Shown here piece after piece: positions 1-64,000 of a stretch of DNA of 64,000 nt. The stretch comes from Nitrospirota bacterium (GTDB taxonomy: Bacteria > Nitrospirota > Thermodesulfovibrionia > Thermodesulfovibrionales > JdFR-88): the NCBI GenBank assembly GCA_014874185.1, contig JACWAF010000026.1, positions 15,256 through 79,255 on the forward strand. The letters run 5' to 3'. Each line of letters opens with the position of its first letter. Positions within the stretch are counted from its first letter, which is position 1. The notes under the pieces were generated by a model. The model saw only the letters and a list, made by a program, of their open reading frames with translations. It did not search any database and was not told the DNA's origin. The translations under genes were made by a program, and so were the position numbers.

Positions 1-1
1 T

Positions 2-544
2 GTCTTCGACGGGACCCAATCAGGGATACCCTATATGGAAGACAGCCAGCCGAACCCGGTAAACACCTATGGGCTCTCAAAATACGCCGGGGAGATTTAT
101 ATCAGGAATTCGCACCAGATGCACTATATCCTGCGGAGCGCAAGCCTGTACGGCAAGGCCGGGGCAAGCGGCAAGGGCGGAAACTTCGTCTACACGATAT
201 TGAAGAAGGCCCAGGCGGGAGAGCCGCTAAGGGTGGTGGACGACATATTCATGTCTCCCACCTGCACCCGCGATCTGGCTTTGGGGATTTGGGACTTCCT
301 GGCTTTGCGGCACCCCTATGGCATGTATCACATGGTGAACTCCGGCGCGGCAAGCTGGTATGAGTTCGCCAGGGCGATACTGGAGTTTTTAGGAATTCAT
401 GCCGAGATCTCGCCCGTCAAGCATACCGATTACAAGACCAAGGCCCGCCGCCCCTTGTGGTCCGTTCTGGCTAGCGGGAAGGGCATTTCCCTGCGCCCCT
501 GGCAAGAGGCTCTGAGGGAGTTTTTGAAGACTCTCAGCGGATAG
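2..544 (+). CDS. rfbD: dTDP-4-dehydrorhamnose reductase, C-terminal part (5' end lies outside the window)
   Basis: The frame is open from the window edge (VFDGTQSGIPYMEDSQPNPVNTYGLSKYAGE...). The YGxSKxxGE catalytic region and overall similarity are typical of RmlD. Confidence 0.8.
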   Translation, partial: VFDGTQSGIPYMEDSQPNPVNTYGLSKYAGEIYIRNSHQMHYILRSASLYGKAGASGKGGNFVYTILKKAQAGEPLRVVDDIFMSPTCTRDLALGIWDFLALRHPYGMYHMVNSGAASWYEFARAILEFLGIHAEISPVKHTDYKTKARRPLWSVLASGKGISLRPWQEALREFLKTLSG

Positions 545-551
545 TTGAAGG

Positions 552-1463
552 ATGCAGGGCCTGGTCTACATAATTGTGCTCAACTGGAACAATTGGAAGG
601 ATACTCTTAATTGCCTGGAGAGCATCTTTCAAAGCAGCTATACAAATTATAAGTTATTGATTATAGATAACGGCTCTACCGATTCCTCCGGAGAGAAGAT
701 AAAGGATTGGGCAAAAGAGAACGGAAAAGATATCGAGATAATACAAACGGGCGGGAACCTTGGGTTCACTGGCGGGAACAACGCAGGGTTGAAGCATATC
801 TATCAAAAAAAAGATTTTAATTATATCTGGATATTAAACAACGATACTGTTGTAGACAAAGATGCGTTAAGTTCTCTCGTGAGCTGTCTTGAAAGCGATC
901 CTTCGGCCGGGATGGCCGGCTCCAAGCTTCTTTATTATGATAAACCCACGACAATACAGAATGTCGGGGGATGTAAAATAGTTCCCTGGTTGGGCAATTC
1001 CTTCGTCATCGCCAATAATAGCCCCGATGATGGCAATTGGGACAAGCCGTTTGAGCCGGATTACATTAATGGCGCAAGCCTTCTTGTAAAGAGAGAAGTC
1101 CTTGAGAAAATAGGTCTTTTTGATGAGAACTATTTTCTTTACTGGGAGGATGCTGATTTAGGTGTAAGGGCAAGGCGTGCCGGTTACAAACTCCTCTACT
1201 GCCCGGAGAGCCGCGTCCTGCACAAGGAAGGGGGCACCGGGGGCAGGCTGAACCCGCTTACTGACTATTACTGGGTAAGAAACGGTCTGTATTTTACGAG
1301 AAAATTTTACCCCTGGTTTTTGCCCAGTGTATTTGCTGCTTATGTTTTTAAGTATGCCGTGCTGAGAACCCGTAGGGGGCAGTCATCCAATTTTAAAGCT
1401 TTTTTCAAAGGAATAACCGATTTTTCAAAAGAGGTGTTTGGTAAAAAGGAGAAGTGGTTCTAA
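552..1463 (+). CDS. glycosyltransferase family 2 (rhamnosyltransferase-like)
   Basis: GT2 N-terminal fold motifs are present: 'VYIIVLNWNNWKDTLNCLESI', 'IIDNGSTD', 'NLGFTGGNN', 'YWEDADL'. Confidence 0.8.
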   Translation: MQGLVYIIVLNWNNWKDTLNCLESIFQSSYTNYKLLIIDNGSTDSSGEKIKDWAKENGKDIEIIQTGGNLGFTGGNNAGLKHIYQKKDFNYIWILNNDTVVDKDALSSLVSCLESDPSAGMAGSKLLYYDKPTTIQNVGGCKIVPWLGNSFVIANNSPDDGNWDKPFEPDYINGASLLVKREVLEKIGLFDENYFLYWEDADLGVRARRAGYKLLYCPESRVLHKEGGTGGRLNPLTDYYWVRNGLYFTRKFYPWFLPSVFAAYVFKYAVLRTRRGQSSNFKAFFKGITDFSKEVFGKKEKWF

Positions 1464-2341
1464 TTAAATAGCTTCAACTTCATCCTGTAAAGGAGATCCA
1501 GGCCCTTAAGCCCAACCAGTCTGATTATCATTAATTTAATTCTTTCCTTTTTCGCCCAGTTCCCCGTTTCGGCTTGTTTTCTTTCGGAATTGAGGGTTTT
1601 TTTCTGTAATTGCAGGATTTCGGGTTTTTCACCGGCATAAGACTTATACTTTTCATAAATCCGCTCCCGTGCCTTTACATACTCCATCTGCTTGGAGCTG
1701 GTCCTGTTTGAACCGTCCAGTCTCCACCTGAATTCCGAAGTCACTTCTTTGACGTGGGCGAATTCATATTCGCGAGAAATTCTTATCCAGAGTTCCCAAT
1801 CCTCAAGATAACGAAACGATTTGTCAAAGGATCCCACTTTGTCAAGAACGGATTTTTCATGCACTACTGACTGGATTGGAATCGCATTATCAATCAGGAT
1901 CCGTTCAGGGTCGAACTCGAATGAAACAATATCTCTCCTTTTTATTTTAAATTTCTGGCCATCAAAGACTTGAAGAGCCCTGTAGCTGTCTGCATAAGCA
2001 ACCTTGTACTTTCCCGATTCAAGGAATCCTACTAACGTCTGCAGGTGCTCTGGATAAAAAATGTCGTCATCATCCAGATAGGCTATATATTTGCCTATAG
2101 ATTCTCTGATCCCGATATTTCTACATGCTGTGGGACCCTGATTGGCTTCATTTCTTAAGTACTTTATCCGCTTATCATCCAATCGGGATATCAATTCTCT
2201 CAGATCCCCTCCGCAATCATTTACTACGATTACCTCAAAGTCCGGCATGGTCTGGGCAAGCACGCTTTTTATGGCTTCCTCCAGCATGCCGGATCTGTTG
2301 AAAGTGGGAATGATTACAGAAACTCTAGGTGCGCTATTCAT
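1460..2341 (-). CDS. glycosyltransferase family 2
   Basis: Contains 'VSVIIPTFNRSGMLEEAIKSVLAQT', 'VVNDCG' and 'YLDDDD' (DxD). Its ATGA start overlaps the stop of the upstream GT2 gene at 2338-2341. Confidence 0.8.
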   Translation of the reverse strand: MNSAPRVSVIIPTFNRSGMLEEAIKSVLAQTMPDFEVIVVNDCGGDLRELISRLDDKRIKYLRNEANQGPTACRNIGIRESIGKYIAYLDDDDIFYPEHLQTLVGFLESGKYKVAYADSYRALQVFDGQKFKIKRRDIVSFEFDPERILIDNAIPIQSVVHEKSVLDKVGSFDKSFRYLEDWELWIRISREYEFAHVKEVTSEFRWRLDGSNRTSSKQMEYVKARERIYEKYKSYAGEKPEILQLQKKTLNSERKQAETGNWAKKERIKLMIIRLVGLKGLDLLYRMKLKLFN

Positions 2342-3372
2342 CTACCTAAGCTCTTTGAAAATCTTCTCCATAAGCGGTACACAGGGATTATGAAAAGAAA
2401 AGTCCCCTTTCTTGCCAGGGCGTGTCTGGAAGAATTTTTAAGATTTCTTATATTGAACAGTTTCTTTGCCCGCCTAAAAGGCTTCTGGAAAGTAAGATCG
2501 GAATAAAAGAACCGTTTGAGATATGTAAGCGATAAAAGGAGAACGAGCTTTACCTTGACGCTGAACCCAAGATTTTGAGTAGAAACTGTTTTAACAATAT
2601 ACCTGCTGAATAAATACGCCCAGTGCCAGCGCACTTTGAATCCTGGTTTTAACCTATAAGAGGCGGCATTCTTCAAAAGGGAATCAGACGCTCCCCCTAA
2701 TCTTTTTTTGAACAGGTACTCGTTTAAAAGAATAATATCTCCTTTTAAAAGCAATTCAAACATCAAAAGAAAATCCTGTCCCAAAATATTTTCGAGGGTT
2801 TTGTCTTCCAATGCTGAACGCCTTATCAGGCCATAAAAGAGGGAACCAAGAGTTGTATTCTTAAGATAATGCATTATCCGCTTCACCTGCCCCATGCCCC
2901 TGGTTGTGAAATCAAAATCGTACTGGGCTGAGGTCTCCCCGTCCTCGCTTATAAATATCGTTTTCGGGGAGCAAAAAACAGCACAGGGATTTTCCTGTAA
3001 AGCGAGAATGCACTTTTCGATGTAGGCTTTCTCCCATAGGTCGTCCTGTGCGGCCCACATGAAATAGGGGGCTGTCGCAAATTGAAGCAGATAGTTGAAA
3101 TTCTCAGTAATGCCGATATTTTTGGGCTGGCGTATATAGCGGATGCGATCATCTTTAGCCGCGAACTCCTCGCATATCTGCTTGGTCGAGTCCTTGGAGA
3201 AATCATCGGATATGATAAGTTCGAAATTAGTAAAAGTCTGGCTGAGCAAAGATTCAACCGATGTTTTTAGAAATTTTTCGCCGTTATAAACTGGCATGCC
3301 AATGATTAACCGAATTGAATTTTTTATTTTGTTCACCCTAAGGTCCATATTTTGAAAAATATTTACTTGCAA
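2338..3372 (-). CDS. glycosyltransferase family 2
   Basis: Contains 'IGMPVYNGEKFLKTSVESLLSQT', 'ISDDFSKD' and 'AAQDD'. The true start may be 3348 (MDLRVNK) rather than 3372. Confidence 0.75.
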   Translation of the reverse strand: MQVNIFQNMDLRVNKIKNSIRLIIGMPVYNGEKFLKTSVESLLSQTFTNFELIISDDFSKDSTKQICEEFAAKDDRIRYIRQPKNIGITENFNYLLQFATAPYFMWAAQDDLWEKAYIEKCILALQENPCAVFCSPKTIFISEDGETSAQYDFDFTTRGMGQVKRIMHYLKNTTLGSLFYGLIRRSALEDKTLENILGQDFLLMFELLLKGDIILLNEYLFKKRLGGASDSLLKNAASYRLKPGFKVRWHWAYLFSRYIVKTVSTQNLGFSVKVKLVLLLSLTYLKRFFYSDLTFQKPFRRAKKLFNIRNLKNSSRHALARKGTFLFIIPVYRLWRRFSKSLGR

Positions 3373-4468
3373 TATTTTTGGTTACTAACAAAAAGCTACC
3401 AGCGTTTTTTATATCTGGCTCTAGATGACATCCTTCTGCCCACTCATTCCAGGCATTTATGAATATTATCTGCTCTTCTCTTGGAAATTTTTTAACTCGA
3501 TCAATTGAATTTTCGAGTAATCTGGCATAAGCCTCCGAATTATCATTTTGGAATATCCAGGCGCCTGCTCTTCTCCTGGCAGTATTATCCCAGCTTGGGA
3601 AAGCACAAGGGAATATTTTATAAGGAGAAATAGGTCTTTTTATGAGAAAATCCACGTATTTAGAATAATCAAACCGCGAATAAAAGGGTCTTTCGGATAT
3701 AATTTTTCTTAATCTAAGAATTTCAATTAGTTTATTCATTTTAGATTTAAATAGAGAAGATAAAAAGTTTTCTGGAAGAGGGGCGTTGCACAAACCAGGA
3801 TTCGGCTGAAATTCAACAATAGCATCGAAACCCAAATTAAATGACTCCTCATCCCTAAATCCAAATTGATTACCTTTTACAGCGCAAAGATAAATGTCCT
3901 GAAACCCCTTATTTATCGTTGATTTTCGCCAGATACTAATAACGTTCTCAATGTTTCGTATTTTATCCGCATGATAAATTAAAAACAGAGGCTTACCATT
4001 TATTTTGATATATCTTTTATCTAAAAATGCGTTGTTTAGCCATTCAATATGCTGCTCCGGATTATAATTATCATAATCCTGTGTCATCAGAATTTCCTGA
4101 TCCATGCCATCCCAGCGTCTTGTCCAGTTCTCATTAGCCCAGCAGAGGCAAAACGGGAAATCGGGCTTGCCTGACGCAAGCACTTCATTAAACGGCCTTT
4201 CAAGGAGCATCTTCCCATTGAACCAATAATGGTAATAGCAGAAACTGCTGATCCCATGCTCTTTAGCCAATTCGGCCTGAGCGATTCTTGTCTCCTCTAA
4301 CCTCAGATCATAAAACCCAAGATCAGCGGGAATGTGTGGCTGGTGATGTCCTTTGAAAAGGGGTTTTGCTTTTGCTACATTGGTCCATTCAGTGAAGCCT
4401 TTCCCCCACCATGCGTCATTTTCAGGAATGGGATGGAATTGAGGAAGGTAGAAGCTAATAAATTTCAA
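3338..4468 (-). CDS. WbsX-family glycosyltransferase-like protein
   Basis: The N-terminus 'FISFYLPQFHPIPENDAWWGKGFTEWTNV' is the hallmark of the WbsX (Glyco_tran_WbsX) family as I remember it. Confidence 0.65.
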   Translation of the reverse strand: MKFISFYLPQFHPIPENDAWWGKGFTEWTNVAKAKPLFKGHHQPHIPADLGFYDLRLEETRIAQAELAKEHGISSFCYYHYWFNGKMLLERPFNEVLASGKPDFPFCLCWANENWTRRWDGMDQEILMTQDYDNYNPEQHIEWLNNAFLDKRYIKINGKPLFLIYHADKIRNIENVISIWRKSTINKGFQDIYLCAVKGNQFGFRDEESFNLGFDAIVEFQPNPGLCNAPLPENFLSSLFKSKMNKLIEILRLRKIISERPFYSRFDYSKYVDFLIKRPISPYKIFPCAFPSWDNTARRRAGAWIFQNDNSEAYARLLENSIDRVKKFPREEQIIFINAWNEWAEGCHLEPDIKNAGSFLLVTKNIASKYFSKYGP

Positions 4469-4566
4469 AATTAATCCCCTGTAAGCAATGGATTTAAACC
4501 AACTTTTATTATCTGATATTTATACCTGAACCTTGCTATTTTGTATTTGCAAGTTTTTGTAATTAT

Positions 4567-5583
4567 TTAAATTTTTAATTTCTGACGAACCTCAGAGTAA
4601 ACAGTATTGAAAAGTATGTCTTTACATAGTCCATCATGATATATTATCAATGCATTTTTATTATTAGCGTAATCGCCTGTATACGGCATATATTTTTTAA
4701 AAGCTCTATAATGGCCCAGAAGAATAATACCATAAGTCCCAACTGCGTTAGCTATGTGAGCAAAGCTGCTATCAATTCCTAGAAAAAGCTCTGCTCGCTT
4801 AATAAGTAAAGCATATTCCTGAATATTCAGTTTTCCACACATATCTATAAAAAAAGGATTGGTTTCTCTAATCGTGCTTTTCAGGCCGATTTCCACTATG
4901 AACACGCCTTTCTTCGATACTTCTCTGACTATCTGGTCGAATTTATCAGGGTCCCAATCCCTCGAATCTTCATTTGATCTGCAGTGTATGACAATATATT
5001 TGCCAGGCACTTTGGGAGCCGCAGTATTTTTACAAAAATGAAATATCGGTTGTTCGCTGATTTTTTCCAGCCCTCCAGCCAGAGAAAAGACTTCCAGGAT
5101 ACTGCCGAAGAAATAGTAATTTTCGAGAGTGATTCCATGCTTGTTCGGATTATGAAAATAACTGCCAAAAGAGGTGCAGCGCCTCTGGTCTATATGCAAA
5201 TCGACAACTTCATCGAAAATCCTTAAATTTCTTAAAACCATACATTCAAAAAGGCAGGTAGTGCCCATGACCAAATCAATGAAAGGATTGCATTTGACCA
5301 CATCTTTATATCTATATTTTGTTACCCAGATAATAAAATCATCCTTATATTTCTTTCTAATAATTCTGCTAACCGGTTCACATGCTACCATATCGCCAAT
5401 GTGTTCGATTAAATTAATAACGACTATCTTTTTTTTAAAGAGGATGGATTTAAGAAAGCTCAAGATAATAATATTTTTGAGCAACGAAGGAACAAATAAT
5501 TTTTCTTTAATAAAACCGAACAAAAAAGCCTTATTTTTTTTAAGAGAGAGAATATGCCTATTTAATCTCATTATGCACAGCAA
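4567..5583 (-). CDS. glycosyltransferase family 9 (heptosyltransferase-like)
   Basis: The C-terminal 'LIKRAELFLGIDSSFAHIANAVGTYGIILLG' matches the GT9 'DSGpxHlAaAlg' region. The gene is AT-rich and the start is uncertain (5583 or 5571). Confidence 0.55.
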   Translation of the reverse strand: MLCIMRLNRHILSLKKNKAFLFGFIKEKLFVPSLLKNIIILSFLKSILFKKKIVVINLIEHIGDMVACEPVSRIIRKKYKDDFIIWVTKYRYKDVVKCNPFIDLVMGTTCLFECMVLRNLRIFDEVVDLHIDQRRCTSFGSYFHNPNKHGITLENYYFFGSILEVFSLAGGLEKISEQPIFHFCKNTAAPKVPGKYIVIHCRSNEDSRDWDPDKFDQIVREVSKKGVFIVEIGLKSTIRETNPFFIDMCGKLNIQEYALLIKRAELFLGIDSSFAHIANAVGTYGIILLGHYRAFKKYMPYTGDYANNKNALIIYHDGLCKDILFNTVYSEVRQKLKI

Positions 5584-5594
5584 TTTGAATACAA

Positions 5595-6560
5595 TTAATA
5601 AAAGGATTTCTTATTTCTAGCGAATAAGAGTTCAGATAAAGCTATTGGTGATATTTCGCTGTCGCGATGTAAAGAAATTACATCATAATGCCAGTCCGGA
5701 TGCATTCTATTGTTTATGCAAAGTTCTGCGAGCATATCCGTACTCTTCTTATCAAACCCTTCCATAAAATGACTGAATGTTCCGTATTTGGTAAACCAAA
5801 TAAATTTATTATAATCGCATTCTAATAGCGCGGTAAAATGATCTGTCCAGTTATTATCAGTCTGCCGACATAAAATCGGGTGCCATTCAAAAATGACTGC
5901 AGGATGATATTTTTGAAGAACGGTTTTCGATCCGATTAGTACTTTCCCATCAAATCCATCCACATCCGTTTTCAACATGTCTATTCTTTCCGGCGTGGAC
6001 TTTTGAATAATAGAATCGAGAGTAGCCGATTGGATTATTTTTTCACCCTGAGCGCTTGCAGTTCCCTTATGAATTCTCACAAGTTCTTTTTCATGTTCTT
6101 CGGATGATGAAAGTAGAGCATTTATAAGCTTTCCCTCTTTTAGATGAGAAAGATTATTTTGAAGATAGAAAAAAAATTCGGGATCACCATCTATACAATA
6201 GAAATCTTTAATCATTCCCGGGCAGTTGGAGTAAAGAAGCAGTACGGTATCGCCTACAGCTGCGCCTATATCTATCAATGTTATAGGTTTATTTTGAGCG
6301 GAATAGCATTGATAAGTAAGCTCCACGAGCGGATTGTTGAGATTGGGAAATTTCCGTGCGTTTATCGGATAGGTATATCCGAAGTTAAGCACTACCTTTT
6401 GACCGTGAACGGTCGCTTTTACAGGGCCGGAAAAGAACTCATTACTTTTATTCCATATTGGTTGCCAAATTTTTGAGAAAAAACCCTTATCGCTCAGCTT
6501 CGCTGTCTTAATCAGCGCATTGTATACGAAAGAAGCTAAAATATTAGAAAATTGTCCCAT
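5595..6560 (-). CDS. FkbM-family methyltransferase
   Basis: Contains 'LIDIGAAVGDTVL' (SAM motif I) and 'IDMLKTDVDGFDGKVL', which is typical of Methyltransf_21/FkbM. Confidence 0.65.
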   Translation of the reverse strand: MGQFSNILASFVYNALIKTAKLSDKGFFSKIWQPIWNKSNEFFSGPVKATVHGQKVVLNFGYTYPINARKFPNLNNPLVELTYQCYSAQNKPITLIDIGAAVGDTVLLLYSNCPGMIKDFYCIDGDPEFFFYLQNNLSHLKEGKLINALLSSSEEHEKELVRIHKGTASAQGEKIIQSATLDSIIQKSTPERIDMLKTDVDGFDGKVLIGSKTVLQKYHPAVIFEWHPILCRQTDNNWTDHFTALLECDYNKFIWFTKYGTFSHFMEGFDKKSTDMLAELCINNRMHPDWHYDVISLHRDSEISPIALSELLFARNKKSFY

Positions 6561-6617
6561 TTACTCCTTACGTTCAACTGAATATGACGTATTGTAAAAT
6601 TTTTATTACATAATTCT

Positions 6618-8174
6618 CTAGGCCTCAGGCACAAATCTACGGAAAATCCTTTTCAGAAACCCAAGCTCCAACCCCGTTTTCTCCGACACCGCCTCAAGCA
6701 TCAAAATATCTTCACGCTCGATGCTTCGGGTGGCAATCAGACTCACGCCGTAACCCGCCATGAAGAGCGCCAGATACATCGGCAGCATCCATAGCTGAAG
6801 GGGCAGGCTCTTCGCCATCTCATAAATGGCCGCGCAGACCAGCGCAACCCCCCCTATGGGCTTCAGATACCTGGATGTGATCGGGTGTATCCCCGTCTCC
6901 CTGTACAGCAGGTAAGAGGCCCAAACATTTATGGTGAAATACGGTATCGCCCCGGCTATTGCCGCCCCAGTAACCCCCATCCCCATCCACTTGATAAGAA
7001 AATAATTAAAAGCCACATTGATCAGGGCTGCAAGAAAGCCAAGCTTCAGAATGGGCTTCTGCATCCCGAAGGTTATCATCACCAGGCCATTGACGCCCAG
7101 GAAGGCCCTGGCCAGAAATCCAAGCGATAGAATGCGTAGAGGCATGGCTGCATCCACAAACCGGCTGCCAAACAGGAACGTTATCACCATATCGGGGAAG
7201 AAGAAGAGCACGAAGAAGATGGGCAGCGTTGCAGAGAAGATCCATTTTGTAAGGACCTGATAAGTGCGCTTAAGCTCCGGGATCTGTTTTTTGGCGAACA
7301 TCTCCACGGCAAGGGGCAGGAAGACGAAAGACAGTGCTTCAAAGGGGAAATTTATAAGCCGGGCAAGCGAGGTGCTGATATTGTAAGTGCCAACCGTGGC
7401 CGCGCCGGTGTACCTTCCCAGGATAAGCGAGTCCGTCCAGTCCAGAAAGATCCCCCAGACACCCACTGAAAAGAGCACCAGCGAAAATTTGACCAGTTCC
7501 CTGTAGTGCGATCCGATTTTGAAGCTGACCGGCTTCAGCCCTATCAATCTCCGGCCGTAAATGGCCACACCGAAGAACATGGCCACGGCTGCGAAAAGAT
7601 AAGCTAACAGAATAGTTTGAAAAGGGAGCTTCAAAAAGACACAGGCCAGAAGGGCCAGAAAGAACAGGAGCGGCTGCCCGATATCCACGAAGATGATCTT
7701 CGGCTTGATTATGCCGTGGCCCCTCAGGATGCCTACTAGCAGCGTTGCCATGATCTGCACCGGCAGAAAGAAGGCAATGATCTTGAGGGGGGTGGCCAGT
7801 TTGGGCATATAGAATATATGCCGGGCGGCATAGCCTGAGAACGCGAACAGAATGACGAAAGAGCCCATCGCGGCGATAAAACCCATCTGGGTAGCGGCCC
7901 TGGTGATCCCCTCGGTGCTGGCCTTTTTATTCTCTCCCAGGAATAGCGATATATATCTTGTGATGGCCTCGCCCATCCCAAAAGTTGCCACCCAAGAAAA
8001 AATGCTCACTACGGCTATGGCGAGTGAGTACAGCCCCAGTTCTTCCTTGGTGGTATGTCTTGCTATCAGGAGCTTGGTAAAAAACCAGATAAGGATCCCG
8101 GTGGAGGAGCTTAAAAAGACAAATACGGTGCCTTTAACCGTGTTTTTGAGCGATGAGTGGATTATCTCGGACAT
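6618..8174 (-). CDS. polysaccharide flippase (Wzx/MOP superfamily)
   Basis: A 518-aa polytopic membrane protein with about 12-14 hydrophobic segments, sitting at the end of a glycosyltransferase cluster. The length and pattern are typical of the 'polysaccharide biosynthesis protein' family. Confidence 0.7.
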   Translation of the reverse strand: MSEIIHSSLKNTVKGTVFVFLSSSTGILIWFFTKLLIARHTTKEELGLYSLAIAVVSIFSWVATFGMGEAITRYISLFLGENKKASTEGITRAATQMGFIAAMGSFVILFAFSGYAARHIFYMPKLATPLKIIAFFLPVQIMATLLVGILRGHGIIKPKIIFVDIGQPLLFFLALLACVFLKLPFQTILLAYLFAAVAMFFGVAIYGRRLIGLKPVSFKIGSHYRELVKFSLVLFSVGVWGIFLDWTDSLILGRYTGAATVGTYNISTSLARLINFPFEALSFVFLPLAVEMFAKKQIPELKRTYQVLTKWIFSATLPIFFVLFFFPDMVITFLFGSRFVDAAMPLRILSLGFLARAFLGVNGLVMITFGMQKPILKLGFLAALINVAFNYFLIKWMGMGVTGAAIAGAIPYFTINVWASYLLYRETGIHPITSRYLKPIGGVALVCAAIYEMAKSLPLQLWMLPMYLALFMAGYGVSLIATRSIEREDILMLEAVSEKTGLELGFLKRIFRRFVPEA

Positions 8175-8245
8175 TTTTTAATTATAAAGGATTTCGAAAG
8201 ATGAATTTTTAAAAAAGGAGTAATCCAGAAGCTGATTTAAAAGAG

Positions 8246-8329
8246 TGCCGGTGGTGGGAGTCGAACCCACACGAGGTTGCCCTCACCGGATTTTGAGTCC
8301 GGCGCGTCTGCCAGTTCCACCACACCGGC
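8246..8329 (-). tRNA. tRNA-Leu (anticodon CAA), class II with long variable arm, CCA not encoded
   Basis: The reverse complement folds by hand: acceptor GCCGGTG/CACCGGC, anticodon stem CCGGA/TCCGG with loop CT-CAA-AA, variable arm GAGGGCAACCTCGT, and T-arm GTGGG-TTCGACT-CCCAC. Confidence 0.9.
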
Positions 8330-8341
8330 TTGTCTGCCCTT

Positions 8342-8539
8342 CTACTTCCCGGACTGCATCCGGATGAAATTGGCTATGCTCCGGTCATATGTGCGCTCGT
8401 ACTGAGCGTTGAAGAAACAGGCCGGAAGCTCACCCATCTTCCTGTGATAATGCAGGCACATACAGCACTTGTGCTTGCGCTCGCAGGGCTCGTAAGTGCA
8501 GTTGCAGTATTTCTTGTTGCCCTCGCTTACGCACTCCAT
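8342..8539 (-). CDS. small cysteine-rich protein (DUF6485-like)
   Basis: 65 aa with 8 Cys ('KKYCNCTYEPCERKHKCCMCLHYHRKMGELPACFF'). It resembles a conserved small Cys-rich family from memory. I prefer it over the overlapping plus-strand ORF 8330-8596. Confidence 0.55.
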   Translation of the reverse strand: MECVSEGNKKYCNCTYEPCERKHKCCMCLHYHRKMGELPACFFNAQYERTYDRSIANFIRMQSGK

Positions 8540-8616
8540 GGAAGATATTATAAATTAAAAGCATCTACTTTTCTTTTTTGCAAAAAAGAAAAGTAGCAAA
8601 AGAAAAAACTCTTACT

Positions 8617-8644
8617 TTTTCCCGCTCTTAATAGAGCGGGAAAA
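8617..8644 (-). terminator. intrinsic, potentially bidirectional terminator downstream of mnmE
   Basis: An 11-bp perfect stem TTTTCCCGCTC / GAGCGGGAAAA with loop TTAATA, and T/A tracts on both sides. Confidence 0.55.
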
Positions 8645-8694
8645 TCCAAAAATTCTCTTTGCTTCTTTCTCTTATAAGAGAAAGAAGAATCTTT

Positions 8695-10059
8695 TCATTT
8701 CCCTATGCAGAACTGGCTGAAGATTTTCTCCAGGATGTCCTCGGTGCTCACGGAGCCCACGACCTCGCCAAGTGCGGCGAGGGCCTCCCGCAGGCCCAGG
8801 GAGACTATCTCAAGGGGCAGGTCCTCTTTGAATGCCGCCCCGGCCTCTTCCAGCCCGGTTATGGCCTTTTCCAGGGCCAGCTTGTGGCGCAGGTTGGCGA
8901 TGATGGTCCCTTCGCGGACCTCCCTGTCCGCGCCGAAAAAGCCCTCTTTTATCTTCTTTTTAAGCTCATCCAGGCCGGCGCCGGTCTTCGCGGATATCCG
9001 GAGGCAGCCGGCAAGCCCCTCGGATTCAGTCTCCCATGCGGGAGAAATATCTGATTTATTCACTGCCATGATATGTTTCTTATCTTTTAGCCTGGCAACG
9101 ATTTCCCGGTCCTCTTCGGCCAGCGGAGCGCTCCCGTCCAGAAGACAGATGACCAGGTCCGCTTCGCCGATCGCGCGAAGGCTTCTCTGCACACCTTCGC
9201 GCTCGGCCTCGTCCCGGCCCTCCCTGATCCCCGCCGTGTCCATGATGCGAAGCGCATGGCCGCCGATATTGATATACTCTGAGATGACGTCCCGGGTGGT
9301 CCCGGGGATGTCTGTCACTATGGCCCGCTCTTCCCCCAATAGCGCATTCAGCAGTGAGGACTTGCCCACGTTCGGCCTGCCAACGATCGCCGTCTTCAGC
9401 CCCTCGCGTATCAGCCGGCCCTCTTCGTAGGTCCTGACAAGAGAGAGGAGCCTTTCCCTGATTGCGGCCATGTCCGCCTGAAGCTCGTTGCGGGTCTTTG
9501 ACCCTATTTCCTCTTCAGGGAAATCGATCCATGCCTCGATATGGACGCAGAGGTTGGCGAGTGCGTCCAACTCGGCTTTGATCCTTTCAGACAAGCCGCC
9601 CTCAAGCTGCTGGAGGGCCATCTTCTCCGCCTCCTCGCTTTTGGCGTGGATGATATCAAGCACGGCCTCTGACTGCAAGAGGTCCAGCCTGCCGTTTAGA
9701 AAGGCCCTCTTCGTGAACTCGCCGGGGGCGGCAAGCCGCGCGCCCGCCCGCAAGACAAGCTCAAGCGTTCGTCTAAGCGGCAGGCTGCCGCCATGGCAGT
9801 TTATCTCTGCCATGTCCTCGCGTGTGTAGGTATTAGGAGCGCGCATGATGGAGAGCAGGCATTCGTCAACAGGTTCGCCCGTGAGCGGGTCGATCACATG
9901 CCCGTAAAGGATGCGGTGAGAGGGCGTTTTTAAAATGCCCTTCCCCTTTTTGGAGCGGAATGTCCTTTCGGCTATCGGCAAGGCCTGCGGGCCGCTGAGC
10001 CTTACAATTCCTATTCCCCCTTCGCCAAGCGGGGTGGAGATGGCGGCAATAGTATCCAT
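8695..10059 (-). CDS. mnmE: tRNA modification GTPase MnmE
   Basis: Contains 'MDTIAAISTPLGEGGIGIVRLSG', G1 'GRPNVGKSSL', G3 'DTAG' and the C-terminal 'CIGK' signature. I prefer the ATG at 10059 to the TTG at 10095. Confidence 0.9.
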   Translation of the reverse strand: MDTIAAISTPLGEGGIGIVRLSGPQALPIAERTFRSKKGKGILKTPSHRILYGHVIDPLTGEPVDECLLSIMRAPNTYTREDMAEINCHGGSLPLRRTLELVLRAGARLAAPGEFTKRAFLNGRLDLLQSEAVLDIIHAKSEEAEKMALQQLEGGLSERIKAELDALANLCVHIEAWIDFPEEEIGSKTRNELQADMAAIRERLLSLVRTYEEGRLIREGLKTAIVGRPNVGKSSLLNALLGEERAIVTDIPGTTRDVISEYINIGGHALRIMDTAGIREGRDEAEREGVQRSLRAIGEADLVICLLDGSAPLAEEDREIVARLKDKKHIMAVNKSDISPAWETESEGLAGCLRISAKTGAGLDELKKKIKEGFFGADREVREGTIIANLRHKLALEKAITGLEEAGAAFKEDLPLEIVSLGLREALAALGEVVGSVSTEDILEKIFSQFCIGK

Positions 10060-10155
10060 ATCTAAAATTAACCAATTGCGGGCCTGGCTGTCCAACTGAC
10101 CATTTAAGGCCCAATCTGATAATATATTCCAATCCGGATTCTAAAGGAGTTTTCT

Positions 10156-11268
10156 ATGCTTTTTGAATCTTTTATGTTCTCCGGCCTGGAGCTTAAAAAC
10201 AGGCTTGTCCGGTCGGCCACTTACGAGAAGAGGGCCGACGAGGACGGCTTTGTGACGGAGGGCCTGCTGGAGTTTTACGACGAGCTTGCCGCGGGTGGAG
10301 TGGGCCTCATCATTACGGGTTTTGCCATGGTGCATCCAAGCGGGCGCGCCGTCCCGAAGATGCTCTCGGTCCACAGCGAGAGGTATGTTGAAAGCCTGCG
10401 CCAGCTCACCCGCCGGGTGCATGAAAGGGGGGGGCTCATCGCCCTTCAGATAGCCCATGGTGGAAGGCAAAGTCCGCCGCTTCTTTTGGGAGGCGCGCCC
10501 CCGATGGCCCCCTCCGCCGTCATCGATACTTCCACAGGCGTGACCCCGCGCGAGATGACCGGCGAGGAAATATGGCAGATTATAGACGCCTTCGGTGACG
10601 CCGCCCGCCGGGCGCGCGACGCGGAGTTCGATGCGGTCCAGATACACGGGGCGCACGGATACCTTGTAAGCTCGTTTCTTTCGCCGCATACAAATACCAG
10701 GGACGATTACTGGGGCGGGGACGAGGAGCGCAGGTTCCATTTCCTGGAGGAGGTATACGAGTCTATAAGAGAAAACGCTGGGGACTCCTTCCCGGTGCTT
10801 ATAAAACTAAACGGAGACGACCTCCTGCCCGGCGGCCTGCACCCGGAGGATAGCCTGCGTATCGCCCTCAGGCTGCAGGCGCTTGGGATTGACGGCATCG
10901 AGATAAGCGGCGGGATGAGGGAATCTCCGATAAAGACGATAAGGCCGAAGATACTGAAACCCGCGGAGGAAGCCTATTTCAGAGAAACAGGAGGGCTTTT
11001 TAAAAAGCACCTCCAGGTGCCGGTCATCCTGACTGGCGGTATGCGGTCGAGGGCGGTAATGGAAGACGTGCTGAGAAAGAAAGAGGCCGACCTTATCGGC
11101 ATGAGCCGCCCGCTTATCAGGGAGCCCGGCCTGCCCGGCAAGATGCTTCAGACCGGAAAAGAGAAGGGGGACTGCATATCCTGCAACAGGTGCATGAACT
11201 TCCTGAGGATAGACAGGGTGAAATGCCTGGATCTCCTGGCCGGGGGAAAAGATAAAAAGGCGTCTTAG
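10156..11268 (+). CDS. NADH:flavin oxidoreductase, Old Yellow Enzyme family
   Basis: Contains 'FSGLELKNRLVRSATYE', 'IQIAHGGRQ' and 'VQIHGAHGYLVSSFLSPHTNTRDDYWGG'. Confidence 0.85.
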   Translation: MLFESFMFSGLELKNRLVRSATYEKRADEDGFVTEGLLEFYDELAAGGVGLIITGFAMVHPSGRAVPKMLSVHSERYVESLRQLTRRVHERGGLIALQIAHGGRQSPPLLLGGAPPMAPSAVIDTSTGVTPREMTGEEIWQIIDAFGDAARRARDAEFDAVQIHGAHGYLVSSFLSPHTNTRDDYWGGDEERRFHFLEEVYESIRENAGDSFPVLIKLNGDDLLPGGLHPEDSLRIALRLQALGIDGIEISGGMRESPIKTIRPKILKPAEEAYFRETGGLFKKHLQVPVILTGGMRSRAVMEDVLRKKEADLIGMSRPLIREPGLPGKMLQTGKEKGDCISCNRCMNFLRIDRVKCLDLLAGGKDKKAS

Positions 11269-11308
11269 CCAGAATTTTCTCTTCGACCCCTCAATCCTGA
11301 AAAGAATC

Positions 11309-12013
11309 GTGGCCGCCTCCGGGGTGGGCCCCGAGGACACGGCGGTGGAGATAGGTCCCGGCTTGGGCACGCTCACAAAACTGCTTCTTGAGAAGGCCGG
11401 GAAAGTGACGGCCATAGAGGTTGACCGGGCCCTCTTCACCCGCCTTGAGGGCGGACTGGGGCAGGAGCCAAAACTGGAACTGGTGAATGCCGACGCCCTG
11501 AAGTTCGACTACTCCGCGCTGGGGCCGTTCAAGTGCGTGGCCAACATCCCGTATCACATCACGACGCCTTTAATATTCAAACTGCTGGATTCGGGGAAAC
11601 TCCTCTCCATGACGCTTACCATTCAGAAAGAGGTGGCGGAGCGAATCGCCGCGAAACCCGGCACGAAGGACTACGGCGTGCTCTCCCTGATGGTGCAGTA
11701 TAAAGGAAAGCCTGAGTACAAATTCACCATACCGGCTGGGGCCTTCCGGCCCGTGCCGAAGGTGGACTCGGCCTGCATAAGGGTGGATATCTACCAGGGC
11801 CCGCCCGTCCATGTGGACGATGAGGAGCTTTTCAGGAAGGTGATAAAGTCCGCCTTCTCGCAGAGGAGGAAGACGATCCTGAACGGGATAAAGCAGGTTG
11901 CCAAAGACCCGTTAAAGGCGCTTCAGACGGCCGGGATTGATGAGAAAAGGCGGCCTGAGACCCTGTCTCTGGAGGATTTCGCCCGCCTGGCAAACGCCAT
12001 AAAAAAGCTTTAA
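11309..12013 (+). CDS. rsmA: 16S rRNA (adenine1518/1519-N6)-dimethyltransferase RsmA/KsgA
   Basis: Contains 'EIGPGLGTLT' (SAM motif) and 'NIPYHITTP'. 11309 is the first GTG, but the conserved N-terminal 'RRLSQNFLFDPSILKRIV' is encoded in the same frame upstream (about 11258-11308), where there is no ATG/GTG/TTG. See the finding on this gene. Confidence 0.85.
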   Translation: MAASGVGPEDTAVEIGPGLGTLTKLLLEKAGKVTAIEVDRALFTRLEGGLGQEPKLELVNADALKFDYSALGPFKCVANIPYHITTPLIFKLLDSGKLLSMTLTIQKEVAERIAAKPGTKDYGVLSLMVQYKGKPEYKFTIPAGAFRPVPKVDSACIRVDIYQGPPVHVDDEELFRKVIKSAFSQRRKTILNGIKQVAKDPLKALQTAGIDEKRRPETLSLEDFARLANAIKKL

Positions 12014-12080
12014 TCTAATCCCACGGGATTAGGGATTCAGCGCAAACTATAAGATATTATCAAGACATGTAAAGAACAAT

Positions 12081-12266
12081 ATGAAACTCTACGGGATTGA
12101 TGAGGATGATATTTCGGTTGCCATAGGGAAACCCGATTTCACCGGAGAAGAGGGGGCGAAAACAACAGCCGTCAAGAAATTTGCCGGAAGGTTTTCGGGA
12201 TACCCTCTGAAGGTGGTCTATGAAGAAAGCGGGAGAGGCGTATTCGTGATTCGGCGTATCCCTTGA
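12081..12266 (+). CDS. DUF4258-like putative toxin (N-terminus possibly truncated or non-canonically initiated)
   Basis: 'MKLYGIDEDDI...GYPLKVVYEESGRGVFVIRRIP' matches the DUF4258 pattern. The family's 'SxH..xxM' motif (KILSRHVKNN) lies in frame upstream of the first ATG. Confidence 0.55.
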   Translation: MKLYGIDEDDISVAIGKPDFTGEEGAKTTAVKKFAGRFSGYPLKVVYEESGRGVFVIRRIP

Positions 12267-12290
12267 AAAAGAAGCTCTGGAGGTGAAGCC

Positions 12291-12497
12291 ATGAAGGTGA
12301 AATATGATAAAGAAGCTGATGCCGCATATATACAACTATCGTCGAAAAAACCCGAAGGGGGGATAGAGATGGCGGAGGGCGTCATCCTCCATACCACATC
12401 GAAGAACGAGATAGTGAGCATAGAGATCCTGAATGCGAGCAAGAAATTTCCGGTGAGAAATCTTTACAAGCTCGAATTGAGCACGGTCAATCATTAA
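12291..12497 (+). CDS. DUF2283 domain protein (putative antitoxin partner)
   Basis: 'MKVKYDKEADAAYIQLS...' is the typical DUF2283 N-terminus. The gene starts 25 nt downstream of the DUF4258-like gene. Confidence 0.65.
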   Translation: MKVKYDKEADAAYIQLSSKKPEGGIEMAEGVILHTTSKNEIVSIEILNASKKFPVRNLYKLELSTVNH

Positions 12498-12598
12498 ACA
12501 GTGTTGGCTTGCGACGGGCCTGAAACGAGGCCGGGGAAAAGCGCCAGCCAGAGCTTTGATTTGCAAAAAGTGCAGGGCAAAACAGCATTAGCAATCCT

Positions 12599-14146
12599 TC
12601 AGGAGATTACCGAGGAGTCCCTCTTCAGCTCGTCCAGGTTTATCCCGTACTTCTTTATCCTGTAGGCAAGCATGCGGGGGGTGATGCCCAGGGTTGCCGC
12701 GGCGCGGTGCTGAACCATGTTGTTCTCCTTGAGGGCCTTTATGATCCTTATCCGCTCAAGGTTCTCCACTTCGAGGCTTAGCGAGGAGTCATCAATGGGC
12801 GCCGTGTAAGCCGTTTGTGCACGCGAGAGGAAATTGTAAGGGAGGTCTTCCTTGTCCAGGAGGTCCTTTTCGGTCATTATCACGAGCCGTTCCACCGTGT
12901 TTGCAAGCTCCCTCACGTTGCCCGGCCAGGAATAGCTTATGAATTCCTGCATGGCCTCCGGCGTGAAATTCACCTGTTTGCTGTAAGCCTTGTTGAACTT
13001 GTTCACATAAAAATTGAGCAGGAGCGGGATGTCCTTCTTTCTGTCCCTCAATGCGGGCAGCACAATGGAGACCACGTTCAGACGCCAGTAGAGGTCGTTC
13101 CTGAAAGCCCCCCTCGCAACCTCTTCCTGTATCTTCCTGTTTGTGGCCGCGATTATGCGCACGTCGGACTTGATGGACTTTGAGGAGCCCACGCGCTCAA
13201 AGGTCTTGCCCTCCAGCACCCGCAATAACTTGGCCTGAAGGGCCAGGGGAAGCTCGCCTATCTCGTCCAGGAATATCGTGCCCCCGTCTGCCAGCTCGAA
13301 CCGCCCGATGCGGCGCTCCGTGGCCCCGGTGAAGGCACCCCTTTCGGAGCCGAACAGCTCGACTTCAAGCAGGTTCTCCGGCAGGGCCGCGCAGTTTATG
13401 GCGATATAGGGCCCCTTCGCCCTGGGGCTCTGGTAATGGATGGTCTTCGCTATAAGCTCCTTGCCGGTGCCGGATTCCCCCAGAAGCAGCACGGTCGTGT
13501 CCGTGCCTGCCACCTTCATCACGAACTTCAGGACGCTCTGGAACCTCTCGGACTCGCCTATCACGTTGGGGAGGCTGTAGTGCTGCTGAAGCTGGCGCTC
13601 GAGGCTCTGCCTCTGCTCCTCGGACTTGCGGTAATTCTCCCAGAGCTTCACGAACTGGGCTATCAGGGATGAGACTATCTGCAGCACCCGCAAGTCATCA
13701 TCAACGCCCCCCGCCTGGGCGGAGTAGATGCGGTCGGCGGTTATAACCCCCAGGATCTCATCTTTCAGCTCTATGGGGACGCAGAGGAAGGAGATGCCGT
13801 TTTTGTCCGGGCGGGAGCCGGTCTTGTTCAGGAACATCGGCTCCTCACCTATGTTGGGGATGAACATGGGCTGGCCGTTCCCGATAACTCGCCCCACTAT
13901 GCCCTCGCCGATCCTGTACTTGCCCCTTTTTATCTCTTCCCTGGTAAGGCCGTGGGCGGCCACAATCCGCAGCTCGCGCGAGACCGGGTCCAGCAGAAAG
14001 ACGCACCCCCGTTGCATCTCCAGGAGCCTGCTCAGGGCCTGCATCGCCGCCGTAAGGTTCTCCTCCAGGTCAAAAGAGGCGGTGAGCACCCGGCTTACTT
14101 CAAGGATTGCGGAGAGTTCGCGGTTTTTTCTCTCAAGGGATTCCAT
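12599..14146 (-). CDS. sigma-54-dependent transcriptional activator with N-terminal GAF domain (FhlA/HyfR/NifA-like architecture)
   Basis: The N-terminal ~170 aa are GAF-like. The AAA+ core has 'GESGTGKE' and '[13 protein letters not shown]' (GAFTGA loop). The C-terminal Fis-type HTH is '[21 protein letters not shown]'. Confidence 0.9.
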
Positions 14147-14183
14147 CTAGTCTCCGGGCCGTCCGGCCCAATTGGAATATCTG

Positions 14184-14201
14184 TCGGCAATCAATTGCCG
14201 A
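14184..14201. promoter_or_regulatory. 18-bp palindrome TCGGCAAT-CA-ATTGCCGA upstream of the GAF activator gene (candidate operator)
   Basis: Perfect 8-bp arms, 38-55 nt upstream of the start at 14146. The core GGCAA-N4-TTGCC is related to the palindrome at 14693-14719. Confidence 0.35.
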
Positions 14202-14343
14202 TAGTTTATTAAATCACACGGTTCCGCAAAAAAACAAGGCGGATGGCGTGCAAGGGCCGGTTAATTTTAAAAAGCAAAAAGAAAGGTCATGTTCTTTTTC
14301 TTGTAAGGGAAAGAACAAAAAGAACTTTTGTCTTTCAGGAATT

Positions 14344-14374
14344 GGAAAAAATGAAGGGGAGCTTTTGGCTCCCC
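14344..14374 (-). terminator. intrinsic terminator of the small lipoprotein gene
   Basis: The minus strand reads GGGGAGC-CAAAA-GCTCCCC followed by TTCATTTTTT, starting 45 nt after the stop codon. Confidence 0.65.
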
Positions 14375-14418
14375 GGAGTTGGTTCTAAAAAACAAGTCTA
14401 GAAAAGCGAAAAAAAAGC

Positions 14419-14583
14419 TTATTGCGCGGGCGCGTTGGTATCAGGCGCGTTGGCCGCAGGCGCGTTGGTCGTAGCCGGAGCCGTCGTCTCGGTCGGAGGC
14501 GGAGTCTGCTCTTTGGGCTTGCAGGCCGCTATTGAGAGTACCAGCATTGCGCTCAGTGCCACGGAAACGATGAGATATTTCAT
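14419..14583 (-). CDS. 54-aa lipoprotein, Pro/Thr/Ala/Asn-rich (below the 60-aa ORF-track cutoff)
   Basis: Hand translation gives MKYLIVSVALSAMLVLSIAACKPKEQTPPPTETTAPATTNAPAANAPDTNAPAQ*. It has a signal peptide with lipobox IAAC and an SD 'GGGGGG' 6-11 nt upstream. It has its own promoter and terminator. The 3' part is three 15-nt tandem repeats (xxNAP pentapeptides). Confidence 0.65.
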   Translation of the reverse strand: MKYLIVSVALSAMLVLSIAACKPKEQTPPPTETTAPATTNAPAANAPDTNAPAQ

Positions 14584-14630
14584 TTGTTTTCCCCCCTTTC
14601 TTGTTTTGATTTTACTAGTTCCCTTCTTTT

Positions 14631-14646
14631 TACAATAATCGTGCCA
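14631..14646 (-). promoter_or_regulatory. sigma-54 (-24/-12) promoter for the small lipoprotein gene
   Basis: The minus strand reads TGGCACG-ATTA-TTGTA against the consensus TGGCACG-N4-TTGCW (15/16; the -12 element is GT instead of GC). It lies about 48 nt upstream of the ATG at 14583. Confidence 0.5.
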
Positions 14647-14692
14647 TTATAGAATATTTTTAAAAATCCTTCAATAACAAATATTTCCCCCT

Positions 14693-14719
14693 CCGGGCAG
14701 GCAAAAATTGCCTTTCCGG
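14693..14719. promoter_or_regulatory. 27-bp symmetric element CCGG-gc-AGGCAA-AAA-TTGCCT-tt-CCGG (candidate enhancer/operator)
   Basis: It lies in the divergent spacer, about 50 bp upstream of the sigma-54 -24 element and about 100 bp upstream of the activator gene start at 14816. Confidence 0.4.
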
Positions 14720-14815
14720 TGCCCGTGCGATTATCATAAACGCGTCAAAACGACATATCATCGCGCTTAAAAGGCGGGGGGACATGCCATTTTGGCGCAA
14801 TTCTTTTCAGGAGGA

Positions 14816-16177
14816 ATGCCTTTGACCGCGGAACTGAACACGCTGATCGTTGCTGGCGGGGAATGGAAGAGGGAGTGGGAGAGGATCAGGCTGTACCTGA
14901 AGAGGAAGGGCATCAGGGTCTATTCCGTCCCCGGCCCGAAAGAGGCCCAGCGCCTCCTCAGGACCGAGCACATGAACATAGTGCTTTCGGAGTTCGACCT
15001 TAACGGGCAGGGCAGTCTCGCCTTCCTCCGGAGGCTGAAGGCCGTAAACCCCCAGGTGGAAGTGATATTCCTTTCGGGCAAGGTGCCCCTGTCGAAGGCC
15101 ATAGAGGCGATGAAGACCGGCGCGTACGACTTCTACGAATTCCCGGTGAACCCCAGGTTCCTGCTTGCGGTCATGGAGAAGGCCATTGAAAAGCAGGCCC
15201 TTTTCGTCGAGAAGGTGGAGCTTGAGCGCAAGGTGAAGGAGAGGTTCAATTTCGGCAAGATCATAGGCCGCAGCAAGGCCATGCAGCACGTTATAGAGAT
15301 AGTGGGCTCCGTGGCCCCCAAGAACGTCAACATCCTCCTCTCAGGCGAGACCGGCACGGGCAAGGAGATGATCGCAAACGCCATACACTATAACAGCGCC
15401 CGCGCATCGAGGCCGTTCGTAAAGGTGAACTGCGCGGCCTTCAACGAGGGGGTGCTGGAAAGCGAGCTCTTCGGGCATGAAAAAGGCGCCTTCACCGGCG
15501 CGATCTCGAAGAGGGTGGGCAGGTTCGAGCTTTCAAACGGGGGGACCATCTTCCTTGACGAGATAGGCGACGTCTCGCCGGGGACCCAGGTGAAGCTCCT
15601 GCGCGTCCTGCAGGAGAAGGAGTTCGAGCGCGTGGGCGGCAACGAGACCATAAAGGTGGACGTCCGGGTGATAGCGGCCACCAACCACGACCTCAAAAAG
15701 CTGATAGACCAGGGCAGGTTCCGCGACGACCTCTACTACAGGCTGAACGTTGTGCGCATAGAGCTGCCGCCGCTTCGCGAGCGCAGGGAGGACATCCCGC
15801 TCCTGGTCAGCTCCTTCATCAACAAGCTTAACGAGGAGAAGGCCTACGGCATAAAGGGCATCACCAAGGAGGCCATGCAGGTGCTCTTCTCCTACAGGTG
15901 GCCCGGGAACGTCCGCGAGCTTGAAAACGCCCTTGAGAGCGCGATGGCCCTTGCGGAAGCCGGCATGATTGAGGCAAAATACCTGCCGTCTTTTCTCCTC
16001 ATGCCGCAAACACAGGATGGTGAGCGCCTGAGCATACCGCGGGGCCTCACCCTCTATGAGATGGAAAAGGAGATCATCCGCCAGGCCCTGGAGAGGACCG
16101 GCGGCAATAAATCGCAGGCATCAAAATTGCTAGGTATCGGATTGCGCACATTGCAGAGAAAGGTAAAAGAACTTTAG
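14816..16177 (+). CDS. sigma-54-dependent NtrC-family activator with degenerate (non-phosphorylatable) receiver domain
   Basis: It has a receiver-like N-terminus and an AAA+ core with 'GETGTGKE' and 'ELFGHEKGAFTGA'. The HTH is 'QASKLLGIGLRTLQRKVKEL'. I prefer the ATG at 14816, which has an AGGAGG SD, to the TTG at 14792. Confidence 0.9.
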   Translation: MPLTAELNTLIVAGGEWKREWERIRLYLKRKGIRVYSVPGPKEAQRLLRTEHMNIVLSEFDLNGQGSLAFLRRLKAVNPQVEVIFLSGKVPLSKAIEAMKTGAYDFYEFPVNPRFLLAVMEKAIEKQALFVEKVELERKVKERFNFGKIIGRSKAMQHVIEIVGSVAPKNVNILLSGETGTGKEMIANAIHYNSARASRPFVKVNCAAFNEGVLESELFGHEKGAFTGAISKRVGRFELSNGGTIFLDEIGDVSPGTQVKLLRVLQEKEFERVGGNETIKVDVRVIAATNHDLKKLIDQGRFRDDLYYRLNVVRIELPPLRERREDIPLLVSSFINKLNEEKAYGIKGITKEAMQVLFSYRWPGNVRELENALESAMALAEAGMIEAKYLPSFLLMPQTQDGERLSIPRGLTLYEMEKEIIRQALERTGGNKSQASKLLGIGLRTLQRKVKEL

Positions 16178-16198
16178 ACAGGGTTTGAAGGGGAGGTC

Positions 16199-18190
16199 TT
16201 GGAATTTCCTTTTTATACGGCGGCCATTTGCGCCTTCGGGGCGGGGATAACAGGTTTCCCGTTCGCCCCTAAAAAGTTATCGGGATATCTGTACTTCGTT
16301 TATGCCCTGGGCTCGGCCCTATTCGGGGCGGCGGCCCTCCAGACGGTATACTCCGGTGTGCAGACCTCGTTGAGTTTTTCCCTGAGCGGGGTGCTTGACA
16401 TCGCGTTCAGGACCGGCGGGCTTTCGGCCTTTTTCGCCCTGGTGCTCTCCATCCTTGGGTTCGCGGTCTCGGTATATTCGGCCGGGTACATGCGGCATGA
16501 GGACAACGCCTCGTTCCAGGGGGTCTTTTACGGGCTCTTCCTGATGTCAATCTACGCGGTATTCTATGCGGGAAACATGCCCGCCTTCCTTGTCTCGTGG
16601 GAGACCATGTCCCTGGTCTCCTATTTCCTCGTGGTAAGCGATTCCCGAAACGATGATTCCCGAAAGGCGGGCCTTACATACGCCACAATGACGCACATAG
16701 GCACGGCATTCATCATTGCGGCCTTCATGATCGCCTATGCCGGTACGGGGACAATGGACTTTGAAAAGCTCAGGGTCCTCATCTCCACAAAACCCGTATC
16801 GCTCCGCTGGGCCATCTTCGTTCCGGCGCTGACAGGCTTCGGGATAAAGGCGGGCATAGTGCCCCTGCACATATGGCTTCCGAAGGCGCACCCGGCCGCG
16901 CCTTCCAATGTCTCGGCCCTCATGTCCGGAGTGATGATCAAGACGGGCATCTACGGCATAGTCCTGTTTTCAATTTACATACTGGGCGGGGCGGTCGCCT
17001 CCTGGGGGGTGGTCCTCCTGGTGCTCGGGGCCGTCTCCTCCGTATTGGGGGTGCTCTATGCCCTTATGGAACACGATATGAAAAGGCTCCTCGCCTACCA
17101 CAGTGTGGAGAACATAGGGATAATACTTCTGGGAGTGGGCGCGTCGATAATCTTTCAGTCTTACGGGCTCTTCACGCTTGCCGGACTGGCCCTTGCCGCG
17201 GCGCTTTACCACACGTTGAACCACGCCGTCTTCAAGGGGCTCCTGTTCATGGGGGCGGGTTCGGTCCTGCACGGCACACATACGAAGAACATAGAGGAGA
17301 TGGGCGGGCTTTTGAAGAGGATGCCCTGGACGGGCCTTTTCTTCCTGGTGGGTTCCATATCGATATGCGCGCTTCCACCCACGAACGGCTTCGTCAGCGA
17401 ATGGCTTACCTATCAGTCATTGGTGCTTGGGAGCACGGCGCCCGCCGTATACGCCAAGGTTTTGATGCTCCTGGCCGGGACGGCGCTGGCCCTCACCGGG
17501 GCGCTCGCCGCCGACTGCTTCATAAAGGCATTCGGGATATCGTTTCTGGGAATGCCAAGGAGCGCCGAGGCGTCAGGCGCCAAAGAGTCATCCCGAAGCA
17601 TGCTGGCCGGGATGGCCGTGCTTGCGGCGTGCTGCCTTGCGCTTGGAATATTTCCAAATTTTGTCCTTGCCACAATGGGCAGGCTCGAAGTGGGCAGCCT
17701 TCCCTACGCCAGGGCCGCCCTGTCCGGAAACTGGATGCTCTCCGTCCAGAACGGCTTTTCAACCCTCTCTCCAATAGGGATACTGGCCATAATGCTGTCC
17801 GGGCTCCTGGCCCTGCTTGTCTTCATAAAGGGGCTTGGCAGGAGGGAGGTCTCCTATGGGGACTCCTGGGACTGCGGCATCAGAAGGCTCACGCCGCGGA
17901 TGCAATACACCGCCACGGCTTTTACAAAACCTCTCAGGCAGATATTCAAGAGGATATACCTGCCTACAAAAGAGGTAAAGATAATCTACAGGCTGCGGCC
18001 CTTCTTCGCGGAAAACATCACTTATAATTCGGGGATAACGCCCTTTTTCGAGAAATACGGATACGGCCCCGCGGTCTCCACGGTGCACAAGGCCGCACTC
18101 AGGATCAGAAAGCTCCAGTCCGGCAGCCTTCATCTGTACCTGGGCTATATACTGCTAACCCTCCTGGTCCTTCTTTTTGCGTGGGGGTAG
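16199..18190 (+). CDS. HyfB/HycC-like antiporter-type membrane subunit (NuoL/Mrp family)
   Basis: A 663-aa polytopic protein with 'WLPKAHPAAPSNVSALMSGVMIKTGIYG', the hallmark of NuoL/M/N-type proton-pumping subunits. Its length matches HyfB. Confidence 0.8.
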   Translation: MEFPFYTAAICAFGAGITGFPFAPKKLSGYLYFVYALGSALFGAAALQTVYSGVQTSLSFSLSGVLDIAFRTGGLSAFFALVLSILGFAVSVYSAGYMRHEDNASFQGVFYGLFLMSIYAVFYAGNMPAFLVSWETMSLVSYFLVVSDSRNDDSRKAGLTYATMTHIGTAFIIAAFMIAYAGTGTMDFEKLRVLISTKPVSLRWAIFVPALTGFGIKAGIVPLHIWLPKAHPAAPSNVSALMSGVMIKTGIYGIVLFSIYILGGAVASWGVVLLVLGAVSSVLGVLYALMEHDMKRLLAYHSVENIGIILLGVGASIIFQSYGLFTLAGLALAAALYHTLNHAVFKGLLFMGAGSVLHGTHTKNIEEMGGLLKRMPWTGLFFLVGSISICALPPTNGFVSEWLTYQSLVLGSTAPAVYAKVLMLLAGTALALTGALAADCFIKAFGISFLGMPRSAEASGAKESSRSMLAGMAVLAACCLALGIFPNFVLATMGRLEVGSLPYARAALSGNWMLSVQNGFSTLSPIGILAIMLSGLLALLVFIKGLGRREVSYGDSWDCGIRRLTPRMQYTATAFTKPLRQIFKRIYLPTKEVKIIYRLRPFFAENITYNSGITPFFEKYGYGPAVSTVHKAALRIRKLQSGSLHLYLGYILLTLLVLLFAWG

Positions 18191-19109
18191 GGTGGAGAGC
18201 CTGCAATTTCTGCTGATAATCTTCTTCTCCCCGCTCCTGCAGGGCTTCATCAAGAAAATAAAAGCCCTTTCGCAGGGGAGGGTGGGGCCTGGCATCCTTC
18301 AGCCCTACTACGACCTGATAAGGCTGTTCAAAAAAGACATGGTCATCTCGGAGACGGCCTCGTGGATATTCCATGCCGCGCCTTTCGTGACCTTCGTCTC
18401 CGTGCTTGCCGCATCCGTCATAACACCCGTTTTCAGCCTGCAGGGGGGCATCTTCAAGGCGGGGGACATAATCGCCATAATCTACACGCTGGCCCTAGGC
18501 CGTTTCTTCATGGCCCTGGCCGGGCTGGACGCGGGCACCGGGTTTGGGGGCGAGGGGTCCAGCCGCGAGGCCACCCTGGCCATCATAGTGGAGCCCGTGC
18601 TCATAATGGCCATATTCACCGCGGCCATAGCCGGGGGCTCCACAAGCCTCTCCATACTGAGCCGCTCGGCCAACATCTTCCGCTCCCCGGCCCACGTGCT
18701 GGCCTTCGCCGCTTTCTACGTGGCCCTGATAGCGGAGACCGGCAGGGTCCCGGTGGACAACCCAGACACCCACCTCGAATTAACCATGATCCACGAGGGG
18801 ATGGTCCTTGAATACTCGGGGCCGTACCTGGCCCTGATGGAATGGGCGCATTTCATGAAGCAGATGCTCCTGTTCACGATAGCCCTGGATCTCTTCTTCC
18901 CGTTCGGGATGCAGGGCGGCAGCACCGCCCTGGGGCTTGCCCCCGCTCCGGGGATTTACCTGATAAAGGTTTTCATAATGGGCGTGGCGGTCGCTTTAAC
19001 TGAAAGCACGCGGGCCAAGATGAGGTTCTTCCAGCTGCCGTCGCTTCTTGGGGGGGCCTTCGTGCTGGCCCTGCTGTCCGTGATAACCCTGATAATGCTG
19101 GGCGGATAG
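18177..19109 (+). CDS. HycD/HyfC-like membrane subunit (NuoH family)
   Basis: 'PLLQGFIKKIKALSQGRVGPGILQPYYDLIRLFKKD' matches the NuoH/HycD N-terminal signature. An alternative GTG start is at 18192. Confidence 0.8.
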   Translation: MRGGRVESLQFLLIIFFSPLLQGFIKKIKALSQGRVGPGILQPYYDLIRLFKKDMVISETASWIFHAAPFVTFVSVLAASVITPVFSLQGGIFKAGDIIAIIYTLALGRFFMALAGLDAGTGFGGEGSSREATLAIIVEPVLIMAIFTAAIAGGSTSLSILSRSANIFRSPAHVLAFAAFYVALIAETGRVPVDNPDTHLELTMIHEGMVLEYSGPYLALMEWAHFMKQMLLFTIALDLFFPFGMQGGSTALGLAPAPGIYLIKVFIMGVAVALTESTRAKMRFFQLPSLLGGAFVLALLSVITLIMLGG

Positions 19110-19113
19110 GAAC

Positions 19114-19776
19114 ATGGCAAGAAACTGGCTTCAGGCCTATTCAGTGCTGGACTTCATAGCTGTAGGGATGCTCCTGTCCGTTATAGCCGTAAGCTCGCAG
19201 AAGAGGCTGGAGTCCTGTGTGAGGACGTATGTGCTCAATTCCTGGCTGCTGGCGGCATTTGTAACCGTGAGCGCCTTCTACATGGGGATGCCGCACCTTT
19301 ACATCGCGGCGGCCCTCACGGTGCTCTCCAAGTGCTTCCTGATACCGTACTTCCTCAGGAAGGTGCTCCGGCAGCTGAGGGTGACGCATGACGTGGAGCC
19401 ATATATAAGCGCGCCGCTTTCGCTCCTGGCCGCCTTCGCCCTTGTAGTTGTGGTGTTTTCGTTTGTCTCGCAGGGCGTCTTCGTGACCGGCGTGACCAGG
19501 AACGCGCTGAAGATAGCCATATCGATAATCCTCATCAGCCTCTTCGTCATGATGACCAGGAAGAAGGCGATAACCCAGGTGATAGGGCTTCTAATAATGG
19601 AAAACGGGCTTTTCCTGGCCGGGTTTTCACTCACCTACGGGATGCCGATCATAGCGGAGCTGGGCGTGGTCTTCGACATGCTGATGGGCGTGATAATACT
19701 GGGCCTTTTTTTAACACAAATAAAAAAGGCATTCGTGAGCGTGGACCTGGACAAGCTCACCACATTGAAGGGATAG
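19114..19776 (+). CDS. HyfE-like small membrane subunit (NuoK-related)
   Basis: 220 aa with about 7 TM segments. Its size and position between the HyfC-like and HyfF-like genes match the E. coli hyf operon. Confidence 0.6.
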   Translation: MARNWLQAYSVLDFIAVGMLLSVIAVSSQKRLESCVRTYVLNSWLLAAFVTVSAFYMGMPHLYIAAALTVLSKCFLIPYFLRKVLRQLRVTHDVEPYISAPLSLLAAFALVVVVFSFVSQGVFVTGVTRNALKIAISIILISLFVMMTRKKAITQVIGLLIMENGLFLAGFSLTYGMPIIAELGVVFDMLMGVIILGLFLTQIKKAFVSVDLDKLTTLKG

Positions 19777-21225
19777 ATGCTATACGGGGTACTGATACCG
19801 CTTGCGGCCGCTCTCATCCTGATGGCCTCGAAGAGGCTGAAGCCGGCCGAATACATTACCGTGCTTGCCGCCGGGGCAGGGGCCCTCTGGGCGGGCACGA
19901 TTGCCTTCTACGCGCTTTACGGATATGTATTCGACGGGCTTGGCGGCCTCTTCAGGGCCGACGCGCTCTCGGCCTATATCCTCCTTATCATTGCCGGTCT
20001 GTCATTCGCAACGGCGGTCTATTCGGTTGGCTACATGAGGGGGGAACTCTCCAGGCTTGCCATAACTGAGAAGGCTCTCAAATTCTATTACGTGCTCTTC
20101 AACCTGTTCGTCTTTACCATGATGCTCATCCCCATTTCGAACAACCTGGCCTTTTTGTGGATAGCCATTGAGGCCACCACGCTTGTGAGCGCCCTGCTGG
20201 TGGGCATCTATAAAAGGCAGAACTCGATAGAGGCGGCCTGGAAGTACATCATCCTCTGCACGGTGGGCATCACGTTTGCCCTCCTGGGCACGTTCGTCAT
20301 CTACTACGCCTCCGCCGAGGCCGGCACGGGCACCCTGGACTGGACGGAGCTTAGCCGGATGGCCCACGGCCTGAACCCGGCCACTGTGAGGCTGGCCTTC
20401 ATACTGATAATAGTGGGGTACGGCACAAAGGCCGGGCTGGCCCCGGTACACAACTGGCTCCCGGACGCCCACAGCGAGGCCCCCACGCCGGTGAGCGCGC
20501 TCCTTTCGGGCATCCTCCTGAACTGCGCCTTCTACGGCGTGATGAGGTTCGCGGCCATCGCGGACAAGTCCTGCGGGCACGCCTTCGTGCAGGAGATAAT
20601 GGTATTCTTCGGGCTGGCTTCGATAATCATCCCCGCCATATTCATCCTTATTCAGTCCAATGCCAAGAGGCTCCTCGCTTACAGCAGCATAGAGCACATG
20701 GGGATAATCGCCCTGGCCTTCGGCATAGGCGGGGTCTGGGGCATCTACGCCGCCCTCCTGCACATCCTGAACCACGCCCTCGGGAAGCCCCTCATGTTCT
20801 TCGTCATGGGCAGGGTGCACTCGCAATATCATTCCGTTGAGATGGGCGAGGTGAGAGGCGTGCTCGGGGTGAACCCCCTGATTGCGGTGATCGGCTTTGC
20901 CGGGGCGATGTGCCTTGCCGGGATGCCGCCATTCAATATATTCCTCAGCGAATTTTTAATGATTAAGACCCTTGCCGCGGGCAGCTACTGGGGCATTATG
21001 GCCACGTTCCTCGCGGCAAGCGGGTTTGTGTTTTACGGGTTTTTAAAGGGTTTTGGCGGGATGTTCCTTGGCAAGCCCTCGCTGGAGCACGGAGAGCCGG
21101 TTTCCTTCAGGGCCTCAGATACGGTGCTGGTAGTGATGGGGATGGGCATCCTGCTCCTGGGGCTTTCCATCCCGGGGCCGCTGAATAAACTGATCAACCT
21201 CTCCATAGGGGCGCTCGGGGTCTAG
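19777..21225 (+). CDS. HyfF-like antiporter-type membrane subunit (NuoM/N family)
   Basis: Contains 'GTKAGLAPVHNWLPDAHSEAPTPVSALLSGILLNCAFYG', the NuoM/N signature. Confidence 0.8.
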   Translation: MLYGVLIPLAAALILMASKRLKPAEYITVLAAGAGALWAGTIAFYALYGYVFDGLGGLFRADALSAYILLIIAGLSFATAVYSVGYMRGELSRLAITEKALKFYYVLFNLFVFTMMLIPISNNLAFLWIAIEATTLVSALLVGIYKRQNSIEAAWKYIILCTVGITFALLGTFVIYYASAEAGTGTLDWTELSRMAHGLNPATVRLAFILIIVGYGTKAGLAPVHNWLPDAHSEAPTPVSALLSGILLNCAFYGVMRFAAIADKSCGHAFVQEIMVFFGLASIIIPAIFILIQSNAKRLLAYSSIEHMGIIALAFGIGGVWGIYAALLHILNHALGKPLMFFVMGRVHSQYHSVEMGEVRGVLGVNPLIAVIGFAGAMCLAGMPPFNIFLSEFLMIKTLAAGSYWGIMATFLAASGFVFYGFLKGFGGMFLGKPSLEHGEPVSFRASDTVLVVMGMGILLLGLSIPGPLNKLINLSIGALGV

Positions 21226-21226
21226 C

Positions 21227-22756
21227 ATGAATCCGGCAAACGAGATACACAAGAAACTGACCGAGGGGGAATTCCGCGAAGAGGCGGCAATGCTATTTGA
21301 TAATGGCAACCCGCTCATGCTCATGTTCTGCGTGGACGAGCGGGAGATTGGCGGAGGGTTCACCGTCTATGCCGTCTTCTCTTTGAAGGGAGAAGACCTG
21401 TTCATGGTCCTGAGCTTCCCCGTAACCGAAAAATCCGGGCGGTTTGCGTATAAGAGCATCACCCCCCTGGTGCCCGCCGCCCACTGGTACGAGCGTGAGA
21501 TAAGGGACATGTTCGGGATAGAGCCGCTGGGGCACCCAGACCCCAGGCCGCTGGTCCTTCACGGCATGTATCCGGACAACCTCCATCCCTTGAGAAGGGA
21601 CGTGACCGTGGAACAGATAAGAAGCCGCATTGACCTCGAAAGAGAGGACAATTACAATTTCGTGAAGGTAGAGGGCGAGGGGGTCTGCGAGATACCGGTG
21701 GGCCCCGTGCACGCGGGCATCATAGAGCCCGGCCATTTCCGTTTCAGCGCCGTGGGCGAAAGCATTTACTTCCTGGACCCAAGGCTGTTCTATACCCATA
21801 AAGGGGTGGAAAAACACTTCGAGCGGATTGGCTTCGAGCGGGGCGCAGCGCTTGCCGAAAGGGTGTCCGGCTGTTCCTCCTTCGCGCACTCCACGGCATA
21901 TTGCCTCGCGGTGGAAAGGATGGCCGGAGTGGAAATACCCGAAAAGGCCAAAGCCATCCGGACGCTCCTTCTGGAACTGGAGCGGATTTACAACCATATC
22001 GGCGACATAGGCAATATGTGCGCCGGGACGGGCTTCGCCGTTGGCTACCAGAGCGGCGCGCTGATAAAAGAGAAGCTCATGAGGCTGAACGCAAGCCTGA
22101 CCGGAAGCAGATATCTGAGGGGGGTGAATGCTCTTGGGGGCGTCAGCAGGGACGTGCTTGAGAAAGCGGACGAGATACTCTTCACCCTGGACGAGGTCAC
22201 TACGGAGTACAAGGATTTCATGGAGCTTCTGACCGGTTCGGTCTCCCATATGGAAAGACTGGACGGGGCGGGCGTGCTCTCGATGGACATAGCGCGCAAG
22301 CTTGGCGCCACGGGCATAGCCGCCCGCGGTTCGGGCATAAACCAGGACATGCGCACCGTGCACAAACACCTGATGTATGATTCAGTTGTGTTCGAGGCCC
22401 ATTCACGGGGGAAAGGCGACGTGCTGGCGCGGATGATGGTGAGGGCGGACGAGGCCGAATGCTCGTTCTCGATAATAGAGTCCATCCTCAAAGAGCCCTA
22501 TCCCGGCCCCCTCGCAGCCGGTATAAAAGGATTCCCGGCGCTCTCCTCCGCATTGGGCTATGTGGAGGGGCCCAGGGGGTCTGTCTTCTACTTTGTGAAG
22601 ACGAACGACAAGGGGGAACCGCTGAGGGTCAAGGTGCGTTCGGCATCGTTTTGCAACTGGCCTTTGATGCCCTTTGCGGTGAGGGGAAACATCATTCCGG
22701 ACTTCCCGCTTGTCAACAAGAGTTTTAATCTTTCATATTCCGGCTCGGACATGTAA
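21227..22756 (+). CDS. HycE/HyfG-like fused NuoC-NuoD-type subunit lacking all four [NiFe]-ligand cysteines
   Basis: Contains 'GPVHAGIIEPGHFRF' and 'RLFYTHKGVEK', typical of group-4 large subunits. The ligand motifs read RVSGCSSFAH (instead of RxCGxCxxxH), and the C-terminus reads NLSYSGSDM* (instead of DPCxxCxxR). Confidence 0.8.
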   Translation: MNPANEIHKKLTEGEFREEAAMLFDNGNPLMLMFCVDEREIGGGFTVYAVFSLKGEDLFMVLSFPVTEKSGRFAYKSITPLVPAAHWYEREIRDMFGIEPLGHPDPRPLVLHGMYPDNLHPLRRDVTVEQIRSRIDLEREDNYNFVKVEGEGVCEIPVGPVHAGIIEPGHFRFSAVGESIYFLDPRLFYTHKGVEKHFERIGFERGAALAERVSGCSSFAHSTAYCLAVERMAGVEIPEKAKAIRTLLLELERIYNHIGDIGNMCAGTGFAVGYQSGALIKEKLMRLNASLTGSRYLRGVNALGGVSRDVLEKADEILFTLDEVTTEYKDFMELLTGSVSHMERLDGAGVLSMDIARKLGATGIAARGSGINQDMRTVHKHLMYDSVVFEAHSRGKGDVLARMMVRADEAECSFSIIESILKEPYPGPLAAGIKGFPALSSALGYVEGPRGSVFYFVKTNDKGEPLRVKVRSASFCNWPLMPFAVRGNIIPDFPLVNKSFNLSYSGSDM

Positions 22757-22766
22757 ATTATTATTT

Positions 22767-23288
22767 ATGTTCACGCGAATTTTTAATAATATTATAGGGA
22801 AGAAAAAGGCCCTCCGGGCCGGTGAGCTTAAGCTTACAAGGTCGGACTTGGAGTTTGCCGAAGGGATGAGGAGGAAGATGCACAGCGTGTTTGGCCGCTC
22901 GGCAAGGATAAGGCAGGTGGACGCCGGCTCTTGCAATGCCTGCGAATGGGAGTGCACCGCCATGGGGAACCCCGTGTACGATTCGCAGAGGTTCGGGGTG
23001 GATTTCGTGGCCTCCCCCAGGCACGCCGACATCATCCTCGTTACGGGGCCGGTCTCGCTGGGTATGGTACTGGCCCTCAAAAAGACATATCTCGCCACAC
23101 CGGGGCCGAAGCTGGTCATCGCCTGCGGCGACTGCTCGAAAGACGGCGGCATTTACCGGGGCAGTTACGCGGTCACGGACGGGGCCGCGGAGATAGTGCC
23201 GGTGGACAGCTACATCCCGGGGTGTCCGCCCACGCCGCGCGACATACTCGCGGGAATAAGCAGGACCATTGACGCATTCATCAAATAA
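22767..23288 (+). CDS. HycG/HyfI-like small subunit (NuoB family), [4Fe-4S] cysteines retained
   Basis: Contains 'GSCNACEWE', 'SPRHADIILVTG', 'IACGDC' and 'YIPGCPPTP'. I prefer the ATG at 22767, just after the upstream stop, to 22710. Confidence 0.85.
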   Translation: MFTRIFNNIIGKKKALRAGELKLTRSDLEFAEGMRRKMHSVFGRSARIRQVDAGSCNACEWECTAMGNPVYDSQRFGVDFVASPRHADIILVTGPVSLGMVLALKKTYLATPGPKLVIACGDCSKDGGIYRGSYAVTDGAAEIVPVDSYIPGCPPTPRDILAGISRTIDAFIK

Positions 23289-23301
23289 AAGGAGGCTATT
23301 G

Positions 23302-24669
23302 ATGTCAGAGGCCGCTAGAGAGTACGAAGAACCTCCGAGCCAACAGATTCAAGTCCTGCCGCGCGAGGACGCGCACGGGGGAGACGACCTCTTCCGCAAG
23401 GTGGATCTCGCGCGGAAATTCTGGCCAGAGGCAACCCAGTCCGAATGGAACGACCCCCGATGGCAGATGGCAAACAGGCTCCGCACACTGGAACCGCTCT
23501 CCACTCTACTGGACCTGAAGCCCTATCAGAAACCGCGCTACAAAAGACTTATAGACGCGTTCCACTACTCGATCACCCCCTATTATCTCTCTCTGGCCAA
23601 CTGGTCTGACCCGGAAGACCCCATCAGAAAGCAGTGCGTCCCGGACCTCCGGGAGCTGGAATTCCAAATGGTGGGCGACAACGACCCGCTGGAAGAGGAA
23701 GATGACATGCAGGTGCAGGGGCTTGTGCACCGCTACCCGGACCGGGTGCTGGTAATAGCCACCAACGCCTGCAGCATGTATTGCAGGCATTGCACCAGGA
23801 AAAGGATCTGGCACGAGGGCGAGTCCTCAAGAAGTAAAAAAGATTTCCAGGCGATGCTCCATTATATCCGGGTCACTCCGGAGGTGCGAGAGGTGATCGT
23901 CTCCGGCGGAGACCCTCTTACAATGAACATGGAGCTTCTGGACTGGCTCCTTGGCGAACTCCGCAGGATATCCCATGTTGAGGTGCTCCGGATAGGCACG
24001 AGGCTTCCGGTGGTGCTCCCCATGGGCGTAACGGACGATATGGTGAAAATGCTCAGGGGCCACCGCCCGCTCTGGCTGAACACCCAGTTCAATCACCCGG
24101 CCGAGATAACCCCCGAGTCGCGGGAGGCCTGCGACCGCATACTCTCGGCGGGGATTCCGGTCAGCAACCAGTCGGTGCTCCTCCGCGGCATAAACGACTC
24201 ACCCGAAATAATGAAAGATCTCTGCCACGGGCTTCAGAGGATCATGGTTCGGCCCTATTACCTTTTCCAGTGCGACCCGGTGCGCGGAGTGGAGCATTTC
24301 CGCACCAGCATCTGGAAGGGGATAGAGATAATAGAGATGATGCGCGGCTACACGGGCGGGCTTACAATCCCCAATTTCGTGGTGGACGCGCCCGGCGGAG
24401 GCGGGAAGATACCGCTCCAGCCGTTCTATCTGCTCTCGGTCACCGACAAGGAGATTCTCCTCAGGAATTACGAGGGGATGATAATAAAGTACTACAACCC
24501 GGATGAGACCCATATGGAACGGGGCAGGAAATCGAACGGCGCCGGCAGGGACGGCGGCACGGCCCAGCTCCTGAAAGGCCAGGGGAAGGCCCTTGTGCCG
24601 GAAGAGACCCAGCGCTACAAGAGGAGAAAGCAGAAGGACCTGCTATTCAAGCTGGGCGATATGAAATGA
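23302..24669 (+). CDS. KamA-family radical-SAM amino acid 2,3-aminomutase (lysine 2,3-aminomutase-like; substrate not determinable by eye)
   Basis: Contains 'NACSMYCRHCTRKR' (CxxxCxxC), 'VIVSGGDPL' and 'RPYYLFQCDPVRGVEHF'. The SD AAGGAGG lies 7 nt upstream of the ATG at 23302. Confidence 0.85.
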   Translation: MSEAAREYEEPPSQQIQVLPREDAHGGDDLFRKVDLARKFWPEATQSEWNDPRWQMANRLRTLEPLSTLLDLKPYQKPRYKRLIDAFHYSITPYYLSLANWSDPEDPIRKQCVPDLRELEFQMVGDNDPLEEEDDMQVQGLVHRYPDRVLVIATNACSMYCRHCTRKRIWHEGESSRSKKDFQAMLHYIRVTPEVREVIVSGGDPLTMNMELLDWLLGELRRISHVEVLRIGTRLPVVLPMGVTDDMVKMLRGHRPLWLNTQFNHPAEITPESREACDRILSAGIPVSNQSVLLRGINDSPEIMKDLCHGLQRIMVRPYYLFQCDPVRGVEHFRTSIWKGIEIIEMMRGYTGGLTIPNFVVDAPGGGGKIPLQPFYLLSVTDKEILLRNYEGMIIKYYNPDETHMERGRKSNGAGRDGGTAQLLKGQGKALVPEETQRYKRRKQKDLLFKLGDMK

Positions 24670-25733
24670 AGATCGCCCTCACTTACGACCTCCGGCGCGA
24701 GTACATGGAGATGGGCTACTCCGAGGAGGAGACCGCCGAGTTCGACAGCGAAGAGACCGTCGAGCATCTTAAGGCCGCTGTGCGCGAACTGGGGCACGAG
24801 GCCGTCCCGGCAGGCAATATCTACGAGCTTACCCGCCGTCTTGCCGGCGGAGAGACCTGGGACCTGGTCTTCAATATCTGCGAGGGGCTCCGGGGCAGGA
24901 ACCGCGAGTCCCAGGCGCCCGCCCTCCTTGAGGCCTATAATATCCCTTACACGTTCAGCGACCCCCTCACGCTTTCTTTATGCCTGGACAAGGCCATGGC
25001 GAAGCGGGTGGTGCGGGACTCCGGCGTGCCCACACCGGATTTCTTCGTCATAAATTCTGTCCCGGAGATAGATAAATCAGAACTCCCAAAAGGGATGAAA
25101 TTCCCGCTTTTCGTAAAGCCCGTCTCCGAGGGGACGGGGAAGGGCGTTACCCCGGCCTCGATAGTGAACGACCCGAAAGAGCTTAAGAACCAGGCAAGGA
25201 GGCTGCTCTTGAAATATTCGCAGCCCGTCCTGGTGGAGGGCTATCTTCCGGGAGATGAGTTCACGGTGGGGATACTTGGCACCGGACCCGAGGCCCGTGT
25301 GATAGGCGCGTTGGAGGTGAAACTCCTCAAGAGCGCCGAGCCCCTGGTCTACTCCTACATGAACAAGGAACTCTGCGAAGAGCGCGTGGAGTACACGCTT
25401 GTAAAAAGTAAAAAGCTCCTCAGGGAGGCCTCGGACGTGGCCCTTCGCGCATACCAAGCCCTCCAGTGCAGGGACGCGGGCAGGGCGGACCTGAAGGCCG
25501 GCCCGGACGGAAGGCTTCAATTCATTGAGATGAACCCGCTTGCGGGGCTTCATCCCACGCACTCCGACCTGCCGGTCCTATGCTCCAGGGCCGGGATGAG
25601 CTACAGGGAGCTTGTCTCTTCCATAATAGAATCCGCATCCAAAAGAAAGGCCTCTTCAAACAGCAGGACAGCCTGCAATACAGACCAGTCCTTATTCCGG
25701 AGGCCGCCCCCGGGCAGGCCAGCCGGCCTTTGA
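24666..25733 (+). CDS. ATP-grasp ligase, D-alanine--D-alanine ligase-like family
   Basis: Ddl-like layout: 'DKAMAKRVVRDSGVPTPDF', 'FPLFVKPVSEGTGKGV', 'YLPGDEFTVGILG', 'LQFIEMNPLAGL'. Its ATGA start overlaps the kamA-like stop. Confidence 0.75.
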   Translation: MKIALTYDLRREYMEMGYSEEETAEFDSEETVEHLKAAVRELGHEAVPAGNIYELTRRLAGGETWDLVFNICEGLRGRNRESQAPALLEAYNIPYTFSDPLTLSLCLDKAMAKRVVRDSGVPTPDFFVINSVPEIDKSELPKGMKFPLFVKPVSEGTGKGVTPASIVNDPKELKNQARRLLLKYSQPVLVEGYLPGDEFTVGILGTGPEARVIGALEVKLLKSAEPLVYSYMNKELCEERVEYTLVKSKKLLREASDVALRAYQALQCRDAGRADLKAGPDGRLQFIEMNPLAGLHPTHSDLPVLCSRAGMSYRELVSSIIESASKRKASSNSRTACNTDQSLFRRPPPGRPAGL

Positions 25734-26707
25734 TGAAAATAGCCGTTGTATATAACGAGCCCGATAAGGGGAGTCTCGACTCGATGGATATCCTGGACGA
25801 GCTGTCTACCGTAACCGGCGGATTGGACGGGCTCGGGCTGGATTACGAGGTCTTCCCCGTTGCCGCGGTCCCCGGCTTCTGCGCGGGGCTCCTCTCAGGT
25901 CTGGAAAAATTCTCTCCGGGGCTTGTCTTCAACCTGGTTGAGGGGGTGGGCGGGAATTACAGGCTTCACCCCGCGATGGCCGCCCTGTTCGAGATGGCGG
26001 GCTACCCGCACACCGGTTCCCCTTATGACGTGCTCCTTGCCACCACGGACAAAACGATGGCCAAGGGGATCATGAAGGCGCACGGCATAAAAACCCCTGA
26101 CTGGGAAATCTATAAAGGCGGCCCTTTCAGGCCACAGGTAAATACGCCCTGCATCGTGAAGCCCTCGTTCGAGGACGCCTCGGTGGGGATAGACGACAGC
26201 AGTCTGATAATCGATGCCGATGATCTGCTGGAAAAGGCCGGGAGCATCTACCGGAAATTTCACAGGCGGCCGGTGCTGATAGAGAGCTTCATCCCCGGCA
26301 GAGAGTTCAATGTCTCTCTCCTCGAAAAGCCGGACGGGGTGGAGGTCTTCCCCCTGGCCGAGATATTATTCACCAACTGGCCCGACAAAAAGCCAAAAAT
26401 AGTGAACTACAACGCCAAATGGGTGGAGGACTCTTTTGAATATCAGAACACACCCAGGACATTCGCGCCCGCTCCGGCCCCCTTTGGAGAGATAAGGGAA
26501 ACGGCGCTCAGGTGCTGGGACATATTTAACCTGCGGGGGTATGCGCGGGTGGACATGAGACTTGACGCGGAGGGCACCCCCTACGTTATCGAGGTAAACG
26601 CGAACCCCTGCATAGCGCCGTGGTCGGGCTATCTGGCCGCGGCCAAAGAGGCCGGCTGCGGGCCCCGGGATGTGATGAAGCGTATAATAGAGAGCGCCCT
26701 CTTATGA
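25733..26707 (+). CDS. second ATP-grasp ligase, D-alanine--D-alanine ligase-like family
   Basis: Contains 'DKTMAKGIMKAHGIKTPDW', 'PCIVKPSFEDASVGI', 'FIPGREFNVSLL' and 'PYVIEVNANPCI'. Its start overlaps the upstream stop (TGATG at 25731-25735). Confidence 0.75.
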   Translation: MKIAVVYNEPDKGSLDSMDILDELSTVTGGLDGLGLDYEVFPVAAVPGFCAGLLSGLEKFSPGLVFNLVEGVGGNYRLHPAMAALFEMAGYPHTGSPYDVLLATTDKTMAKGIMKAHGIKTPDWEIYKGGPFRPQVNTPCIVKPSFEDASVGIDDSSLIIDADDLLEKAGSIYRKFHRRPVLIESFIPGREFNVSLLEKPDGVEVFPLAEILFTNWPDKKPKIVNYNAKWVEDSFEYQNTPRTFAPAPAPFGEIRETALRCWDIFNLRGYARVDMRLDAEGTPYVIEVNANPCIAPWSGYLAAAKEAGCGPRDVMKRIIESALL

Positions 26708-27261
26708 GGATATCGGGCATCCGGAAGAAAATGGAGGCGTTGAAAGGCGTGCGCCTGCGCGATAACGTCAGGGTTGAAGACAAAAGGGCCGTGGCGGATA
26801 TCCTCTCGGCATCCGGGCTCTTCTATCCATATGAAATCGATGTGGCGATTGAATTGCTGGACGACTTTCTTGATAAAGGCAGGCAAAGCGAGTACCGGTT
26901 CCTCTTCGCGGATATCGGGGGCGGGGCGGCAGGGTACGCGTGCTTCGGGCCAATCTCGATGTCTCCGGGCAGGTTCGATCTTTACTGGATAGCCGTAGAC
27001 AAGAAGCATCAGAGGAAAGGGATCGGGGGGCTGCTCCTCTCCGGGGCTGAAAAGAAAATGGCGGCAGAGGGGGCCGGATACATCTATGTAGAGACCTCTT
27101 CAAGAGAGGTTTACCTGCCCACCCGGCGCTTCTATGAAAAGCACGGGTATCGTCAGGTCGCCTGCGTGCCGGAGTACTTTGGCGACGGCGACCACAAGAT
27201 CATCTACATGAACTCCATTAAAAAGTCTCTTGACACCTTTTTGGGAAGTTATAAAATTTAA
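26704..27261 (+). CDS. GNAT-family N-acetyltransferase
   Basis: 'LYWIAVDKKHQRKGIGGLLLSGAEK' is the acetyl-CoA binding Q/RxxGxG/A motif. Its ATGA start overlaps the upstream stop. Confidence 0.8.
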   Translation: MRISGIRKKMEALKGVRLRDNVRVEDKRAVADILSASGLFYPYEIDVAIELLDDFLDKGRQSEYRFLFADIGGGAAGYACFGPISMSPGRFDLYWIAVDKKHQRKGIGGLLLSGAEKKMAAEGAGYIYVETSSREVYLPTRRFYEKHGYRQVACVPEYFGDGDHKIIYMNSIKKSLDTFLGSYKI

Positions 27262-27263
27262 CT

Positions 27264-27836
27264 ATGAAAAAGATACTGCTTCTTCTCATGGCTCTGGCGC
27301 TTTTGGCATCCTGCGCTCCGGTCCTGAACAAGGGGCTTATGAGAGAAGGGACCAGGAACCCTTCCTTCCAGAGCCTGCTCGATAACCCCGGCATGTACAA
27401 GGGGAAACTCTTTATCATGGGCGGCATTATAGCAAGCACCAAAATAACGCCTGAGGGCTCGCTCATCGAGGCCCTCTATGTGCCGGTGGACAGTTCCGGA
27501 GAGCTGAAGGACAAATACGGCGAGCAGGGCAGGTTCCTGGCGCTCCTCCCGAAGGACAAGGGCATGCTGGATCCGATGATTTACAAGAAGAACCGCGCGA
27601 TAACCCTTGCGGGCACTTACATGGGCACCCGGACAACCAAAATAGACACCACCGACGTCGCCCTTCCCTTCTTCAATATAGTGCAGATATATCTCTGGAG
27701 GGAAGAGGCCTACTATGCGTATCCCTATTCCTATTATCCGTATTATGGCTATCCCTACTATCCGTACTACTATAACTATCCCTTCTGGTGGGAAAGGCCC
27801 TATAACAGGTTCTACGGGCCTCCGTACTGGTATTAG
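27264..27836 (+). CDS. Slp-family outer-membrane lipoprotein with Tyr/Pro-rich C-terminal tail
   Basis: It has a signal peptide with lipobox LLASC. 'KLFIMGGIIASTKITPEGSLIEALYVPVDSSGEL...GRFLALL...DPMIYKKNRAITLAG' fits the Slp family. The tail reads 'YYAYPYSYYPYYGYPYYPYYYNYPFWWERPYNRFYGPPYWY'. Confidence 0.7.
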   Translation: MKKILLLLMALALLASCAPVLNKGLMREGTRNPSFQSLLDNPGMYKGKLFIMGGIIASTKITPEGSLIEALYVPVDSSGELKDKYGEQGRFLALLPKDKGMLDPMIYKKNRAITLAGTYMGTRTTKIDTTDVALPFFNIVQIYLWREEAYYAYPYSYYPYYGYPYYPYYYNYPFWWERPYNRFYGPPYWY

Positions 27837-27914
27837 CAGCCTGCGATTACATCCTTCTCAGCTGGCTCTTCCGGCTCTCTATTCTTAAAAAATCCTTTCA
27901 TATTGCCCTCTTTG

Positions 27915-27944
27915 TTGACACGGGCGCGGCCTAATCCTTATACT
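27915..27944 (+). promoter_or_regulatory. sigma-70-type promoter (TTGACA-18 nt-TATACT) directly in front of the TPR gene
   Basis: A perfect -35 hexamer and a 5/6 -10 hexamer. The -10 ends 9 nt before the ATG at 27954, so the leader would be very short or absent. Confidence 0.45.
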
Positions 27945-27953
27945 CAAGCCTGT

Positions 27954-28658
27954 ATGGATTTCAAGGAGACCTACAGGGAGGCCGAGGCCCTCTTCGATGA
28001 GGGGAACTATCAAGAGGCGGAGCCCCTCCTGCGGGAAATAATCAAACGGAATCCGGGATACCCCGATGTCCTGAACAAACTTGGCGTTATATCCTCGCTG
28101 AAGGGCAGCATGAAAGAGGCCGCCGGGTATTTCGAGCTGGCCCTCAAGCAGAACCCCAATTACACGGAAGCCTCACTGAACCTGGCCATCACTTATAATG
28201 AAATGAATGAGTTCATAAAGGCACGGGACATATTCGCCAAGGCCGCTCAGATCGCCCATCCCTCGCCTGCGGCATTGGACCCGTTCGTCCGCGGGAAGCT
28301 TGCCAACGAGCATTTCAAACTGGGCAACAAATATATGGATTACGCCCTGTACGAGGAGGCCATCGAGGAATACAAGAAGGCCCTCCGGCTGAGAAGGGAC
28401 CTTGTGGACGTGCGCACCAGGCTGGGCATAGCCTTCCGCAATAAAGAGATGTTCGACGAGGCCGTAAGCCAGTTCACAATGGCCAAGGAGCTGAACCCCG
28501 CTTACGGCACGGCGTGGGTGCAGCTGGGGCTTACTTACTATATGCAGGGCCTTACGGGGCTTGCCATAGAAGAATGGGAGACCGCCTTGAGACAGAACCC
28601 AGGCCTTAAGGAGGCCCGCACCTATCTGAAACTGCTCAGGGAGAAGGAACAGTCCTAG
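27954..28658 (+). CDS. TPR-repeat protein
   Basis: Several 34-aa TPR units (e.g. 'YQEAEPLLREIIKRNPGYPDVLNKLGVI', 'YEEAIEEYKKALRLRRDLVDVRTRLGIAF'). I prefer the ATG at 27954 to the TTG at 27903. Confidence 0.75.
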   Translation: MDFKETYREAEALFDEGNYQEAEPLLREIIKRNPGYPDVLNKLGVISSLKGSMKEAAGYFELALKQNPNYTEASLNLAITYNEMNEFIKARDIFAKAAQIAHPSPAALDPFVRGKLANEHFKLGNKYMDYALYEEAIEEYKKALRLRRDLVDVRTRLGIAFRNKEMFDEAVSQFTMAKELNPAYGTAWVQLGLTYYMQGLTGLAIEEWETALRQNPGLKEARTYLKLLREKEQS

Positions 28659-28660
28659 AA

Positions 28661-29629
28661 GTGCCCCTCCTTGAAGTCCGCAACCTGAATATCTCCTTCA
28701 AATCCGCAAAGGGAGAGACCAGAGTAGTCAACGACCTGAGCCTTGAGATTGAAAAAGGCTCGCTCTTCGGCCTGGCGGGCGAGTCCGGCTCCGGCAAGTC
28801 CCTCACCGCCCTCTCCATAATGGGCATTCTCCCGCAAGGGGCAAGGGCAACTGGAGAGATATTCTTTGGTGGCAGAGACCTTCTCCGCCTCCCGCAGGAC
28901 CAGATGCGCTCTATCCGGGGGAAGGAGATATCGATGGTGTTCCAGGAGCCGATGACCTCGCTGAACCCGGTGCTGAAGGTGGGCTATCAGCTCAGGGAGG
29001 CCATGCTCGCGCACCTGCCCATATCGAAAAAAGAGGCCGATGAGCGCGCGCGCCGATTGCTTAAGTCCGTAAAGATCCCGCTGCCCGAGGTGCGCATGAA
29101 CGACTACCCGCACCAGCTTTCGGGCGGGATGCGGCAGAGGGTGATGATAGCCATGGCGATCTCATGCGGGCCGGCCCTGCTTATAGCTGACGAGCCCACC
29201 ACCGCCCTCGATGTCACCATAGAGGCCCAGATACTTGAGCTTATAGACAACCTGAGGAAAGAGCATGACCTTGCCGTGCTCCTCATAACGCACGACCTGG
29301 GCACGATCGCCGAGAACGCCCAGACCGTGGGCGTCATGTACGCGGGACGGCTGGTGGAGCTGTCCCCTGTCCGGGAGATATTCTACTCTCCCAAACATCC
29401 TTATACGATAGGGCTGCTGGAAAGCATGCCCCGCAGGCGGGGCGAGCCCCTGAAGCCGATAGCCGGCTCCGTGCCGCCGCCCGACGCCCTTCCGCCTGGC
29501 TGCAAGTTCTCGGACAGGTGCAGGTACATGATCCCGCAATGCCAGAGGGTTGAACCCGCACTGAGAGAGCTTGCGCCCGGCCATCTCGCGCGGTGCATCC
29601 GCTCGGAGGAACTCGATTGGAAGCCCTGA
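28661..29629 (+). CDS. oligopeptide/dipeptide ABC transporter ATP-binding protein (OppD/DppD type)
   Basis: Walker A 'GESGSGKS', signature 'LSGGMRQRV', Walker B '[11 protein letters not shown]', and a C-terminal oligopeptide-type extension with Cys residues. Confidence 0.85.
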
Positions 29630-30591
29630 TAAAAGCAGAGGACATTAGAAAGCTCTACCCGGTGAAAAGGGGCGTCTTCGGAAAGACCGAATGGCTGAAG
29701 GCAGTGGACGGCGTGAGCATAAGCGTATCCGAAAACAGCGTGCTTGGGATAGTGGGCGAGTCCGGCTCCGGCAAGTCCACGCTGGCCAGGATCATAATGG
29801 CCCTGATAGAGCCCACCTCCGGCCGCGTCCTTTTCCAGGGCAGGGATGTCTTCGGGCTGAACAAGGCGGAACTGAAGGCGTTCCGGCGCGCCGTGCAGAT
29901 AATCTTCCAGGACCCGTTTGCTTCGTTGAACCCCCGCAGGACGGTCTTCGATACCATAGCCGAGCCGTTGAAGATACATCACCTGGCGCAAAACGGCGGC
30001 GTGCGGGACAGGGCGGTGCAGCTCCTTCGGGACGTGGGGCTTGGCCCGGAGGTGCTCACCCGCTACCCGCACGAGTTCAGCGGCGGCCAGCGCCAGCGCA
30101 TCTGCATAGCGCGCGCCCTTGCCGTGAGCCCCAGGCTCATCGTGGCGGACGAGCCGCTCTCCGCCCTGGACGTCTCCATACAGGCGCAGATATTAAACAT
30201 CCTCCGCGAACTCAAAGAGCGCGAACGCATCTCCTACATCTTCATAAGCCATGATTTGCGAGTGGTGGAGTACATAAGCGACGAGGTAGCGGTGATGTAC
30301 CTGGGCCGCATCGTGGAGCAGGCAGATGCCGAAGAACTGTTCAAAAGGCCCCTGCACCCGTACACGGAGGGGCTTCTGGCCTCCGTGCCGGAGCTTGTGC
30401 CCGGAAAGCCCAGGCGCCAGGCCCCGAAGGGGGATGTGCCAAGCCCCGTTGACATACCGCCTGGCTGCCCGTTCCATCCCCGCTGTCCGAAGCGCTTCGG
30501 GCCGTGCGATAAGATAGTGCCCCGGTTCACGTCTAGCCCACAAAGCGATGGGCGGCTTGTCGCCTGCCACCTCTGGAATCCGGCTGAGTAA
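29593..30591 (+). CDS. oligopeptide/dipeptide ABC transporter ATP-binding protein (OppF/DppF type)
   Basis: Walker A 'GESGSGKST', signature 'FSGGQRQRI', Walker B 'IVADEPLSALD' and C-terminal '...PPGCPFHPRCP...LVACHLW'. The exact start is uncertain. Confidence 0.85.
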   Translation: MHPLGGTRLEALIKAEDIRKLYPVKRGVFGKTEWLKAVDGVSISVSENSVLGIVGESGSGKSTLARIIMALIEPTSGRVLFQGRDVFGLNKAELKAFRRAVQIIFQDPFASLNPRRTVFDTIAEPLKIHHLAQNGGVRDRAVQLLRDVGLGPEVLTRYPHEFSGGQRQRICIARALAVSPRLIVADEPLSALDVSIQAQILNILRELKERERISYIFISHDLRVVEYISDEVAVMYLGRIVEQADAEELFKRPLHPYTEGLLASVPELVPGKPRRQAPKGDVPSPVDIPPGCPFHPRCPKRFGPCDKIVPRFTSSPQSDGRLVACHLWNPAE

Positions 30592-30601
30592 GGGTTGATC
30601 G

Positions 30602-30923
30602 GGTCACCCGTGGGCGGGTGACTCCCACGAAAATAAGATAGTGCCCCGGTTCACGTCTAGCCCACAAAGCGATGGGCGGGTGACTCCCACGAAAAGTTAT
30701 GAAACCCGGCGGAGTCCGGTCCTTATCCAGTCCCCTCTTGGGAGGGGTGCAGGGGTGGGTTGTTTGTTCCGTCATTCCGGCGAAAGCCGGAATCTAGCGA
30801 CTTTGCTTTTTTCCCGTTTAAGAGAACTCCCTTTAAGATAAAAAGAAAAGGAACTCCGCTGAATCGGTCTTGTCTTTAGCCAAATATAAAATTTCCGTGG
30901 GAGTCACCCGCCCACGGGTGACC
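30602..30923. repeat. 322-bp composite repeat region bounded by perfect 28-bp inverted repeats
   Basis: GGTCACCCGTGGGCGGGTGACTCCCACG at 30602-30629 equals the reverse complement of 30896-30923. The interior holds a 47-bp copy of the oppF 3' end, a 34-bp 'F2' repeat (30729-30762) and an 'F1' hairpin (30771-30803). Confidence 0.85.
30633..30679 (+). repeat. 47-bp perfect direct duplicate of the oppF 3' coding sequence (30509-30555)
   Basis: ATAAGATAGTGCCCCGGTTCACGTCTAGCCCACAAAGCGATGGGCGG occurs identically at both positions. Confidence 0.9.
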
Positions 30924-30937
30924 TATAAAAAAATAAT

Positions 30938-31423
30938 TTACAGCAGTCCTTCTATCGTCTTCTTCAAATCCGGGGCGTCGAACTCGCCCAGGTAGCGCTT
31001 CTTGACGTTCCCGTTCTTGTCTATCACGAACGTGACGGGGACGAACGCGACACCGAAGCTCCTGAATGCCTGCATGTTCTGGTCCAGCAGGACTGGGTAG
31101 GGGATTGGGTGGCTTTTGAGGAAAGAATTCACTTCGGCCTCGCCCTCGCTGGCTATCCCAAGCACCTTCAGGCCTTTGGGCGAATAGGTGTTATATATCT
31201 TTATCAGAGAGGGTATCTCCTCGCGGCAGGGCGGGCACCATGTGCCCCAGAAGTTCACGACCACCACGTTTCCCTTCAGCGCCTGCAGTGAGACGAACTT
31301 CCCGTCCACCCCCCTGAGCACCACCTCCGGGGCGGGCTGCCCCTCTTCCAGGGCGCTGGCAAGCCCGGCAAAGAGAGGCGACGTGAGGAGCACCAGAACC
31401 AGGGGAAATATCCACTTGCGCAT
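30938..31423 (-). CDS. TlpA/ResA-like periplasmic thiol:disulfide oxidoreductase
   Basis: 'VNFWGTWCPPCREEIP' is a thioredoxin CxxC motif and there is an N-terminal signal/anchor. I prefer the ATG at 31423. Confidence 0.8.
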   Translation of the reverse strand: MRKWIFPLVLVLLTSPLFAGLASALEEGQPAPEVVLRGVDGKFVSLQALKGNVVVVNFWGTWCPPCREEIPSLIKIYNTYSPKGLKVLGIASEGEAEVNSFLKSHPIPYPVLLDQNMQAFRSFGVAFVPVTFVIDKNGNVKKRYLGEFDAPDLKKTIEGLL

Positions 31424-31584
31424 AAGGCCAGTATAACAGAAAATTATATGTCGAAGAAAGGGTGCATGGCGCTTTCCGGCGCGCGAAATTGCTTGACAGA
31501 AATCCACGTTATAGTGTAATTTAACTGACTCTAGTTAAAGGGGCGTTGCCCCTGGATGTCTGAGGAACCAAGGAGGGTAGGGAT

Positions 31585-31992
31585 TTGCATGCTTTAGGTA
31601 AACACTTGTTAGTGGACTTGAGAGACTGCAGGCCTGAGGCCATCAGGGACCTGGGCCTTGTAAAGGACGCGATGGTCAGGGCAGCAAAAGCGGCGTCCGC
31701 CACGATAGTAGACGTTTCCTTCCACGAATTCAGTCCCTTCGGCATCAGCGGAATGGTAGTCATAGCCGAATCACACCTCAGCATACACACCTGGCCGGAG
31801 TACGGCTACGCGGCTGTTGACATCTTCACATGCGGAGACCTGATAGACCCCGAGAAAGCGGCGGCTTACCTGATAGAGCGGTTCGAGAGCAGGAACCCCC
31901 AGGTAATGGAAATGAAGAGGGGCATCCTGCCGCCTTTCAACGAGAGATTGCCCCACAAGGTTTCCGGAGATGCGGTTGACAGCTATGTGTAA
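31585..31992 (+). CDS. speH: S-adenosylmethionine decarboxylase proenzyme (small bacterial/archaeal type)
   Basis: 'VVIAESHLSIHTWPEYGYAAVDIFTCG' carries the self-cleavage E-S site. The start is a TTG with a GGAGGG SD. Confidence 0.85.
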   Translation: MHALGKHLLVDLRDCRPEAIRDLGLVKDAMVRAAKAASATIVDVSFHEFSPFGISGMVVIAESHLSIHTWPEYGYAAVDIFTCGDLIDPEKAAAYLIERFESRNPQVMEMKRGILPPFNERLPHKVSGDAVDSYV

Positions 31993-32003
31993 AAACTAAA
32001 ACC

Positions 32004-33218
32004 CTATCTGTCTTTTAAAACGGCAAGCCCGACCAGTTCCTTGCCTTCGAGGAGTTCCAGCGATGCTCCGCCCCCGGTGGATATGAACGATATCGAATCC
32101 GACACGCCCGCCCTGTGCACGGCGAGGTCGGTGTCGCCTCCGCCCACGATGGTAAGGGCGTAGGCGTCCGCCACGGCCCGGGCCACGGCGAAAGTGCCCC
32201 GGCTGAAGGCGTCCATCTCGAAGACCCCCATGGGGCCGTTCCAGATTACCGTCTTGGCGTTCTCAAGGGCCTCGGAAAACAGCCTCACCGAGGCGGGCCC
32301 TATGTCCAGGGCGCGCCAGCCCTTGGGAATCTCCTGCGTGGTCACAAGCTTCGTCTCGGCCTGCGGCTCTATCGAGTGCGCCACCACGCAGTCCACCGGC
32401 AGATAGAACTTCACGTTGTTTTTTATCAGGTTGGTCCTTATCCGCTCGGCCAGGTCCAGCATGTCGTTCTCAACCAGTGAGTCGCCCACCTCGTAGCCCA
32501 TCGCCTTTATGAAGGTGAAGGCCATTCCGCCGCCCACGATCACCTTGTCCACCTTGTCCATCAGGTTTTCGAGGACGCCTATCTTCCCCGATACCTTCGC
32601 GCCCCCGAGGATGGCAACGAACGGGCGCACGGGGTTGCTGACCACGCCTTTCAGGTAGCCCACTTCCTTTCTTAAAAGGAAGCCCGCCACGCCGGGGATG
32701 TATTTTGCGACGCCCACAACCGAGGCATGGGCGCGGTGGGCCGCGCCGAACGCGTCATTCACGTAGACGTCGGCCATTGAGGCGAGTTCCCTGGCGAAGT
32801 TGTCGTCATTGCCTTCTTCGCCCGGATCGAAGCGCAGGTTTTCAAGCAGTATCACATCGCCCGGCCTCATTTTGGTAACGGCCTCTTTCACCAGCGGGCC
32901 GGTTATATCGTGAAGGAACTGCACTTCCTTGTTCAGCAGGCGCTGAAGCCTCCTGGCCACGGGGGCCAGCGAGAGCTTCGGTTCCGGCTTTCCTTTGGGC
33001 CTGCCAAGATGGGAGCCAAGTATCACCCTGGCCCCCTCGTCTATAGCGTAATTTATGGTGGGCAGAGCGGAGCGGATGCGCCGGTCGTCGGTTATCATGA
33101 GGTTTTCGTCCAGGGGAACATTGAAGTCCACCCTGATGAAGACGCGCTTCCCCTTTATATCGATGTCTTCGATCGTAAGCTTGTTAAATTCCCCCTGCCC
33201 GAATCCTCCCCGTGCCAT
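32004..33218 (-). CDS. pgk: phosphoglycerate kinase
   Basis: Contains '[16 protein letters not shown]', '[11 protein letters not shown]' and '[14 protein letters not shown]'. The ATG at 33218 lies 2 nt after the gap stop. Confidence 0.95.
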
Positions 33219-33220
33219 GG

Positions 33221-35516
<2,296 letters not shown>

Positions 35517-35649
35517 TCTCCTGGAAAAGTACCCAATATATTAGCACTAAACCATCAGGATTTCAAATAAAAACAATGCATTTGACTACTCCGGGGCGCT
35601 GGGGTATAAATGGGATAGATGATTCTGAAATTTACCTGATTCAGGCGAA

Positions 35650-35860
35650 AAGACAGCCGTTGGCGGGTTCAAGTTTGCAACTTGGACCCGGATAGTTTGC
35701 TTTCAGATGGCCTGAATTCAGGGTTCAGGTTACAAACAAGAAGGATATTCAAAGGCAAAAGTCGCTGGATTCCGGGTCAAGCCCGGAATGACCAGACAAA
35801 AGTGGCCATAGGTTTTTCGGGGGTATGGGGGCTGTAGCCCCCATACAGAAAAAAGGGGTG
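35650..35860. repeat. intergenic repeat cluster (degenerate MITE-end copies, F1 hairpin, GC hairpin)
   Basis: GCGGGTTCAAGTTTGCAAC (compare the MITE end at 55521). The F1 unit AAGTCGCTGGATTCCGGGTCAAGCCCGGAATGAC is at 35759-35792. The hairpin GTATGGGGGC-TGTA-GCCCCCATAC is also present. Confidence 0.7.
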
Positions 35861-35913
35861 GCGGGCGGGAATAGATAAATAAATCTTTGCCTTTGTCCTT
35901 TGCGGAGCATAGA

Positions 35914-37131
35914 ATGAAGATACTCCTCCTTACAAACGAGTACCCTCCAAACATATATGGCGGGGCGGGTGTGCATGTAGAGTACCTCTCACGGGAATTG
36001 GCCCTCCTGGATAATGAGGCCCACCGGATAGAGGTCTTCTGCTTCGGCGGCCAGGACATAAGGGAAGGCAACCTCACGGTAAAGGGCGTGAACGCCGCCT
36101 ATGACTTCCCGTCGAAAGACGAAAGACACAAAAAAGTCTTTGACACCTTTCTTAAGGACATGGTCATGGCCGGGACATTCGACGGGGCGGACGTGGTGCA
36201 CTGCCATACATGGTACACGCACATGGCCGGGCTGTTCATTAAAAAGCTGTTCAGTATTCCGCTTGTGCTCACAACCCATTCGCTGGAGCCCCAGCGCCCC
36301 TGGAAGAGGGAACAGCTTGGCAATTCTTATAACCTTTCCTTATGGATAGAGGGTGAGGCCTATCGCGCGGCGGACAGGGTGATCGCGGTCTCCGGCCCCA
36401 TGAAAGAGGACGTGCACAGGGCCTACGGCGTGCCGATGGACAAAGTAGAGGTCATCCACAACGGTATAGACGTAGGCGAATACCGCTACAGGCCGGACCC
36501 GGACCTGCTGAGGAGATACAAAATAGACACGGAGCGGCCTTTCGTGCTCTTCGTGGGCCGGGTTACGAAACAGAAGGGGATAACGCACCTGGTGCGCGCG
36601 GCAAGGCTTCTTGAGCCCGGCACTCAGCTTGTCCTTTGTGCGGGCAGCCCGGACAGCGAAAGGCTGCGCATTTTGGTGGAGAAGGAGATTGAAAGCGCCC
36701 GCAAGGCGAAAGTGGACATTGTCTGGATACCGGAGATGGTCCCCAAGGAAGACCTGATAGCCATTTACAGCGGGGCCGCCGTCTTCGTCTGCCCCTCAAT
36801 CTACGAGCCCTTCGGGCTTATAAACCTTGAGGCGATGGCCTGCGAGACTCCGGTGGTGGCCTCCAAAGTGGGCGGCATACCGGAGGTGGTGGAAGACGGA
36901 AAGACGGGGGTCCTGGTCCCCTTCAAGCCTGTCAGCGCCACCGATCCTGAACCGGCAAAACCCGAGAGGTTCGCACGCGACCTGGCATATGAAATAAACA
37001 GGCTTTTGCGGAAGCCGCAAAAGATCGTGCGGATGGGAGCTGCCGCCCGCCTGCGCGTGGAACAGCACTTCAGCTGGCGGGCGGTGGCGAGGAAGACGAT
37101 GGAAGTGTATAAAGGGGTGGGGAAAAGGTAG
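35914..37131 (+). CDS. GT4-family glycosyltransferase, glycogen-synthase-like (Corynebacterium-type GlgA-like)
   Basis: Contains 'MKILLLTNEYPPNIYGGAGVHVEYLSRELA' and the EX7E region 'YEPFGLINLEAMACETPVVASKVGGIPEVVEDGKTG'. Confidence 0.75.
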   Translation: MKILLLTNEYPPNIYGGAGVHVEYLSRELALLDNEAHRIEVFCFGGQDIREGNLTVKGVNAAYDFPSKDERHKKVFDTFLKDMVMAGTFDGADVVHCHTWYTHMAGLFIKKLFSIPLVLTTHSLEPQRPWKREQLGNSYNLSLWIEGEAYRAADRVIAVSGPMKEDVHRAYGVPMDKVEVIHNGIDVGEYRYRPDPDLLRRYKIDTERPFVLFVGRVTKQKGITHLVRAARLLEPGTQLVLCAGSPDSERLRILVEKEIESARKAKVDIVWIPEMVPKEDLIAIYSGAAVFVCPSIYEPFGLINLEAMACETPVVASKVGGIPEVVEDGKTGVLVPFKPVSATDPEPAKPERFARDLAYEINRLLRKPQKIVRMGAAARLRVEQHFSWRAVARKTMEVYKGVGKR

Positions 37132-37149
37132 GGGGAATTTATATCGGAA

Positions 37150-37327
37150 TTGTCGGGTTACGCTCCGCTAACCCGGCCTTGTATCTACTGCAACCCACCC
37201 CTGCACCCCTCCCAAGAGGGGACTTTTTAAAACTGCACGTGGGAAACTGAACACGTGAGCGTAATTTTTGTGAGAGTCACCCGCCCACGGGTGACCCAAG
37301 ACGGATGCCGAATCGAGTTCGGCATGA
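37150..37327. repeat. intergenic repeat cluster (four short palindromic repeat types)
   Basis: The hairpin GTCGGGTTACGCTCCGCTAACCCGGCC is present. F2 at 37191-37224 is the exact reverse complement of 30729-30762. The copy at 37269-37296 matches the 28-bp palindromic repeat at 26/28. A hairpin ATGCCGAA...TTCGGCAT lies at 37304-37327. Confidence 0.8.
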
Positions 37328-37366
37328 CGGATAAAAAGACCAGAAAATCTATCGGGCCTGGGGACG

Positions 37367-38674
37367 CTACCCAACCGGCAGTTTCACACTAAACATCGTC
37401 CCCGCGTCAGAGCTCTCTACCGATATCGCCCCGCCGTGGCTTTGGACTATGCTATGAGTAATGGCAAGGCCAAGCCCCGTGCCGCCCTCTTTTGTCGTGT
37501 AGAACGGAAGGAATATCTTGTCCCTTATCTCTTCGGGGATGCCAGGGCCGGAGTCGCGGAATTTTATAACCACGAATTCATCCGACAGCGCCGTGCTTAC
37601 CGCAAGCGTGCCGCCCTCGGGCATGGCCTGGAATGCGTTCTGTATCAGATTTGTGAACGCCTGTCTCAAGAGGACCTGGTCCGCCCTGATTATCTCGGGG
37701 CCGTTGAAAGAGAACTCCACCCGGATGCCGCCCCCTTCCGGGAGCGCGCTCTCCGCCAGCGCGCGAAGAAAGGGCTCCATCCGGACCGGGGCCGGCGCTG
37801 GCTCCCTTGGCCGGGCAAAGCTCAGGAACCCGTTTATTATCGAGTCCATCGCGGCGATCTCTTTTTCAATCGCGTCCGCCACGGGCCTAAGCTCTTCAGG
37901 CGCTTTTTTTGACAGCATCTTCGAATAGCCCGCGATCACGCCCATCGGGTTTCTAAGCTCGTGGGCCATGCCTGCCGAAAGCTCCCCAAGGCTTGACAGC
38001 CTTTTTCTCAGTTCGGCCTGCCTCTCCAGCCTCTTGAGGCCGGTGAGGTCCGTAAACACCAGTATCTGCCCGATCCCCTTCCCCCCTGAGTCCAGGAGCG
38101 GACTGATCGAAAACCCAAGCCAGAGTGCCTTCCCGGACCGGGTGCGCAGGTTTGTTTCGCCCCTTTCCACAACCTCGTTCTTTTCGAGCGAATCAAGAAT
38201 GGGGCCGCTCAGTATCGATTCAGCCGGCCCGCCAAGCGCCTCTTCACGCCTGAACTCGAGGATTTTTTCCGCCCTGCCGTTTGCCTTTGTGACCCGCAGC
38301 CCGCCATCCAGGCTTATCACCCCGCTCGATACGCTCTCCAGTATGTTCTCGCTGGATATCTCGAGGAGGCTCGCCCGCTCTTCGGCCATTTTGCGGAGTC
38401 TCTGAAGCTCGGCCTCCTTCTCCTTCAGCTTGGAGACAAGCTCATGGAATGTGCCTGCCATGAAACCCGTTTCGGAGGCCCGCGCCTCCCTGGCGTTCGC
38501 CCTGGAATAGAGTCTTATGAAACTCCACCCCAAAAAGAACGTGGTCGTCGCGGTGATCACAATTAACAGGAATTTGAGATTAGGCGACTTGGCCCAGCCG
38601 GTCCAGAAATTCAGGCCTAAAACGGCAAGCACTAATATCAGGAGGACAATTATGAAATTCTTAACGCCAGCCAC
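37367..38674 (-). CDS. sensor histidine kinase (2 TM + PAS-like + HisKA + HATPase_c; NtrB/PilS-like)
   Basis: H-box 'AGMAHELRNPM', N-box 'LIQNAFQAM', G-boxes 'RDSGPGI' and 'GGTGLGLAI'. The GTG start overlaps the pilD end by 14 nt. Confidence 0.85.
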   Translation of the reverse strand: MAGVKNFIIVLLILVLAVLGLNFWTGWAKSPNLKFLLIVITATTTFFLGWSFIRLYSRANAREARASETGFMAGTFHELVSKLKEKEAELQRLRKMAEERASLLEISSENILESVSSGVISLDGGLRVTKANGRAEKILEFRREEALGGPAESILSGPILDSLEKNEVVERGETNLRTRSGKALWLGFSISPLLDSGGKGIGQILVFTDLTGLKRLERQAELRKRLSSLGELSAGMAHELRNPMGVIAGYSKMLSKKAPEELRPVADAIEKEIAAMDSIINGFLSFARPREPAPAPVRMEPFLRALAESALPEGGGIRVEFSFNGPEIIRADQVLLRQAFTNLIQNAFQAMPEGGTLAVSTALSDEFVVIKFRDSGPGIPEEIRDKIFLPFYTTKEGGTGLGLAITHSIVQSHGGAISVESSDAGTMFSVKLPVG

Positions 38675-39464
38675 TGAGGTACCAGTTTGCTATTTCCTGC
38701 CCATAGAGGAGGCTCACTATGGCCCCCAGGGCAAGAAAGGGGCCAAACGGGATCTTGCTCTTCCTGCCCTTTCCCTTGAACACCATAAGATAAAGCCCGA
38801 TGACGGAGCCGAACAGGCTTCCCGTGAAGGTGGTGAGCAGCACCCCCTTCCACCCCAGGAACGCCCCTACCATGGCCATCATCTTTATGTCCCCGCCGCC
38901 CATGCCGCCCCTGCTTGCCACGGCCACTACGTAATAAAGCCCGAACCCCAGGGCCGCCCCGATGAGAGTGGTCATTATCCCCATGTGCATGGACCTGGCG
39001 AACGGGTCCGGAAGGAGCAGCCATCCTGCAATAATGCCGATTATCGCCCCCGGGATGGTTATCTCGTCCGGGATTATCTGGAACTCGATGTCTATGAAGG
39101 TGATGATGAGCAGGGCGCTTCCCAGCGCGAGGAAGAAGGGCAGGGCCCAGGAGATGCCGTATTTATACAGGACAAGCACGTAGAGTATGCCGTTCATGAC
39201 CTCGACAAGCGGATAAATGACGGATATCGGCTCTCCGCAGCGCCTGCACCTGCCCCTCAAAAAGATATAGCTGAGGACGGGTATATTGTCCCATGGCTTT
39301 ATGCGCGCGCCGCAGCGCGGGCAGGCCGAGGGCGGGTTCACTATCGATTTCTCTCTGGGGAGCCTGTAGATGCAGACGTTTGCGAAAGAGCCCACTATGA
39401 GGCCCAATATGAAAAAGAACGCATACAGAACGGCGGGATTATCCAAAGGCGGGCTAAGGACCAT
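38661..39464 (-). CDS. pilD: prepilin peptidase (A24 family)
   Basis: Cys-rich N-methylase region 'CPRCGARIKPWDNIPVLSYIFLRGRCRRCGEPIS'. The catalytic Asp motifs are 'GGGDIKMMA' and 'IPFGPFLALG'. Confidence 0.9.
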   Translation of the reverse strand: MVLSPPLDNPAVLYAFFFILGLIVGSFANVCIYRLPREKSIVNPPSACPRCGARIKPWDNIPVLSYIFLRGRCRRCGEPISVIYPLVEVMNGILYVLVLYKYGISWALPFFLALGSALLIITFIDIEFQIIPDEITIPGAIIGIIAGWLLLPDPFARSMHMGIMTTLIGAALGFGLYYVVAVASRGGMGGGDIKMMAMVGAFLGWKGVLLTTFTGSLFGSVIGLYLMVFKGKGRKSKIPFGPFLALGAIVSLLYGQEIANWYLSGWR

Positions 39465-39777
39465 CTTTTCCGGGCCCCTTCACAATCTGGGAGGCCTTCT
39501 CCCTCAGCTCTTCTATCTCCTGCCCCAGGACTTCCATCCTGGCCAGAAGCTCTTTCGTCTGCTGGTCTTTTCCAAAAAAGGAAAGCCGGTCGCGCTCCTC
39601 GAAGACCTTCTCTCCTATGAGGGCCGCCAGCTTGTCCCTTTCTCTCTTGAGCTTTTCGGCATCGCCCATCACCTTGAAGTAGGCCATCTCCACCTTCAAT
39701 CTTGCGTTCACAAGCTCGGCGAACCACCTGAATTTCCGGATACCCGCGCGGAAGTTTTCTTTTACCCGGCTCAGCAT
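39454..39777 (-). CDS. hypothetical coiled-coil protein
   Basis: 107 aa with a charged heptad-like sequence. It sits between recG and pilD on the same strand with an 11-nt overlap. I recognise no family. Confidence 0.45.
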   Translation of the reverse strand: MLSRVKENFRAGIRKFRWFAELVNARLKVEMAYFKVMGDAEKLKRERDKLAALIGEKVFEERDRLSFFGKDQQTKELLARMEVLGQEIEELREKASQIVKGPGKDGP

Positions 39778-39813
39778 GAAGTAGTATAAATGATTTTCAT
39801 GCCGCCCTGCATG

Positions 39814-41910
39814 CTATCCGCCCTTCAGGGCCATGGCTTTTCCGGCCCAGAATTCCTCCATCTCGCGGGCCAGCGCGGCAGAGGCGGAAAGGTGCCTGCC
39901 TCTCTTGATGAATTCAGAGGCCTCTTTCCTTGCGGCAAGGAAAAGCTCCCTGTCCCGGATGAGGTCCGCCCTCATAAGTTCCGGCAGGCCGGACTGCTTC
40001 GTCCCCAGGAACTCCCCCGGCCCCCTTATCAGAAAATCCTCTTCGGCAATCCTGAACCCGTCCGTGGTGGCAAGCATCGCCCGGAGCCTGCGCGCGGCCT
40101 CCTCTGTAAGGGGCGGATAGGCAAGGAGCAGGCACTTGGAAGGCCGGCTGCCCCTTCCCACGCGGCCCCTTAACTGGTGGAGCTGACTGAGGCCGAACCT
40201 CTCGGCATGGACTATCAGCATAAGGGTGGCGCCCGGCACGTCCACCCCCACCTCTATCACCGTGGTCGAAACCAGGATATCTATTTCGCCCCCGCGCATG
40301 GCGCGCATCACGGCCTCACGCTCGTCCTCCGGCATCCTGCCATGAAGGAGGGCCACCCTGGCCCGGGGGAATTTTTGCCTGAACCCTTCAAACCCTTTAA
40401 CCACTGAGCGCAGGGACTCCTTCTCCGGTCCCTCTATGACAGGGTAGACGGCATAGACCTGTCCGCCCGCCTCCAGTTCCCGCGAGATTGCCTCGTAGAC
40501 CTTTCCTTTCTCGCCCTCGTAATGAAGTTCGGTCTTCACGGGGGTCCTCCCGCCGGGCAGTTCGTATATGGTGGAGATGTCCAGGTCCCCGTAGATACTG
40601 AGGGCCAGGGTGCGGGGGATGGGTGTGGCCGTCATCACCAGGAGATGCGGACAGGGCCCTTCTTTTTCGGCCTTGGCGAAGAGGGCGGCCCTCTGCATCA
40701 CGCCGAAGCGGTGCTGCTCGTCGATCACGGCAAGGGCCAGGTTTTTGAACCTGACCGCCTCGGATATGAGGGCGTGTGTGCCGATTGCAACCTGCACCTG
40801 GCCGGAGGCGATGTCCCTGTACAGGCTGCTTTTCTTTTTTGTCCCGCTTGTAAGGAGCGCGGCGCGGATGCCCAATTCATTAAGCCAGGCGTGGATATTC
40901 ATGAAGTGCTGGCCCGCGAGTATCTCCGTTGGGGCCATGAGCGCGGCCTGAAAACCCTGCTCCACGGCGTGGACGATAGCTGAAATTGCCACCACCGTCT
41001 TTCCGGAGCCCACGTCCCCCTGCAGGAGGCGTTTCATCGGGTGCCCCTGGGACATGTCGCGGGTTATTTCCTCTACGGCCTTTTCCTGACCGGCGGTGAG
41101 CTTGAAGGGCAGGCGGGCCAGAAACCTTTTAAGGAGGTCCCCATCCGGTTTAACAGGCAAAGCGGCCAGCCTTTCCTCATCCCGCGCCCGGAGGGACATG
41201 CCCAGGGAGAGCAGAAAAAGCTCATCGAAGAAGACCCGCTTCTGCCATGGGCTCCGGAAGGCGTTCAGCTCACTTATATCCGCCTTTTCACCGGGCCCGT
41301 GTATGCGAAGGATGCTTTCTTTCAATCCTGGGAGCGAGTTTCTCTCCAGTATGTCTTCGGGCATGAACTCTTCCATTTGAGGGAGGTATTCCCGGAGGGC
41401 CTCGCGCACTATGTTGCGCATCACCTTGCCGGAAAGCCCCTCGGTAAGCTTATAGGCCGGAAGGACGCGCCCCGCTTTTTCCCCCTGCTGAAGCAGGGTC
41501 TCGTAGGCGGGGGATTCCATCTCGATGGATTTCTCGAAAAAATTATATTGGACGGCCCCGCTTAAAAGGACGCGCTGGCCTTTCCTGAACCTGTTTTTAA
41601 GGAAGGGCTGGTTGAACCACTTGCACTTCAGGCGCCCGGTGCCGTCAGTGACCAGAAGCTCGAATATTTTTTTTCTTGCCCGCAGGGTGGTGCGAAGGTT
41701 TGCGGAGAGGACCTCTGCCCGGACGATGGCGCTCGTGCCGGGCTGGAGTTCGGATATTTTCCTAAGCTCTCCCATGTCCTGATAGCGGAACGGGAGATAA
41801 TAAAGCACGTCCTTTGCGGAGTTTATCCCCAGGGTGGAAAGGAGCGCCGCCTTTTTCTCCCCGACCCCTTTAATGGCCTGGACGGGGACCCTGGAGAGGC
41901 TTTCAGGCAT
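39814..41910 (-). CDS. recG: ATP-dependent DNA helicase RecG
   Basis: Walker A 'GDVGSGKT', 'VIDEQHRFGV', 'LHGRM' and an N-terminal wedge/OB region. The length of 698 aa fits. Confidence 0.95.
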   Translation of the reverse strand: MPESLSRVPVQAIKGVGEKKAALLSTLGINSAKDVLYYLPFRYQDMGELRKISELQPGTSAIVRAEVLSANLRTTLRARKKIFELLVTDGTGRLKCKWFNQPFLKNRFRKGQRVLLSGAVQYNFFEKSIEMESPAYETLLQQGEKAGRVLPAYKLTEGLSGKVMRNIVREALREYLPQMEEFMPEDILERNSLPGLKESILRIHGPGEKADISELNAFRSPWQKRVFFDELFLLSLGMSLRARDEERLAALPVKPDGDLLKRFLARLPFKLTAGQEKAVEEITRDMSQGHPMKRLLQGDVGSGKTVVAISAIVHAVEQGFQAALMAPTEILAGQHFMNIHAWLNELGIRAALLTSGTKKKSSLYRDIASGQVQVAIGTHALISEAVRFKNLALAVIDEQHRFGVMQRAALFAKAEKEGPCPHLLVMTATPIPRTLALSIYGDLDISTIYELPGGRTPVKTELHYEGEKGKVYEAISRELEAGGQVYAVYPVIEGPEKESLRSVVKGFEGFRQKFPRARVALLHGRMPEDEREAVMRAMRGGEIDILVSTTVIEVGVDVPGATLMLIVHAERFGLSQLHQLRGRVGRGSRPSKCLLLAYPPLTEEAARRLRAMLATTDGFRIAEEDFLIRGPGEFLGTKQSGLPELMRADLIRDRELFLAARKEASEFIKRGRHLSASAALAREMEEFWAGKAMALKGG

Positions 41911-43021
41911 CAGGCGGCGGTGTCTTCTGCTTGGGCCTTTCCTTTACGACCTCTTCGAAGGCCGCTTCGGCCTCCTGCATCTTCATCTTGGAGTACTCGG
42001 TGTCGCTTATGATATCTATGTCCCAGCCCGTAAGCTTCATGGCGAGCCGCACGTTCTGGCCCTTCTTCCCTATCGCGATGGAGAGCTGCTGGTCACTGAC
42101 CACTACGAAAGCGGCCTTCTCTTCCTCGTTCACGCCCACCCTGTCTATGGTGGCCGGGGAGAGGGCGCGCGCAATCAGCACCCTTGGGTCGTCCGTCCAG
42201 GGGATTATGTCTATCCGCTCCCCGCGCAGTTCCCTCACTATGGACTGGACGCGGGTGCCCTTCATGCCCACGCAGGCCCCGACGGGGTCTATGGAGGGCT
42301 CAGTGGAATAGACCGCTATCTTCGTCCTCTCGCCCGGCTCGCGGACGATGTCCCTGACCTTAACCAGGCCCTCGGATATCTCCGGCACCTCCATCTTGAA
42401 GAGCTCGGCCACAAACTTCGGGTTCGTGCGGGATATGATGATAAGCGGCCCCTTGGGGGTGTTCCTTATCTCTTCTATGTAGCCCTTTGCGAAATCGCCC
42501 CTCCGCAGGTTCTCACCGGGAAGGGCCTCCTTTATGGGCAGGGCGGCCTCGGTCTTGCCGATATTTACGAAATAGAAGCCTTTTTCCTTCCTTATTACGG
42601 TGCCGCTTATGATCTGGCCGACCTTGTCCTTGAACTCGTTGAAGAGGGCGTCCCGCTCGGCGTCGCGCATCCTCTGCAATATCACCTGCTTGGCGGTCTG
42701 CGCGGCAATCCTGCCGAAGTCGGCAGGGGCAAGCTCCATCTCGACCGTTTCCCCAAGGTTCTTCTCAGGCGACTGCGCCCTTGCCTCTTCCAGGGTCATC
42801 TCCTCGTCGGGGTTTTCCACCTTCTCGACTATCCGCTTGATCTCATAAATATGAATTTTCAAGGTGGCAGGGTCTATCTTGAGGTCTATGTTGGTCCTGC
42901 CCCCGTAGCGCTTCCTTGCCGCGGAAAGCAGGGCGCTTTCCAGGGCGGAGACCAATACGCTCCTGGATATGCCTTTTTCCCGGCATATCTGGTCTATCAG
43001 GAAATTCACCTCTTTTATCAA
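41903..43021 (-). CDS. nusA: transcription termination/antitermination factor NusA (short form without C-terminal AR domains)
   Basis: N-terminus 'LIDQICREKGISRSVLVSALESALLSAARKRYG', an S1 region, and KH motifs 'GACVGMKGTRVQSIVREL' and 'AIGKKGQNVRLAMKLTGWDIDI'. Confidence 0.95.
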   Translation of the reverse strand: MIKEVNFLIDQICREKGISRSVLVSALESALLSAARKRYGGRTNIDLKIDPATLKIHIYEIKRIVEKVENPDEEMTLEEARAQSPEKNLGETVEMELAPADFGRIAAQTAKQVILQRMRDAERDALFNEFKDKVGQIISGTVIRKEKGFYFVNIGKTEAALPIKEALPGENLRRGDFAKGYIEEIRNTPKGPLIIISRTNPKFVAELFKMEVPEISEGLVKVRDIVREPGERTKIAVYSTEPSIDPVGACVGMKGTRVQSIVRELRGERIDIIPWTDDPRVLIARALSPATIDRVGVNEEEKAAFVVVSDQQLSIAIGKKGQNVRLAMKLTGWDIDIISDTEYSKMKMQEAEAAFEEVVKERPKQKTPPPDA

Positions 43022-43473
43022 ATCTCCACCTCTAGGCGCGCCTTTTTTACAAGTTCATAAGGGATTTTTACATCCCGCCCTTCAATCCTCAACATGAAGG
43101 AATCGTCCGCCGCCTCAAGGAGCCTGCCTATGAAAAACGTCTGCCCCTCAACCGGCCCGCTGGTCACCACCCTCGCGAGCTTACCAATTTGTCTCTTAAA
43201 ATCATTGGGCTTTTTGAGGGGCCTGTCAAGACCGGGCGAGGAGACTTCCAGGGTATAGGGGCCCGGTATCAGGTCCTCTACGTCCAGAACGGGGCCCAGC
43301 TCGCGGCTCATCAGCTCGCAGTCCCTGATGGTGACTCCTCCTTCCTTGTCTATGTAAACTCTCAGGATATGCCTGCGCCCGCTTCCGGCAAGCTCCACGC
43401 CCTCAAGGCTGACGCCCAGAGCGCCCGCGATCTCCTCCGCAAGCCCGGCAACCCTCTCTTCAATTCTGCCCAT
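43018..43473 (-). CDS. rimP: ribosome maturation factor RimP
   Basis: Contains 'ILRVYIDKEGGVTIRDCELMSRELGPVLDVEDLIPGPYTLEVSSPGLDRPL'. The ATG at 43473 is preferred, and the gene overlaps the nusA start. Confidence 0.9.
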   Translation of the reverse strand: MGRIEERVAGLAEEIAGALGVSLEGVELAGSGRRHILRVYIDKEGGVTIRDCELMSRELGPVLDVEDLIPGPYTLEVSSPGLDRPLKKPNDFKRQIGKLARVVTSGPVEGQTFFIGRLLEAADDSFMLRIEGRDVKIPYELVKKARLEVEI

Positions 43474-43722
43474 ACCAAGACCCCAAACCGCCAGCCATAT
43501 TTTTAGGCGGCCCCTTCCGGAAGACGCCCCAATCACCCGGACAGGCCCGCTCCCGTACGGAACACAACCCGATGCGCCCCGGAAAACACTTCCGGGACGG
43601 CAAATCCGGCCCCCTATAAAACAAAAGAGTGGTCGCCCACTCTCGTAAATAGAAAACCCGAATTTGTTTAATTTTAGCAGTTCGGGAAAATAAATACAAT
43701 ATTCAGTATGTCCGGGGCCGGG

Positions 43723-44451
43723 TCACTGCCCCTTTTGCGAGGCCTTTTCCGGCTCGAAGAGCGAATCCGGAAGGCCCGGGTTCACCTCGAAGGATTTTAT
43801 CCGGCTTACCGATACGGGCTTGCCGTCAACGAGCATCTCGGTCCTGTACGGTATCTGCCAGTCCTTCACCGGGTGGAAATCTGAGAATACCCATTCGGCC
43901 TTCCCCTGGGATGTGTCGCTTTCGGCCTTCAGGAGCACAAGTCCGTCCTTGCTCACCCATATCTTTGTAGCGGGCGAGTTTTTCTGCTCTTTTATCTCTA
44001 TTATATAAGCCTCCTTGCCGTCTACCTTTTCCTCCCCCGCCACCCTGGCCCTGCTGGATATCCCCGACCACCATTTATCCTCGGTCTTCAGCCGGTCGGC
44101 CTCCTGGGCCGATAGCTTGCGGGTGCCTTGCGGAGTAACCAGCCATCCGTTCTTCCCGTCGTATATCATCGTGCTCACCAGGGATGGTTTTCCGCCCTGC
44201 GGGCTTGGCATGTAAGATTCTATGCGGACCTTGCCGCCTTTTTTGTAGACGTCCTGTTCGGCGTTCATCTTTCCGTTGGGCCCTTCCGCGCTGACCTCCG
44301 TTTTCATGGCTATCTGGCTGAACTCCGCCTCAAAATGCTCGTATTTCGATTTTATCTTTTCGAGGACGCCGTCGGGTCCAGCGGCCCCCGCCAGGACGGG
44401 AATTGCAAGAAGACATAAGAGCAGATACGCGATTACCGGGTCCTTTCTCAT
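43723..44451 (-). CDS. LolA-like / outer-membrane lipoprotein-sorting-like periplasmic protein
   Basis: It has a signal peptide (start 44451, SD GGAGGG). The beta-rich sequence has 'VDGKEAYIIEI...', typical of LolA_like/DUF4367 proteins from memory. Confidence 0.5.
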   Translation of the reverse strand: MRKDPVIAYLLLCLLAIPVLAGAAGPDGVLEKIKSKYEHFEAEFSQIAMKTEVSAEGPNGKMNAEQDVYKKGGKVRIESYMPSPQGGKPSLVSTMIYDGKNGWLVTPQGTRKLSAQEADRLKTEDKWWSGISSRARVAGEEKVDGKEAYIIEIKEQKNSPATKIWVSKDGLVLLKAESDTSQGKAEWVFSDFHPVKDWQIPYRTEMLVDGKPVSVSRIKSFEVNPGLPDSLFEPEKASQKGQ

Positions 44452-44733
44452 AGGCCCTCCCTCCGGGATTTTTTCTGGTGAGCAGTCTGTCAAGGAACAA
44501 AGCCCGCCCAGATAGCCGTCTTGCAGACATGGTTTCCAAATTCCTGCCCCCAAACACCATGTTACCATAGGGGCGGGGCGAGTCAATACGGGACGTATCC
44601 CCTTTTTTTATAAGGCTTTTTTTAGAAATTTTTTACATTGACAACAGGTATGTACCGTGCTATAAAGAGTACAACCTGTATTTCAGGTTTCATTTTTTCC
44701 CTGGGAGGGGAAGATCAAGGAGGTTTCAGAAGC

Positions 44734-44940
44734 ATGTCGTTAGAGGGTAAGGTTAAATGGTTCAACGAGACCAAGGGGTATGGCTTTATTCAGCAGGAGA
44801 ACGGGTCTGATATCTTTGTCCATTATACTGCGATAAAGAGCGATGGTTTCAGGACACTTGCCGAAGGCGACAAGGTGAGCTTCGAGATCGTCGAGGGCGA
44901 GCGGGGCCCGAAGGCATCCAACGTAATGAAAATAAACTGA
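44734..44940 (+). CDS. cold-shock protein (CspA family)
   Basis: Contains '[15 protein letters not shown]' (RNP-1) and 'IFVHYTAI' (RNP-2). The SD AAGGAGG precedes the ATG at 44734. The untranslated leader is long, as usual for csp genes. Confidence 0.95.
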
Positions 44941-44946
44941 AGAAAC

Positions 44947-44985
44947 CGGGGGGCCGGCGCGGACGCGAGGCCCCCCCTTCTTTCC
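44947..44985 (+). terminator. intrinsic terminator after csp
   Basis: A GGGGGGCC ... GGCCCCCC stem followed by TTCTTTCC. Confidence 0.5.
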
Positions 44986-45051
44986 AGCCTTTTCGAATTT
45001 TTCCCTTCCAAAACATTGACTTCCAGGCCGCCCCGGTGCTAAAGTGTCATC

Positions 45052-45771
45052 ATGCCAGTGTTCTTAGTCCTGATACTGCTGCTTTTATCCGGAAGGGCTG
45101 AAGCCGGGATATACAAGTACATAGACCAAAGCGGCAATATCGGCTTCTCCGATGTCCCCAGATCCGGTTCCATCCTGTATTTGAAAGACGCCAGACCGGC
45201 AAGGGCGGCAAAGGCCGGCTACTCCGCCCCGATGCGCACGCCGGGCCCCGACCTGGAGCGGATAATCAGGAAGAACGCCCGGGAGAACAGCCTTCCGGCC
45301 GGGCTCGTGAAGGCCGTGATCGGGGTGGAGTCCAACTTCAATCACCAGGCGGTCTCCTCAAAGGGGGCCATGGGGCTGATGCAGCTCATGCCCCAGACGG
45401 CCAGTCTTATGGGTGTGACCGATATATTCAACCCGGAGGAGAACATAGAGGGCGGGGTCAGGTATCTCAGGCTTCTGCTGAACAGGTTCAACGGGGACCT
45501 GGAGCGCGCCCTTGCGGCTTACAATGCCGGCCCCTCCGCCGTGGAAAAATACAACGGGATGCCGCCTTATAAAGAGACCAAGGATTACGTGAGGAAGGTT
45601 ACAAGCATCTACCAGGGCAAAAAGCCCCTTGCGGCCAGCGTCCCCATGGCAAGGCCCGTCTCTTATAAGCCCCAAAGAAAGACGGTGGTAAAGAAGACCC
45701 CGGTCATCTACAAGGTGGTCCTGGAGGACGGTTCCGTCCTCTATACCAACAACTACCCACAACAGCCCTGA
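45052..45771 (+). CDS. lytic transglycosylase (SLT domain) with DUF4124-like N-terminus
   Basis: It has a signal peptide and 'IYKYIDQSGNIGFSD'. The SLT catalytic block is 'VIGVESNFNHQAVSSKGAMGLMQLMPQTA' with 'AYNAGP'. Confidence 0.85.
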   Translation: MPVFLVLILLLLSGRAEAGIYKYIDQSGNIGFSDVPRSGSILYLKDARPARAAKAGYSAPMRTPGPDLERIIRKNARENSLPAGLVKAVIGVESNFNHQAVSSKGAMGLMQLMPQTASLMGVTDIFNPEENIEGGVRYLRLLLNRFNGDLERALAAYNAGPSAVEKYNGMPPYKETKDYVRKVTSIYQGKKPLAASVPMARPVSYKPQRKTVVKKTPVIYKVVLEDGSVLYTNNYPQQP

Positions 45772-45788
45772 AAGAGTTAAAATATTCG

Positions 45789-46766
45789 ATGTCCGATGCA
45801 GGGATCATAGAAGAAATATTGCGCCTTAAGAAGGAAAGGCGCGCCATCATCATCGCCCATAACTACCAGCGCGAAGAGGTGCAGGAGATAGCCGATTTCA
45901 CCGGCGACTCTCTGGAGCTGTCGCGCACGGCATCCACCATCGACTGCAGCGTGATCGTCTTTTGCGGCGTGAACTTCATGGCCGAGAGCGCCTCCATCCT
46001 GAGTCCCGAGAAGACCGTGCTCCTTCCGGAACTTGGCGCCTGCTGCCCCATGGCGGACCTCATCCGGGTAAGCGGCCCGCGGAAGCCCTGGGAGAGCTAT
46101 CCCGGATACAAAGAGCAGCCGAAACTCATCTTCCCGATAGACTACTCCCTGAACGATATAAAAAAGGCATATCCGGGCGTGCCCGTGGTGGCCTACGTGA
46201 ACACCACGGCTGAGATAAAGGCCAACGTGGACATATGCTGCACCTCGGCCAACGTGGTGAAGGTGATAGAGTCCATTCCGGGGGACGAGGTGATCTGCGT
46301 GCCGGACAAGAACCTCTCCATGTGGGCGCAAAAGAACACAAAAAAGAAGGTCATCGCGTGGGACGGCTTCTGCCACGTGCATGACAGAATAAGGCGGGAG
46401 GACGCCTTGCGGGCCAGGGAAGAGCACCCCAATGCACTCCTGATGGCCCACCCCGAGTGCAGGCTTGAGGTGCTGGAGGTGGCCGACCACGTCACAAGCA
46501 CCTCCGGGATGCTCCGCTACGCAAAGAGCTCACCGCATAACGAATTCATAGTGGGCACGGAGACCGGGCTCATGTACAGGCTGAAAAAAGAAAACCCGGG
46601 AAAGATATTTCACCCCCTCCGCAAGGACATGGTCTGCCCGAACATGAAGAAGACCACCCTGCAGAGCGTGCTTCGGGCCCTGAAAGAAAACGTGAACGTG
46701 GTGAAGGTGCCCGAAGATATCCGCGTCCCCGCCAAGCGCGCCCTGGACAGGATGTTGGCCCTCTAG
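45789..46766 (+). CDS. nadA: quinolinate synthase
   Basis: Contains 'RAIIIAHNYQREEVQEIADFTGDSLELS', 'FCGVNFMAE' and 'HPEC'. The length is typical. Confidence 0.9.
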   Translation: MSDAGIIEEILRLKKERRAIIIAHNYQREEVQEIADFTGDSLELSRTASTIDCSVIVFCGVNFMAESASILSPEKTVLLPELGACCPMADLIRVSGPRKPWESYPGYKEQPKLIFPIDYSLNDIKKAYPGVPVVAYVNTTAEIKANVDICCTSANVVKVIESIPGDEVICVPDKNLSMWAQKNTKKKVIAWDGFCHVHDRIRREDALRAREEHPNALLMAHPECRLEVLEVADHVTSTSGMLRYAKSSPHNEFIVGTETGLMYRLKKENPGKIFHPLRKDMVCPNMKKTTLQSVLRALKENVNVVKVPEDIRVPAKRALDRMLAL

Positions 46767-46916
46767 CCCCAACCGCTTGGAGAATAGTTTTATCTTCTCA
46801 AGAATGCACCTTGTCTCTATTTCTTTGGCCATAGCAGCTTTTCCGCATACGTCATGTTATTCTGAGGTGTTGGATAGCACTTTCAATTATTTATCGTAAG
46901 GAATCATATTCCTTTT

Positions 46917-47160
46917 AAAAATCCCCCTCCATCCCCCTTTTTCAAAGGGGGATAAACAGGATTATACCGGTCTTTTTGAGCTTTTTGGCTTTTTTGGACT
47001 TTTTTAGAGTTCCCCTCTTTAAAAGAGGGGTGAGGGGAGATTTCCGAATGTTAAATATATTCCAAATCTTCTCTATACCCGCACCGAAATTTTCAAATAG
47101 TTCTCTGAGAGGAGTATTTTTTTAAAATCCCCCCTCACCCCCCTTTGCCAAAAAGGGGGC
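46917..47160. repeat. three copies of the 'F3' C-rich hairpin repeat
   Basis: 46917-46956 is ATCCCCCTCCATCCCCCTTTTTCAAAGGGGG. 47010-47045 is an inverted copy. 47124-47160 is ATCCCCCCTCACCCCCCTTTGCCAAAAAGGGGG. Confidence 0.8.
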
Positions 47161-47245
47161 ATATGGAAATGTTTTTTCCTTATCCACACGATTGCCTGAA
47201 TAACCCGAGAAAGTTCTAATCTTCTGCAGTATATTCCAGCCGTTC

Positions 47246-47254
47246 TGATATAAT
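47246..47254 (+). promoter_or_regulatory. extended -10 promoter element TGATATAAT, 6 nt before the ATG of the TrmH-family gene
   Basis: A perfect TGnTATAAT. The A of the ATG at 47261 sits where a transcription start is expected, so the mRNA is a leaderless candidate. Confidence 0.4.
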
Positions 47255-47260
47255 TTGCCC

Positions 47261-48055
47261 ATGCGTGCGCCCGTAATAGAAAGCCGCGAGAACCCGAAGG
47301 TCAAGGCCGCGATAAAGGCAAGGAAGTCCCCCTCCAGGGGCGCCTTTTTCATTGAGGGGCCAAACCTCATTGAGGCCGCATTTAGAGCGGGGGCCGGGCT
47401 CGACCCGGTCTTTTTCACGGCCCCGTTTACGGAGAAGGCGAAAGGAAAAGACCTCTTAAAAGAGATATCAAAGAGGGCGGAGTGCTTCGAAATCCCAGAA
47501 AGGCTCATGGCAAGCCTCTCGGGGACCGAGGCGCCGCAGGGGATCGCGGCAATCGCCTCCTGTAAGGAAGTTCTATTAGAAGATATTTCATTCAGGGGGA
47601 TGCCCCTTCTTGCGGTCTCGGCGGGGATAAAAGAGCCTGGAAACCTGGGCGCTCTGATAAGGACGGCGGATGCCGCCGGGGCGGACGCGGTGATAGTGCT
47701 TTCAGGCAGCGTTTCCCCTTATAACGGGAAGGCCCTGAGGGCCACGGCGGGAAGCTTCTTCAATCTGCCGGTGACAGGGGCGGATTTCAAAACGTTTCAA
47801 CTCTGGCTTGAAAGGACGGGCATAAAGCTGTGCGCCACACTGCCCGATGCCGAAAACTCCATTTATGAAACAGATTTAAAAATCCCTCTCGCCGTCTGCT
47901 TTGGCGAGGAGGCGCACGGGATAGGGCGGGAGATTATAAAGAGCGCGGATATTTCGGTGCGCATCCCCATCCTCGGAAGGGCCGAGAGCCTTAACGTGGC
48001 CGCCTCCAGCGCCGTGGTGCTCTATGAAGCAATCAGGCAGAGAGGCGAGATCTAA
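47261..48055 (+). CDS. TrmH/SpoU-family RNA 2'-O-methyltransferase (RlmB-like)
   Basis: Contains 'SRENPKVKAAIKARK...FFIEGPNLIEAA', 'PGNLGALIRTADAAGA', 'FGEEAHGI' and 'IPILGRAESLNVAASSAVVLYE'. An alternative TTG start is at 47255. Confidence 0.85.
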   Translation: MRAPVIESRENPKVKAAIKARKSPSRGAFFIEGPNLIEAAFRAGAGLDPVFFTAPFTEKAKGKDLLKEISKRAECFEIPERLMASLSGTEAPQGIAAIASCKEVLLEDISFRGMPLLAVSAGIKEPGNLGALIRTADAAGADAVIVLSGSVSPYNGKALRATAGSFFNLPVTGADFKTFQLWLERTGIKLCATLPDAENSIYETDLKIPLAVCFGEEAHGIGREIIKSADISVRIPILGRAESLNVAASSAVVLYEAIRQRGEI

Positions 48056-48094
48056 TTAAAACCTATCTCAAAATTAAATCCTTGTTTTTTGGTT

Positions 48095-48243
48095 GTCATT
48101 CCGGGCTTGACCCGGAATCCAGATTCAAAAATGCCTTTCTGTAAAGGCCTACAGACTGGATTCCCGCTTAAGGACCGCGGGAATGACAAGTCGCTGGATT
48201 CCGGCTGGAGTTTATCCCGTACCCGATACAGGGCCGGCACGAC
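48095..48243. repeat. three 'F1' hairpin repeats (GTCATTCC[C/G]G...C[C/G]GGAATC type)
   Basis: The copies are at 48095-48120, 48156-48187 (inverted) and 48188-48243 (long-loop variant with the AAGTCGCTGGATTCC extension). Confidence 0.8.
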
Positions 48244-48379
48244 AGAATTTTTTTACGATGGCCGATTTGAGATAGGTTCCAGATAAAAAATCCGGATTTC
48301 TTTTTCCCCGGTTTTGAAATCTGCTATATTTATGATTATTTTCTGTTTGATCCAATAAATCTTCGAAAGAGGTGCGAAT

Positions 48380-49453
48380 ATGGCTGATCCAACTCTTGAG
48401 CTGCTGAGGGAGTTGTCCGAAGCGCCGGGGATATCGGGCTACGAGCGCGACGTGCGCGAGATCGTCCGGAGGCAACTGGGCGGAATTACGAGCATGGAGC
48501 AGGACAAACTGGGCAGCATCGTTTGCAGAAAGGATGGGGACGCCGAATCCCCTAAAATAATGCTCGCCGGGCATATGGACGAGGTAGGGTTCATCGTCAA
48601 ACTTATAACCGATGAGGGGTTCATGAAATTCAGCCCGGTGGGCGGCTGGTGGAGCCATGTCATGCTGGCCCAGCGTGTATCGATCAAGACCCGCAGCGGG
48701 GATGTAACAGGGGTGATTGGCTCCAAGCCCCCCCATGTCTTGAGTGACGAGGAAAGAAAGAAACTCCTGGAGATCAAGGATATGTATATAGATGTCGGGG
48801 CGGCCTCGGCCGATGAGGTCAGGGCGCTTGGCGTGAGGCCCGGAGATCAGGTTGTCCCCATCTCGCCCTTCACTGTCCTGGGCACCGGGAAGACTTACCT
48901 GGGCAAGGCCTTCGATAACCGGGTTGGATGCGCCCTGATGATAGACGTGGTCAAAAATCTGGCGGGCGGGCGTCATCCGAATACGGTCTATGCCGTTGGC
49001 ACCGTGCAGGAGGAGGTGGGCCTCCGGGGCGCCCGCACCAGCAGCTGGGTTGTGGAGCCCGATGTCGGCCTGACCATGGAGGTGGCCATTGCGGGTGATG
49101 TGCCCGATGTCAAGAAGGACGAGGCCCAGGCCAGGCTTGGAAAGGGCCCGGTCATCCTCATGCGGGACGGCTCGATGATCCCCAACCTGAAATTGCGCGA
49201 CCTGTTCATCGACACCGCGGAGGAGATGAAGATCCCGTATCAGGTGGACATGATGGAGCGGGGCGGAACAGATTCCGGCGCCATCCATCTGCACCGGAGC
49301 GGGGTCCCGAACCTCGTTGTCGGGGTCCCTACCCGGTATATCCACAGCCATGCCGGAATTCTGCACAGGGAGGACTATGATTACACTGTCAAGCTTATCA
49401 CTGAGGTCGTAAAAAAGCTGGATAAAACGGCCGTGGCGGGATTGACGGAGTAG
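48380..49453 (+). CDS. M42-family aminopeptidase (FrvX/PepA-like)
   Basis: Contains 'LLRELSEAPGISGYE', 'GHMDEVGF', 'AFDNRVGCA', 'VQEEVGLRGA' and 'RYIHSH'. Confidence 0.85.
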   Translation: MADPTLELLRELSEAPGISGYERDVREIVRRQLGGITSMEQDKLGSIVCRKDGDAESPKIMLAGHMDEVGFIVKLITDEGFMKFSPVGGWWSHVMLAQRVSIKTRSGDVTGVIGSKPPHVLSDEERKKLLEIKDMYIDVGAASADEVRALGVRPGDQVVPISPFTVLGTGKTYLGKAFDNRVGCALMIDVVKNLAGGRHPNTVYAVGTVQEEVGLRGARTSSWVVEPDVGLTMEVAIAGDVPDVKKDEAQARLGKGPVILMRDGSMIPNLKLRDLFIDTAEEMKIPYQVDMMERGGTDSGAIHLHRSGVPNLVVGVPTRYIHSHAGILHREDYDYTVKLITEVVKKLDKTAVAGLTE

Positions 49454-49459
49454 GGGGGA

Positions 49460-50860
49460 TTACAGAATTAATTTTCCATTAAGAACTTTCAATCTATCCG
49501 CCATTTCCCCGGCGAAATCCGACAGGGTCTCGTCGCGCGCGCCAAGGACGAAATAGCCCTTGACCTTGTCAGTGCCGTTAAGTTTTTTCAATACTTCTCC
49601 CCTGGTCTTCACTTGCGCCCTCTTCCCATTCGCCCGGACGCCTTCGGCAATATCTTCGCTTGAGATGCCCCTGCTCACCGTCCCGCCCGCATAAAAGATG
49701 GGAAGGAGGATCAATTCGTCGTCCTCCCTCAGCCCTTCCGCGAAGGCCTCTATATACTCGTCCCGCATCATGCGGGTGGGCGCGTAACCGTGCGGCTGGA
49801 AGATATAGGCGATAGAGGGCGCAAGCTTCCGGGCCGCCTCCATCAGGGCCGCAATCTTATGAGGATTGTGGGCGTAGTCGTCTATGACGAACCCCCGCCC
49901 GTTATTTAAATGTATATCGAACCGCCGCTCTATCCCGCCGAATTCCGGAAGGAAACGGGCTATCTCCCTCATGGGAGAGCCAAGCTCCGAAAGGACCGCA
50001 ATGGCCGAGAGCGCGTCATAGAGGTTATGCCTTCCGGGGGCGTTCAGGCGCATCGGCTCCCCTTCAAGTGAGAAATCCGTATAAAAGGGGTGGAATGAAA
50101 TATCCGCAGCGCGGTAATCGCAGTCCCGCTTTATTCCGAACGTTACCGGTTTTTTAAAATTCAGCTTTATAAGGTTTTCATCGTCCGGGTTCACGAAAAG
50201 AAGGCCGGTTGTGTTCCGCGCCAGGGTCTCGAAGAGCCCGCCCGTCTTCTCTACCCTGTGGTGGTCAAGGGCGAGGTTAAGGAATACCGAATGCAGGGGC
50301 TTGTAATCGATTATCGTGCCGTCCGACTCGCAAGCCTCTATCACCAGCCAGCGCGAACCCACCCCTTTATCCCCTCCAGGGAGGGGACTGCCCGCCAGGT
50401 AATTGCCCGGATTATTTTCTGTGCGGAAATTCTTTACCCTTCCCCCGCCGATAAAGTTGGGGGCAAGGCCGAGCCTTTGCATAAGGAAGGCCAGGAGGCC
50501 GCTTGTAGTGGATTTGCCGCTTGTGCCCGCCACGGCTATGGTATCGAACTTCTCTACAAGGCCGGCCAGGTACTGCGGCCTTGTATTAATGGGGATTCCA
50601 AGTTCTTTCGCCGTGATCATCTCAGGGGTATGGGCCTCGACGGCGGTGGAGAAGACGGCGAGGTTAATTGTCGAATCCATACCGCTTCCGTCCTGAGGGA
50701 CTATCCGGATCCCCTTTTTCAATAGCATCTTGAGGACAGGGTGGTCCGGGTTGGTATCGAACGCCCTGTCAGAGCCTGAAACGGTATGGCCCCTGTCCTG
50801 TGCGAAGCAGGCCAGGGCCGATACCCCGCTGCCCCCTATGCCGGAGAAGAATATCTTCAT
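49460..50860 (-). CDS. Mur ligase family protein (MurC/Mpl-like)
   Basis: Contains 'FSGIGGSGVSALA', the P-loop 'VAGTSGKSTT' and 'VIEACESD'. It is not in a dcw cluster. It carries a 12-aa repeat-derived insert (see finding). Confidence 0.75.
   Translation of the reverse strand: MKIFFSGIGGSGVSALACFAQDRGHTVSGSDRAFDTNPDHPVLKMLLKKGIRIVPQDGSGMDSTINLAVFSTAVEAHTPEMITAKELGIPINTRPQYLAGLVEKFDTIAVAGTSGKSTTSGLLAFLMQRLGLAPNFIGGGRVKNFRTENNPGNYLAGSPLPGGDKGVGSRWLVIEACESDGTIIDYKPLHSVFLNLALDHHRVEKTGGLFETLARNTTGLLFVNPDDENLIKLNFKKPVTFGIKRDCDYRAADISFHPFYTDFSLEGEPMRLNAPGRHNLYDALSAIAVLSELGSPMREIARFLPEFGGIERRFDIHLNNGRGFVIDDYAHNPHKIAALMEAARKLAPSIAYIFQPHGYAPTRMMRDEYIEAFAEGLREDDELILLPIFYAGGTVSRGISSEDIAEGVRANGKRAQVKTRGEVLKKLNGTDKVKGYFVLGARDETLSDFAGEMADRLKVLNGKLIL
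50356..50389 (-). repeat. F2-family repeat copy embedded in frame in the Mur ligase CDS
   Basis: The coding strand reads AGTCCCCTCCCTGGAGGGGATAAAGGGGTGGGTT, against F2 AGTCCCCTCTTGGGAGGGGTGCAGGGGTGGGTT. The stem CCCCTC/GAGGGG and both flanks are conserved. It encodes SPLPGGDKGVGS. Confidence 0.65.
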
Positions 50861-50898
50861 AGAGTTTAATTTTACATTAAAGGGTGGCTTTCTTTTCC

Positions 50899-51315
50899 GT
50901 CATTCCCGCGAAAGCGGGAATCCAGATTTGATGTTTTTTACTTTATTATGGGGCTCCGCCCCATACCCCGGTTACCTTTCTTGCCCACCCAGGAAAGGTA
51001 ACCCAAAGAAGGGCGCCCCCGAAAATTCCGTAGAACATAAATACGGGGCTAAAGCCCCTTGGGGTCTCGGTCGGCTCCGCTAAAATTTTTCAAACTCGCC
51101 CCTTTCGGGGCTCAGACACGAAAAATTTAAAAGCCTTGCGGGGCTTGCGCCCCTTTAATCGCTCCGCCCTCCCTCACCTGCCTGAATTTTCGAAGGGGAC
51201 CCCACATGGAATCAAAAGAAAATTTCATATTAAAAAGAAAGGAATTACTGGGAAAATTTAATGATCTGGATTCCCGCTGGAGTCTACCCCTACTTGATAC
51301 GGAGCGGGAATGATC
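50899..51315. repeat. intergenic repeat/hairpin cluster
   Basis: F1 at 50899-50925. Hairpins TATGGGGC-TCC-GCCCCATA and GGTTACCTTTC...GGAAAGGTAACC (11-bp stem). Several GGGGC/GCCCC hairpins. A long-loop F1 at 51266-51315. Confidence 0.75.
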
Positions 51316-51326
51316 GAAAATAATCT

Positions 51327-51791
51327 TTATCTCGCTGTCCTAAGGAAAACAAACAGATGTTTCTTGTGATTGCCTGAGTGCGGCATTGCGGGAACGGAAA
51401 CTTTTTTAACGGCGGTCTTCCTCGCCGGGGCTTCAAGAGACCGCAATACCTCGTCCAGGCGGAAGGGTTTTCTAATCACCGAGTCCGCGCCGTATTTAAG
51501 GCAGAGGTTTCCTGCTCCGGCCTGGTCCGATGTTATCATAATCACTTTCGCCCCCGGCCAGCCGGCCTTTATCCGGCAAACGAGGTCCACCGGGCCCATG
51601 TCAGGAAGGTACTCGTTTATGAAGACGGCGCCAAAAGGCCTTGAATCCAGAAGGGAAATGGCCTGCCTGGCGCTTTTCACCGCCCGGACGGACTGGAACC
51701 TCTCCCTGAGCGCGCCCTGCAGATAACAGACCACCATCTGGTTTTCGGCCACTATAAGGGCCGGACCGCTGTTTCCCTCCCTCACCCGCAT
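51327..51791 (-). CDS. stand-alone receiver-domain protein with Asn at the phospho-acceptor position (pseudo-receiver)
   Basis: Only the last 154 codons of track ORF 51327-52754 look real. There is an ATG at 51791 with a GGGAGG SD. The CheY-like fold reads 'ALIVAENQ...AVFINEYLPDMGP...VIMITSD...IRKPF'. Confidence 0.65.
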   Translation of the reverse strand: MRVREGNSGPALIVAENQMVVCYLQGALRERFQSVRAVKSARQAISLLDSRPFGAVFINEYLPDMGPVDLVCRIKAGWPGAKVIMITSDQAGAGNLCLKYGADSVIRKPFRLDEVLRSLEAPARKTAVKKVSVPAMPHSGNHKKHLFVFLRTAR

Positions 51792-51920
51792 TGATGGATT
51801 ATACCTCCCGCAATTAAAGGTTGTAAATACGCTTTTTACAATCCCGCATGGGTTGCAAGCAACCCTTTCATCCCCCCTTAAGTTAAGGTTCTTCCGGCAA
51901 TTGCGTGGAAGCCGGTCTTT

Positions 51921-52013
51921 ATCCCTCCCCTTTGGCAAAGGGGAGGTTAGGAGGGTTACCTTCAGTTTGCTTGATAACTCCCCCTCATCCCCTCTTATTT
52001 TAAGAGGGGGAAT
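51921..52013. repeat. two F3 hairpin repeats in opposite orientation
   Basis: 51921-51959 is CCCTCCCCTTTGGCAAAGGGGAGGTTAGGAGGG. 51978-52013 is CTCCCCCTCATCCCCTCTTATTTTAAGAGGGGG. Confidence 0.8.
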
Positions 52014-52220
52014 AATACCCAACACAAATCTCTGAAGAACCTGAATCAAGGGGAGGCAGGGGGGGGTAATAATTGTGTTTTCAATGACTTTTGTAATAAA
52101 ATCAATATGGCGCCTCTCCAATCCCGCCGGGATCTCTAAAACAATTTGGTGCCCTTTATTGGTTTTTTGAAAATTGTCCATTTGTGATTTAAGCTTTACA
52201 AAAGGAGGAACAGATCTTAA

Positions 52221-53465
52221 ATGCTTAAGACCGTCGAGGAAGTAAGCCCGACTAAAAGAAGGCTGGTCATAGAGATCCCCCCGGAGGAGATAGAGCGGGA
52301 GATAGCGGGCGAGTTGAGCAGGCTGAAAGAGCGCACCAGGCTGCCCGGGTTCAGGCCCGGCAAGGCCCCCATGGGCCTCATAGAGAAGAAGTTCGGCAAG
52401 GATGTGGAGGGCGAAGTGCTCCAGAAGCTGATACCGAAGCACTATTCCCAGTCCCTCACCGAGGCCGGGCTGAAGCCGGTGGCTAACCCGGTCTTCGAGG
52501 ACTCGGGCCAGTTCAAGCGGAACGAGCCCTTCAGCATGACCCTCCTCGTGGAGGTCATGCCCAAAATAGAAGGCCTCTCGTATGAGGGCATCCCGATTAA
52601 GGATGTTGAGATAACCGTAACGGATAAAGAGATAGAGGATATCATAGCCGGGCTCCGCGAGGACAGGGCCGTGTTCGAGCCCACGGAGGAGCCGCTTTCG
52701 GAGGGCGACCTCGCCGTGATGGATTATGAGGTGCCCGAGGAGAACCAGAAGCATGAGGGGCAGGTCTATAAGCTGGGCAGCCCCGGCATGCCGGAGGAGT
52801 TCTCAAAAGGGCTCATCGGGAAAAAGAAAGGCGATGTATTCGACCTGAAAGTGAAGTTCCCGGAAGGCTACGAGGACAAGGAAGCGGCAGGAAAGGAGCT
52901 TACTTTCCATATAAGCCTTAAAGACGCCAAAAAGGTGAAGCTTCCGGAATTGGATGAAGGATTCGCGAAGGAGCTTGGCAGGACGGACCTGGCCGATCTG
53001 AGGGGGCATGTGAAGGAGGAGATCGGGAAATCCAAGGAGAACGCCCTCAAGCGGATGCAGAAGGCCGAGGTCATGAAAAAGCTGGTCGAGACCTATGATT
53101 TCCCCGCGCCGGAGAGCCTGGTGGAGCGCGAACTCAATCAGCTTGCGGAGGAGGCCGTCTCGTCCGGCCAGGCGGCAAACCCCGATGAGGCGAAAGAGAA
53201 ACTTCGGAGCGCCGCGGCAAGAAACGTGAAAGCAAGCCTGTTGCTTGATATGATAGGGGAAAGGGAAAAGGTCGGCGTCAGCGAGGAGGAGATACGGCAG
53301 AAGGTGGCCGACCTCTCCAGGCGCCTCTCGATTGCGCCCGAGAACATAATAAAGTACTATGTTTCAAGGCACGGCTCTCTTGAGTCCCTGAAAAACGCCG
53401 TCTACGAGGAGAAGGTCCTGGACCTTGTCCTTCAAAAAGCAAAAGCGGAGAAAGATGAAAAATGA
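52221..53465 (+). CDS. tig: trigger factor
   Basis: Contains '[13 protein letters not shown]' and '[11 protein letters not shown]' (ribosome-binding signature GFRxGxxP), with an FKBP-like middle domain. Confidence 0.95.
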
Positions 53466-54058
53466 GCATAATACCGATGGTTATAGAGCAGACGGGCCGC
53501 ACGGAGCGGGCCTACGACATATATTCCAGGCTCCTCAAGGACAGGATCGTCTTCCTGGGCACGCCCGTTGACGACAATGTAGCTAACACGATAATCGCCG
53601 AGCTTCTCTTCCTGCAGAGCGAGGACCCGGAAAAGGACATCCACATTTATGTAAACTCACCGGGCGGAAGCGTAACGGCGGGCCTTGCCATTTATGATAC
53701 GATGCAGTTCGTAAAACCCGATATCGCCACCTACTGCATAGGGCAGGCGGCCAGCATGGGCGCCCTGCTTCTGTGCGCGGGGGCGAAGGGGAAGCGCTTT
53801 GCGCTGCCTAATTCGAGGATGATGATCCACCAGCCCACGGCAGGATTCCAGGGGCAGGCGACGGATATAGCTATTCATGCCAAGGAGGTCCTGAACATGA
53901 AGGAACAGCTCAACAGGATAATGGCCTTCCATACCGGGCAGCCCATCGAGAAGATAAACGAGGACACGGACCGCGACTTCTTCATGAGCGGCGAGGAGGC
54001 CAAGGTTTACGGGCTGGTCGATGAAGTGATAAAATCAATCAAGACCAACAGCAAATAA
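53462..54058 (+). CDS. clpP: ATP-dependent Clp protease proteolytic subunit
   Basis: Contains '[16 protein letters not shown]', the active-site Ser in '[11 protein letters not shown]' and His in 'MIHQP'. Confidence 0.97.
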
Positions 54059-54073
54059 CAAGGAGTTCAGATA

Positions 54074-55312
54074 GTGGCAAAGAAGGAAAGCACCGATTAT
54101 AAATGCTCGTTCTGCGGCAGGGGACAGGACGAGGTAAGAAAACTCATAGCCGGGCCCACCGTCTTCATATGCGACGAATGCGTGGGGCTCTGCAACGAGA
54201 TAATCGCCGATGAGCTTTACACGGAGGACAAGGGACAGGGCGCCCTCCCCAAGCTCCCCACCCCGAAGGAGATAAGCCAGTTCCTTGACGATTATGTGAT
54301 CGGGCAGGAGAGGGCGAAGAAGATACTCTCCGTGGCCGTCTACAACCACTACAAGCGCATATACAGCCCGTCGGACACGGATGTGGAGTTGCAGAAGAGC
54401 AACATCCTCCTCATCGGCCCCACCGGCACCGGCAAGACCCTCCTGGCACAGACCCTTGCCAGGATGCTGGACGTGCCGTTTACGATAACCGACGCCACCA
54501 CGCTTACCGAGGCGGGCTATGTGGGCGAGGACGTGGAGAACGTGATCCTGAAACTCCTCCAGGCCGCGGACTACGATGTGGAGAAGGCCCAGAGGGGCAT
54601 AATCTACATAGACGAGATAGACAAGATTAGCCGCAAATCGGACAGCCCTTCCATAACCAGGGATGTCTCAGGCGAAGGCGTGCAGCAGGCCCTCTTGAAG
54701 ATAATCGAGGGCACAATGGCCAACATCCCGCCGCACGGGGGCAGGAAGCACCCGCAGCAGGAATATATCCAGGTGGACACCACTAACATACTCTTCATCT
54801 GCGGCGGGGCATTCGTGGGGCTTGACAGCCTGATAAAGCAGCGCACCGGGAAGCGCACACTGGGCTTCGACCCTCGCTCGGGCGCGAAATCCGAGGCCAC
54901 TATGGGCGAGGTGCTCGCCTGCGTGGAGCCGGAAGACCTGATAAAGTACGGCATCATCCCCGAGTTCGTTGGCAGGGTGCCGGTGGTGGCCACGCTGGAG
55001 GAGCTTGACGAGCAGGCCCTGGTGAGGATCCTTACCGAGCCGAAGAACTCATTGGTGAAGCAGTACCAGAAGCTCTTCTCTCTGGACAATGTGCGCCTGA
55101 GGTTCACTGAAAGCGCCCTGAAGGCCATAGCCAGGAGCGCCATACAGAAGAAGACCGGCGCGCGCGGCCTGCGTTCGATACTGGAGGGCGTGATGCTGGA
55201 TGTAATGTACGAGATCCCGTCCGAGAAGACGATAAAGGAATGCGTGGTGAACGAGGACGTGATAGAGAAAAAGGAAAGGCCCCTCCTCATCTATGAGAGG
55301 CAGTCCGCCTAG
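54074..55312 (+). CDS. clpX: ATP-dependent Clp protease ATP-binding subunit ClpX
   Basis: Zinc-binding '[26 protein letters not shown]', Walker A 'GPTGTGKT' and 'IIYIDEIDK'. The start codon is GTG. Confidence 0.97.
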
Positions 55313-55401
55313 AAGATAAAGCGCCGGCAACCTGGGCGGAGCAAACGGGGTCCCCGAAAAGCCGCCAGGCTTTTGGGGCGGAAGCCCCGATAAGTTCAGA
55401 A

Positions 55402-55435
55402 AGAGAGCCGCCTTCGGGCGGCTCTCTTGTTTTTT
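55402..55435 (+). terminator. intrinsic terminator after clpX
   Basis: AGAGAGCCGCC-TTCG-GGCGGCTCTCT followed by TGTTTTTT. Confidence 0.85.
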
Positions 55436-55460
55436 AATGAAGGCTTTATTACCTTGATCC

Positions 55461-55491
55461 GTCATTCCGGCAATCTTAAGCCGGAATCCAG
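55461..55491. repeat. F1 hairpin repeat
   Basis: GTCATTCCGGC-AATCTTAA-GCCGGAATCCAG. Confidence 0.8.
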
Positions 55492-55522
55492 AAAATTTAT
55501 CCGGTTAATTTCTTCTCAGGCG

Positions 55523-55778
55523 GGTTCAGGTTTGCAACCATATCTGTCCAAAATAATTAAAAACGCCTTCTTTTAAGAGAAATAACTTATTGAAATAGCA
55601 GCTTTTTGGACAGACTCGGCTTCCAATTCTGAAATCAGGCCCTCCTAATGCTGTCCAAAACAGCTGAGGTCTCGTCATTCCCGCGAAAGCGGGAATGACA
55701 AACTATTTTCGCTTTTTCTCTTAATTGAAATGCTGTTCAAAAAAGTTATTTTGGACAGATATGGTTGCAAACCTGAAC
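55523..55778. mobile_element. 256-bp MITE-like non-autonomous element with perfect 34-bp terminal inverted repeats
   Basis: GGTTCAGGTTTGCAACCATATCTGTCCAAAATAA at 55523-55556 equals the reverse complement of 55745-55778. The motif TGTCCAAAA occurs four times (two per orientation). An F1 hairpin is nested at 55674-55699. There is no ORF. Confidence 0.75.
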
Positions 55779-55784
55779 CAGCAA

Positions 55785-55864
55785 GATTCCCCCTCTTAAG
55801 ATAAGAGGGGATGAGGGGGAGTTATGACCCCTCTAACCTCCCCTTTCAAAAAGGGGAGGGATTT
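55785..55864. repeat. two F3 hairpin repeats
   Basis: 55785-55822 is CCCCCTCTTAAGATAAGAGGGGATGAGGGGGAG. 55825-55864 is CCCCTCTAACCTCCCCTTTCAAAAAGGGGAGGG. Confidence 0.8.
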
Positions 55865-55983
55865 TAAAAGGGCATGGAGCAAAAACTCGTCTTTCTCGGG
55901 GGCGGCGGGATTGGATTAAATACTTGACCTGCCGGGTAAAGAATAAACTTGACAAAATTACTAGAGTATTATAAAAAATAGAT

Positions 55984-56418
55984 ATGCTTAAGCTCTCTAC
56001 AAAAGGGCAGTACGGGGTGCGGGCGATGTTCGAGGTGGCTAAGGGCTACCCCGATGTCCCCATCACCATAAAGGAGATTTCCAAGAGGCAGGACGTCTCC
56101 GTGGCTTACCTGGAGCAGATACTGAACAAGCTCAGGAAGGGCGGCCTGATAGTAAGCGTAAAAGGCCCGGGCGGGGGGTATATCCTCAGCCGCGGCCCGG
56201 AGGCGATAAGCATAGGCGAGATACTGCTGGAGCTGGAGGGGCCGGTGGCAATAACAGCCTGCCAGGACCCGGCAAGCGGCTGCGTGCGGGTGGACGGCTG
56301 TGTTACCGCCCTTTTATGGAAGGCGCTTGGGGAGAAGATAGAGGGCTTTTTGCGCACTATCACACTGAATGACCTCCTTAACGGGAGCTTGAGGGAGATA
56401 ACGAAGGTAGGGGCGTGA
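55984..56418 (+). CDS. iscR: Rrf2-family transcriptional regulator (IscR-like)
   Basis: Contains 'MLKLSTKGQYGVRAMFEVA' and wHTH 'ISKRQDVSVAYLEQILNKLRKGGLI'. Three clustered Cys are in 'CQDPASGCVRVDGC'. It lies upstream of nifS/nifU. Confidence 0.75.
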   Translation: MLKLSTKGQYGVRAMFEVAKGYPDVPITIKEISKRQDVSVAYLEQILNKLRKGGLIVSVKGPGGGYILSRGPEAISIGEILLELEGPVAITACQDPASGCVRVDGCVTALLWKALGEKIEGFLRTITLNDLLNGSLREITKVGA

Positions 56419-56672
56419 GCATCCGGTTTGTGGAGGGCGTGAAGGCCGACCTTACGGCCGATATCGTTTACATGATGTGCCCTATGCATCTTCTGAAGCT
56501 GCAGGAGATGATGAGGCAGGTAGAGCCGGGGCAGATACTGGAAGTGCTCACCGACTATGACGGCGCCCTTGAGGACATCCCGGAGTGGTGTGCCAAGACG
56601 GGCAACGAGTTCATAGGGATCGAGGAGGCCGAGGATTTTTACAAGTTTTACATAAGAAAAAAGGAGATGTAA
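56415..56672 (+). CDS. TusA/SirA-family sulfur-carrier-like protein
   Basis: 'MCPMHLLKLQEMMRQVEPGQILEVLTDYDGALEDIPEWCAKTGNEFIG' follows the TusA CPxP-helix pattern (here CPMH). The GTG start overlaps the iscR stop. Confidence 0.65.
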   Translation: MSIRFVEGVKADLTADIVYMMCPMHLLKLQEMMRQVEPGQILEVLTDYDGALEDIPEWCAKTGNEFIGIEEAEDFYKFYIRKKEM

Positions 56673-56676
56673 GAAG

Positions 56677-57873
56677 ATGCGCTATTTCGATCATATGGCT
56701 ACCTGCCCGGTAAAAAAAGAGGTCCTCGATGCCATGCTGCCCTACTTCAGCGAGGACTTCGGCAACCCGATGAGTCTCTATCCCCTTGGGCAGAAGTCGA
56801 AAGACGCCCTGGAGGAGGCCCGCGCACAGGTGGCGGCCCTTGTGGGGGCAAAACCGCAGGAGATAATCTTTACGGCAAGCGGGGCGGAGTCCAACAACAC
56901 GGCCCTGCGCGGCCTGGCCTACGCCAACCGCCAGAAGGGCACCCATATAATAGTCTCCAAGGTGGAGCATCACTCCATCCTGAACCCGGCCCGGATACTG
57001 GAGAAGGAAGGGTTCGCCGTGACCTATTTGCCGGTAGATAAATATGGGCTCGTCGACCCGGGTTTCCTTGAAAAGGCCATAACCAAAGAGACAACCCTCA
57101 TTTCGGTCATTCACGCCAGCCCGGAGGTGGGCACGATAGAGCCCATAAAAGAGCTTGCGGCGATTGCTAAAAAGCATGGCGTCCTCTTCCATACCGACGC
57201 GGTGGCCTCAGCGGGGAATATCCCGGTGAACGTGGAAGGGCTTGGGGTGAACTCGCTGTCCCTTTCGGCCCACGAGTTCTACGGCCCCAAGGGGGCCGCG
57301 GCCCTTTACCTTAAAAGCGGCACCCGGATAGTGCCCCTCATCTATGGCGGCATCCAGGAGTCCGGAAGAAGGGCCGGCACGGAGAACATTCCCGCCATTG
57401 TGGGCATGGGCAAGGCGGCCGAGCTTGCCGCCGCGGCCATGGCCGGCAATATGGAGAGGCTCGCGGCATTCCGGGACAAGCTTGTAAAAGGGGCAACCGA
57501 AAAGATAACCAGCATTTATCTTACCGGGCATCCGGAGCGGAGGCTCCCGGGGCACGCCAGCTTCTGCGTGGAGTTCATAGAGGGCGAGGCCCAGCTCCTG
57601 ATGCTGGCCGCAAAGGGCATCTACGCGGCAAGCGGCTCGGCCTGTTCCTCGAAGGCCCTGAAGGCCTCGCCGGTCCTCCTGTCCATGGGCGTCTCCAGCG
57701 AGCTTGCCCAGGGCTCCGTTGTCTTCAGCATGGGAGAGGAGAACACGGAAGAAGACGTGGATTATCTGCTTGATGAATTTCCTAAATTAGTAAACAGATT
57801 AAGAGAGATCTCGCCCTATGCCAAAGGCTGGAGCGGGGTAAAGGAGAAAGGCGCATGTATTCCGAAAAACTGA
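56677..57873 (+). CDS. nifS: cysteine desulfurase (NifS/IscS type)
   Basis: Contains 'FTASGAESNN', 'HTDAVAS', 'LSAHEFYGPKG' and the catalytic loop 'ASGSACSS'. Confidence 0.9.
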   Translation: MRYFDHMATCPVKKEVLDAMLPYFSEDFGNPMSLYPLGQKSKDALEEARAQVAALVGAKPQEIIFTASGAESNNTALRGLAYANRQKGTHIIVSKVEHHSILNPARILEKEGFAVTYLPVDKYGLVDPGFLEKAITKETTLISVIHASPEVGTIEPIKELAAIAKKHGVLFHTDAVASAGNIPVNVEGLGVNSLSLSAHEFYGPKGAAALYLKSGTRIVPLIYGGIQESGRRAGTENIPAIVGMGKAAELAAAAMAGNMERLAAFRDKLVKGATEKITSIYLTGHPERRLPGHASFCVEFIEGEAQLLMLAAKGIYAASGSACSSKALKASPVLLSMGVSSELAQGSVVFSMGEENTEEDVDYLLDEFPKLVNRLREISPYAKGWSGVKEKGACIPKN

Positions 57874-58229
57874 TGGACCATTTCACAAACCCAAGAAATG
57901 TGGGCGTTATACCCGATGCGGATGGCGTGGGCGAGGAGGGCAACCCCACCTGCGGTGACGTTATGAAGCTGACTATCAAGGTGGAAGACGGAAAGATCGC
58001 CGATGTCAAATTCCAGACGTTCGGCTGTGGGGCGGCCATAGCCGTCTCCAGCATGGTAACGGAGATGGCTAAAGGGAAGACCATCGAGGAGGCCCTTAAA
58101 ATAACCAAGGAGTCAGTGGCCAGCGAGCTTGGCGGGCTCCCCCCCCAGAAGATGCACTGCTCAAACCTGGGCGCTGAGGCCTTGCACGCGGCGATTGCCG
58201 ATTACCAGAAGAAGCACGCGGCAAAATAG
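57855..58229 (+). CDS. nifU: Fe-S cluster assembly scaffold (IscU/NifU N-terminal type)
   Basis: Contains 'YSEKLMDHFTNPRNVG' and the three scaffold Cys in 'NPTCGDVM', 'FGCGAAIA' and 'MHCSNLG'. Confidence 0.9.
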   Translation: MYSEKLMDHFTNPRNVGVIPDADGVGEEGNPTCGDVMKLTIKVEDGKIADVKFQTFGCGAAIAVSSMVTEMAKGKTIEEALKITKESVASELGGLPPQKMHCSNLGAEALHAAIADYQKKHAAK

Positions 58230-58489
58230 ATTCTTGTAAACGGGGCTTAAGCCTTTTCTTTTAAGGTAAAAGCCCCGGTTCCGTTTTCAGGGGCGCAGCC
58301 CCGAGTTGCAGGGCGGGGCCAAGGGAGCTTTAGCTCCCGTTTAAAAATTGCCGCCCGATTCGAACGGGCCGGTGAAGCCTAAAGGAATCAGGCCCGTAAG
58401 GCCAAGGACGGATTCAAAAACAACCTAATGGGTTTTATCTTATAAATATATTTGTAAATTGACACCATTTTGCACTCTTTGATAGGATA

Positions 58490-60865
58490 ATGCCTATGTC
58501 GGATAAGGCTTCCATCCTCAAAGAAGCTCAGAAATTCCTGGCTAAAGGGCAGATAGACAAGGCCATTCTGGAATGGGAGAAGCTCCTCCAGATCACCCCT
58601 GACGGCAACACCTTCAACACCATAGGCGACCTCCACCTTAAAAAAAACGATAAAAACCGGGCCATAGACCAGTTCCACAGGGCCGCCGGGATATTCAGGA
58701 AAGAGGGCTTCTCGCTTAAGGCGCTTGCCATCTACAAGAAAATCCTGAATATAAACCCCTCCGATGCCCGTTCGCATTTCGCCCTGGGCGAGCTTAACGA
58801 GGAAAAGAACATAACTACCGACGCGATAAAATATTACCTCGCGGCCAGCGACCTCTTCCTGAAGGCCAACCAGAAGAACGAGGCCGTTGCCACATACCAG
58901 AAGATTCTCGCCCTTGCCCCCAATAATTTGTCTTTGAAACTGAAGATCGCGGAGCTTTTTTCCAAGGAGGGCTTTGTCGACGAGACCGCCCAGGAATACG
59001 TCGACATAGCCAGGGTGTATGAGGAGGGGGGGGACCGCAAGGAGGCATTCAATTACCTGATGAAGGCCCTTGAGATAAAGCCCGCCAACCGGAAGGCCCT
59101 TGTCGCCCTTGCCGCCTATTACGAAAAAGAGGGCGATCCCTGGAAATCCCTGGAATATATAAAGCTGGCGATTGTGCGCACCGGCAAGAGCAACGACCTG
59201 GCCCTGTGGGCGGCAAGGCTTTCGCTGGAGACGGGCCAGCCGGCGGAGGCCAAAGAGTTCGCCGGTTCGGTGGTGCAGGCGGACTCGGCCAATTTCGAGG
59301 CCCACAGGATACTGGCCGAAAGCTGCGTGAAAGAGGGCGACCTGGAGGCGGCCTGGAAGGAGTATGCCCCCGTCCTGGACGAGCTGATATTCCGCGAGAA
59401 GTTTGATGAGGCCATAGAGATACTGCTCATGTTCAAGGAAGTGGAGCCGGTCGAGGCCCGGAGGAAGCTCATATCTTATTACAAGCAGACCAATGAGAAT
59501 TTCTCCGCCCTGCGCGAACTCTTCGAGATAGGGGAGCTTTACGAGGAGACCGGGATGTTCCCCGAGGCCATGGCCTGCTATAAAGAGGCCCTTAACATAA
59601 GCCCGGAGGACGAGGGGATAAAGACAAAAATTGCCGAGCTGGAGCAGAGCCCCTCGGCCGGGGAGGCTGAAGAAAGGGAGGAAAAACCCCTCGATGACGC
59701 CCTCACCGAGGCCGAGATCTTCCTGGGCTATGGCATGTTCGATAAGGCCAGGGACATCCTGGAAGGGCTGAAGCTGAAGGCCCCGGGCAATATCGACCTG
59801 CACCTGAAGCTGAAGGCCCTGTATGTGAGCACCGGCGATGCCGAGCAGGCCGTGACCGAGTGCATAATCCTTTCGGAGCTGTATAAGAGGGCCGGGGACG
59901 AGCAGGCACGGCTTCAGGCAATAAGAGAGGCGTTCAGGATCAACCCCGATGACGCCCGCCTGCCCGAGCGCTTCGGCGCGCCCCCGCCAGAACCTGAGGG
60001 AACAGGGCAGAAGCCGCAGGAGAAGCTGGAGATAAAAGCCGCCGGGACCCCCGGCGTCCTTTTAGACGAATACGATGAAGAGCTGGCCGAGGCCGATTTT
60101 TATGTCAAACAGGGCCTCTACAACGAGGCCGAAAACATATACAGGAGATTTCTGGAGAGCTTTCCCGCGGACGAGGGTCTGAAGGCCAGGCTGGCCCAGC
60201 TAGCCGCGTTGAGGGCGAAGCAGGCCCTGGGCACGGAGCCCATCGGGGCCGTGGCCGAGGAAGAGGATGCCGGGTTCGAGAGCCTCGCCCTGGAGGACGT
60301 GATAGGGGCCGAAGAGGTGAAGGAGCCCGCAATGGAAAGCGAAGTCCTGGAGATATTCGAGGAGTTCAAGAAGGGACTCGAAAAGGAACTGCAGGAGGAG
60401 GACACCGAGACCCATTACAATCTGGGCATAGCCTACAAGGAGATGGGGCTTCTGGATGACGCCATACGCGAATTCCAGACGGCCCGGCGCGACCCGAAGC
60501 TTTTTATCAACTCCGTAACGATGCTCGGTGTATGTTATATTGAAAAAGGCCTCTACCCGCTTGCGGTTGAGGCCCTTCAGAGCGCCCTGATGAAGGTGGA
60601 CAAAAGGGAGGACGCCTATTGGGGGCTAAAGTACGACCTTGCGGACGCATATGAAAGAAACGGTGACCTCCGGAAGGCCTATGAATCTTTCGTGGATATA
60701 TATGGCTGGGATTCCAAATACCGGGATATAGGGGACAAGGTTAACGCGCTGAAAACGTCTATGCAGGCGGTCTCGAAGGACATGCCCCCGGAGCAGCCGG
60801 AGCCCGAAAAAGCCCCGCAACAATCCCCGGAGAAGGTGAAGAAGAGCCGGGTCTCCTATATCTGA
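58490..60865 (+). CDS. large TPR-repeat protein (791 aa) with acidic linkers
   Basis: Many TPR units run the whole length (e.g. 'AIDQFHRAAGIFRKEGFSLKALAIYKKILNINPSD', 'THYNLGIAYKEMGLLDDAIREFQTA'). The stop overlaps the start of the next gene (TGATG). Confidence 0.8.
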   Translation: MPMSDKASILKEAQKFLAKGQIDKAILEWEKLLQITPDGNTFNTIGDLHLKKNDKNRAIDQFHRAAGIFRKEGFSLKALAIYKKILNINPSDARSHFALGELNEEKNITTDAIKYYLAASDLFLKANQKNEAVATYQKILALAPNNLSLKLKIAELFSKEGFVDETAQEYVDIARVYEEGGDRKEAFNYLMKALEIKPANRKALVALAAYYEKEGDPWKSLEYIKLAIVRTGKSNDLALWAARLSLETGQPAEAKEFAGSVVQADSANFEAHRILAESCVKEGDLEAAWKEYAPVLDELIFREKFDEAIEILLMFKEVEPVEARRKLISYYKQTNENFSALRELFEIGELYEETGMFPEAMACYKEALNISPEDEGIKTKIAELEQSPSAGEAEEREEKPLDDALTEAEIFLGYGMFDKARDILEGLKLKAPGNIDLHLKLKALYVSTGDAEQAVTECIILSELYKRAGDEQARLQAIREAFRINPDDARLPERFGAPPPEPEGTGQKPQEKLEIKAAGTPGVLLDEYDEELAEADFYVKQGLYNEAENIYRRFLESFPADEGLKARLAQLAALRAKQALGTEPIGAVAEEEDAGFESLALEDVIGAEEVKEPAMESEVLEIFEEFKKGLEKELQEEDTETHYNLGIAYKEMGLLDDAIREFQTARRDPKLFINSVTMLGVCYIEKGLYPLAVEALQSALMKVDKREDAYWGLKYDLADAYERNGDLRKAYESFVDIYGWDSKYRDIGDKVNALKTSMQAVSKDMPPEQPEPEKAPQQSPEKVKKSRVSYI

Positions 60866-61683
60866 TGGGCTATCTGGAATACTATAAGCTGCGCGAACAC
60901 CCGTTCTCCAACGTGGTGGACAGCCGCTTCTATTTCAACAGCAGGCAGCATTCGGATGCCATCGTCAGGCTCAAGCACGCGATAGACTCCAAGAGGGGCC
61001 TCGCGGTGGTTATCGGCGAGATCGGGGCCGGAAAGACCACGCTGGCAAGGAAGCTCCTCGAGGAGCTTGACGAGAACGTTTACGAGGCGGCCCTGCTGGT
61101 GGTCATCCACTCCTCGGTCAGCTCCGAATGGCTCCTGAAGAAATTCGCCCTCCAGCTGGGCATTGCAGACCCGAAGGACTCCAAGGTGGAACTCCTTGGA
61201 CAGATCTACCACAAGCTCTACGAGATCTACGAGCAGGGCAAGACGGCCGTCGTCCTGATGGACGAGGTGCAGATGCTCAAGTCCAGGGAGATAATGGAGG
61301 AGTTCAGGGGGCTTTTGAACATGGAGCTTCCCGAGGGCAAGATGATAAACCTGATCTTCTTCGGTCTGGGCGACATGGAAGAGGTGCTCTCGCTTGACGA
61401 GCCCCTGAAACAGAGGGTCTCCGTGCGGATCCGGCTTACAGCCCTCAGCGAGGAAGAGACCAGGGATTATATCCGGCACAGGCTGAATGTGGCGAAAGCG
61501 GAAGGCGGGCTGTTTACGCCAGACGCGATGAAAGAGGTTTACAGGTACTCGCAGGGGCTGCCCAGGCTCATTAACACCATCTGCGACAACGCCCTCCTTG
61601 AAGGCTTTCTCTTCAAGACCGGAAACATAGACGGCCAGATCATAAAGGCCGTGGCCATAGACCTGGGGCTTAACGGGTCGTAA
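60865..61683 (+). CDS. ExeA/GspA/MshM-like AAA ATPase
   Basis: Contains 'YYKLREHPFSN', Walker A 'GEIGAGKTTLARKL', Walker B 'VVLMDEVQ' and 'SQGLPRLINTICDNALL', typical of ExeA-like ATPases. Confidence 0.75.
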   Translation: MGYLEYYKLREHPFSNVVDSRFYFNSRQHSDAIVRLKHAIDSKRGLAVVIGEIGAGKTTLARKLLEELDENVYEAALLVVIHSSVSSEWLLKKFALQLGIADPKDSKVELLGQIYHKLYEIYEQGKTAVVLMDEVQMLKSREIMEEFRGLLNMELPEGKMINLIFFGLGDMEEVLSLDEPLKQRVSVRIRLTALSEEETRDYIRHRLNVAKAEGGLFTPDAMKEVYRYSQGLPRLINTICDNALLEGFLFKTGNIDGQIIKAVAIDLGLNGS

Positions 61684-62311
61684 GCTGGAAGTCCCTCGCC
61701 CTGAGGTCAAGTTCCCTGTTCTCGAAAATTATCCTCATAATGCGCGGATAGGGTATCTGCCGGCCGCTGCCGGCGGGCACGGGGTCCGAGTAGGCCACGG
61801 TGGCCTCTCCCACCGGGAGCGCGATCTTTTGCAGAACGGGGGCCAGCGTGGTCTTGTCCAGATATAATTTTCTGTTTTCCGAATCCACCTCTATGGCATC
61901 AGGCAGATACTTTACCGAATAGGGCCCGATCTGTCGCCACCATAAAAGCCCGTCCGTTACGGCGGGCCTGAGGAACGGATATCTGGCATCCATATTCCCG
62001 TCGAACTCGCCCGCCGGAAACCCCATCCTGTACAGCCTTATGCTGAAGACCCCGGGGGCAACCTCTATCGCGGCATCGGCGGAAAGGGTCTCCCCGTTCT
62101 CTTTTTTAAAGACGACCGAGAAACCGCCTTTTAGGGAATTGTACGCTCCCGCCCTCTCCAGAAAAGAGCTTACACTCCCTGTATAAGGGGCTATCTCCGG
62201 CTTAATCTCCCTTGGCGCGCAGGAGGCCATAATCGCGAGCAGCGCCAGAAGGAGCAGTACCCGGAATCCCCGGTTCCCGCCTGCGGGCCTCGATGAGAGA
62301 TTTTGACGCAT
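61670..62311 (-). CDS. putative lipoprotein, unknown function
   Basis: I prefer the ATG at 62311. It has a signal peptide 'VLLLLALLAIMASC' with a lipobox. I recognise no family with confidence. Confidence 0.5.
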   Translation of the reverse strand: MRQNLSSRPAGGNRGFRVLLLLALLAIMASCAPREIKPEIAPYTGSVSSFLERAGAYNSLKGGFSVVFKKENGETLSADAAIEVAPGVFSIRLYRMGFPAGEFDGNMDARYPFLRPAVTDGLLWWRQIGPYSVKYLPDAIEVDSENRKLYLDKTTLAPVLQKIALPVGEATVAYSDPVPAGSGRQIPYPRIMRIIFENRELDLRARDFQLTTR

Positions 62312-62509
62312 TCGGAATTTCCTTTCAGGACAGCAATTCTTTATTATAAGCCCCCAGGGCGGGATTGGTAAATAATGGAGGGGAGCTTCTCCGCCGGCTG
62401 TAACAGCAAAATGATAATGTCCGGGGGAAAGGCACCCTTGACCGAAAAGCTCAGGCCTGCAAGCCCTTCGCTTTCGCCATGGGGAGGTCCAGACCAGCCA
62501 TCGCTTCAC

Positions 62510-62538
62510 TTGCAAATTTCATGAAAAGGGTATATATT
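62510..62538 (+). promoter_or_regulatory. sigma-70-type promoter for vapBC (TTGCAA-17 nt-TATATT)
   Basis: The hexamers have canonical spacing and lie 26 nt upstream of the vapB ATG. Confidence 0.4.
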
Positions 62539-62563
62539 TTTAGTATATATGTTGGAGGTTGGT

Positions 62564-62791
62564 ATGAAAACAGCTAAAATTTTCCAGAATGGCCAGAGTC
62601 AGGCAGTTCGTTTACCGAAAGAATTCAGGTTTAAGGAGAGCCAGGTATTCATAAAAAAGATAGGGAGTGCCGTCATCCTTTTGCCCAAGACAAACTCATG
62701 GGATTCTCTCGTTGACAGTTTGAAAAGGTTTTCAAACGATTTTATGGCCAAAAGAGTGCAGCCCAAACTGGAAAAACGCGAGGATTTCTGA
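62564..62791 (+). CDS. vapB: VapB-type antitoxin (AbrB/SpoVT domain)
   Basis: Contains 'KIFQNGQSQAVRLPKEFRF'. The ATG at 62564 has a GGAGG SD. Confidence 0.85.
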   Translation: MKTAKIFQNGQSQAVRLPKEFRFKESQVFIKKIGSAVILLPKTNSWDSLVDSLKRFSNDFMAKRVQPKLEKREDF

Positions 62792-62794
62792 TCC

Positions 62795-63196
62795 TTGAAA
62801 TTCATGCTGGATACAAACATATGTATTTACCTTATAAAGAAAAAACCTCCCGAGGTGCTGAACCACTTGACAGCTTGCCCGGTTGGTGATGTGGGGATTT
62901 CATCCATAACTCTTGCTGAACTGGAATATGGCGTTTCGGACAGTAAAAATATCGACAAAAATCAACAGGCCCTGAGCGAGTTCATGTTGCCTTTGGAAGT
63001 CGCTCCATTTGACAACCATGCAGCAGAAATTTATGGGCGAGTACGCGCTGACCTTGAAAGAAAAGGCCAGGTGATTGGCGCAATGGACATGCTGATAGGA
63101 TCTCACGCTCTTAGTCTTGGGGTTACTCTTGTTACTAATAATTTAAAAGAGTTCAGGCGCATTGAGGGTCTTAAAAACGTTAATTGGGCCAGATAA
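62795..63196 (+). CDS. vapC: VapC-type PIN-domain ribonuclease toxin
   Basis: 'MLDTNICIYLIK' carries the first PIN Asp. 'ITLAELEYG' and 'LVTNNLKEFRRIEGL' are also present. The start is the TTG at 62795 or the ATG at 62804. Confidence 0.85.
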   Translation: MKFMLDTNICIYLIKKKPPEVLNHLTACPVGDVGISSITLAELEYGVSDSKNIDKNQQALSEFMLPLEVAPFDNHAAEIYGRVRADLERKGQVIGAMDMLIGSHALSLGVTLVTNNLKEFRRIEGLKNVNWAR

Positions 63197-63457
63197 GATT
63201 GCGCTTTCTTACTTGCATGGCTGCACTTATTGCTCCAGGTGTAACTACTGTTATACAGGGTGCAGCAGATTCTTATGGATTTTTCCAAACCGCAAGAGCG
63301 TGGCAGTATGCTGCAAATAAAGGACTTACCGTACCTTTAAGGTCTTCAATTGTCAGAAGCCTATTGAAAGCAGGTAGCGAGGTGCCTAGTACTGTCCAAT
63401 TGATTGTGGTAGTTGCTACGGAAATAAAATGTTTGAAACAAGAAGTGGGCTGCATGA

Positions 63458-63886
63458 ATGGGCAATAAAAAAAGCCGAATCAGAGATAGATTACTTTTAA
63501 TTTTTGTGGCAATTATAATTTTTGCCATTCTTTTTGGATTTTCTTTAACTACTTCATTTTCTGAGGCTTGGACAATGTTTATAATAATTAATTTTTTAAA
63601 TATAATTCTTTTATCTTCCGTGATATTTCCTTTGCTGAAAGTAATTAAAAACAGACTCCCGGGTATAATTTTATTTTTTGCCCTCTATTTATTCTTTCTC
63701 CTAATAGCTTTTTTGGTTTTTTATTTTCATTTTTTAGAATTGCCAGAAAAAGGTATTTTGTTCAGCTATGGAATAGGAGTTGTTATTATCGATTTTTTAA
63801 TAATTGCTCTTTTCTTATTCTTTATAACGAAACTAAAGCTCGCCAATCAGTCTGATATAGATAAGATTCTGGATAAGAGTCGATAA
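63458..63886 (+). CDS. hypothetical integral membrane protein (AT-rich gene)
   Basis: 142 aa with 4 predicted TM helices rich in I/F/L. There is a strong compositional shift from the flanking DNA. I recognise no family. Confidence 0.45.
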   Translation: MGNKKSRIRDRLLLIFVAIIIFAILFGFSLTTSFSEAWTMFIIINFLNIILLSSVIFPLLKVIKNRLPGIILFFALYLFFLLIAFLVFYFHFLELPEKGILFSYGIGVVIIDFLIIALFLFFITKLKLANQSDIDKILDKSR

Positions 63887-63897
63887 GGGGGGGAATT

Positions 63898-64000
63898 ATG
63901 CTGAAAAAATCCTTTGGGCTATTTGTTCTAATTTTGCTTTTAGTATCACAAACAGCTTATGCCCAGAATGATTGCTCAGACGATACGCCCCCTCCTATTT
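63898..64000 (+). CDS. hypothetical secreted protein, N-terminal fragment (continues beyond the window)
   Basis: The ATG at 63898 follows an AAGGGGGGG SD. The signal peptide is 'MLKKSFGLFVLILLLVSQTAYA'. Confidence 0.4.
   Translation, partial: MLKKSFGLFVLILLLVSQTAYAQNDCSDDTPPPI

Follow-up and report, generated by a model that had tools for sequence, protein, structure and literature searches.

Twelve open reading frames, closely packed and all on the + strand, occupy positions 14816-27836 of the window (the whole 64 kb stretch of Nitrospirota DNA that was analysed). In order, they encode a σ54 activator; NuoL/HyfB-, NuoH-, HyfE- and NuoM/HyfF-like membrane proteins; a NuoC-NuoD fusion; a NuoB-like protein; a KamA-family aminomutase; two ATP-grasp ligases; a GNAT acetyltransferase; and an Slp lipoprotein. 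The gaps between them are +21, -14, +4, 0, +1, +10, +13, -4, -1, -4 and +2 nt. A sequence-only reading had described these twelve co-directional genes: a recheck of frames, strand and gaps bears out every junction, and Pfam and NCBIfam profile matches agree with its gene identities. Its statement that the string holds no internal terminator also stands, the 22 terminator-like matches found within the string not exceeding the 20.5 ± 4.3 expected from shuffled sequence.

The first gene (14816..16177, + strand) encodes an NtrC-family σ54 activator of REC-AAA+-HTH_8 architecture (Pfam, NCBIfam) whose translation contains the GAFTGA motif. Its receiver is atypical: judged against what we take to be the NtrC reference sequence, Glu occupies the phospho-acceptor position, and the DD pocket and conserved Lys are absent. 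Orthologues in three related loci (L001, L088, L083) are 66-77% identical. Two divergent genes lie to the left. The nearer (14419..14583, - strand) is a conserved neighbour encoding a small lipoprotein (translation 54 aa, lipobox SIAAC); a terminator-like hairpin lies at 14374-14356 and a σ70-like TTGAAG-17-TATAAT at 14674-14646. The farther (12599..14146, - strand; Pfam GAF, Sigma54_activat and HTH_8) encodes a GAF-domain, NifA-like σ54 activator that scores 512 bits against NCBIfam NifA, under the 529 cut-off, and it recurs at the matching position in L001, L088/89, L097 and L098. Homologues of the small lipoprotein gene stand before the activator gene in L089, L097 and L098 (57-61 aa), before ehrA in L096, and before KamA in L084 and L081.

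A σ54-type -24/-12 element, AGGCATCAAAATTGCT, lies at 16116..16131 (+ strand) within the 3' end of the activator gene, 68 nt before ehrA; the + strand of the window holds only four sites as good. It recurs at identical codons in L001, L088/89, L095 and L097, and was found in all five activator-Ehr loci scanned (L098 left out). In L083, where the KamA cassette directly follows the activator gene, an equivalent element is intergenic, immediately 5' of KamA. No such element was found before ehrA in the scanned Ehr-only loci or in L096, which has no activator gene. The element overlaps codons for the conserved HTH motif A-S-K-L-L. At its consensus positions four orthologues use the same codons, GCA/TTG/CTA, though synonymous sites nearby differ among them, against a codon-identity background of 23% for conserved residues of at least fourfold degeneracy (Leu 6/33, Ala 4/15), a comparison that draws on four or five related sequences only. 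A search of the window for an upstream activator-binding palindrome found none.

The next six genes, all on the + strand, encode the Ehr complex. Its membrane subunits are EhrA (16199..18190), NuoL/HyfB-like and antiporter-type (Pfam Proton_antipo_M; 662 bits against NCBIfam hydrogenase 4 subunit B, cut-off 667); EhrB (18177..19109), NuoH/HyfC-like (Pfam NADHdh, 2.7e-44); EhrC (19114..19776), HyfE-like (NCBIfam hydrogenase 4 membrane subunit, 4.6e-26, below cut-off); and EhrD (19777..21225), NuoM/N/HyfF-like and antiporter-type (Pfam Proton_antipo_M, 1.1e-58). The large subunit EhrL (21227..22756; Pfam Complex1_30kDa and Complex1_49kDa) is a HycE-like NuoC-NuoD fusion and the small subunit EhrS (22767..23288; Pfam Oxidored_q6) is NuoB/HycG-like, so that the order matches hyfB-C-E-F-G-I of E. 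coli hydrogenase 4. The closest solved structures are those of E. coli formate hydrogenlyase (PDB 7Z0S; HycE 2.3e-89, HycG 5.3e-34). In the alignment to HycE (7Z0S_E), all four NiFe cysteines of EhrL are replaced, RVCGICGFAH/DPCYSCTD becoming RVSGCSSFAH/NLSYSGSD, and relatives of EhrL show the same replacement; in the alignment to HycG (7Z0S_G), EhrS retains the [4Fe-4S] cysteines of CNAC, GdC and GCPP. Unlike formate hydrogenlyase and Hyf, the string also has no HycF/HyfH, HycB, formate dehydrogenase or maturation genes. Nor does a ferredoxin-type (NuoI/HycF) gene lie between ehrL and ehrS, a trait of this Nitrospirota Ehr subfamily, whereas many other Cys-less relatives have a Fer4 gene there. 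The cysteine-less large subunit, the kept NuoB cluster and the missing ferredoxin-type subunit had all been read correctly from the letters. Judged by its sequence, Ehr is a NiFe-free complex resembling complex I and group-4 hydrogenases; it has a single [4Fe-4S] cluster and a pair of antiporter-like subunits, which may pump ions.

Ehr complexes are energy-converting, Ech-hydrogenase-related complexes whose function is described as unknown (PMC7894505, PMC6349859, PMC10432482). By description, the present complex resembles them (e.g., Geobacter sulfurreducens GSU0739-45) in large and small subunits without NiFe CxxC motifs and in its NuoL-, NuoH-, HyfE- and NuoM/N-like membrane subunits. It differs in being preceded by an NtrC-type activator and followed without a break by a β-lysine cassette; published proposals for a partner of Ehr point to formate dehydrogenase rather than to an aminomutase (PMC6349859, PMC7894505).

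The cassette comprises four + strand genes. The first (23302..24669) encodes a KamA-family radical SAM aminomutase, a predicted lysine 2,3-aminomutase, scoring 315 bits against TIGR00238 (above the 199 cut-off) and 498 bits against the AblA equivalog (below 525). Its C157/C161/C164, R166, D325, D362 and K369 align with C125/C129/C132, R134, D293, D330 and K337 of 2A5H. Both ligases are Ddl-like: ligase 1 (24666..25733; Pfam Dala_Dala_lig_C), whose orthologues always follow KamA, finds only Ddl among its best PDB matches (1e-25), and ligase 2 (25733..26707; Pfam) matches PDB Ddl at 6e-18. The GNAT acetyltransferase (26704..27261; Pfam Acetyltransf_1; PDB 2R7H, 4e-31) has no AblB-type match in NCBIfam. 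In L088/89, L095, L097 and L098, ligase 2 and GNAT form one protein of 534-552 aa, which ties the two together as functional partners. KamA is predicted to make β-lysine, which the ligases and GNAT probably turn into an N-acylated β-lysine (pseudo)peptide; the product is most likely a compatible-solute-like small molecule.

Two known systems offer comparisons. In the Ngg/AsnO pathway to the dipeptide osmolyte N-acetylglutaminylglutamine amide, GNAT and ATP-grasp peptide ligase domains share one protein. The ligase 2-GNAT fusions of L088, L095, L097 and L098 recall this arrangement, a likeness of value as a lead only, whereas in the present cassette both ligases are of the Ddl type and β-lysine is the predicted amino-acid substrate. 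In AblA/AblB of methanogens and some bacteria, a KamA-family aminomutase with the lysine-binding Asp pair is likewise followed by a GNAT; PMC3543383 and PMC12776343 present this Nε-acetyl-β-lysine pathway as a salt- or ammonia-induced osmolyte route. The present cassette differs in the two ATP-grasp ligases between aminomutase and GNAT, in its AblA score just below cut-off, and in a GNAT that is not AblB-type and, in relatives, forms one protein with ligase 2. A literature search found no paper on the KamA/ATP-grasp/GNAT cassette and none joining Ehr to an aminomutase, a link that the sequence-only reading had also called undescribed.

The last gene, slp (27264..27836, + strand), encodes an Slp-family outer-membrane lipoprotein (Pfam Slp, 3.2e-31; lipobox LLASC). 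A σ70-type putative promoter, TTGACA-16-TAAAAT (27230..27257, + strand; 11/12 match), ends 7 nt before its ATG. Shine-Dalgarno sequences are found at tight junctions within genes 2-11, but none precedes slp. The promoter architecture is repeated in L084, L088 and L097; slp itself comes straight after the cassette in L084 and L096, is three genes removed from it in L088 and L097, and is absent behind the cassette in L001, L095 and L094. With a conserved promoter of its own and a position that is separated from the cassette or lost in several relatives, slp is placed outside the operon and is probably a separate, leaderless unit. The next good promoter had been placed at 27915; the match at 27230-27257 is equally good. 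Both this element and the σ54-type element at 16116-16131 had been overlooked.

The proposal of a single transcription unit therefore survives in part. Ehr genes and cassette are very probably co-transcribed, as a predicted operon: between EhrS and KamA lie 13 nt that include a strong Shine-Dalgarno sequence, and the corresponding junctions in six other lineages are tight or overlapping. The claim does not extend to all twelve genes, given the σ54-type element between genes 1 and 2 and the promoter of slp. The string is probably a composite of three predicted units: the activator gene, a ten-gene operon (16199-27261), and slp. Read-through across the 21-nt gap after the activator gene could join genes 1-11 in a single transcript.

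The sequence-only reading would have given up the link had the two modules been neighbours in this genome alone, and the link withstands that check: synteny verified Ehr-KamA adjacency in seven lineages (the window, L001, L088/89, L095, L096, L097 and L098), all within one EhrL subclade (monophyly bootstrap 44%). Of 80 species-representative loci with an EhrL relative, the other 79 lack it, as do five further loci with Ehr alone, among them a robust sister of the window. Ehr-only loci are L002-L007, L085, L087 and L090-L092; the cassette occurs without adjacent Ehr in L081, L083, L084, L093 and L094, and the KamA sequences of L084 and L081 are nested among those of fused loci, yet these two have the cassette only. 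Five further contigs probably carry the linkage as well, since their EhrL and ATP-grasp matches fall on contigs of equal length and the two such cases checked were both confirmed. Downstream flanks differ among the Ehr-KamA loci, and in L096 the left side differs too (the L095 locus is cut upstream). The fusion is thus real yet lineage-specific, kept across one Nitrospirota clade: apparently a single retained event between separable modules. The suggested functional link is weaker than claimed, the fusion being confined to one EhrL subclade while both modules are common alone, even in the closest relatives.

We hold, with confidence only a little better than even, that the locus is modular: three transcription units, one Ehr-cassette fusion, and a link that is regulatory rather than mechanical. 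The atypical activator would be made from its own promoter; a σ54 promoter in the last 60 nt of its gene would drive the six Ehr genes and the four-gene cassette; and slp would be transcribed apart, from its leaderless σ70 promoter. The Ehr block and the cassette would have come together a single time, in one lineage of Nitrospirota, and their junction would have persisted through rearrangement on either side.

The same distribution could arise neutrally, the Ehr block having landed once between promoter and cassette (or the reverse) and been inherited as a shared transcript with unrelated purposes. This is a tangible possibility, if not a probable one. Confinement to one EhrL subclade may mean only one independent event; the modules stand alone in the closest relatives (Ehr in L085, sister of the window at 86% bootstrap; the cassette in L084 and L081); and activator and Ehr behave as present-or-absent blocks between the small lipoprotein gene and KamA. 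However, the junction survives down to ~62-67% EhrL identity despite reshuffled downstream flanks (in L096, upstream also) and persists in L096 even without the activator, which exceeds expectation for unrelated neighbours.

In the strong form of the osmostress reading, an idea already raised from the sequence alone, ion extrusion by Ehr, a compatible solute from the cassette and a stress lipoprotein in Slp would all belong to one dedicated module; this is rather doubtful. The lysine-binding Asp pair of KamA, the two Mrp/Nuo antiporter-like subunits of Ehr and the recurrence of Slp near the cassette in five loci are consistent with it, as is the salt- and ammonia-induced accumulation of acetylated β-lysine in methanogens, stated in PMC3543383 (citing Pfluger 2003) and PMC12776343. 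Against it, the GNAT is not AblB-like, the two ligases are foreign to the N-acetyl-β-lysine pathway, and slp carries a promoter of its own and in several loci stands apart from the cassette or is lacking; a search for a salt-related gene, riboswitch or regulator found none. Envelope modification, with a β-lysine peptide attached to a cell-envelope component and both lipoproteins functionally related, is improbable: the small lipoprotein gene is the cassette's most constant left neighbour (window, L084, L081, L096, L089, L097, L098), Slp is often on its right and the ligases are similar to Ddl, an enzyme of peptidoglycan synthesis, but that similarity is at family level only, the cassette contains no transferase, flippase or exporter, and the stand-alone cassettes of L093 and L094 lack both lipoproteins.

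Lysine 2,3-aminomutase uses SAM catalytically, regenerating it at each turnover, and needs reduction for activation only. Least probable is the earlier suggestion that Ehr taps an ion gradient to feed low-potential electrons, by way of its one NuoB-type cluster, directly to the radical-SAM cluster of KamA. Ehr, keeping its NuoB-type cluster but lacking a NuoI/HycF subunit, has no evident redox partner, and in seven lineages KamA comes immediately after the Ehr genes; but catalytic use of SAM and the five cassette loci without adjacent Ehr disfavour direct delivery, nearly all Ehr loci lack KamA, and no consistent extension or docking feature sets Ehr-linked KamA apart (455-529 aa linked, 457-481 aa unlinked).

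Since each module also stands alone in close relatives, the lineage-specific link favoured here, between a modular Ehr block and its cassette, is probably regulatory and not a physical or electron-transfer partnership. Co-regulation would mean that Ehr and the cassette are both needed under one signal, perhaps ionic, osmotic or ammonia/pH stress, and a shared stress regulon is plausible for this Nitrospirota clade.

The twelve co-directional open reading frames between 14816 and 27836, with junctions of -14 to +21 nt, stand as described in the sequence-only reading, and domain searches bear out the gene identities. The first gene encodes an NtrC-family sigma-54 activator with REC, AAA+ and HTH_8 domains. 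The six Ehr genes (ehrA to ehrS) specify four membrane subunits (NuoL/HyfB-like, NuoH-like, HyfE-like and NuoM/HyfF-like), the large subunit EhrL, a fused NuoC-NuoD, and the NuoB-like small subunit EhrS. The cassette (23302-27261) comprises a KamA-family radical-SAM enzyme, two D-Ala-D-Ala-ligase-like ATP-grasp proteins and a GNAT protein; the last gene encodes an Slp lipoprotein (Pfam Slp PF03843, E = 3.2e-31) with the lipobox signal peptide MKKILLLLMALALLASC in its translation. Terminator-like matches in the region are no more frequent than in shuffled sequence. The proposal that all twelve genes form a single operon holds in part: genes 2-11 probably make up a single sigma-54 operon, with the activator and slp probably transcribed separately. 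The original survey of promoters in the string had overlooked a sigma-70 element at 27230-27257 and a sigma-54 element at 16116-16131.

The sigma-54-type element, AGGCATCAAAATTGCT, has correctly spaced -24 GG and -12 GC motifs and lies within the 3'-terminal 60 nt of the activator gene, 68 nt before ehrA, the first gene of the putative operon; the adjoining AAA+ activator has the GAFTGA motif. The element is found at the same HTH codons (Ala-Ser-Lys/Arg-Leu-Leu) in four comparison loci from relatives, L001, L088/89, L095 and L097. All four orthologues tested share the codons that supply its consensus (GCA, TTG and CTA), while the Ser codon of the spacer and almost all nearby degenerate codons vary; over the whole gene, the codon is kept at only 23% of the conserved residues that are at least four-fold degenerate (Leu, 6/33; Ala, 4/15). 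No such element precedes ehrA in the Ehr-only loci scanned or in the activator-less locus L096 (the scan left out L098). Locus L083, in which an orthologous activator (66% identity) is followed directly by KamA, has no element at the HTH codons and a strong intergenic one, TGGCATGAATATTGCT, 30 nt before the KamA ATG. The synonymous-site conservation and the distribution of the element, seen in few, related sequences, support 16116-16131 as a functional promoter. L083 is the only locus with such an intergenic site: none was found before KamA in the window, L001, L088/89, L084, L081 or L082. Palindromes at -53 and -110 are likewise confined to L083, and a shared activator-binding palindrome was not found upstream of the element in the window. 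Rfam scans (window 12-30 kb; L081-L083; E<=0.1) detected no riboswitch or leader. The best sigma-54-like match in the window (one mismatch), on the minus strand at 14646-14631 before a small lipoprotein gene, was not accepted as the main promoter, since L084/L081 conserve an overlapping TATAAT but not its -12 half.

The activator may function independently of phosphorylation. Its receiver domain (14816-15200) and those of all orthologues are without the acidic DD pair and the conserved Lys, and in the window Glu occupies the position of the phospho-acceptor Asp; both comparisons, made against NtrC, are indicative only. The corresponding change of the acceptor Asp to Glu activates NtrC. No histidine kinase gene adjoins the activator. 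Two Ehr-only loci are also preceded by sigma-54 activators: L092 (2146-4793) by a REC-less one together with a TGGCATGTCAGTTGCA site and four small open reading frames, and L085 (3238-4587) by one of PAS type; the former falls outside the clade of cassette-linked EhrL sequences and the latter inside it. This Ehr subfamily may in general be under sigma-54 control.

At the other end of the string, the sigma-70 promoter of slp (27230-27257, TTGACA-16-TAAAAT) is as good as the match at 27915. The ATG follows 7 nt after the end of the -10 box, and there is no Shine-Dalgarno sequence. The same layout (TTGAC[C/T], 16-nt spacer, TATAAT, 6-7 nt, ATG) is found in L084, L088 and L097, in the last two of which slp lies three genes away from the cassette. 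Both the architecture of this promoter and its recurrence away from the cassette make it most likely that slp forms a leaderless transcription unit by itself. The following TPR gene (promoter region 27915-27954) shares with slp a near-consensus sigma-70 promoter that ends 7-10 nt before the ATG and the lack of a Shine-Dalgarno sequence, which suggests that the organism uses leaderless mRNAs; the TPR reading frame probably starts at 27954 and not at the TTG at 27903. Elsewhere in the window, GC content falls from ~0.57 to 0.37-0.39 between 2 and 6 kb, within a segment (1460-8174) that encodes four GT2/WbsX glycosyltransferases, a GT9, an FkbM methyltransferase and a Wzx-like flippase, next to a tRNA-Leu at 8245-8329; the segment is probably a surface-polysaccharide island gained by horizontal transfer. 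A second GC drop, to 0.425, occupies the right end of the window (62001-64000).

EhrL is homologous to the large subunit of group 4 [NiFe]-hydrogenases and to NuoD (Pfam Complex1_49kDa and Complex1_30kDa; E = 2.3e-89 against E. coli HycE, 7Z0S_E). The four NiFe-ligating cysteines that characterize group 4 [NiFe]-hydrogenases (Hyf/Ech/FHL) are all replaced in it, RVCGICGFAH of HycE becoming RVSGCSSFAH and DPCYSCTD becoming NLSYSGSD, and its relatives show the same loss of CxxC ligands. Alignment to HycG shows that EhrS retains the cysteines of its [4Fe-4S] cluster, and the set includes the NuoH-like and antiporter-like membrane subunits that define an Ehr complex. In this Nitrospirota group no Fer4 gene lies between the large- and small-subunit genes, although many other Cys-less relatives have one. 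The EhrL and EhrS alignments and the gene order thus uphold the description of an Ehr-type complex that is devoid of a ferredoxin subunit and keeps the NuoB cluster. Ehr complexes are common in Nitrospirota, Acidobacteriota, Verrucomicrobiota, ammonia-oxidising archaea and candidate phyla. The literature gives their function as unknown, with formate dehydrogenase proposed as a partner (PMC6349859, PMC7894505, PMC10432482). A search of the literature found no paper joining Ehr with an aminomutase, and the Geobacter genome paper does not mention Ehr neighbours.

The chemistry of the cassette starts with KamA, whose alignment to the lysine 2,3-aminomutase of Clostridium subterminale (2A5H; E = 8e-126) is gap-free. 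The alignment shows retention of the radical-SAM CxxxCxxC (C157/C161/C164), the PLP lysine K369, the equivalent of Arg134 (2A5H numbering), and D325 and D362, the counterparts of Asp293 and Asp330, which we take to be the pair binding the epsilon-amino group of lysine. Because all of these residues are kept, KamA is predicted most likely to make beta-lysine. Its score exceeds the cut-off of TIGR00238 (315 vs 199) and falls short of that of AblA TIGR03820 (498.2 vs 525.4); the lysine-type Asp pair and the order of scores (AblA > Glu > Arg) disfavour a glutamate or arginine aminomutase. Among solved structures the two ATP-grasp ligases resemble only Ddl, and the GNAT protein resembles 2R7H, an uncharacterised structural-genomics protein. 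The GNAT protein has no match to the AblB model, its best NCBIfam match being RimI, below cut-off. There is accordingly no AblB-type acetyltransferase adjoining the aminomutase: the AblAB pathway is a two-gene unit, whereas here two ATP-grasp genes stand between KamA and GNAT. Ligase 2 and GNAT are fused into a single polypeptide of 534-552 aa in four lineages of one subclade (L088/L089, 15055-16687; L095, 11084-12715; L097, 14967-16571; L098, 15156-16814), from which it follows that the two act together. The N-acetylglutaminylglutamine amide pathway has an enzyme that combines GNAT and ATP-grasp. By analogy with this pathway and that of N-acetyl-beta-lysine, the product of the cassette would probably be an N-acylated beta-lysine peptide. 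The literature search found no description of a KamA/two-ligase/GNAT cassette and none joining beta-lysine, ATP-grasp and osmolyte.

The relatives of EhrL number in the thousands, the closest (59-73% identity) being in metagenome-assembled genomes (MAGs) of Nitrospirota/Thermodesulfovibrionales. A scan with one genome per species, in which the best 80 loci were kept with 10-kb flanks and all window proteins were mapped onto them, shows the six-gene Ehr block conserved almost everywhere; most of these 80 are Cys-less Ehr types. Ehr followed by KamA, two ligases and GNAT occurs in just one of the 80, L001 (Nitrospirae DBS2-1.bin166); at six other loci from Nitrospirota (L002-L007) Ehr stands by itself, and the cassette is missing from all the other kept loci. 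One of these Nitrospirota genomes has two complete six-gene Ehr clusters in tandem (L003, 4961-12091 and 12391-19826), the second only 32-54% identical to the window proteins. Exact-protein context look-ups among closer metagenomic relatives yielded further fused loci, in which the Ehr block runs directly into the cassette (L088/89, L095, L096, L097 and L098), along with Ehr-only loci (L085, L087, L090, L091 and L092). EhrL and ATP-grasp matches on contigs of identical length make five more contigs probably fused (both of the two such coincidences checked held). The Ehr-KamA junction is thus present in at least seven lineages and is not private to the window genome. The MAG that carries L096 (GCA_021813405.1) has a Nitrospirota-like fused locus, yet one source labels it Actinomycetota, which may be a binning or labelling error. 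In a neighbour-joining tree of EhrL all cassette-linked sequences fall into one weakly supported clade (bootstrap 44%), which includes L085. Since the latter groups with the window and P0002 at 86% bootstrap, its Ehr-only state is a secondary loss.

The cassette also exists apart from Ehr. A metagenome scan with KamA alone returned four loci. In L084 and L081, whose KamA is 79-80% identical to that of the window, the cassette has neither Ehr nor activator; SecD-SecF-RecJ precede it, and it is followed by Slp, TPR and the two oligopeptide ABC ATPases that the window also has. The absence of a SecDF-RecJ counterpart from the 64-kb window places the breakpoint at the left end of the cassette. Some 230 nt upstream of the stand-alone KamA (L084, 9640-9980; L081, 4300-4640) are conserved in blocks between these two related contigs, 3' of a promoter-like TTGTAA-17-TATAAC, with no Rfam match in L081, and may be a regulatory leader. 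Orthologues of ATP-grasp ligase 1 in Syntrophales (L093) and in a MAG labelled Nitrospinae (L094) have KamA before them and ligase 2 after them, with GNAT as well in L094; Ehr is missing at both. The four-gene cassette is thus widespread (Nitrospirota, Syntrophales and the MAG labelled Nitrospinae). The KamA tree places L083 as the sister lineage of the fused-locus clade, with L084/L081 branching from within that clade. On its left the cassette is most constantly flanked, whether or not the activator or Ehr is present, by an unannotated gene for a 54-aa lipoprotein (14583-14419, minus strand; MKYLIVSVALSAMLVLSIAAC followed by a Pro/Thr/Ala/Asn-rich tail) with promoter-like and terminator-like sites of its own. 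To the right of this gene comes the activator in the window, L089, L097 and L098, ehrA in the activator-less L096, and KamA in L084/L081. The simplest reading of these arrangements is a conserved site at which activator and Ehr block would be present-or-absent modules upstream of an autonomous cassette.

What does the linkage signify? The layout of the locus makes it very likely that Ehr and cassette are co-transcribed, and retention of their junction in at least seven lineages, despite a changed downstream flank (and, in L096, a changed upstream one), argues that shared expression has value. The fusion is nevertheless restricted to one subclade, each module is found without the other among the nearest relatives, and the vast majority of Ehr complexes are encoded without KamA; for these reasons co-regulation fits better than an obligate biochemical partnership. 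The fusion was plausibly a single event, and the locus is a lineage-specific variant assembled from known parts. A shared response of Ehr and cassette to ionic, osmotic or ammonia stress, akin to the osmostress module suggested previously, is a reasonable guess. A bolder reading, of low probability, is that in this Nitrospirota clade Ehr acts in the same response as synthesis of a beta-lysine-derived solute, as an ion pump in osmotic, ammonia or pH stress or, less likely still, as a gradient-driven aminomutase reductase. Direct supply of electrons from Ehr to the aminomutase, the other earlier proposal, is improbable, because lysine 2,3-aminomutase regenerates SAM at every turnover and the cassette is encoded elsewhere without an adjoining Ehr.

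A lineage-specific link between separable modules cannot account for the function of Ehr complexes in general, for which earlier context-based guesses point to formate dehydrogenase. The uncharacterised four-gene cassette, for its part, points to an unknown beta-lysine-derived metabolite. As a conserved operon coupling one Ehr subfamily with a defined biosynthetic cassette and a sigma-54 activator, the locus offers an experimental handle on Ehr. If the two modules do serve the same response, this would be the first condition-linked function for an Ehr complex and would make an inducible sigma-54 promoter available for its study.

Follow-up and report, generated by a model that had tools for sequence, protein, structure and literature searches.

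What does a complex built like a group-4 membrane hydrogenase do when its large subunit has none of the four cysteines that bind Ni-Fe? This question is raised by six genes, ehrABCDLS, at 16199-23288 of a 64-kb stretch of DNA (64,000 nucleotides, hereafter the window). We conclude that they almost certainly encode a non-hydrogenase Ehr (energy-converting or Ech-hydrogenase-related) complex with group-4 architecture, from a Nitrospirota-type bacterium. This kind of complex is already known; it descends from ion-pumping hydrogenases and has lost the NiFe site. Redox coupling in the complex at hand is possible, and we propose it tentatively.

Results

Gene cluster and membrane subunits

The six plus-strand ORFs are intact and closely spaced, and we assigned their subunit families by Pfam and NCBIfam matches (Table 1). 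They run HyfB-, HyfC/NuoH-, HyfE-, HyfF-, NuoC-NuoD/HycE- and NuoB/HycG-like, with junctions of -14, +4, 0, +1 and +10 nt from ehrA to ehrS. The ehrS ORF is open from 22710, and a start at ATG 22767 is consistent with the N-termini of homologues. The start codon of ehrA is TTG, with GGGGAGG just upstream. A first-pass annotation, made from the letters alone, had described a hyf-ordered six-gene membrane complex with junctions of -14 to +10 nt; the family matches support this order, and the distances hold with ATG 22767 as the ehrS start.

The coupling elements and antiporter-type motifs of the membrane subunits are kept across 41-64 homologues. In EhrA, these are W-E135, K216 (GIKAG), K247 (MIKTG), GFVSE401W and the C-terminal WDCG (41 family members), and in EhrB GGEGSSRE and PVDNPDTHLELTMIHEG..LEYSG (52 homologues). 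EhrD can be aligned to MbsH and MbhH and there shows E132 (AIEAT), K217 (GTKAG) and FLSE391F, with an Asn in SGILLNC at the position of a Lys conserved in MbhH/MbsH. The EhrC homologue of a related locus (L002) gives a weak PF00420 (NuoK) match.

Table 1. Features of the ehr locus and its flanks (window positions)
Feature	Position	Strand	Description	Family match or remark
GAF-sigma-54 activator	12599..14146	-	divergent, NifA-like architecture	PF01590, PF00158, PF02954
sigma-54-dependent activator	14792..16177	+	atypical receiver domain; 21 nt upstream of ehrA	PF00072, PF00158, PF02954
ehrA	16199..18190	+	HyfB/NuoL-like antiporter-type subunit, 663 aa, C-terminal extension	NF005086 hydrogenase-4 subunit B, 662 bits; PF00361
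ehrB	18177..19109	+	NuoH/HycD/HyfC-like membrane anchor	PF00146 (NADHdh/NuoH), 2.7e-44
ehrC	19114..19776	+	HyfE-like small membrane subunit	NF008556 hydrogenase-4 membrane subunit, 4.6e-26
ehrD	19777..21225	+	HyfF/NuoM/N-like antiporter-type subunit	NF005044, 8e-130; PF00361
ehrL	21227..22756	+	NuoC-NuoD-fused "large subunit", 509 aa, without Ni-Fe ligands	Complex1_30kDa + Complex1_49kDa
EIPVGPVHAGIIEPGHFRFS	21689..21748	+	EhrL residues 155-174, invariant; taken as beta1-beta2 loop	
Former L1 Ni-binding motif	21860..21889	+	now RVSGCSSFAH	aligns with HycE RVCGICGFAH
Former L2 motif	22727..22756	+	now NLSYSGSDM, then stop codon	NLSYSGSD aligns with HycE DPCYSCTD
ehrS	22767..23288	+	NuoB/HycG-like small subunit, 173 aa	PF01058 (Oxidored_q6/NuoB)
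CNACEWEC	22932..22955	+	canonical ligands C56, C59 and clade-specific C63	
CGDC	23124..23135	+	clade-specific C120 and canonical ligand C123	
PGCPP	23217..23231	+	fourth canonical ligand, C153	
Downstream genes, kamA to Slp	23302..27836	+	same orientation as ehr	
kamA	23302-24669	+	lysine 2,3-aminomutase	begins 13 nt past ehrS
ATP-grasp 1	24666-25733	+	ligase	
ATP-grasp 2	25733-26707	+	ligase	
GNAT	26704-27261	+		
Slp	27264-27836	+	lipoprotein	

A large subunit without Ni-Fe ligands

The best match of EhrL in the PDB is E. coli HycE (7z0s_E), both by sequence (phmmer, E = 2.3e-89) and for its AlphaFold model (TM 0.84/0.80). The two proteins align without gaps at both motifs, and the four Ni-Fe cysteines of HycE are replaced by S214, S217, S503 and G506. 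The sole cysteine of the L1 motif, C216, occupies an Ile position of HycE and is Thr or Val in relatives. EhrL ends where mature HycE ends, with no protease tail, and we found no CxxC ligand segment in alternative frames around either motif, and hence no hidden frameshift. The first-pass claim that all four cysteines are missing, together with its registration of RVSGCSSFAH and its reading of NLSYSGSDM as the very end of the protein, therefore holds up when compared with a solved HycE sequence; neither Cys pairs at the ligand positions nor a frameshift hiding a DPCxxC segment came to light. Without these ligands, H2 evolution or oxidation at a NiFe site is impossible.

We compared EhrL with 120 homologue clusters of 59-73% identity, mostly from Nitrospirota (many named matches are Thermodesulfovibrionales), all of which are without Ni ligands. 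The L1 consensus ER[VI]SG[TVC]SSF[SA]H and, at an identical position, the C-terminus NKSFNLSY[SA]G[CTS]D[MLAVI] recur in 120/120. Substituted motifs this close to invariant indicate a selected state rather than decay. In alignment A1, the invariant parts of EhrL surround the former active site and include EIPVGPVHAGIIEPGHFRFS. Within it, E167 aligns with MbhL E21, the key proton-reduction residue of MBH (PMC7684303); the Glu is retained by 87 of the 89 other Ehr sequences and by 28 of the 29 Cys-bearing relatives. I166 and G215 sit at the positions of Nqo4 H38 and Y87. In the AlphaFold model, pLDDT falls below 50 at residues 144-191 and 473-509, exactly the pocket, so that the model is silent on what fills it and on the distance of EhrS C63 and C120 from the cluster.

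Six invariant cysteines in the small subunit

EhrS can be aligned to HycG (7z0s_G, its best sequence match) and MbhJ, and all four of its proximal-cluster cysteines align with theirs. This agrees with the first-pass annotation in the number of ligands kept and corrects the motifs it quoted: the Cys that serves as third ligand is the second one in IACGDC (C123), which alone of the two aligns with the HycG, MbhJ and PSST ligand, while the first Cys, C120, is additional, as is the last Cys of CNACEWEC, C63. Both are as fixed as the ligands (GSCNACEWEC and ACG[DE]C in 120/120 homologue clusters, GCPP in 119/120). They always occur together, in 17/17 clade sequences versus 0/36 outside, where column 63 holds I/V/L/M/A/F.

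In many relatives, a HycF/NuoI-type 2x[4Fe-4S] domain is fused to the small subunit. This domain is gone from EhrS, which retains a short N-terminal remnant only; the fused relatives carry an insert of ~85 columns with two CxxCxxCxxxC motifs, which EhrS lacks (alignment A2). The domain remnant and the six invariant cysteines, two of them clade-specific, are new here. Because the extra invariant cysteines adjoin the ligands, we argue from the alignments that the EhrS Fe-S site is functional and not vestigial.

Comparison with related complexes

PMC3569383, PMC6349859 and PMC12342949 cite Coppi 2005 and Marreiros 2013 for the description of Ehr complexes; these sources match the first-pass assignment to Ehr, and the function is still called unknown in the 2025 literature. 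Ehr complexes have been reported from G. sulfurreducens (GSU0739-45), Nitrospira, Desulfotomaculum, Margulisbacteria and ammonia-oxidising archaea. By published description, G. sulfurreducens EhrA-D, L and S form the same set as found in the window: NuoL-like, NuoH-like, HyfE-like and antiporter-like subunits, a Ni-ligand-free large subunit and a NuoB-like small subunit. The large subunits of the window's clade differ from most other Ehr at two positions: the Asp found in 64 of 89 others (SGD) is replaced by Thr, Val or Cys, and the Asn that predominates in them (SGND) by Cys, Thr or Ser. The small subunit of the clade combines six invariant cysteines with the lack of a NuoI-like domain, whereas many Ehr have a NuoI-NuoB fusion.

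E. coli formate hydrogenlyase and hydrogenase-4 (HycBCDEFG, HyfA-J; group 4a; 7z0s) share the hyf-like gene order and the NuoC-NuoD fusion with the window, which in turn has no Ni ligands, cleavable tail, HycF/HyfH, HycB/HyfA, formate dehydrogenase or nearby hyp genes. The closest representatives outside the 50%-identity cluster of the clade, at about 47-51% identity, bear all four Ni ligands (P0121, L021, L023 and L024). They have the ABCDLS order and a tail-free large subunit with the same end position, but differ by R[IV]CGxC...ELCYxCxD and a fused HycF-HycG small subunit with two intact CxxCxxCxxxC motifs. From the description in PMC10284858, they may correspond to HydDB group 4f.

P. furiosus MBS/Mbx (6u8y) is likewise derived from a hydrogenase and has given up H2 chemistry, its proximal [4Fe-4S] cluster being the catalyst (PMC7684303). 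Like the window, it is missing the quinone-binding His/Tyr. MbsL has two of the four cysteines left and no equivalent of MbhL E21, whereas EhrL keeps the Glu; in MbsJ the loop is shortened and the cluster has three cysteines, whereas EhrS has a CxxC loop with extra cysteines; and MBS has retained MbsN with its two clusters and the complete Mrp module (PMC7684303), whereas the window has neither an MbsN equivalent nor the Mrp small subunits. Complex I/NDH-1 shares homologous subunits (NuoB, C, D, H, K, L, M, N), the absence of Ni ligands and the N2-type cluster position on NuoB, but Nqo4 H38/Y87 are Ile/Gly in EhrL, and its small subunit has a tandem CC in place of the CxxC of EhrS.

A phylogeny, which had been proposed as a check, places the clade of the window as monophyletic in 100/100 NJ bootstraps, with 18% for the best sister candidate. 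Invariant motifs over 120 clusters together with this monophyly point to purifying selection. Cofactor loss is graded among Ehr relatives. Eight loci without Ni ligands have an intact fused 2x[4Fe-4S] domain (L035, L038, L040, L043, L047, L059, L067, L088) and two have it intact and separate from the small subunit (L027, L029), which implies that selection for electron delivery to the proximal cluster continued there once the Ni site had gone. In six others (L054, L060, L062, L065, L069, L074), three of four proximal-cluster cysteines are lost, with the same gene set and conserved EhrL motifs. The shared family function may thus not need electron transfer, and with the input domain deleted from EhrS as well, electron transfer is an unsafe assumption for the family.

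Genomic neighbourhood

Both sigma-54 activators upstream of ehrA recur in L003-L006 and L009, the nearer one in the same place at 75-77% identity and the divergent one as an opposite-strand counterpart. The receiver of the former has GG for the acidic pair and E as the phospho-acceptor (IVLSEFDL versus IVLSDFRL in relatives); the latter scores 512 bits with TIGR01817, under the cutoff of 528.85. Downstream, an ehr-kamA-ATP-grasp block is found in L003-L008, L011 and L094, wherever the locus extends that far, and is absent from L002, L010, L013-L015, L022, L092 and L093; the kamA link is restricted to one sublineage of Ehr loci. The GNAT gene accompanies all of these blocks except the 5-kb copy of the window (L001), and Slp follows in L004, L007 and L094.

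We scanned the window with Pfam and NCBIfam (~54 of 67 candidate ORFs of at least 70 aa, the remainder mostly <145 aa). Among the scanned ORFs there is no HycF/HyfH/NuoI-type subunit, formate dehydrogenase, hyp gene, maturation protease or other hydrogenase, no NuoA, NuoI, NuoJ or NuoEFG, no MrpB/C/E/F/G-type subunit, no HycB/HyfA near the cluster and no recurrent redox partner. The first-pass annotation had likewise listed HycF/HyfH/NuoI-type, HyfA/HyfD, formate dehydrogenase and hyp maturation genes as absent; among the scanned ORFs, none near the cluster encodes an electron partner. A tally of 150 immediate neighbours at ~60 related loci, resting on the 25 most frequent of 177 families so that single loci may differ, also has no recurrent redox partner; its commonest families are ArsR, histidine kinase, response regulator, Usp, NUDIX and sigma-54 activator. 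Neither the tally nor the scanned ORFs adjoining the cluster include sulfur-metabolism genes.

Discussion

The first-pass annotation had proposed an ion-translocating redox module that is not a hydrogenase. That it is no hydrogenase holds, and its membrane subunits keep the motifs of the family; for the redox part, we infer electron flow as such, its donor and acceptor and the ion transported. In our model, the Ehr complex would be a coupling machine of the same type as MBH, MBS or complex I, but stripped down, its only redox centre being the EhrS iron-sulfur site at the EhrS-EhrL-EhrB junction, ringed by the six cysteines. As the HycF/NuoI-like two-cluster domain is deleted, this site would have to take electrons directly from a soluble low-potential carrier (e.g. 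ferredoxin) or from a docking partner protein. Their acceptor would be a small molecule lodged in what was the NiFe cavity of EhrL. E167, the hydrogenase-type proton-delivery Glu, is still present in that cavity, but the Ni ligands and the quinone-binding His/Tyr known from complex I are not. From the EhrS site, turnover or a redox-state change would then act on the antiporter-like subunits EhrA and EhrD to drive ion translocation, transmitted by the EhrL beta1-beta2 loop, EhrB GGEGSSRE (taken as the TM5-6 loop) and the C-terminal segment of EhrA. The adjoining sigma-54 activators probably make expression conditional, and in the sublineage of the window it may be co-ordinated with the beta-lysine-forming gene set.

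Redox coupling has a precedent in MBS, where the proximal cluster catalyzes without NiFe (PMC7684303), and is in line with the conservation of the membrane motifs, E167 and the six EhrS cysteines. It also fits the 2x[4Fe-4S] domains retained by Ehr relatives without Ni ligands and the G. sulfurreducens Ehr, which is produced as protein and responds to the donor on offer (PMC7894505). Against it stand the lack of an electron input module and of a recurrent redox partner in the neighbourhoods surveyed, the six Ehr loci stripped of three cluster cysteines, the missing Nqo4 H38/Y87 equivalents, the Asn of EhrD at the MbhH/MbsH Lys position and an AlphaFold model that is unreliable at the pocket. 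Taken as one statement, Ehr identity with a redox-coupled mechanism falls slightly short of an even chance in our judgment.

It is rather unlikely, though a serious alternative, that the complex is a redox-independent secondary transporter, working in the manner of an Mrp-type cation/proton antiporter driven by an existing ion gradient, with the EhrL/EhrS cap as a structural lid or gate. The EhrS Fe-S site would then have a structural role, or would sense redox state or oxygen and switch transport on or off. Graded cofactor loss up to ligand-free small subunits with unchanged architecture and EhrL motifs would fit such a transporter, as would the deleted input domain, the intact antiporter-type motifs and recurrent neighbours that are regulators and stress proteins and include no recurrent redox partner. 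In the sublineage of the window, the cluster also runs into kamA and GNAT, the kind of set that elsewhere makes the osmolyte N-epsilon-acetyl-beta-lysine, but this link is limited to that sublineage. Four canonical and two extra cysteines, however, exceed the needs of a structural cluster, conservation within EhrL is highest in the former active-site region with its proton-donor Glu, and the scan of the window found no MrpB/C/E/F/G-type subunits.

We regard as improbable a catalyst in which C63 and C120 form a redox pair by the [4Fe-4S] cluster, or in which six cysteines hold a cluster with two redox transitions. The substrate reduced by such an enzyme would be a disulfide, a polysulfide or a related sulfur compound, and the complex would be an MBS analogue that pumps ions by ferredoxin:thioredoxin-reductase- or Hdr-like chemistry. 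Ferredoxin:thioredoxin reductase, Hdr and the six-Cys clusters of O2-tolerant hydrogenases offer parallels; the extra Cys positions of the latter differ from C63/C120. The pair is invariant and strictly co-occurring, lying four residues after and three before canonical ligands, and the hosts are Nitrospirota, with many named matches in Thermodesulfovibrionales. In MBS, the two-Cys loop of the catalytic proximal cluster decides function, but neighbouring cysteines are irrelevant to catalysis (PMC7684303). The AlphaFold model, at low pLDDT, offers no structural support for C63 and C120 lying close together or beside the cluster, and no sulfur-metabolism genes adjoin the ehr genes in the window.

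A genuine [NiFe] hydrogenase, with misregistered motifs, frameshift-hidden cysteines or metal on other residues, is barely conceivable: it draws on the high HycE similarity and on Cys-bearing relatives merely about 50% identity away (P0121, L021, L023), but is contradicted by S, S, S and G at ungapped ligand positions, repeated in 120 independent clusters, by the lack of a ligand segment in any other frame and by the absence of hyp and protease genes from the scanned window. Equally far-fetched is a decaying remnant, an inactivated hydrogenase operon en route to loss and with no current function. It is true that neither the catalytic ligands nor the Fe-S input domain remain, but six intact ORFs of conserved length with tight junctions, and substituted motifs invariant in 120 clusters at about 60% identity within a clade that is monophyletic in every bootstrap, contradict this reading. 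In G. sulfurreducens, Ehr proteins have been detected and respond to the electron donor supplied (PMC7894505).

The ehr gene cluster

Six tightly spaced genes, ehrABCDLS, make up the cluster (see the table). The contig occurs in identical form in run SRR12217122. All six ORFs are intact and their junctions measure -14, +4, 0, +1 and +10 nt. The ORF calls and the Pfam and NCBIfam profiles thus agree with the first-pass annotation, which had described six hyf-ordered genes with junctions of -14 to +10 nt. ehrA starts with a TTG codon just preceded by GGGGAGG, an arrangement seen again in relatives, and the six-gene set is common to more than 40 related loci (designated by L numbers). Pfam and NCBIfam scans took in ~54 of the 67 candidate ORFs of the window, the remainder being mostly shorter than 145 aa. 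Among these ~54 ORFs of the 64-kb window there is neither a HycF/NuoI-type subunit nor a formate dehydrogenase, a hyp gene or a second hydrogenase, and the earlier statement that the first three are missing holds for this set.

Features of the ehr locus and its flanks, with positions in the window
Feature	Position (nt)	Strand	Remarks
Divergent GAF-sigma-54 activator	12599-14146	-	Upstream of the ehr cluster
54-codon ORF between the two activator genes	14583-14419	-	Lipoprotein-like signal MKYLIVSVALSAMLVLSIAAC and Pro/Thr/Ala-rich tail
Sigma-54 activator with receiver domain	14792-16177	+	Ends 21 nt ahead of ehrA
ehrA, hydrogenase-4 subunit B-like, 663 aa	16199-18190	+	NF005086, 662 bits, slightly below the cutoff of 667
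ehrB, NuoH/HycD-like, 310 aa	18177-19109	+	PF00146
ehrC, HyfE-like, 220 aa	19114-19776	+	NF008556
ehrD, HyfF-like, 482 aa	19777-21225	+	NF005044
ehrL, NuoC+NuoD fusion as in HycE/HyfG, 509 aa	21227-22756	+	PF00329 + PF00346
ehrS, NuoB/HycG-like, 173 aa from the likely ATG at 22767	22710-23288 (ORF)	+	PF01058
KamA-family radical-SAM enzyme, two Ddl-like ATP-grasp ligases, GNAT acetyltransferase, Slp lipoprotein (five genes)	23302-27836	+	

Some genomes carry tandem Ehr, with a second cluster directly after the first (L012:3080-3409, L015:7068-11636, L017:4143-5498); these second, divergent clusters are ~35-49% identical to the window ehrA. In three otherwise unrelated loci, a homologous ORF of ~134 aa with the pattern MSG..YP.ESY...GA.F.VYK..G.GFLE..Y... 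lies between the large- and small-subunit genes (L017:2886-3299, L021:6557-6961, L023:11573-11977). Its appearance suggests a small selfish or mobile gene, not a subunit.

Ligand positions in the large and small subunits

We compared EhrL to its best sequence match among solved structures, E. coli HycE (7z0s_E, E = 2.3e-89), to which both Ni-binding motifs align without gaps. The N-terminal motif L1 reads RVSGCSSFAH (nt 21860-21889) opposite RVCGICGFAH in HycE, and the C-terminal motif L2 reads NLSYSGSD (nt 22727-22756) opposite DPCYSCTD, followed by one residue and the stop codon. The four NiFe-ligand positions are thus taken by Ser-214, Ser-217, Ser-503 and Gly-506, as the first-pass annotation had maintained in reporting the NiFe cysteines absent. 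The sole cysteine in the L1 motif, Cys-216, occupies a position that is Ile in HycE and mostly Thr or Val in relatives. A frameshift hiding the C-terminal cysteines, which the same annotation had named as a possible refutation, can be excluded because the alternative reading frames around both motifs contain no ligand segment. An AlphaFold2 model of the EhrL monomer (pTM 0.79) matches HycE best in structure (TM 0.84/0.80); its pLDDT falls below 50 in precisely the segments of the active site, residues 144-191 and 473-509. Glu-167 of EhrL aligns with MbhL Glu-21, and 87 of 89 other Ehr sequences also have this glutamate.

EhrS aligns with HycG and MbhJ, and all four proximal-cluster cysteines (Cys-56, Cys-59, Cys-123, Cys-153) are present, in line with the earlier claim that the NuoB-like subunit retains its cluster ligands. 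With the subunit profiles and the four substituted ligand positions, the classification as an Ehr-type, non-hydrogenase complex stands, and we have very little doubt that the product of the window cluster is an Ehr complex rather than a hydrogenase.

Conservation of the substituted large subunit

At least 120 clusters of EhrL homologues, at 59-73% identity, came out of a search of 5.8 billion proteins. Where a source is named among the listed clusters, it is a Nitrospirota, Thermodesulfovibrionales or Nitrospiraceae MAG, except for one labelled Actinomycetota. The NiFe-ligand cysteines are absent from the large subunits of all 120 clusters listed; each has ER[VI]SG[TVC]SSF[SA]H, and each ends, at the same position, in NKSFNLSY[SA]G[CTS]D plus one residue. 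The invariant blocks of an alignment of 39 sequences surround the former active site; they are the L1 region with its substitutions, the C-terminus and residues 155-174 (EIPVGPVHAGIIEPGHFRFS). With the substituted motifs invariant, the former active-site segments conserved and the six ORFs intact, the non-hydrogenase state is under purifying selection and does not reflect decay.

We placed this Nitrospirota clade in the wider family with a HMMER search of 1.84 billion representatives, which gave 7707 large-subunit matches, and sorted the best 150 of these 7707 by motif. About 29 of the 150 have all four cysteines (R[IV]CGxC ... ELCYxCxDR) and no C-terminal tail; most of the others are Cys-less, with the recurrent form R[IV]SGD[STNE].. 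... NLSY[SA]GND[LR]. The classical Ehr signature that we use here, R[IV]SGD...H with ...SY[SA]GND[LR], is derived from the present data and is not a published criterion. The window protein (SGC) and its clade (SG[TV]) depart from it by lacking the Asp, and their C-terminal SG[CTS]D lacks the Asn, a departure that marks a subtype and does not exclude them from Ehr. The clade resembles Ehr in having Ser/Ser/Ser/Gly at the ligand positions and Asn-501. Position 216 is neutral in the clade whereas it is Asp in 64 of 89 other Ehr sequences, and position 507 is Cys, Thr or Ser where other Ehr mostly have Asn. By these residues the clade is intermediate in sequence. In a 125-sequence tree, it is monophyletic in 100 of 100 neighbor-joining bootstraps and lies inside a radiation of Cys-less and Cys-bearing relatives. 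Its sister group has low support: 18% for the large-subunit representative P0121 and 17% for a second representative, P0141. P0121, with four cysteines and 51% identity, is the nearest representative outside the clade.

Stepwise loss of redox cofactors

The small-subunit comparison covered 52 sequences from related loci. A fusion of a HycF/NuoI-like domain to NuoB (235-321 aa) is found in the Cys-bearing loci L021, L023 and L024 and in the Ehr loci L035, L038, L040, L043, L047, L059, L067 and L088. The N-terminal domain of these fused proteins begins M-x3-KK-x3-TG-x-VT-x2-YP and contains two CxxCxxCxxxC motifs, and the NuoB domain follows. A NuoI-NuoB fusion in Ehr has been noted before, in a passage of the supplement to PMC6349859 that cites Marreiros 2013. 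L027 and L029 encode the two-cluster protein on its own (112 aa), and partial or complete degeneration of the ferredoxin motifs is seen in L028, L036, L041, L048, L051 and L052. The window clade, together with many loci in which the small-subunit gene comes first, retains only a short N-terminal remnant of the HycF/NuoI-like domain, joined to the NuoB domain (173-186 aa). Finally, three of the four proximal-cluster cysteines are gone in L054, L060 (4235-4759), L062, L065, L069 and L074, where the substituted motifs read GS[STD]NAC, GDD and PG[DN]PP and the ehr gene set and EhrL motifs are otherwise unchanged. The complexes of these six loci would have no canonical Fe-S ligands. Across Ehr, redox cofactors have been lost in the order NiFe, two-cluster domain, proximal cluster, a graded loss of which we found no description in the literature. 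Since cofactors were lost stepwise across the family, Ehr complexes need not share a single redox function.

The NuoB domain of the window clade contains six cysteines, the four canonical ligands plus Cys-63 (CNACEWEC) and Cys-120 (IACGDC), in the pattern C-x2-C-x3-C ... C-x2-C ... C. Both additional cysteines are present in 17 of 17 clade sequences from the loci versus none of 36 outside, where three sequences have Cys at column 120 only. A separate protein search recovered GSCNACEWEC and ACG[DE]C in all 120 clusters listed and GCPP in 119 of them. The invariant six-Cys EhrS marks the clade and offers a concrete target for mutagenesis and spectroscopy.

Membrane subunits

Membrane motifs were compared across 41-64 homologues. 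Conserved in EhrA are W-E135, Lys-216 in GIKAG..PLHIWLPKAH, Lys-247, HAVFKGLLF and GFVSE401W, as well as a WDCG motif in its C-terminal extension. EhrD keeps Glu-132, Lys-217 and FLSE391F, and EhrB keeps GGEGSSRE and PVDNPDTHLELTMIHEG..LEYSG. At position 246, the Lys conserved in MbhH and MbsH is replaced by Asn in EhrD (SGILLNCAFYG), whereas EhrA keeps the Lys (SGVMIKTGIYG). In MBH, MBS and complex I, the presumed counterparts of the conserved residues are the charged positions of the ion-translocating subunits together with two of the three coupling loops, a mapping that we infer from alignment and not from structure.

Comparison with known systems

The window encodes the full Ehr subunit set (antiporter-like, NuoH-, HyfE-, NuoD- and NuoB-type) with a Cys-less large subunit. 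Group 4 [NiFe] hydrogenases (4a FHL/Hyf etc.) instead carry RxCGxCxxxH and [DE][PL]CxxCxx[HR] with four Cys ligands, together with a 2x[4Fe-4S] input subunit or domain (HycF/HyfH/MbhN) that is absent from the scanned window ORFs and from EhrS. They also depend on Ni and on Hyp maturation proteins, and no hyp gene is among the scanned ORFs. In complex I/NDH-1, His-38 and Tyr-87 of Nqo4 (2fug_4) bind the quinone head group; Ile-166 and Gly-215 of EhrL align with these residues. NuoB has a tandem Cys-Cys for N2, whereas EhrS has CxxC as in hydrogenases, and the Pfam/NCBIfam scans revealed no NuoA, NuoI or NuoJ homologue in the scanned window ORFs. MBS/Mbx has a shortened two-Cys loop, a three-Cys proximal cluster, two residual large-subunit cysteines, MbsN and an Mrp module (PMC7684303). 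In the window complex, by contrast, the loop has hydrogenase length and spacing (gap-free with MbhJ), EhrL has no residual ligand Cys, and no MbsN-type or Mrp small subunit was found in the scanned ORFs. An Mrp antiporter, which consists of MrpA/D with MrpB, C, E, F and G and has no peripheral redox-type arm, shares only the MrpA/D-like part (PF00361) with the window complex, where NuoB-, NuoC-, NuoD- and NuoH-like subunits replace MrpB-G.

The window Ehr thus belongs to an already known, widespread family. The name dates from Coppi 2005 and Marreiros 2013, according to citing passages in PMC3569383, PMC6349859 and PMC12342949. About half of Nitrospirales genomes encode Ehr (PMC12342949), and in G. 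sulfurreducens (GSU0739-45) all Ehr subunits were detected as protein, more abundant with formate (PMC7894505). N. moscoviensis likewise has Ehr. A link between Ehr and formate dehydrogenase in Margulisbacteria has been put forward from genomic data only. Reviews of 2023-2025 call the function unknown, and we found no functional or structural study of any Ehr complex in the literature. Ehr stands evolutionarily between membrane hydrogenases and complex I and has no assigned substrate, ion or phenotype. The window locus adds no new kind of system; its six-Cys EhrS and deleted input domain, and the stepwise cofactor loss across the family, are useful leads.

The kamA block and neighbors of related loci

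kamA begins 13 nt past ehrS, and the genes of the block are separated by at most 13 nt or overlap slightly. The window KamA keeps the positions of Asp-293 and Asp-330 of C. subterminale lysine 2,3-aminomutase (2a5h), which we take to bind the lysine ε-amino group; their retention points to lysine specificity. The cassette product could be a β-lysine-derived solute or peptide, and we found no description of a kamA/two ATP-grasp/GNAT cassette in the literature. The order activators-ehr-kamA-two ATP-grasp-GNAT recurs across the Nitrospirota MAG loci L003-L009 and L011, while L094 has the ehr-to-slp block without activators and with msrA and msrB upstream instead. kamA is linked to ehr in the window, L003-L008, L011 and L094. 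We considered this linkage as a general clue to Ehr and rejected it: kamA is absent from the clade loci L002, L010, L013-L015, L022, L092 and L093, so the linkage is peculiar to one sublineage. In clade loci without kamA, ehr is flanked by sensor kinases, response regulators or unrelated genes.

We surveyed neighbors by all-against-all BLAST of 450 neighboring ORFs and by a Pfam scan of 150 immediate neighbors from ~60 loci. The commonest families were ArsR-type regulators (6), histidine kinases (4), response regulators (3), Usp (3), NUDIX (3) and sigma-54 activators (2). The search for a partner by synteny failed: neither survey yielded a recurrent formate dehydrogenase, NuoEF, Hyp or ferredoxin gene, and formate dehydrogenase, Hyp, NuoE/F and ferredoxin are not among the 25 most frequent families of the 150 immediate neighbors. 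Ehr neighbors point to conditional, stress-linked expression and not to a fixed electron donor. Two single cases involve divergent Fe-S neighbors: a 251-aa Fer4_10/AF_0155 protein next to ehrS (L002:12072-12827, minus strand) and glutamate-synthase-like Fe-S flavoproteins (GXGXG, Fer4_20, Pyr_redox_2, Glu_synthase) beside ehrA (L092:1-3683, minus strand). They are possible lineage-specific, non-recurrent partners.

Possible functions of the complex

The reading that we favor is that EhrABCDLS may form a minimal coupling device of the MBH/MBS/complex-I type, with the six-Cys Fe-S site of EhrS as its sole redox center. We hold redox coupling in the window Ehr tentatively, at slightly less than even confidence, and the reading as a whole, Ehr identity plus redox coupling at the EhrS site, is equally tentative. 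Use of this site is suggested by the invariant extra cysteines beside the ligands. Redox coupling is further supported because a complete electron wire persisted in other Cys-less relatives once NiFe was lost and because, by analogy, the MBS proximal cluster can itself be the catalyst. The deleted input domain, the absence of quinone ligands from EhrL and the lack of an identifiable partner or acceptor count against it, as does the existence of Ehr relatives without cluster ligands. These relatives make a redox-independent, Mrp-like transporter, or a redox-gated one, a serious rival, which we nevertheless consider rather unlikely.

A more specific version of redox coupling, a cluster-plus-dithiol catalyst, seems improbable. 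The extra cysteines of the clade EhrS would contribute either to a six-Cys cluster or to a cluster with an adjacent redox-active dithiol, and with the two-cluster input domain shed, a soluble partner could reach the Fe-S site directly. We likewise give little credence to the full picture of a distinct Nitrospirota Ehr subtype that turned its remaining Fe-S site into the active center, gained two invariant cysteines, shed the input domain and acts on a small acceptor. The acceptor would be a disulfide, a polysulfide or another small molecule, and in the kamA sublineage ehr would form a stress operon with the β-lysine pathway. If this is true, no ion-translocating oxidoreductase known from the complex I superfamily would be smaller than the clade Ehr.

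Upstream activators and flanking regions

The receiver domain of the activator at 14792-16177 is atypical, with GG in place of the usual acidic pair (LIVAGGEW) and Glu at the phospho-acceptor position (IVLSEFDL) versus IVLSDFRL in L005, L006 and L009. These residues suggest that the activator may be phosphorylation-independent or constitutively active. Relatives likewise lack the DD pair. We rejected a sigma-54 promoter for ehrA: the only nearby plus-strand match (16116-16131, two mismatches) lies inside the HTH_8 coding sequence of the activator (A-S-K-L-L-G-I), which explains its conservation. Sigma-54-type matches are fewer across the window than expected by chance (17 versus 25.9).

G+C content is 0.37-0.39 at 2001-6000 and 0.43 at the right end (62001-64000), versus 0.53-0.60 elsewhere. 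The genes at 2001-6000 comprise a run of glycosyltransferases (GT2, WbsX, GT9) and FkbM methyltransferases, with a polysaccharide flippase adjacent; this low-G+C stretch is probably a horizontally acquired surface-polysaccharide island. The best sigma-54-type site of the window, TGGCACGATTATTGTA (one mismatch, 14646-14631, minus strand), lies 47 nt upstream of the 54-codon ORF, and small ORFs are found at the same place in L003-L009.

Follow-up and report, generated by a model that had tools for sequence, protein, structure and literature searches.

In methanogens, AblA and AblB make N-epsilon-acetyl-beta-lysine, and the bacterial counterpart of this pair is kamA-yodP of B. subtilis. PylB and PylC combine a radical-SAM rearrangement of lysine with a subsequent ligation, in which a Ddl-related ATP-grasp enzyme joins the product to a second amine. 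Ngg of Sinorhizobium and Pseudomonas, a GNAT fused to an ATP-grasp ligase, yields N-acetylglutaminylglutamine amide, an N-acetylated dipeptide solute. ATP-grasp operons are said to have been surveyed by Iyer et al. in Mol Biosyst in 2009. The window analysed here, a stretch of 64 kb of DNA, carries four genes in the same direction (KamA, AG1, AG2, and GNAT; 23302-27261, + strand), and we think that this cassette probably converts L-lysine into a small N-acetylated conjugate of beta-lysine that is amide-linked and cytoplasmic.

The genes are joined by ATGA, TGATG, and ATGA overlaps and most likely form a single operon. An AGGAGG resembling a Shine-Dalgarno sequence (23290..23295, + strand, read directly) has the ATG of KamA (23302) 7 nt downstream, and the gene upstream, for a hydrogenase small subunit, ends with a TAA 14 nt before this ATG. 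KamA (23302..24669, 455 aa) is a predicted KamA/AblA-type radical-SAM, PLP-dependent L-lysine 2,3-aminomutase (Pfam, NCBIfam, and alignment with PDB 2A5H), and its stop codon overlaps the AG1 start in ATGA (24666..24669). AG1 (24666..25733, 355 aa) is a Ddl-fold ATP-grasp ligase according to Pfam, NCBIfam, AF2/Foldseek, and gene neighbourhood; its TGA shares TGATG (25731..25735) with the ATG of AG2 at 25733. AG2 (25733..26707, 324 aa), a second Ddl-fold ATP-grasp ligase (Pfam, NCBIfam, AF2/Foldseek, and fusions), ends in an ATGA (26704..26707) that also starts the GNAT N-acetyltransferase gene (26704..27261, 185 aa), the stop codon of which is the TAA at 27259-27261. These features all lie on the + strand, and the overlaps were read directly. 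The boundaries match exactly those of an earlier sequence-only reading of the window, which had described a four-gene cassette with stop/start overlaps at 24666, 25731-25735, and 26704, and the four protein lengths are the same in gene calls made independently for two metagenome contigs with identical proteins.

Relatives of AG1 were found in 506 stretches of a species-representative genome set, and we counted neighbours in the 47 related loci that have both flanks. KamA is upstream of AG1 in 43/47 loci, AG2 follows AG1 in 40, and a GNAT is present downstream in 35. Where present, these genes share one strand and one order throughout, and the loci carry at least eight phylum-level labels. Apart from these three, no gene is conserved around AG1 in the 47 loci, and the chromosomal surroundings of the cassettes are unrelated to one another (e.g., locus L084). 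As dozens of genomes from phyla unrelated to one another share this gene order, the linkage of aminomutase, two ligases, and GNAT is not due to chance. The operon is conserved in hundreds of bacterial species from many phyla, and AG1 accompanies KamA in every cassette variant. The neighbourhood survey that the sequence-only reading had proposed thus revealed ligases tied to KamA across phyla, and not ordinary Ddl paralogues unlinked to it.

The first gene matches Pfam LAM_C and Radical_SAM and passes a KamA-family subfamily model (315 bits, cut-off 199). AblA is its top curated NCBIfam model, ahead of those for Glu-2,3-aminomutase (444 bits, cut-off 650), Arg-2,3-aminomutase, and EpmB (232 bits, cut-off 369), although the score falls just under the AblA equivalog cut-off (498 vs 525 bits). 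KamA matches 2A5H at 424 bits and keeps the equivalents of R134, D293, D330, and K337. The CxxxCxxC [4Fe-4S]/SAM motif noted in the earlier reading is present in CSMYCRHCTRKR (23770..23805, + strand, residues 157-168), together with the R134-equivalent Arg for the substrate carboxylate; the motif cysteines and this Arg occur in 59/59 cassette KamAs that cover the region, the other three being gapped there. Asp325 (24274..24276, + strand) corresponds to D293 of Clostridium LAM, which binds the lysine epsilon-amine, and this position is Asp in 62/62 cassette KamAs. The motif DAPGGGGK (24385..24408, + strand) contains Asp362 (D330, the second epsilon-amine ligand) and Lys369 (K337, the PLP Schiff-base residue), both likewise invariant (62/62). 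Substrate-specifying residues had been proposed as a check, and the Asp pair, rather than the Lys/Asn of glutamate 2,3-aminomutase, indicates a lysine-type enzyme. With the CxxxCxxC motif, the Arg for the carboxylate, the Lys for PLP, and the Asp pair for the epsilon-amine all retained, KamA is predicted to produce beta-lysine. The aminomutase lacks the four cysteines that form the zinc site in clostridial LAM.

An Asp-pair KamA/AblA-type aminomutase and a GNAT in one operon resemble AblA/AblB and kamA-yodP, but here two ATP-grasp ligases lie between them and the GNAT has no AblB-type model match in NCBIfam. The ligases also bear on a catabolic role, in which lysine would be fermented or degraded via beta-lysine and N-acetyl-beta-lysine. 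Clostridial lysine fermentation begins with KamA, and acetyltransferase and deacetylase genes reportedly accompany kamA in its B. subtilis operon; yet two ATP-consuming ligases are unexpected in such a route, and a 5,6-aminomutase, 3,5-diaminohexanoate dehydrogenase, cleavage enzyme, aminotransferase, and CoA transferase are neither present nor conserved with the cassette, which makes this role highly improbable.

Both ligases match Pfam Dala_Dala_lig_C (99 bits for AG1, 88 bits for AG2) and have the three-domain ATP-grasp fold of Ddl and VanA (TM 0.73-0.86). Best Foldseek matches are Ddl for the AF2 models of AG1 (pLDDT 91, TM 0.73-0.85) and AG2 (pLDDT 94, TM 0.8), and together with the profile matches they indicate a closed three-domain Ddl fold, as in small-molecule ligases. 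The ATP, Mg, and catalytic residues (K97, K144, E180, E187, K215, R255, D257, E270, and N272 in DdlB numbering) do not vary in either family. The sequence-only reading had called the two enzymes Ddl-like paralogues; the fold bears this out, but with 28% identity between AG1 and AG2 they are paralogous at the superfamily level only. Identity is 28-29% to E. coli DdlB and 25-29% to Ddl/VanA, and all Ddl and Van cut-offs in NCBIfam (at least 243 bits) are missed by a wide margin, the top Ddl model giving 150 bits on AG1 and 109 bits on AG2 against a cut-off of 243. H63 of DdlB is replaced by E in both ligases, S150 by T in AG1 and A in AG2, Y216 by E and W, and L282 by D and G, respectively. The position of E15, which in Ddl binds the carboxyl-donor amino acid by its amine, stays acidic (Asp in both). 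Because of the scores far below cut-off and the altered substrate pocket, AG1 and AG2 are predicted to be active Ddl-fold enzymes and not cell-wall Ddl, and the HMM placement suggested in the earlier reading gave the same outcome.

We therefore consider it very unlikely that the ligases give peptidoglycan an unusual cross-bridge or terminal dipeptide containing beta-lysine or a D-amino acid. Among characterised enzymes, Ddl, VanA, and Ddl-like cross-bridge ligases are closest to them, and public annotation labels many AG1/AG2 relatives 'D-alanine-D-alanine ligase', but neither AG1 nor AG2 retains H63, Y216, or L282 of the D-Ala site. In the loci examined, the ligases neighbour KamA and GNAT and are never beside mur or fts genes, and a cytoplasmic GNAT with an acetylpolyamine-type deacetylase (see below) falls outside the known wall pathway. 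The closed Ddl architecture likewise differs from that of known iterative ATP-grasp enzymes such as RimK and the G domain of cyanophycin synthetase, which could otherwise be precedents for polymerisation of beta-lysine, with or without another amino acid, into a cyanophycin-like reserve or a polycation whose charge is adjusted by acetylation and deacetylation. The AG1 profile does match cyanophycin synthase weakly (35 bits), against 100-110 bits for Ddl, and a primer or a hydrolase such as cyanophycinase is not conserved nearby; such a polymer is unlikely.

The last gene is a GNAT, as the sequence-only reading held (Pfam Acetyltransf_1/7/10), with only weak, sub-threshold RimI-type matches in NCBIfam. 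Its nearest solved structure is 2R7H (111 bits), a Desulfovibrio structural-genomics entry that is a 'putative D-alanine N-acetyltransferase' by label only. AG2::GNAT fusion proteins occur in at least 13 protein clusters and in locus L085, and because the two are fused in some genomes, AG2 would be functionally paired with GNAT. This resembles the GNAT/ATP-grasp cooperation in Ngg, from which the cassette differs in domain order, in ATP-grasp subfamily (Ddl-like here), in having no AsnO-type amidotransferase, and in having a beta-amino-acid-forming enzyme. Some cassettes have an optional fifth gene, a GNAT fused to an acetylpolyamine-amidohydrolase (APAH)-type deacetylase, which is located before the GNAT gene in Planctomycetota and after it in Desulfurivibrionaceae, and which is absent from the 64-kb window. 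The deacetylase domain matches APAH structures at 210-234 bits, compared with ~110 bits for protein deacetylases; it differs from APAH in its N-terminal GNAT-like domain and in being embedded in a KamA-ligase operon. This comparison concerns the extended cassettes and not the window. Some other cassettes add a small CxxCxxCC protein, and some genomes, including Kuenenia, have a reduced set of KamA, the CxxCxxCC protein, and AG1 only. The AG2::GNAT fusions and the recurrent acetylpolyamine-type deacetylase strengthen a small-molecule reading.

An acetyltransferase and a deacetylase in one cluster would also suit protection and deprotection of an antibiotic-like cationic beta-lysine peptide, the GNAT providing self-protection or a pro-drug cap that the amidohydrolase-type partner removes. 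Beta-lysine is often an antibiotic building block, streptothricin acetyltransferases acetylate its amine, and the cassette has a patchy, cross-phylum distribution. However, it is located among housekeeping genes, is very common across whole families (Planctomycetaceae and Pirellulaceae) and not strain-specific, and has no conserved exporter, resistance pump, regulator, or other tailoring gene, so we regard such a compound as improbable. Protein beta-lysylation, EF-P-like or RimK-like and followed by reversible acetylation of the added amine, would likewise employ these activities: EF-P is modified with beta-lysine by EpmA/EpmB, where a KamA-family aminomutase also feeds beta-lysine to an ATP-dependent ligase, RimK and tubulin-tyrosine ligase-type enzymes are ATP-grasp protein modifiers, and GNAT/HDAC-family pairs such as AcuA/AcuC regulate proteins. 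But the cassette partner is an ATP-grasp enzyme and not a LysRS paralogue, the aminomutase scores far lower on EpmB than on AblA, the deacetylase belongs to the acetylpolyamine type, which acts on small molecules, the conserved surroundings include no candidate target gene, and the CxxCxxCC protein lacks the kind of conserved acidic acceptor tail that LysW has at its C-terminus. Planctomycetota, the main carriers of the cassette, reportedly use EpmA/EpmB for EF-P (PMC12856214). Protein modification is thus decidedly unlikely.

For the favoured conjugate, KamA would first act on free L-lysine and shift its alpha-amino group to C3, which yields beta-lysine, presumably (3S) because the enzyme is nearer to KamA/AblA than to EpmB; this predicted step is the only well-supported one. 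AG1 and AG2 would then each form one amide bond via an acyl-phosphate, with AG1 probably accepting beta-lysine as one substrate and AG2 cooperating with the acetyltransferase. GNAT would finally acetylate a leftover free amine, most likely the long-chain epsilon-amine, given that sister cassettes carry the APAH-type deacetylase. We infer what the two ligases act on, in which order the reactions run, and which amine is acetylated. The route would end in an N-acetylated, di- or tripeptide-like molecule with beta-lysine in it. This agrees in part with the sequence-only reading, which had suggested a di- or tripeptide that contains a beta-amino acid and is N-acetylated, or a short oligomer; the central product claim of that reading is still one that we infer. 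The full product would not be universal, as the reduced gene sets show. PylB/PylC resemble this route in logic only: PylB lies outside the KamA family of PLP enzymes, PylD is missing here, and PylC is absent among the listed sequence and fold matches of AG1 and AG2. That reading had matched the cassette to no characterised pathway, and we found none in the searchable literature or curated HMM libraries; neither these sources, Rfam, nor curated protein models gave a product assignment, and an earlier computational prediction may still exist.

The genes have no conserved association with an exporter, a precursor peptide, or a carrier protein, and our leading guess is therefore that the conjugate serves as a compatible solute, protects against stress, or forms a reserve rich in nitrogen. 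The parallel to the AblA/AblB osmolyte is an analogy only. By record titles, the related loci come mostly from soil, groundwater, lakes, hot springs, and bioreactors, and these mostly non-saline habitats lend no specific support to an osmolyte role.

Upstream of the cassette, and context rather than core, is a Hyf/Hyc-type membrane [NiFe]-hydrogenase-like gene set (16199..23288, + strand, Pfam). A consensus scan found no promoter-like or terminator-like site between this set and KamA, and the junction of hydrogenase small subunit and KamA recurs in two other Nitrospirota genomes (L003 and L085). This linkage to a hydrogenase operon in the Nitrospirota lineage counts against the conjugate model, which leaves it unaccounted for. 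Downstream is an unrelated Slp lipoprotein gene, which is not conserved beside the cassette in other loci. It follows a promoter-like site in the 3' end of the GNAT gene (27230..27257, + strand, 11/12 match, consensus scan only), which likely marks the downstream boundary of the cassette.

The four cassette genes (23302-27261, forward strand) form a real and strongly conserved biosynthetic operon, whose enzyme families are known but whose combination is undescribed in the sources searched. The four frames and overlapping junctions proposed in the sequence-only reading agree exactly with the coordinates read from the sequence. The gene for KamA, the radical-SAM aminomutase, begins with an ATG at 23302; this start is preceded at 7 nt by an AGGAGG and at 14 nt by the stop codon of the upstream gene. 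The KamA stop codon overlaps the start of AG1, the first of two Ddl-fold ATP-grasp ligases, in the ATGA at 24666-24669. AG1 and the second ligase, AG2, are joined by a TGATG at 25731-25735, AG2 and the acetyltransferase gene (GNAT) by an ATGA at 26704-26707, and the latter ends with a TAA at 27259-27261, all on the forward strand. The products comprise 455, 355, 324, and 185 aa, and the same lengths were called on two independent metagenome contigs with identical proteins. Pfam domains are LAM_C and Radical_SAM for the first gene, Dala_Dala_lig_C for the second and third, and Acetyltransf_1 for the fourth. A consensus scan, which is not decisive in itself, found no promoter or terminator signal between the upstream hydrogenase genes and KamA. 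Riboswitch or leader control of the cassette was rejected for lack of an Rfam match upstream of KamA at gathering thresholds; at these thresholds the only matches were a tRNA in the window (8246-8329, reverse strand) and selenocysteine tRNAs in nine related loci, including the closest one (L003, 16663-16756).

KamA passes the KamA family model (NCBIfam TIGR00238, 315 bits, cut-off 199), and its top curated model is the AblA equivalog TIGR03820, with a sub-threshold score of 498.2 bits (cut-off 525.4). Scores were lower for glutamate 2,3-aminomutase (TIGR04368, 444.5 bits, below the cut-off of 650) and arginine 2,3-aminomutase (367 bits, cut-off 600). Alignment to the lysine 2,3-aminomutase structure of Clostridium subterminale (2A5H, 424 bits) placed the CxxxCxxC motif at C157/C161/C164, the PLP lysine at K369 within PGGGGK (2A5H K337), and the arginine that binds the substrate carboxylate at R166 (2A5H R134). 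The same alignment had been suggested in the sequence-only reading as the way to tell a lysine enzyme from a glutamate enzyme. The aspartate pair that holds the lysine epsilon-ammonium is retained (D325 and D362, corresponding to 2A5H D293 and D330), rather than the Lys/Asn of glutamate 2,3-aminomutase. Both aspartates and the PLP lysine are invariant in all 62 aminomutases from this genomic context, and the cluster cysteines and carboxylate arginine are kept in 59 of the 59 cassette KamAs that cover that region; the zinc-site cysteines of the clostridial enzyme (C268, C375, C377, and C380) are absent from cassette KamAs. These residues are those of the lysine 2,3-aminomutase substrate class and point to lysine rather than glutamate. 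A glutamate or arginine aminomutase identity was ruled out by the HMM ranking together with the aspartate pair.

Of the solved structures, only D-Ala-D-Ala ligases and VanA are substantially related to AG1 and AG2, by sequence and by fold: the AlphaFold models (pLDDT 91 and 94) have Ddl proteins as top Foldseek matches (TM 0.73-0.86). Residues K97, K144, E180, E187, K215, R255, D257, E270, and N272 (E. coli DdlB numbering) do not vary among the AG1 and AG2 representatives, and the same ATP, magnesium, and catalytic residues are invariant within 45 AG1 and 44 AG2 homologues. Because these residues are intact, both proteins should be catalytically competent ATP-grasp ligases that form acyl-phosphates. 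The D-Ala site is altered. H63 of DdlB is replaced by Glu and E15 by Asp in both ligases, Y216 by Glu in AG1 and Trp in AG2, L282 by Asp in AG1 and Gly in AG2, and S150 by Thr in AG1 and Ala in AG2, which leaves S281 as the only unchanged residue of this site. The AG1 and AG2 pockets are more acidic than that of Ddl, which might suit a diamino substrate. The two ligases share 28% identity, a divergence similar to that of each from DdlB, which indicates long-separated subfamilies and not a recent duplication.

Homologues of AG1, AG2, and GNAT carry public annotations such as "D-alanine-D-alanine ligase", "ATP-grasp domain-containing protein", "RimI-like", or "hypothetical". The best Ddl model, PRK01372, scores 149.7 bits for AG1 and 108.7 bits for AG2 (cut-off 243), and all other Ddl and Van models score lower still, far under their cut-offs. 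These scores, the changes in the D-Ala site, and the linkage to KamA rule out a true D-alanine-D-alanine ligase (EC 6.3.2.4). A cell-wall role is likewise disfavoured by the HMM scores, pocket changes, and genomic context. The reassignment corrects a systematic misannotation of hundreds of genes called "D-alanine-D-alanine ligase", which skews cell-wall inference, e.g., in Planctomycetota.

The fourth gene encodes a member of the GNAT acetyltransferase family (Acetyltransf_1, 50.6 bits, gathering score 20.7). NCBIfam returned no AblB-type family for it at E <= 1e-3, only sub-threshold RimI, PRK03624, and AAC(6') matches, and the nearest solved structure is 2R7H from Desulfovibrio. A homologue search with GNAT, aimed at a carrier amenable to genetics, yielded no named isolate. 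At least 13 protein clusters contain AG2 and GNAT as a single fusion protein, and one such locus was verified.

AG1 was used to screen a genome set with a single representative for each of 185,579 species; this yielded 506 encoding stretches, of which the best 80 were retrieved. The AG1-relative loci are labelled as Planctomycetota, Nitrospirota, Desulfobacterota, Alpha- and Gammaproteobacteria, Acidobacteria, Bacteroidota, Spirochaetota, Myxococcota, and Firestonebacteria; at least eight phylum-level labels are represented among AG1 relatives. Both flanks were long enough for comparison in 47 loci: AG1 is directly preceded by KamA in 43 of them and directly followed by AG2 in 40, and GNAT is found downstream in 35. 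The linkage of KamA to the ligases, on which the earlier pathway proposal depended, thus holds across genomes, and the ligases are clearly not Ddl paralogues unlinked to KamA. All-against-all ORF clustering of the 80 loci revealed no further conserved same-strand family except two facultative ones, and no conserved transporter, regulator, or precursor peptide beyond the cassette.

The first facultative gene, located between KamA and AG1 and found for the most part in Planctomycetota (41 loci in all; e.g., L022 7508-7999, L007 2196-2693, and L074 7474-8004), encodes a YkgJ-like CxxCxxCC (PF03692) protein of about 165 aa in which eight cysteines are conserved. This protein may serve the radical-SAM enzyme as a redox or metal partner. 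A LysW-like carrier function was rejected, as the protein has no conserved acidic C-terminal tail and resembles YkgJ-type metal-binding proteins. Kuenenia and some other planctomycetes have a minimal cassette of KamA, the CxxCxxCC protein, and AG1. The second facultative gene, found in many sister cassettes, encodes about 580 aa in which a GNAT-like domain is fused to a histone-deacetylase-family domain (L022 10108-11856, L007 4761-6524, L049 10768-12483, and L017 9972-12254). It is located 5' of GNAT in Planctomycetota and 3' of GNAT in Desulfurivibrionaceae, and in L017 it is also joined to the terminal GNAT in one polypeptide. The deacetylase domain scores 210-234 bits against acetylpolyamine amidohydrolases versus about 110 against protein deacetylases. 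Both facultative genes are absent from the 64-kb window.

The closest known systems resemble the cassette in logic only, and it belongs to none of them (AblA/AblB, kamA-yodP, Ngg, PylB/PylC, or EpmA/EpmB). AblA/AblB and kamA-yodP combine beta-lysine formation with acetylation, as proposed here; unlike in AblA/AblB, the cassette GNAT is not of the AblB type and lies two ligase genes away from KamA. Ngg pairs a GNAT with an ATP-grasp enzyme to make an acetylated dipeptide solute, and PylB/PylC pairs a radical-SAM lysine mutase with a Ddl-like ligase. In contrast to PylB/PylC/PylD, the radical-SAM enzyme of the cassette is of the KamA family and a dehydrogenase is absent; PylC did not appear among the PDB sequence matches listed for either ligase profile (E <= 0.1, best 60), nor among the fold matches listed. 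EpmA/EpmB, also among the closest systems, raises the alternative that the cassette beta-lysylates a protein in the manner of EF-P modification. A KamA-family aminomutase is common to both, but this reading is disfavoured by the low EpmB score of KamA (232 bits, cut-off 369), by the absence of an EpmA-like gene from the cassette and of a conserved one across related loci, and by a 2026 review that reports EpmA/EpmB in use in Planctomycetota (PMC12856214).

Neither the full-text literature nor the curated families provided a match to a characterised pathway, in line with the sequence-only reading. No NCBIfam family names AG1, AG2, or the cassette GNAT, and no description of the cassette was found in full-text literature, where an earlier in-silico mention is possible. 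The likeliest site of such a prediction would be the comparative-genomics survey of ATP-grasp operons by Iyer et al. 2009 ("Amidoligases with ATP-grasp..."); two related papers from the Aravind laboratory do not mention an aminomutase context.

We propose that the cassette consists of two modules. In the first, KamA would convert lysine to beta-lysine and AG1 would link this by an amide bond to a partner. In the second, AG2 would act with GNAT, and in some genomes the GNAT-amidohydrolase could strip acetyl from a long-chain amine. The predicted conversion of lysine to beta-lysine is the only well-supported step; which substrates the ligases take, in what order the reactions run, and which nitrogen is acetylated are inferred. 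A small, cytoplasmic product is favoured over a protein or cell-wall modification, given the closed Ddl fold, the small-molecule-type deacetylase, and the AG2-GNAT fusions, as well as the lack of a conserved exporter, precursor peptide, carrier protein, or wall gene. A catabolic role, in which KamA would open lysine fermentation, is disfavoured, as the downstream fermentation genes are all absent. An antibiotic-like product with acetylation as self-protection is improbable, and so, to a similar degree, is an oligomer or polymer. The chances are about even that the small product represents an undescribed, widespread metabolite class, an N-acetylated beta-lysine oligo-amide that would be a new compatible solute or polyamine-like compound, with KamA and AG1 as the core, AG2 and the acetyltransferase as optional additions, and a deacetylase for turnover in some genomes.

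Candidate roles include compatible solute, stress protectant, nitrogen reserve, and polyamine-like cation. Record titles place the carriers mostly in non-saline habitats, and an osmolyte role is therefore conjectured from analogy. To our knowledge, beta-lysine has three known fates, namely the archaeal-type acetylated osmolyte, attachment to EF-P, and incorporation into antibiotics via large synthetases. If the proposal is correct, a compact, widely distributed operon in which a lysine 2,3-aminomutase is coupled to two stand-alone ligases would constitute a fourth route and probably yield a new metabolite. The carriers are environmentally important and include Planctomycetota with anammox bacteria, Nitrospirota, and sulfur-cycling Desulfobacterota, with Hydrosulfovibrio ferrireducens CB1MN (locus L070) as a candidate among cultured strains; AG1 and AG2 are also potential biocatalysts for beta-peptide bond formation.

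Directly upstream of KamA is a gene set resembling a Hyf/Hyc-type membrane [NiFe]-hydrogenase (16199-23288, forward strand), with two antiporter-like subunits, a NuoH-like subunit, a fused NuoC/D-like large subunit, and a NuoB-like small subunit; it is preceded by a gene for a sigma-54 response regulator (14792-16177, forward strand). The hydrogenase-to-KamA junction is also present in two other Nitrospirota genomes at 63-79% protein identity (L003 2946-6439 and L085 1-3370), and the small-subunit and KamA genes overlap in L085. Outside these Nitrospirota, the cassette stands alone among unrelated genes, which makes the hydrogenase link lineage-specific.

On the downstream side, the consensus scan identified a promoter-like site (11/12 match) at 27230-27257, at the end of the GNAT gene and before a gene for an Slp-family outer-membrane lipoprotein (27264-27836, forward strand). 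The Slp protein has an unusual Tyr/Pro-rich C-terminal tail (…YYAYPYSYYPYYGYPYYPYYYNYPFWWERPYNRFYGPPYWY), and the position of its gene beside the cassette is not conserved in other loci. About 4 kb 3' of the cassette is speD, encoding the S-adenosylmethionine decarboxylase of polyamine synthesis (31585-31992, forward strand). An intergenic, repeat-rich region at 30509-30923, downstream of two oligopeptide-type ABC ATPase genes, contains two perfect 47-nt direct repeats (at 30509 and 30633), two perfect 23-nt ones, and a 33-nt inverted repeat (30602-30634 / 30891-30923, 97% complementary); it is possibly a small mobile element or a set of regulatory repeats. At the left end, positions 1-8174 have a low GC content (36-39% versus about 57% elsewhere) and encode a polysaccharide-synthesis island with an RmlD fragment, three GT2 glycosyltransferases, WbsX, a GT9 protein, an FkbM-type methyltransferase, and a Wzx-like flippase; horizontal acquisition of this stretch is probable. 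GC content drops a second time, to 42.5%, at positions 62001-64000, the right end of the window.
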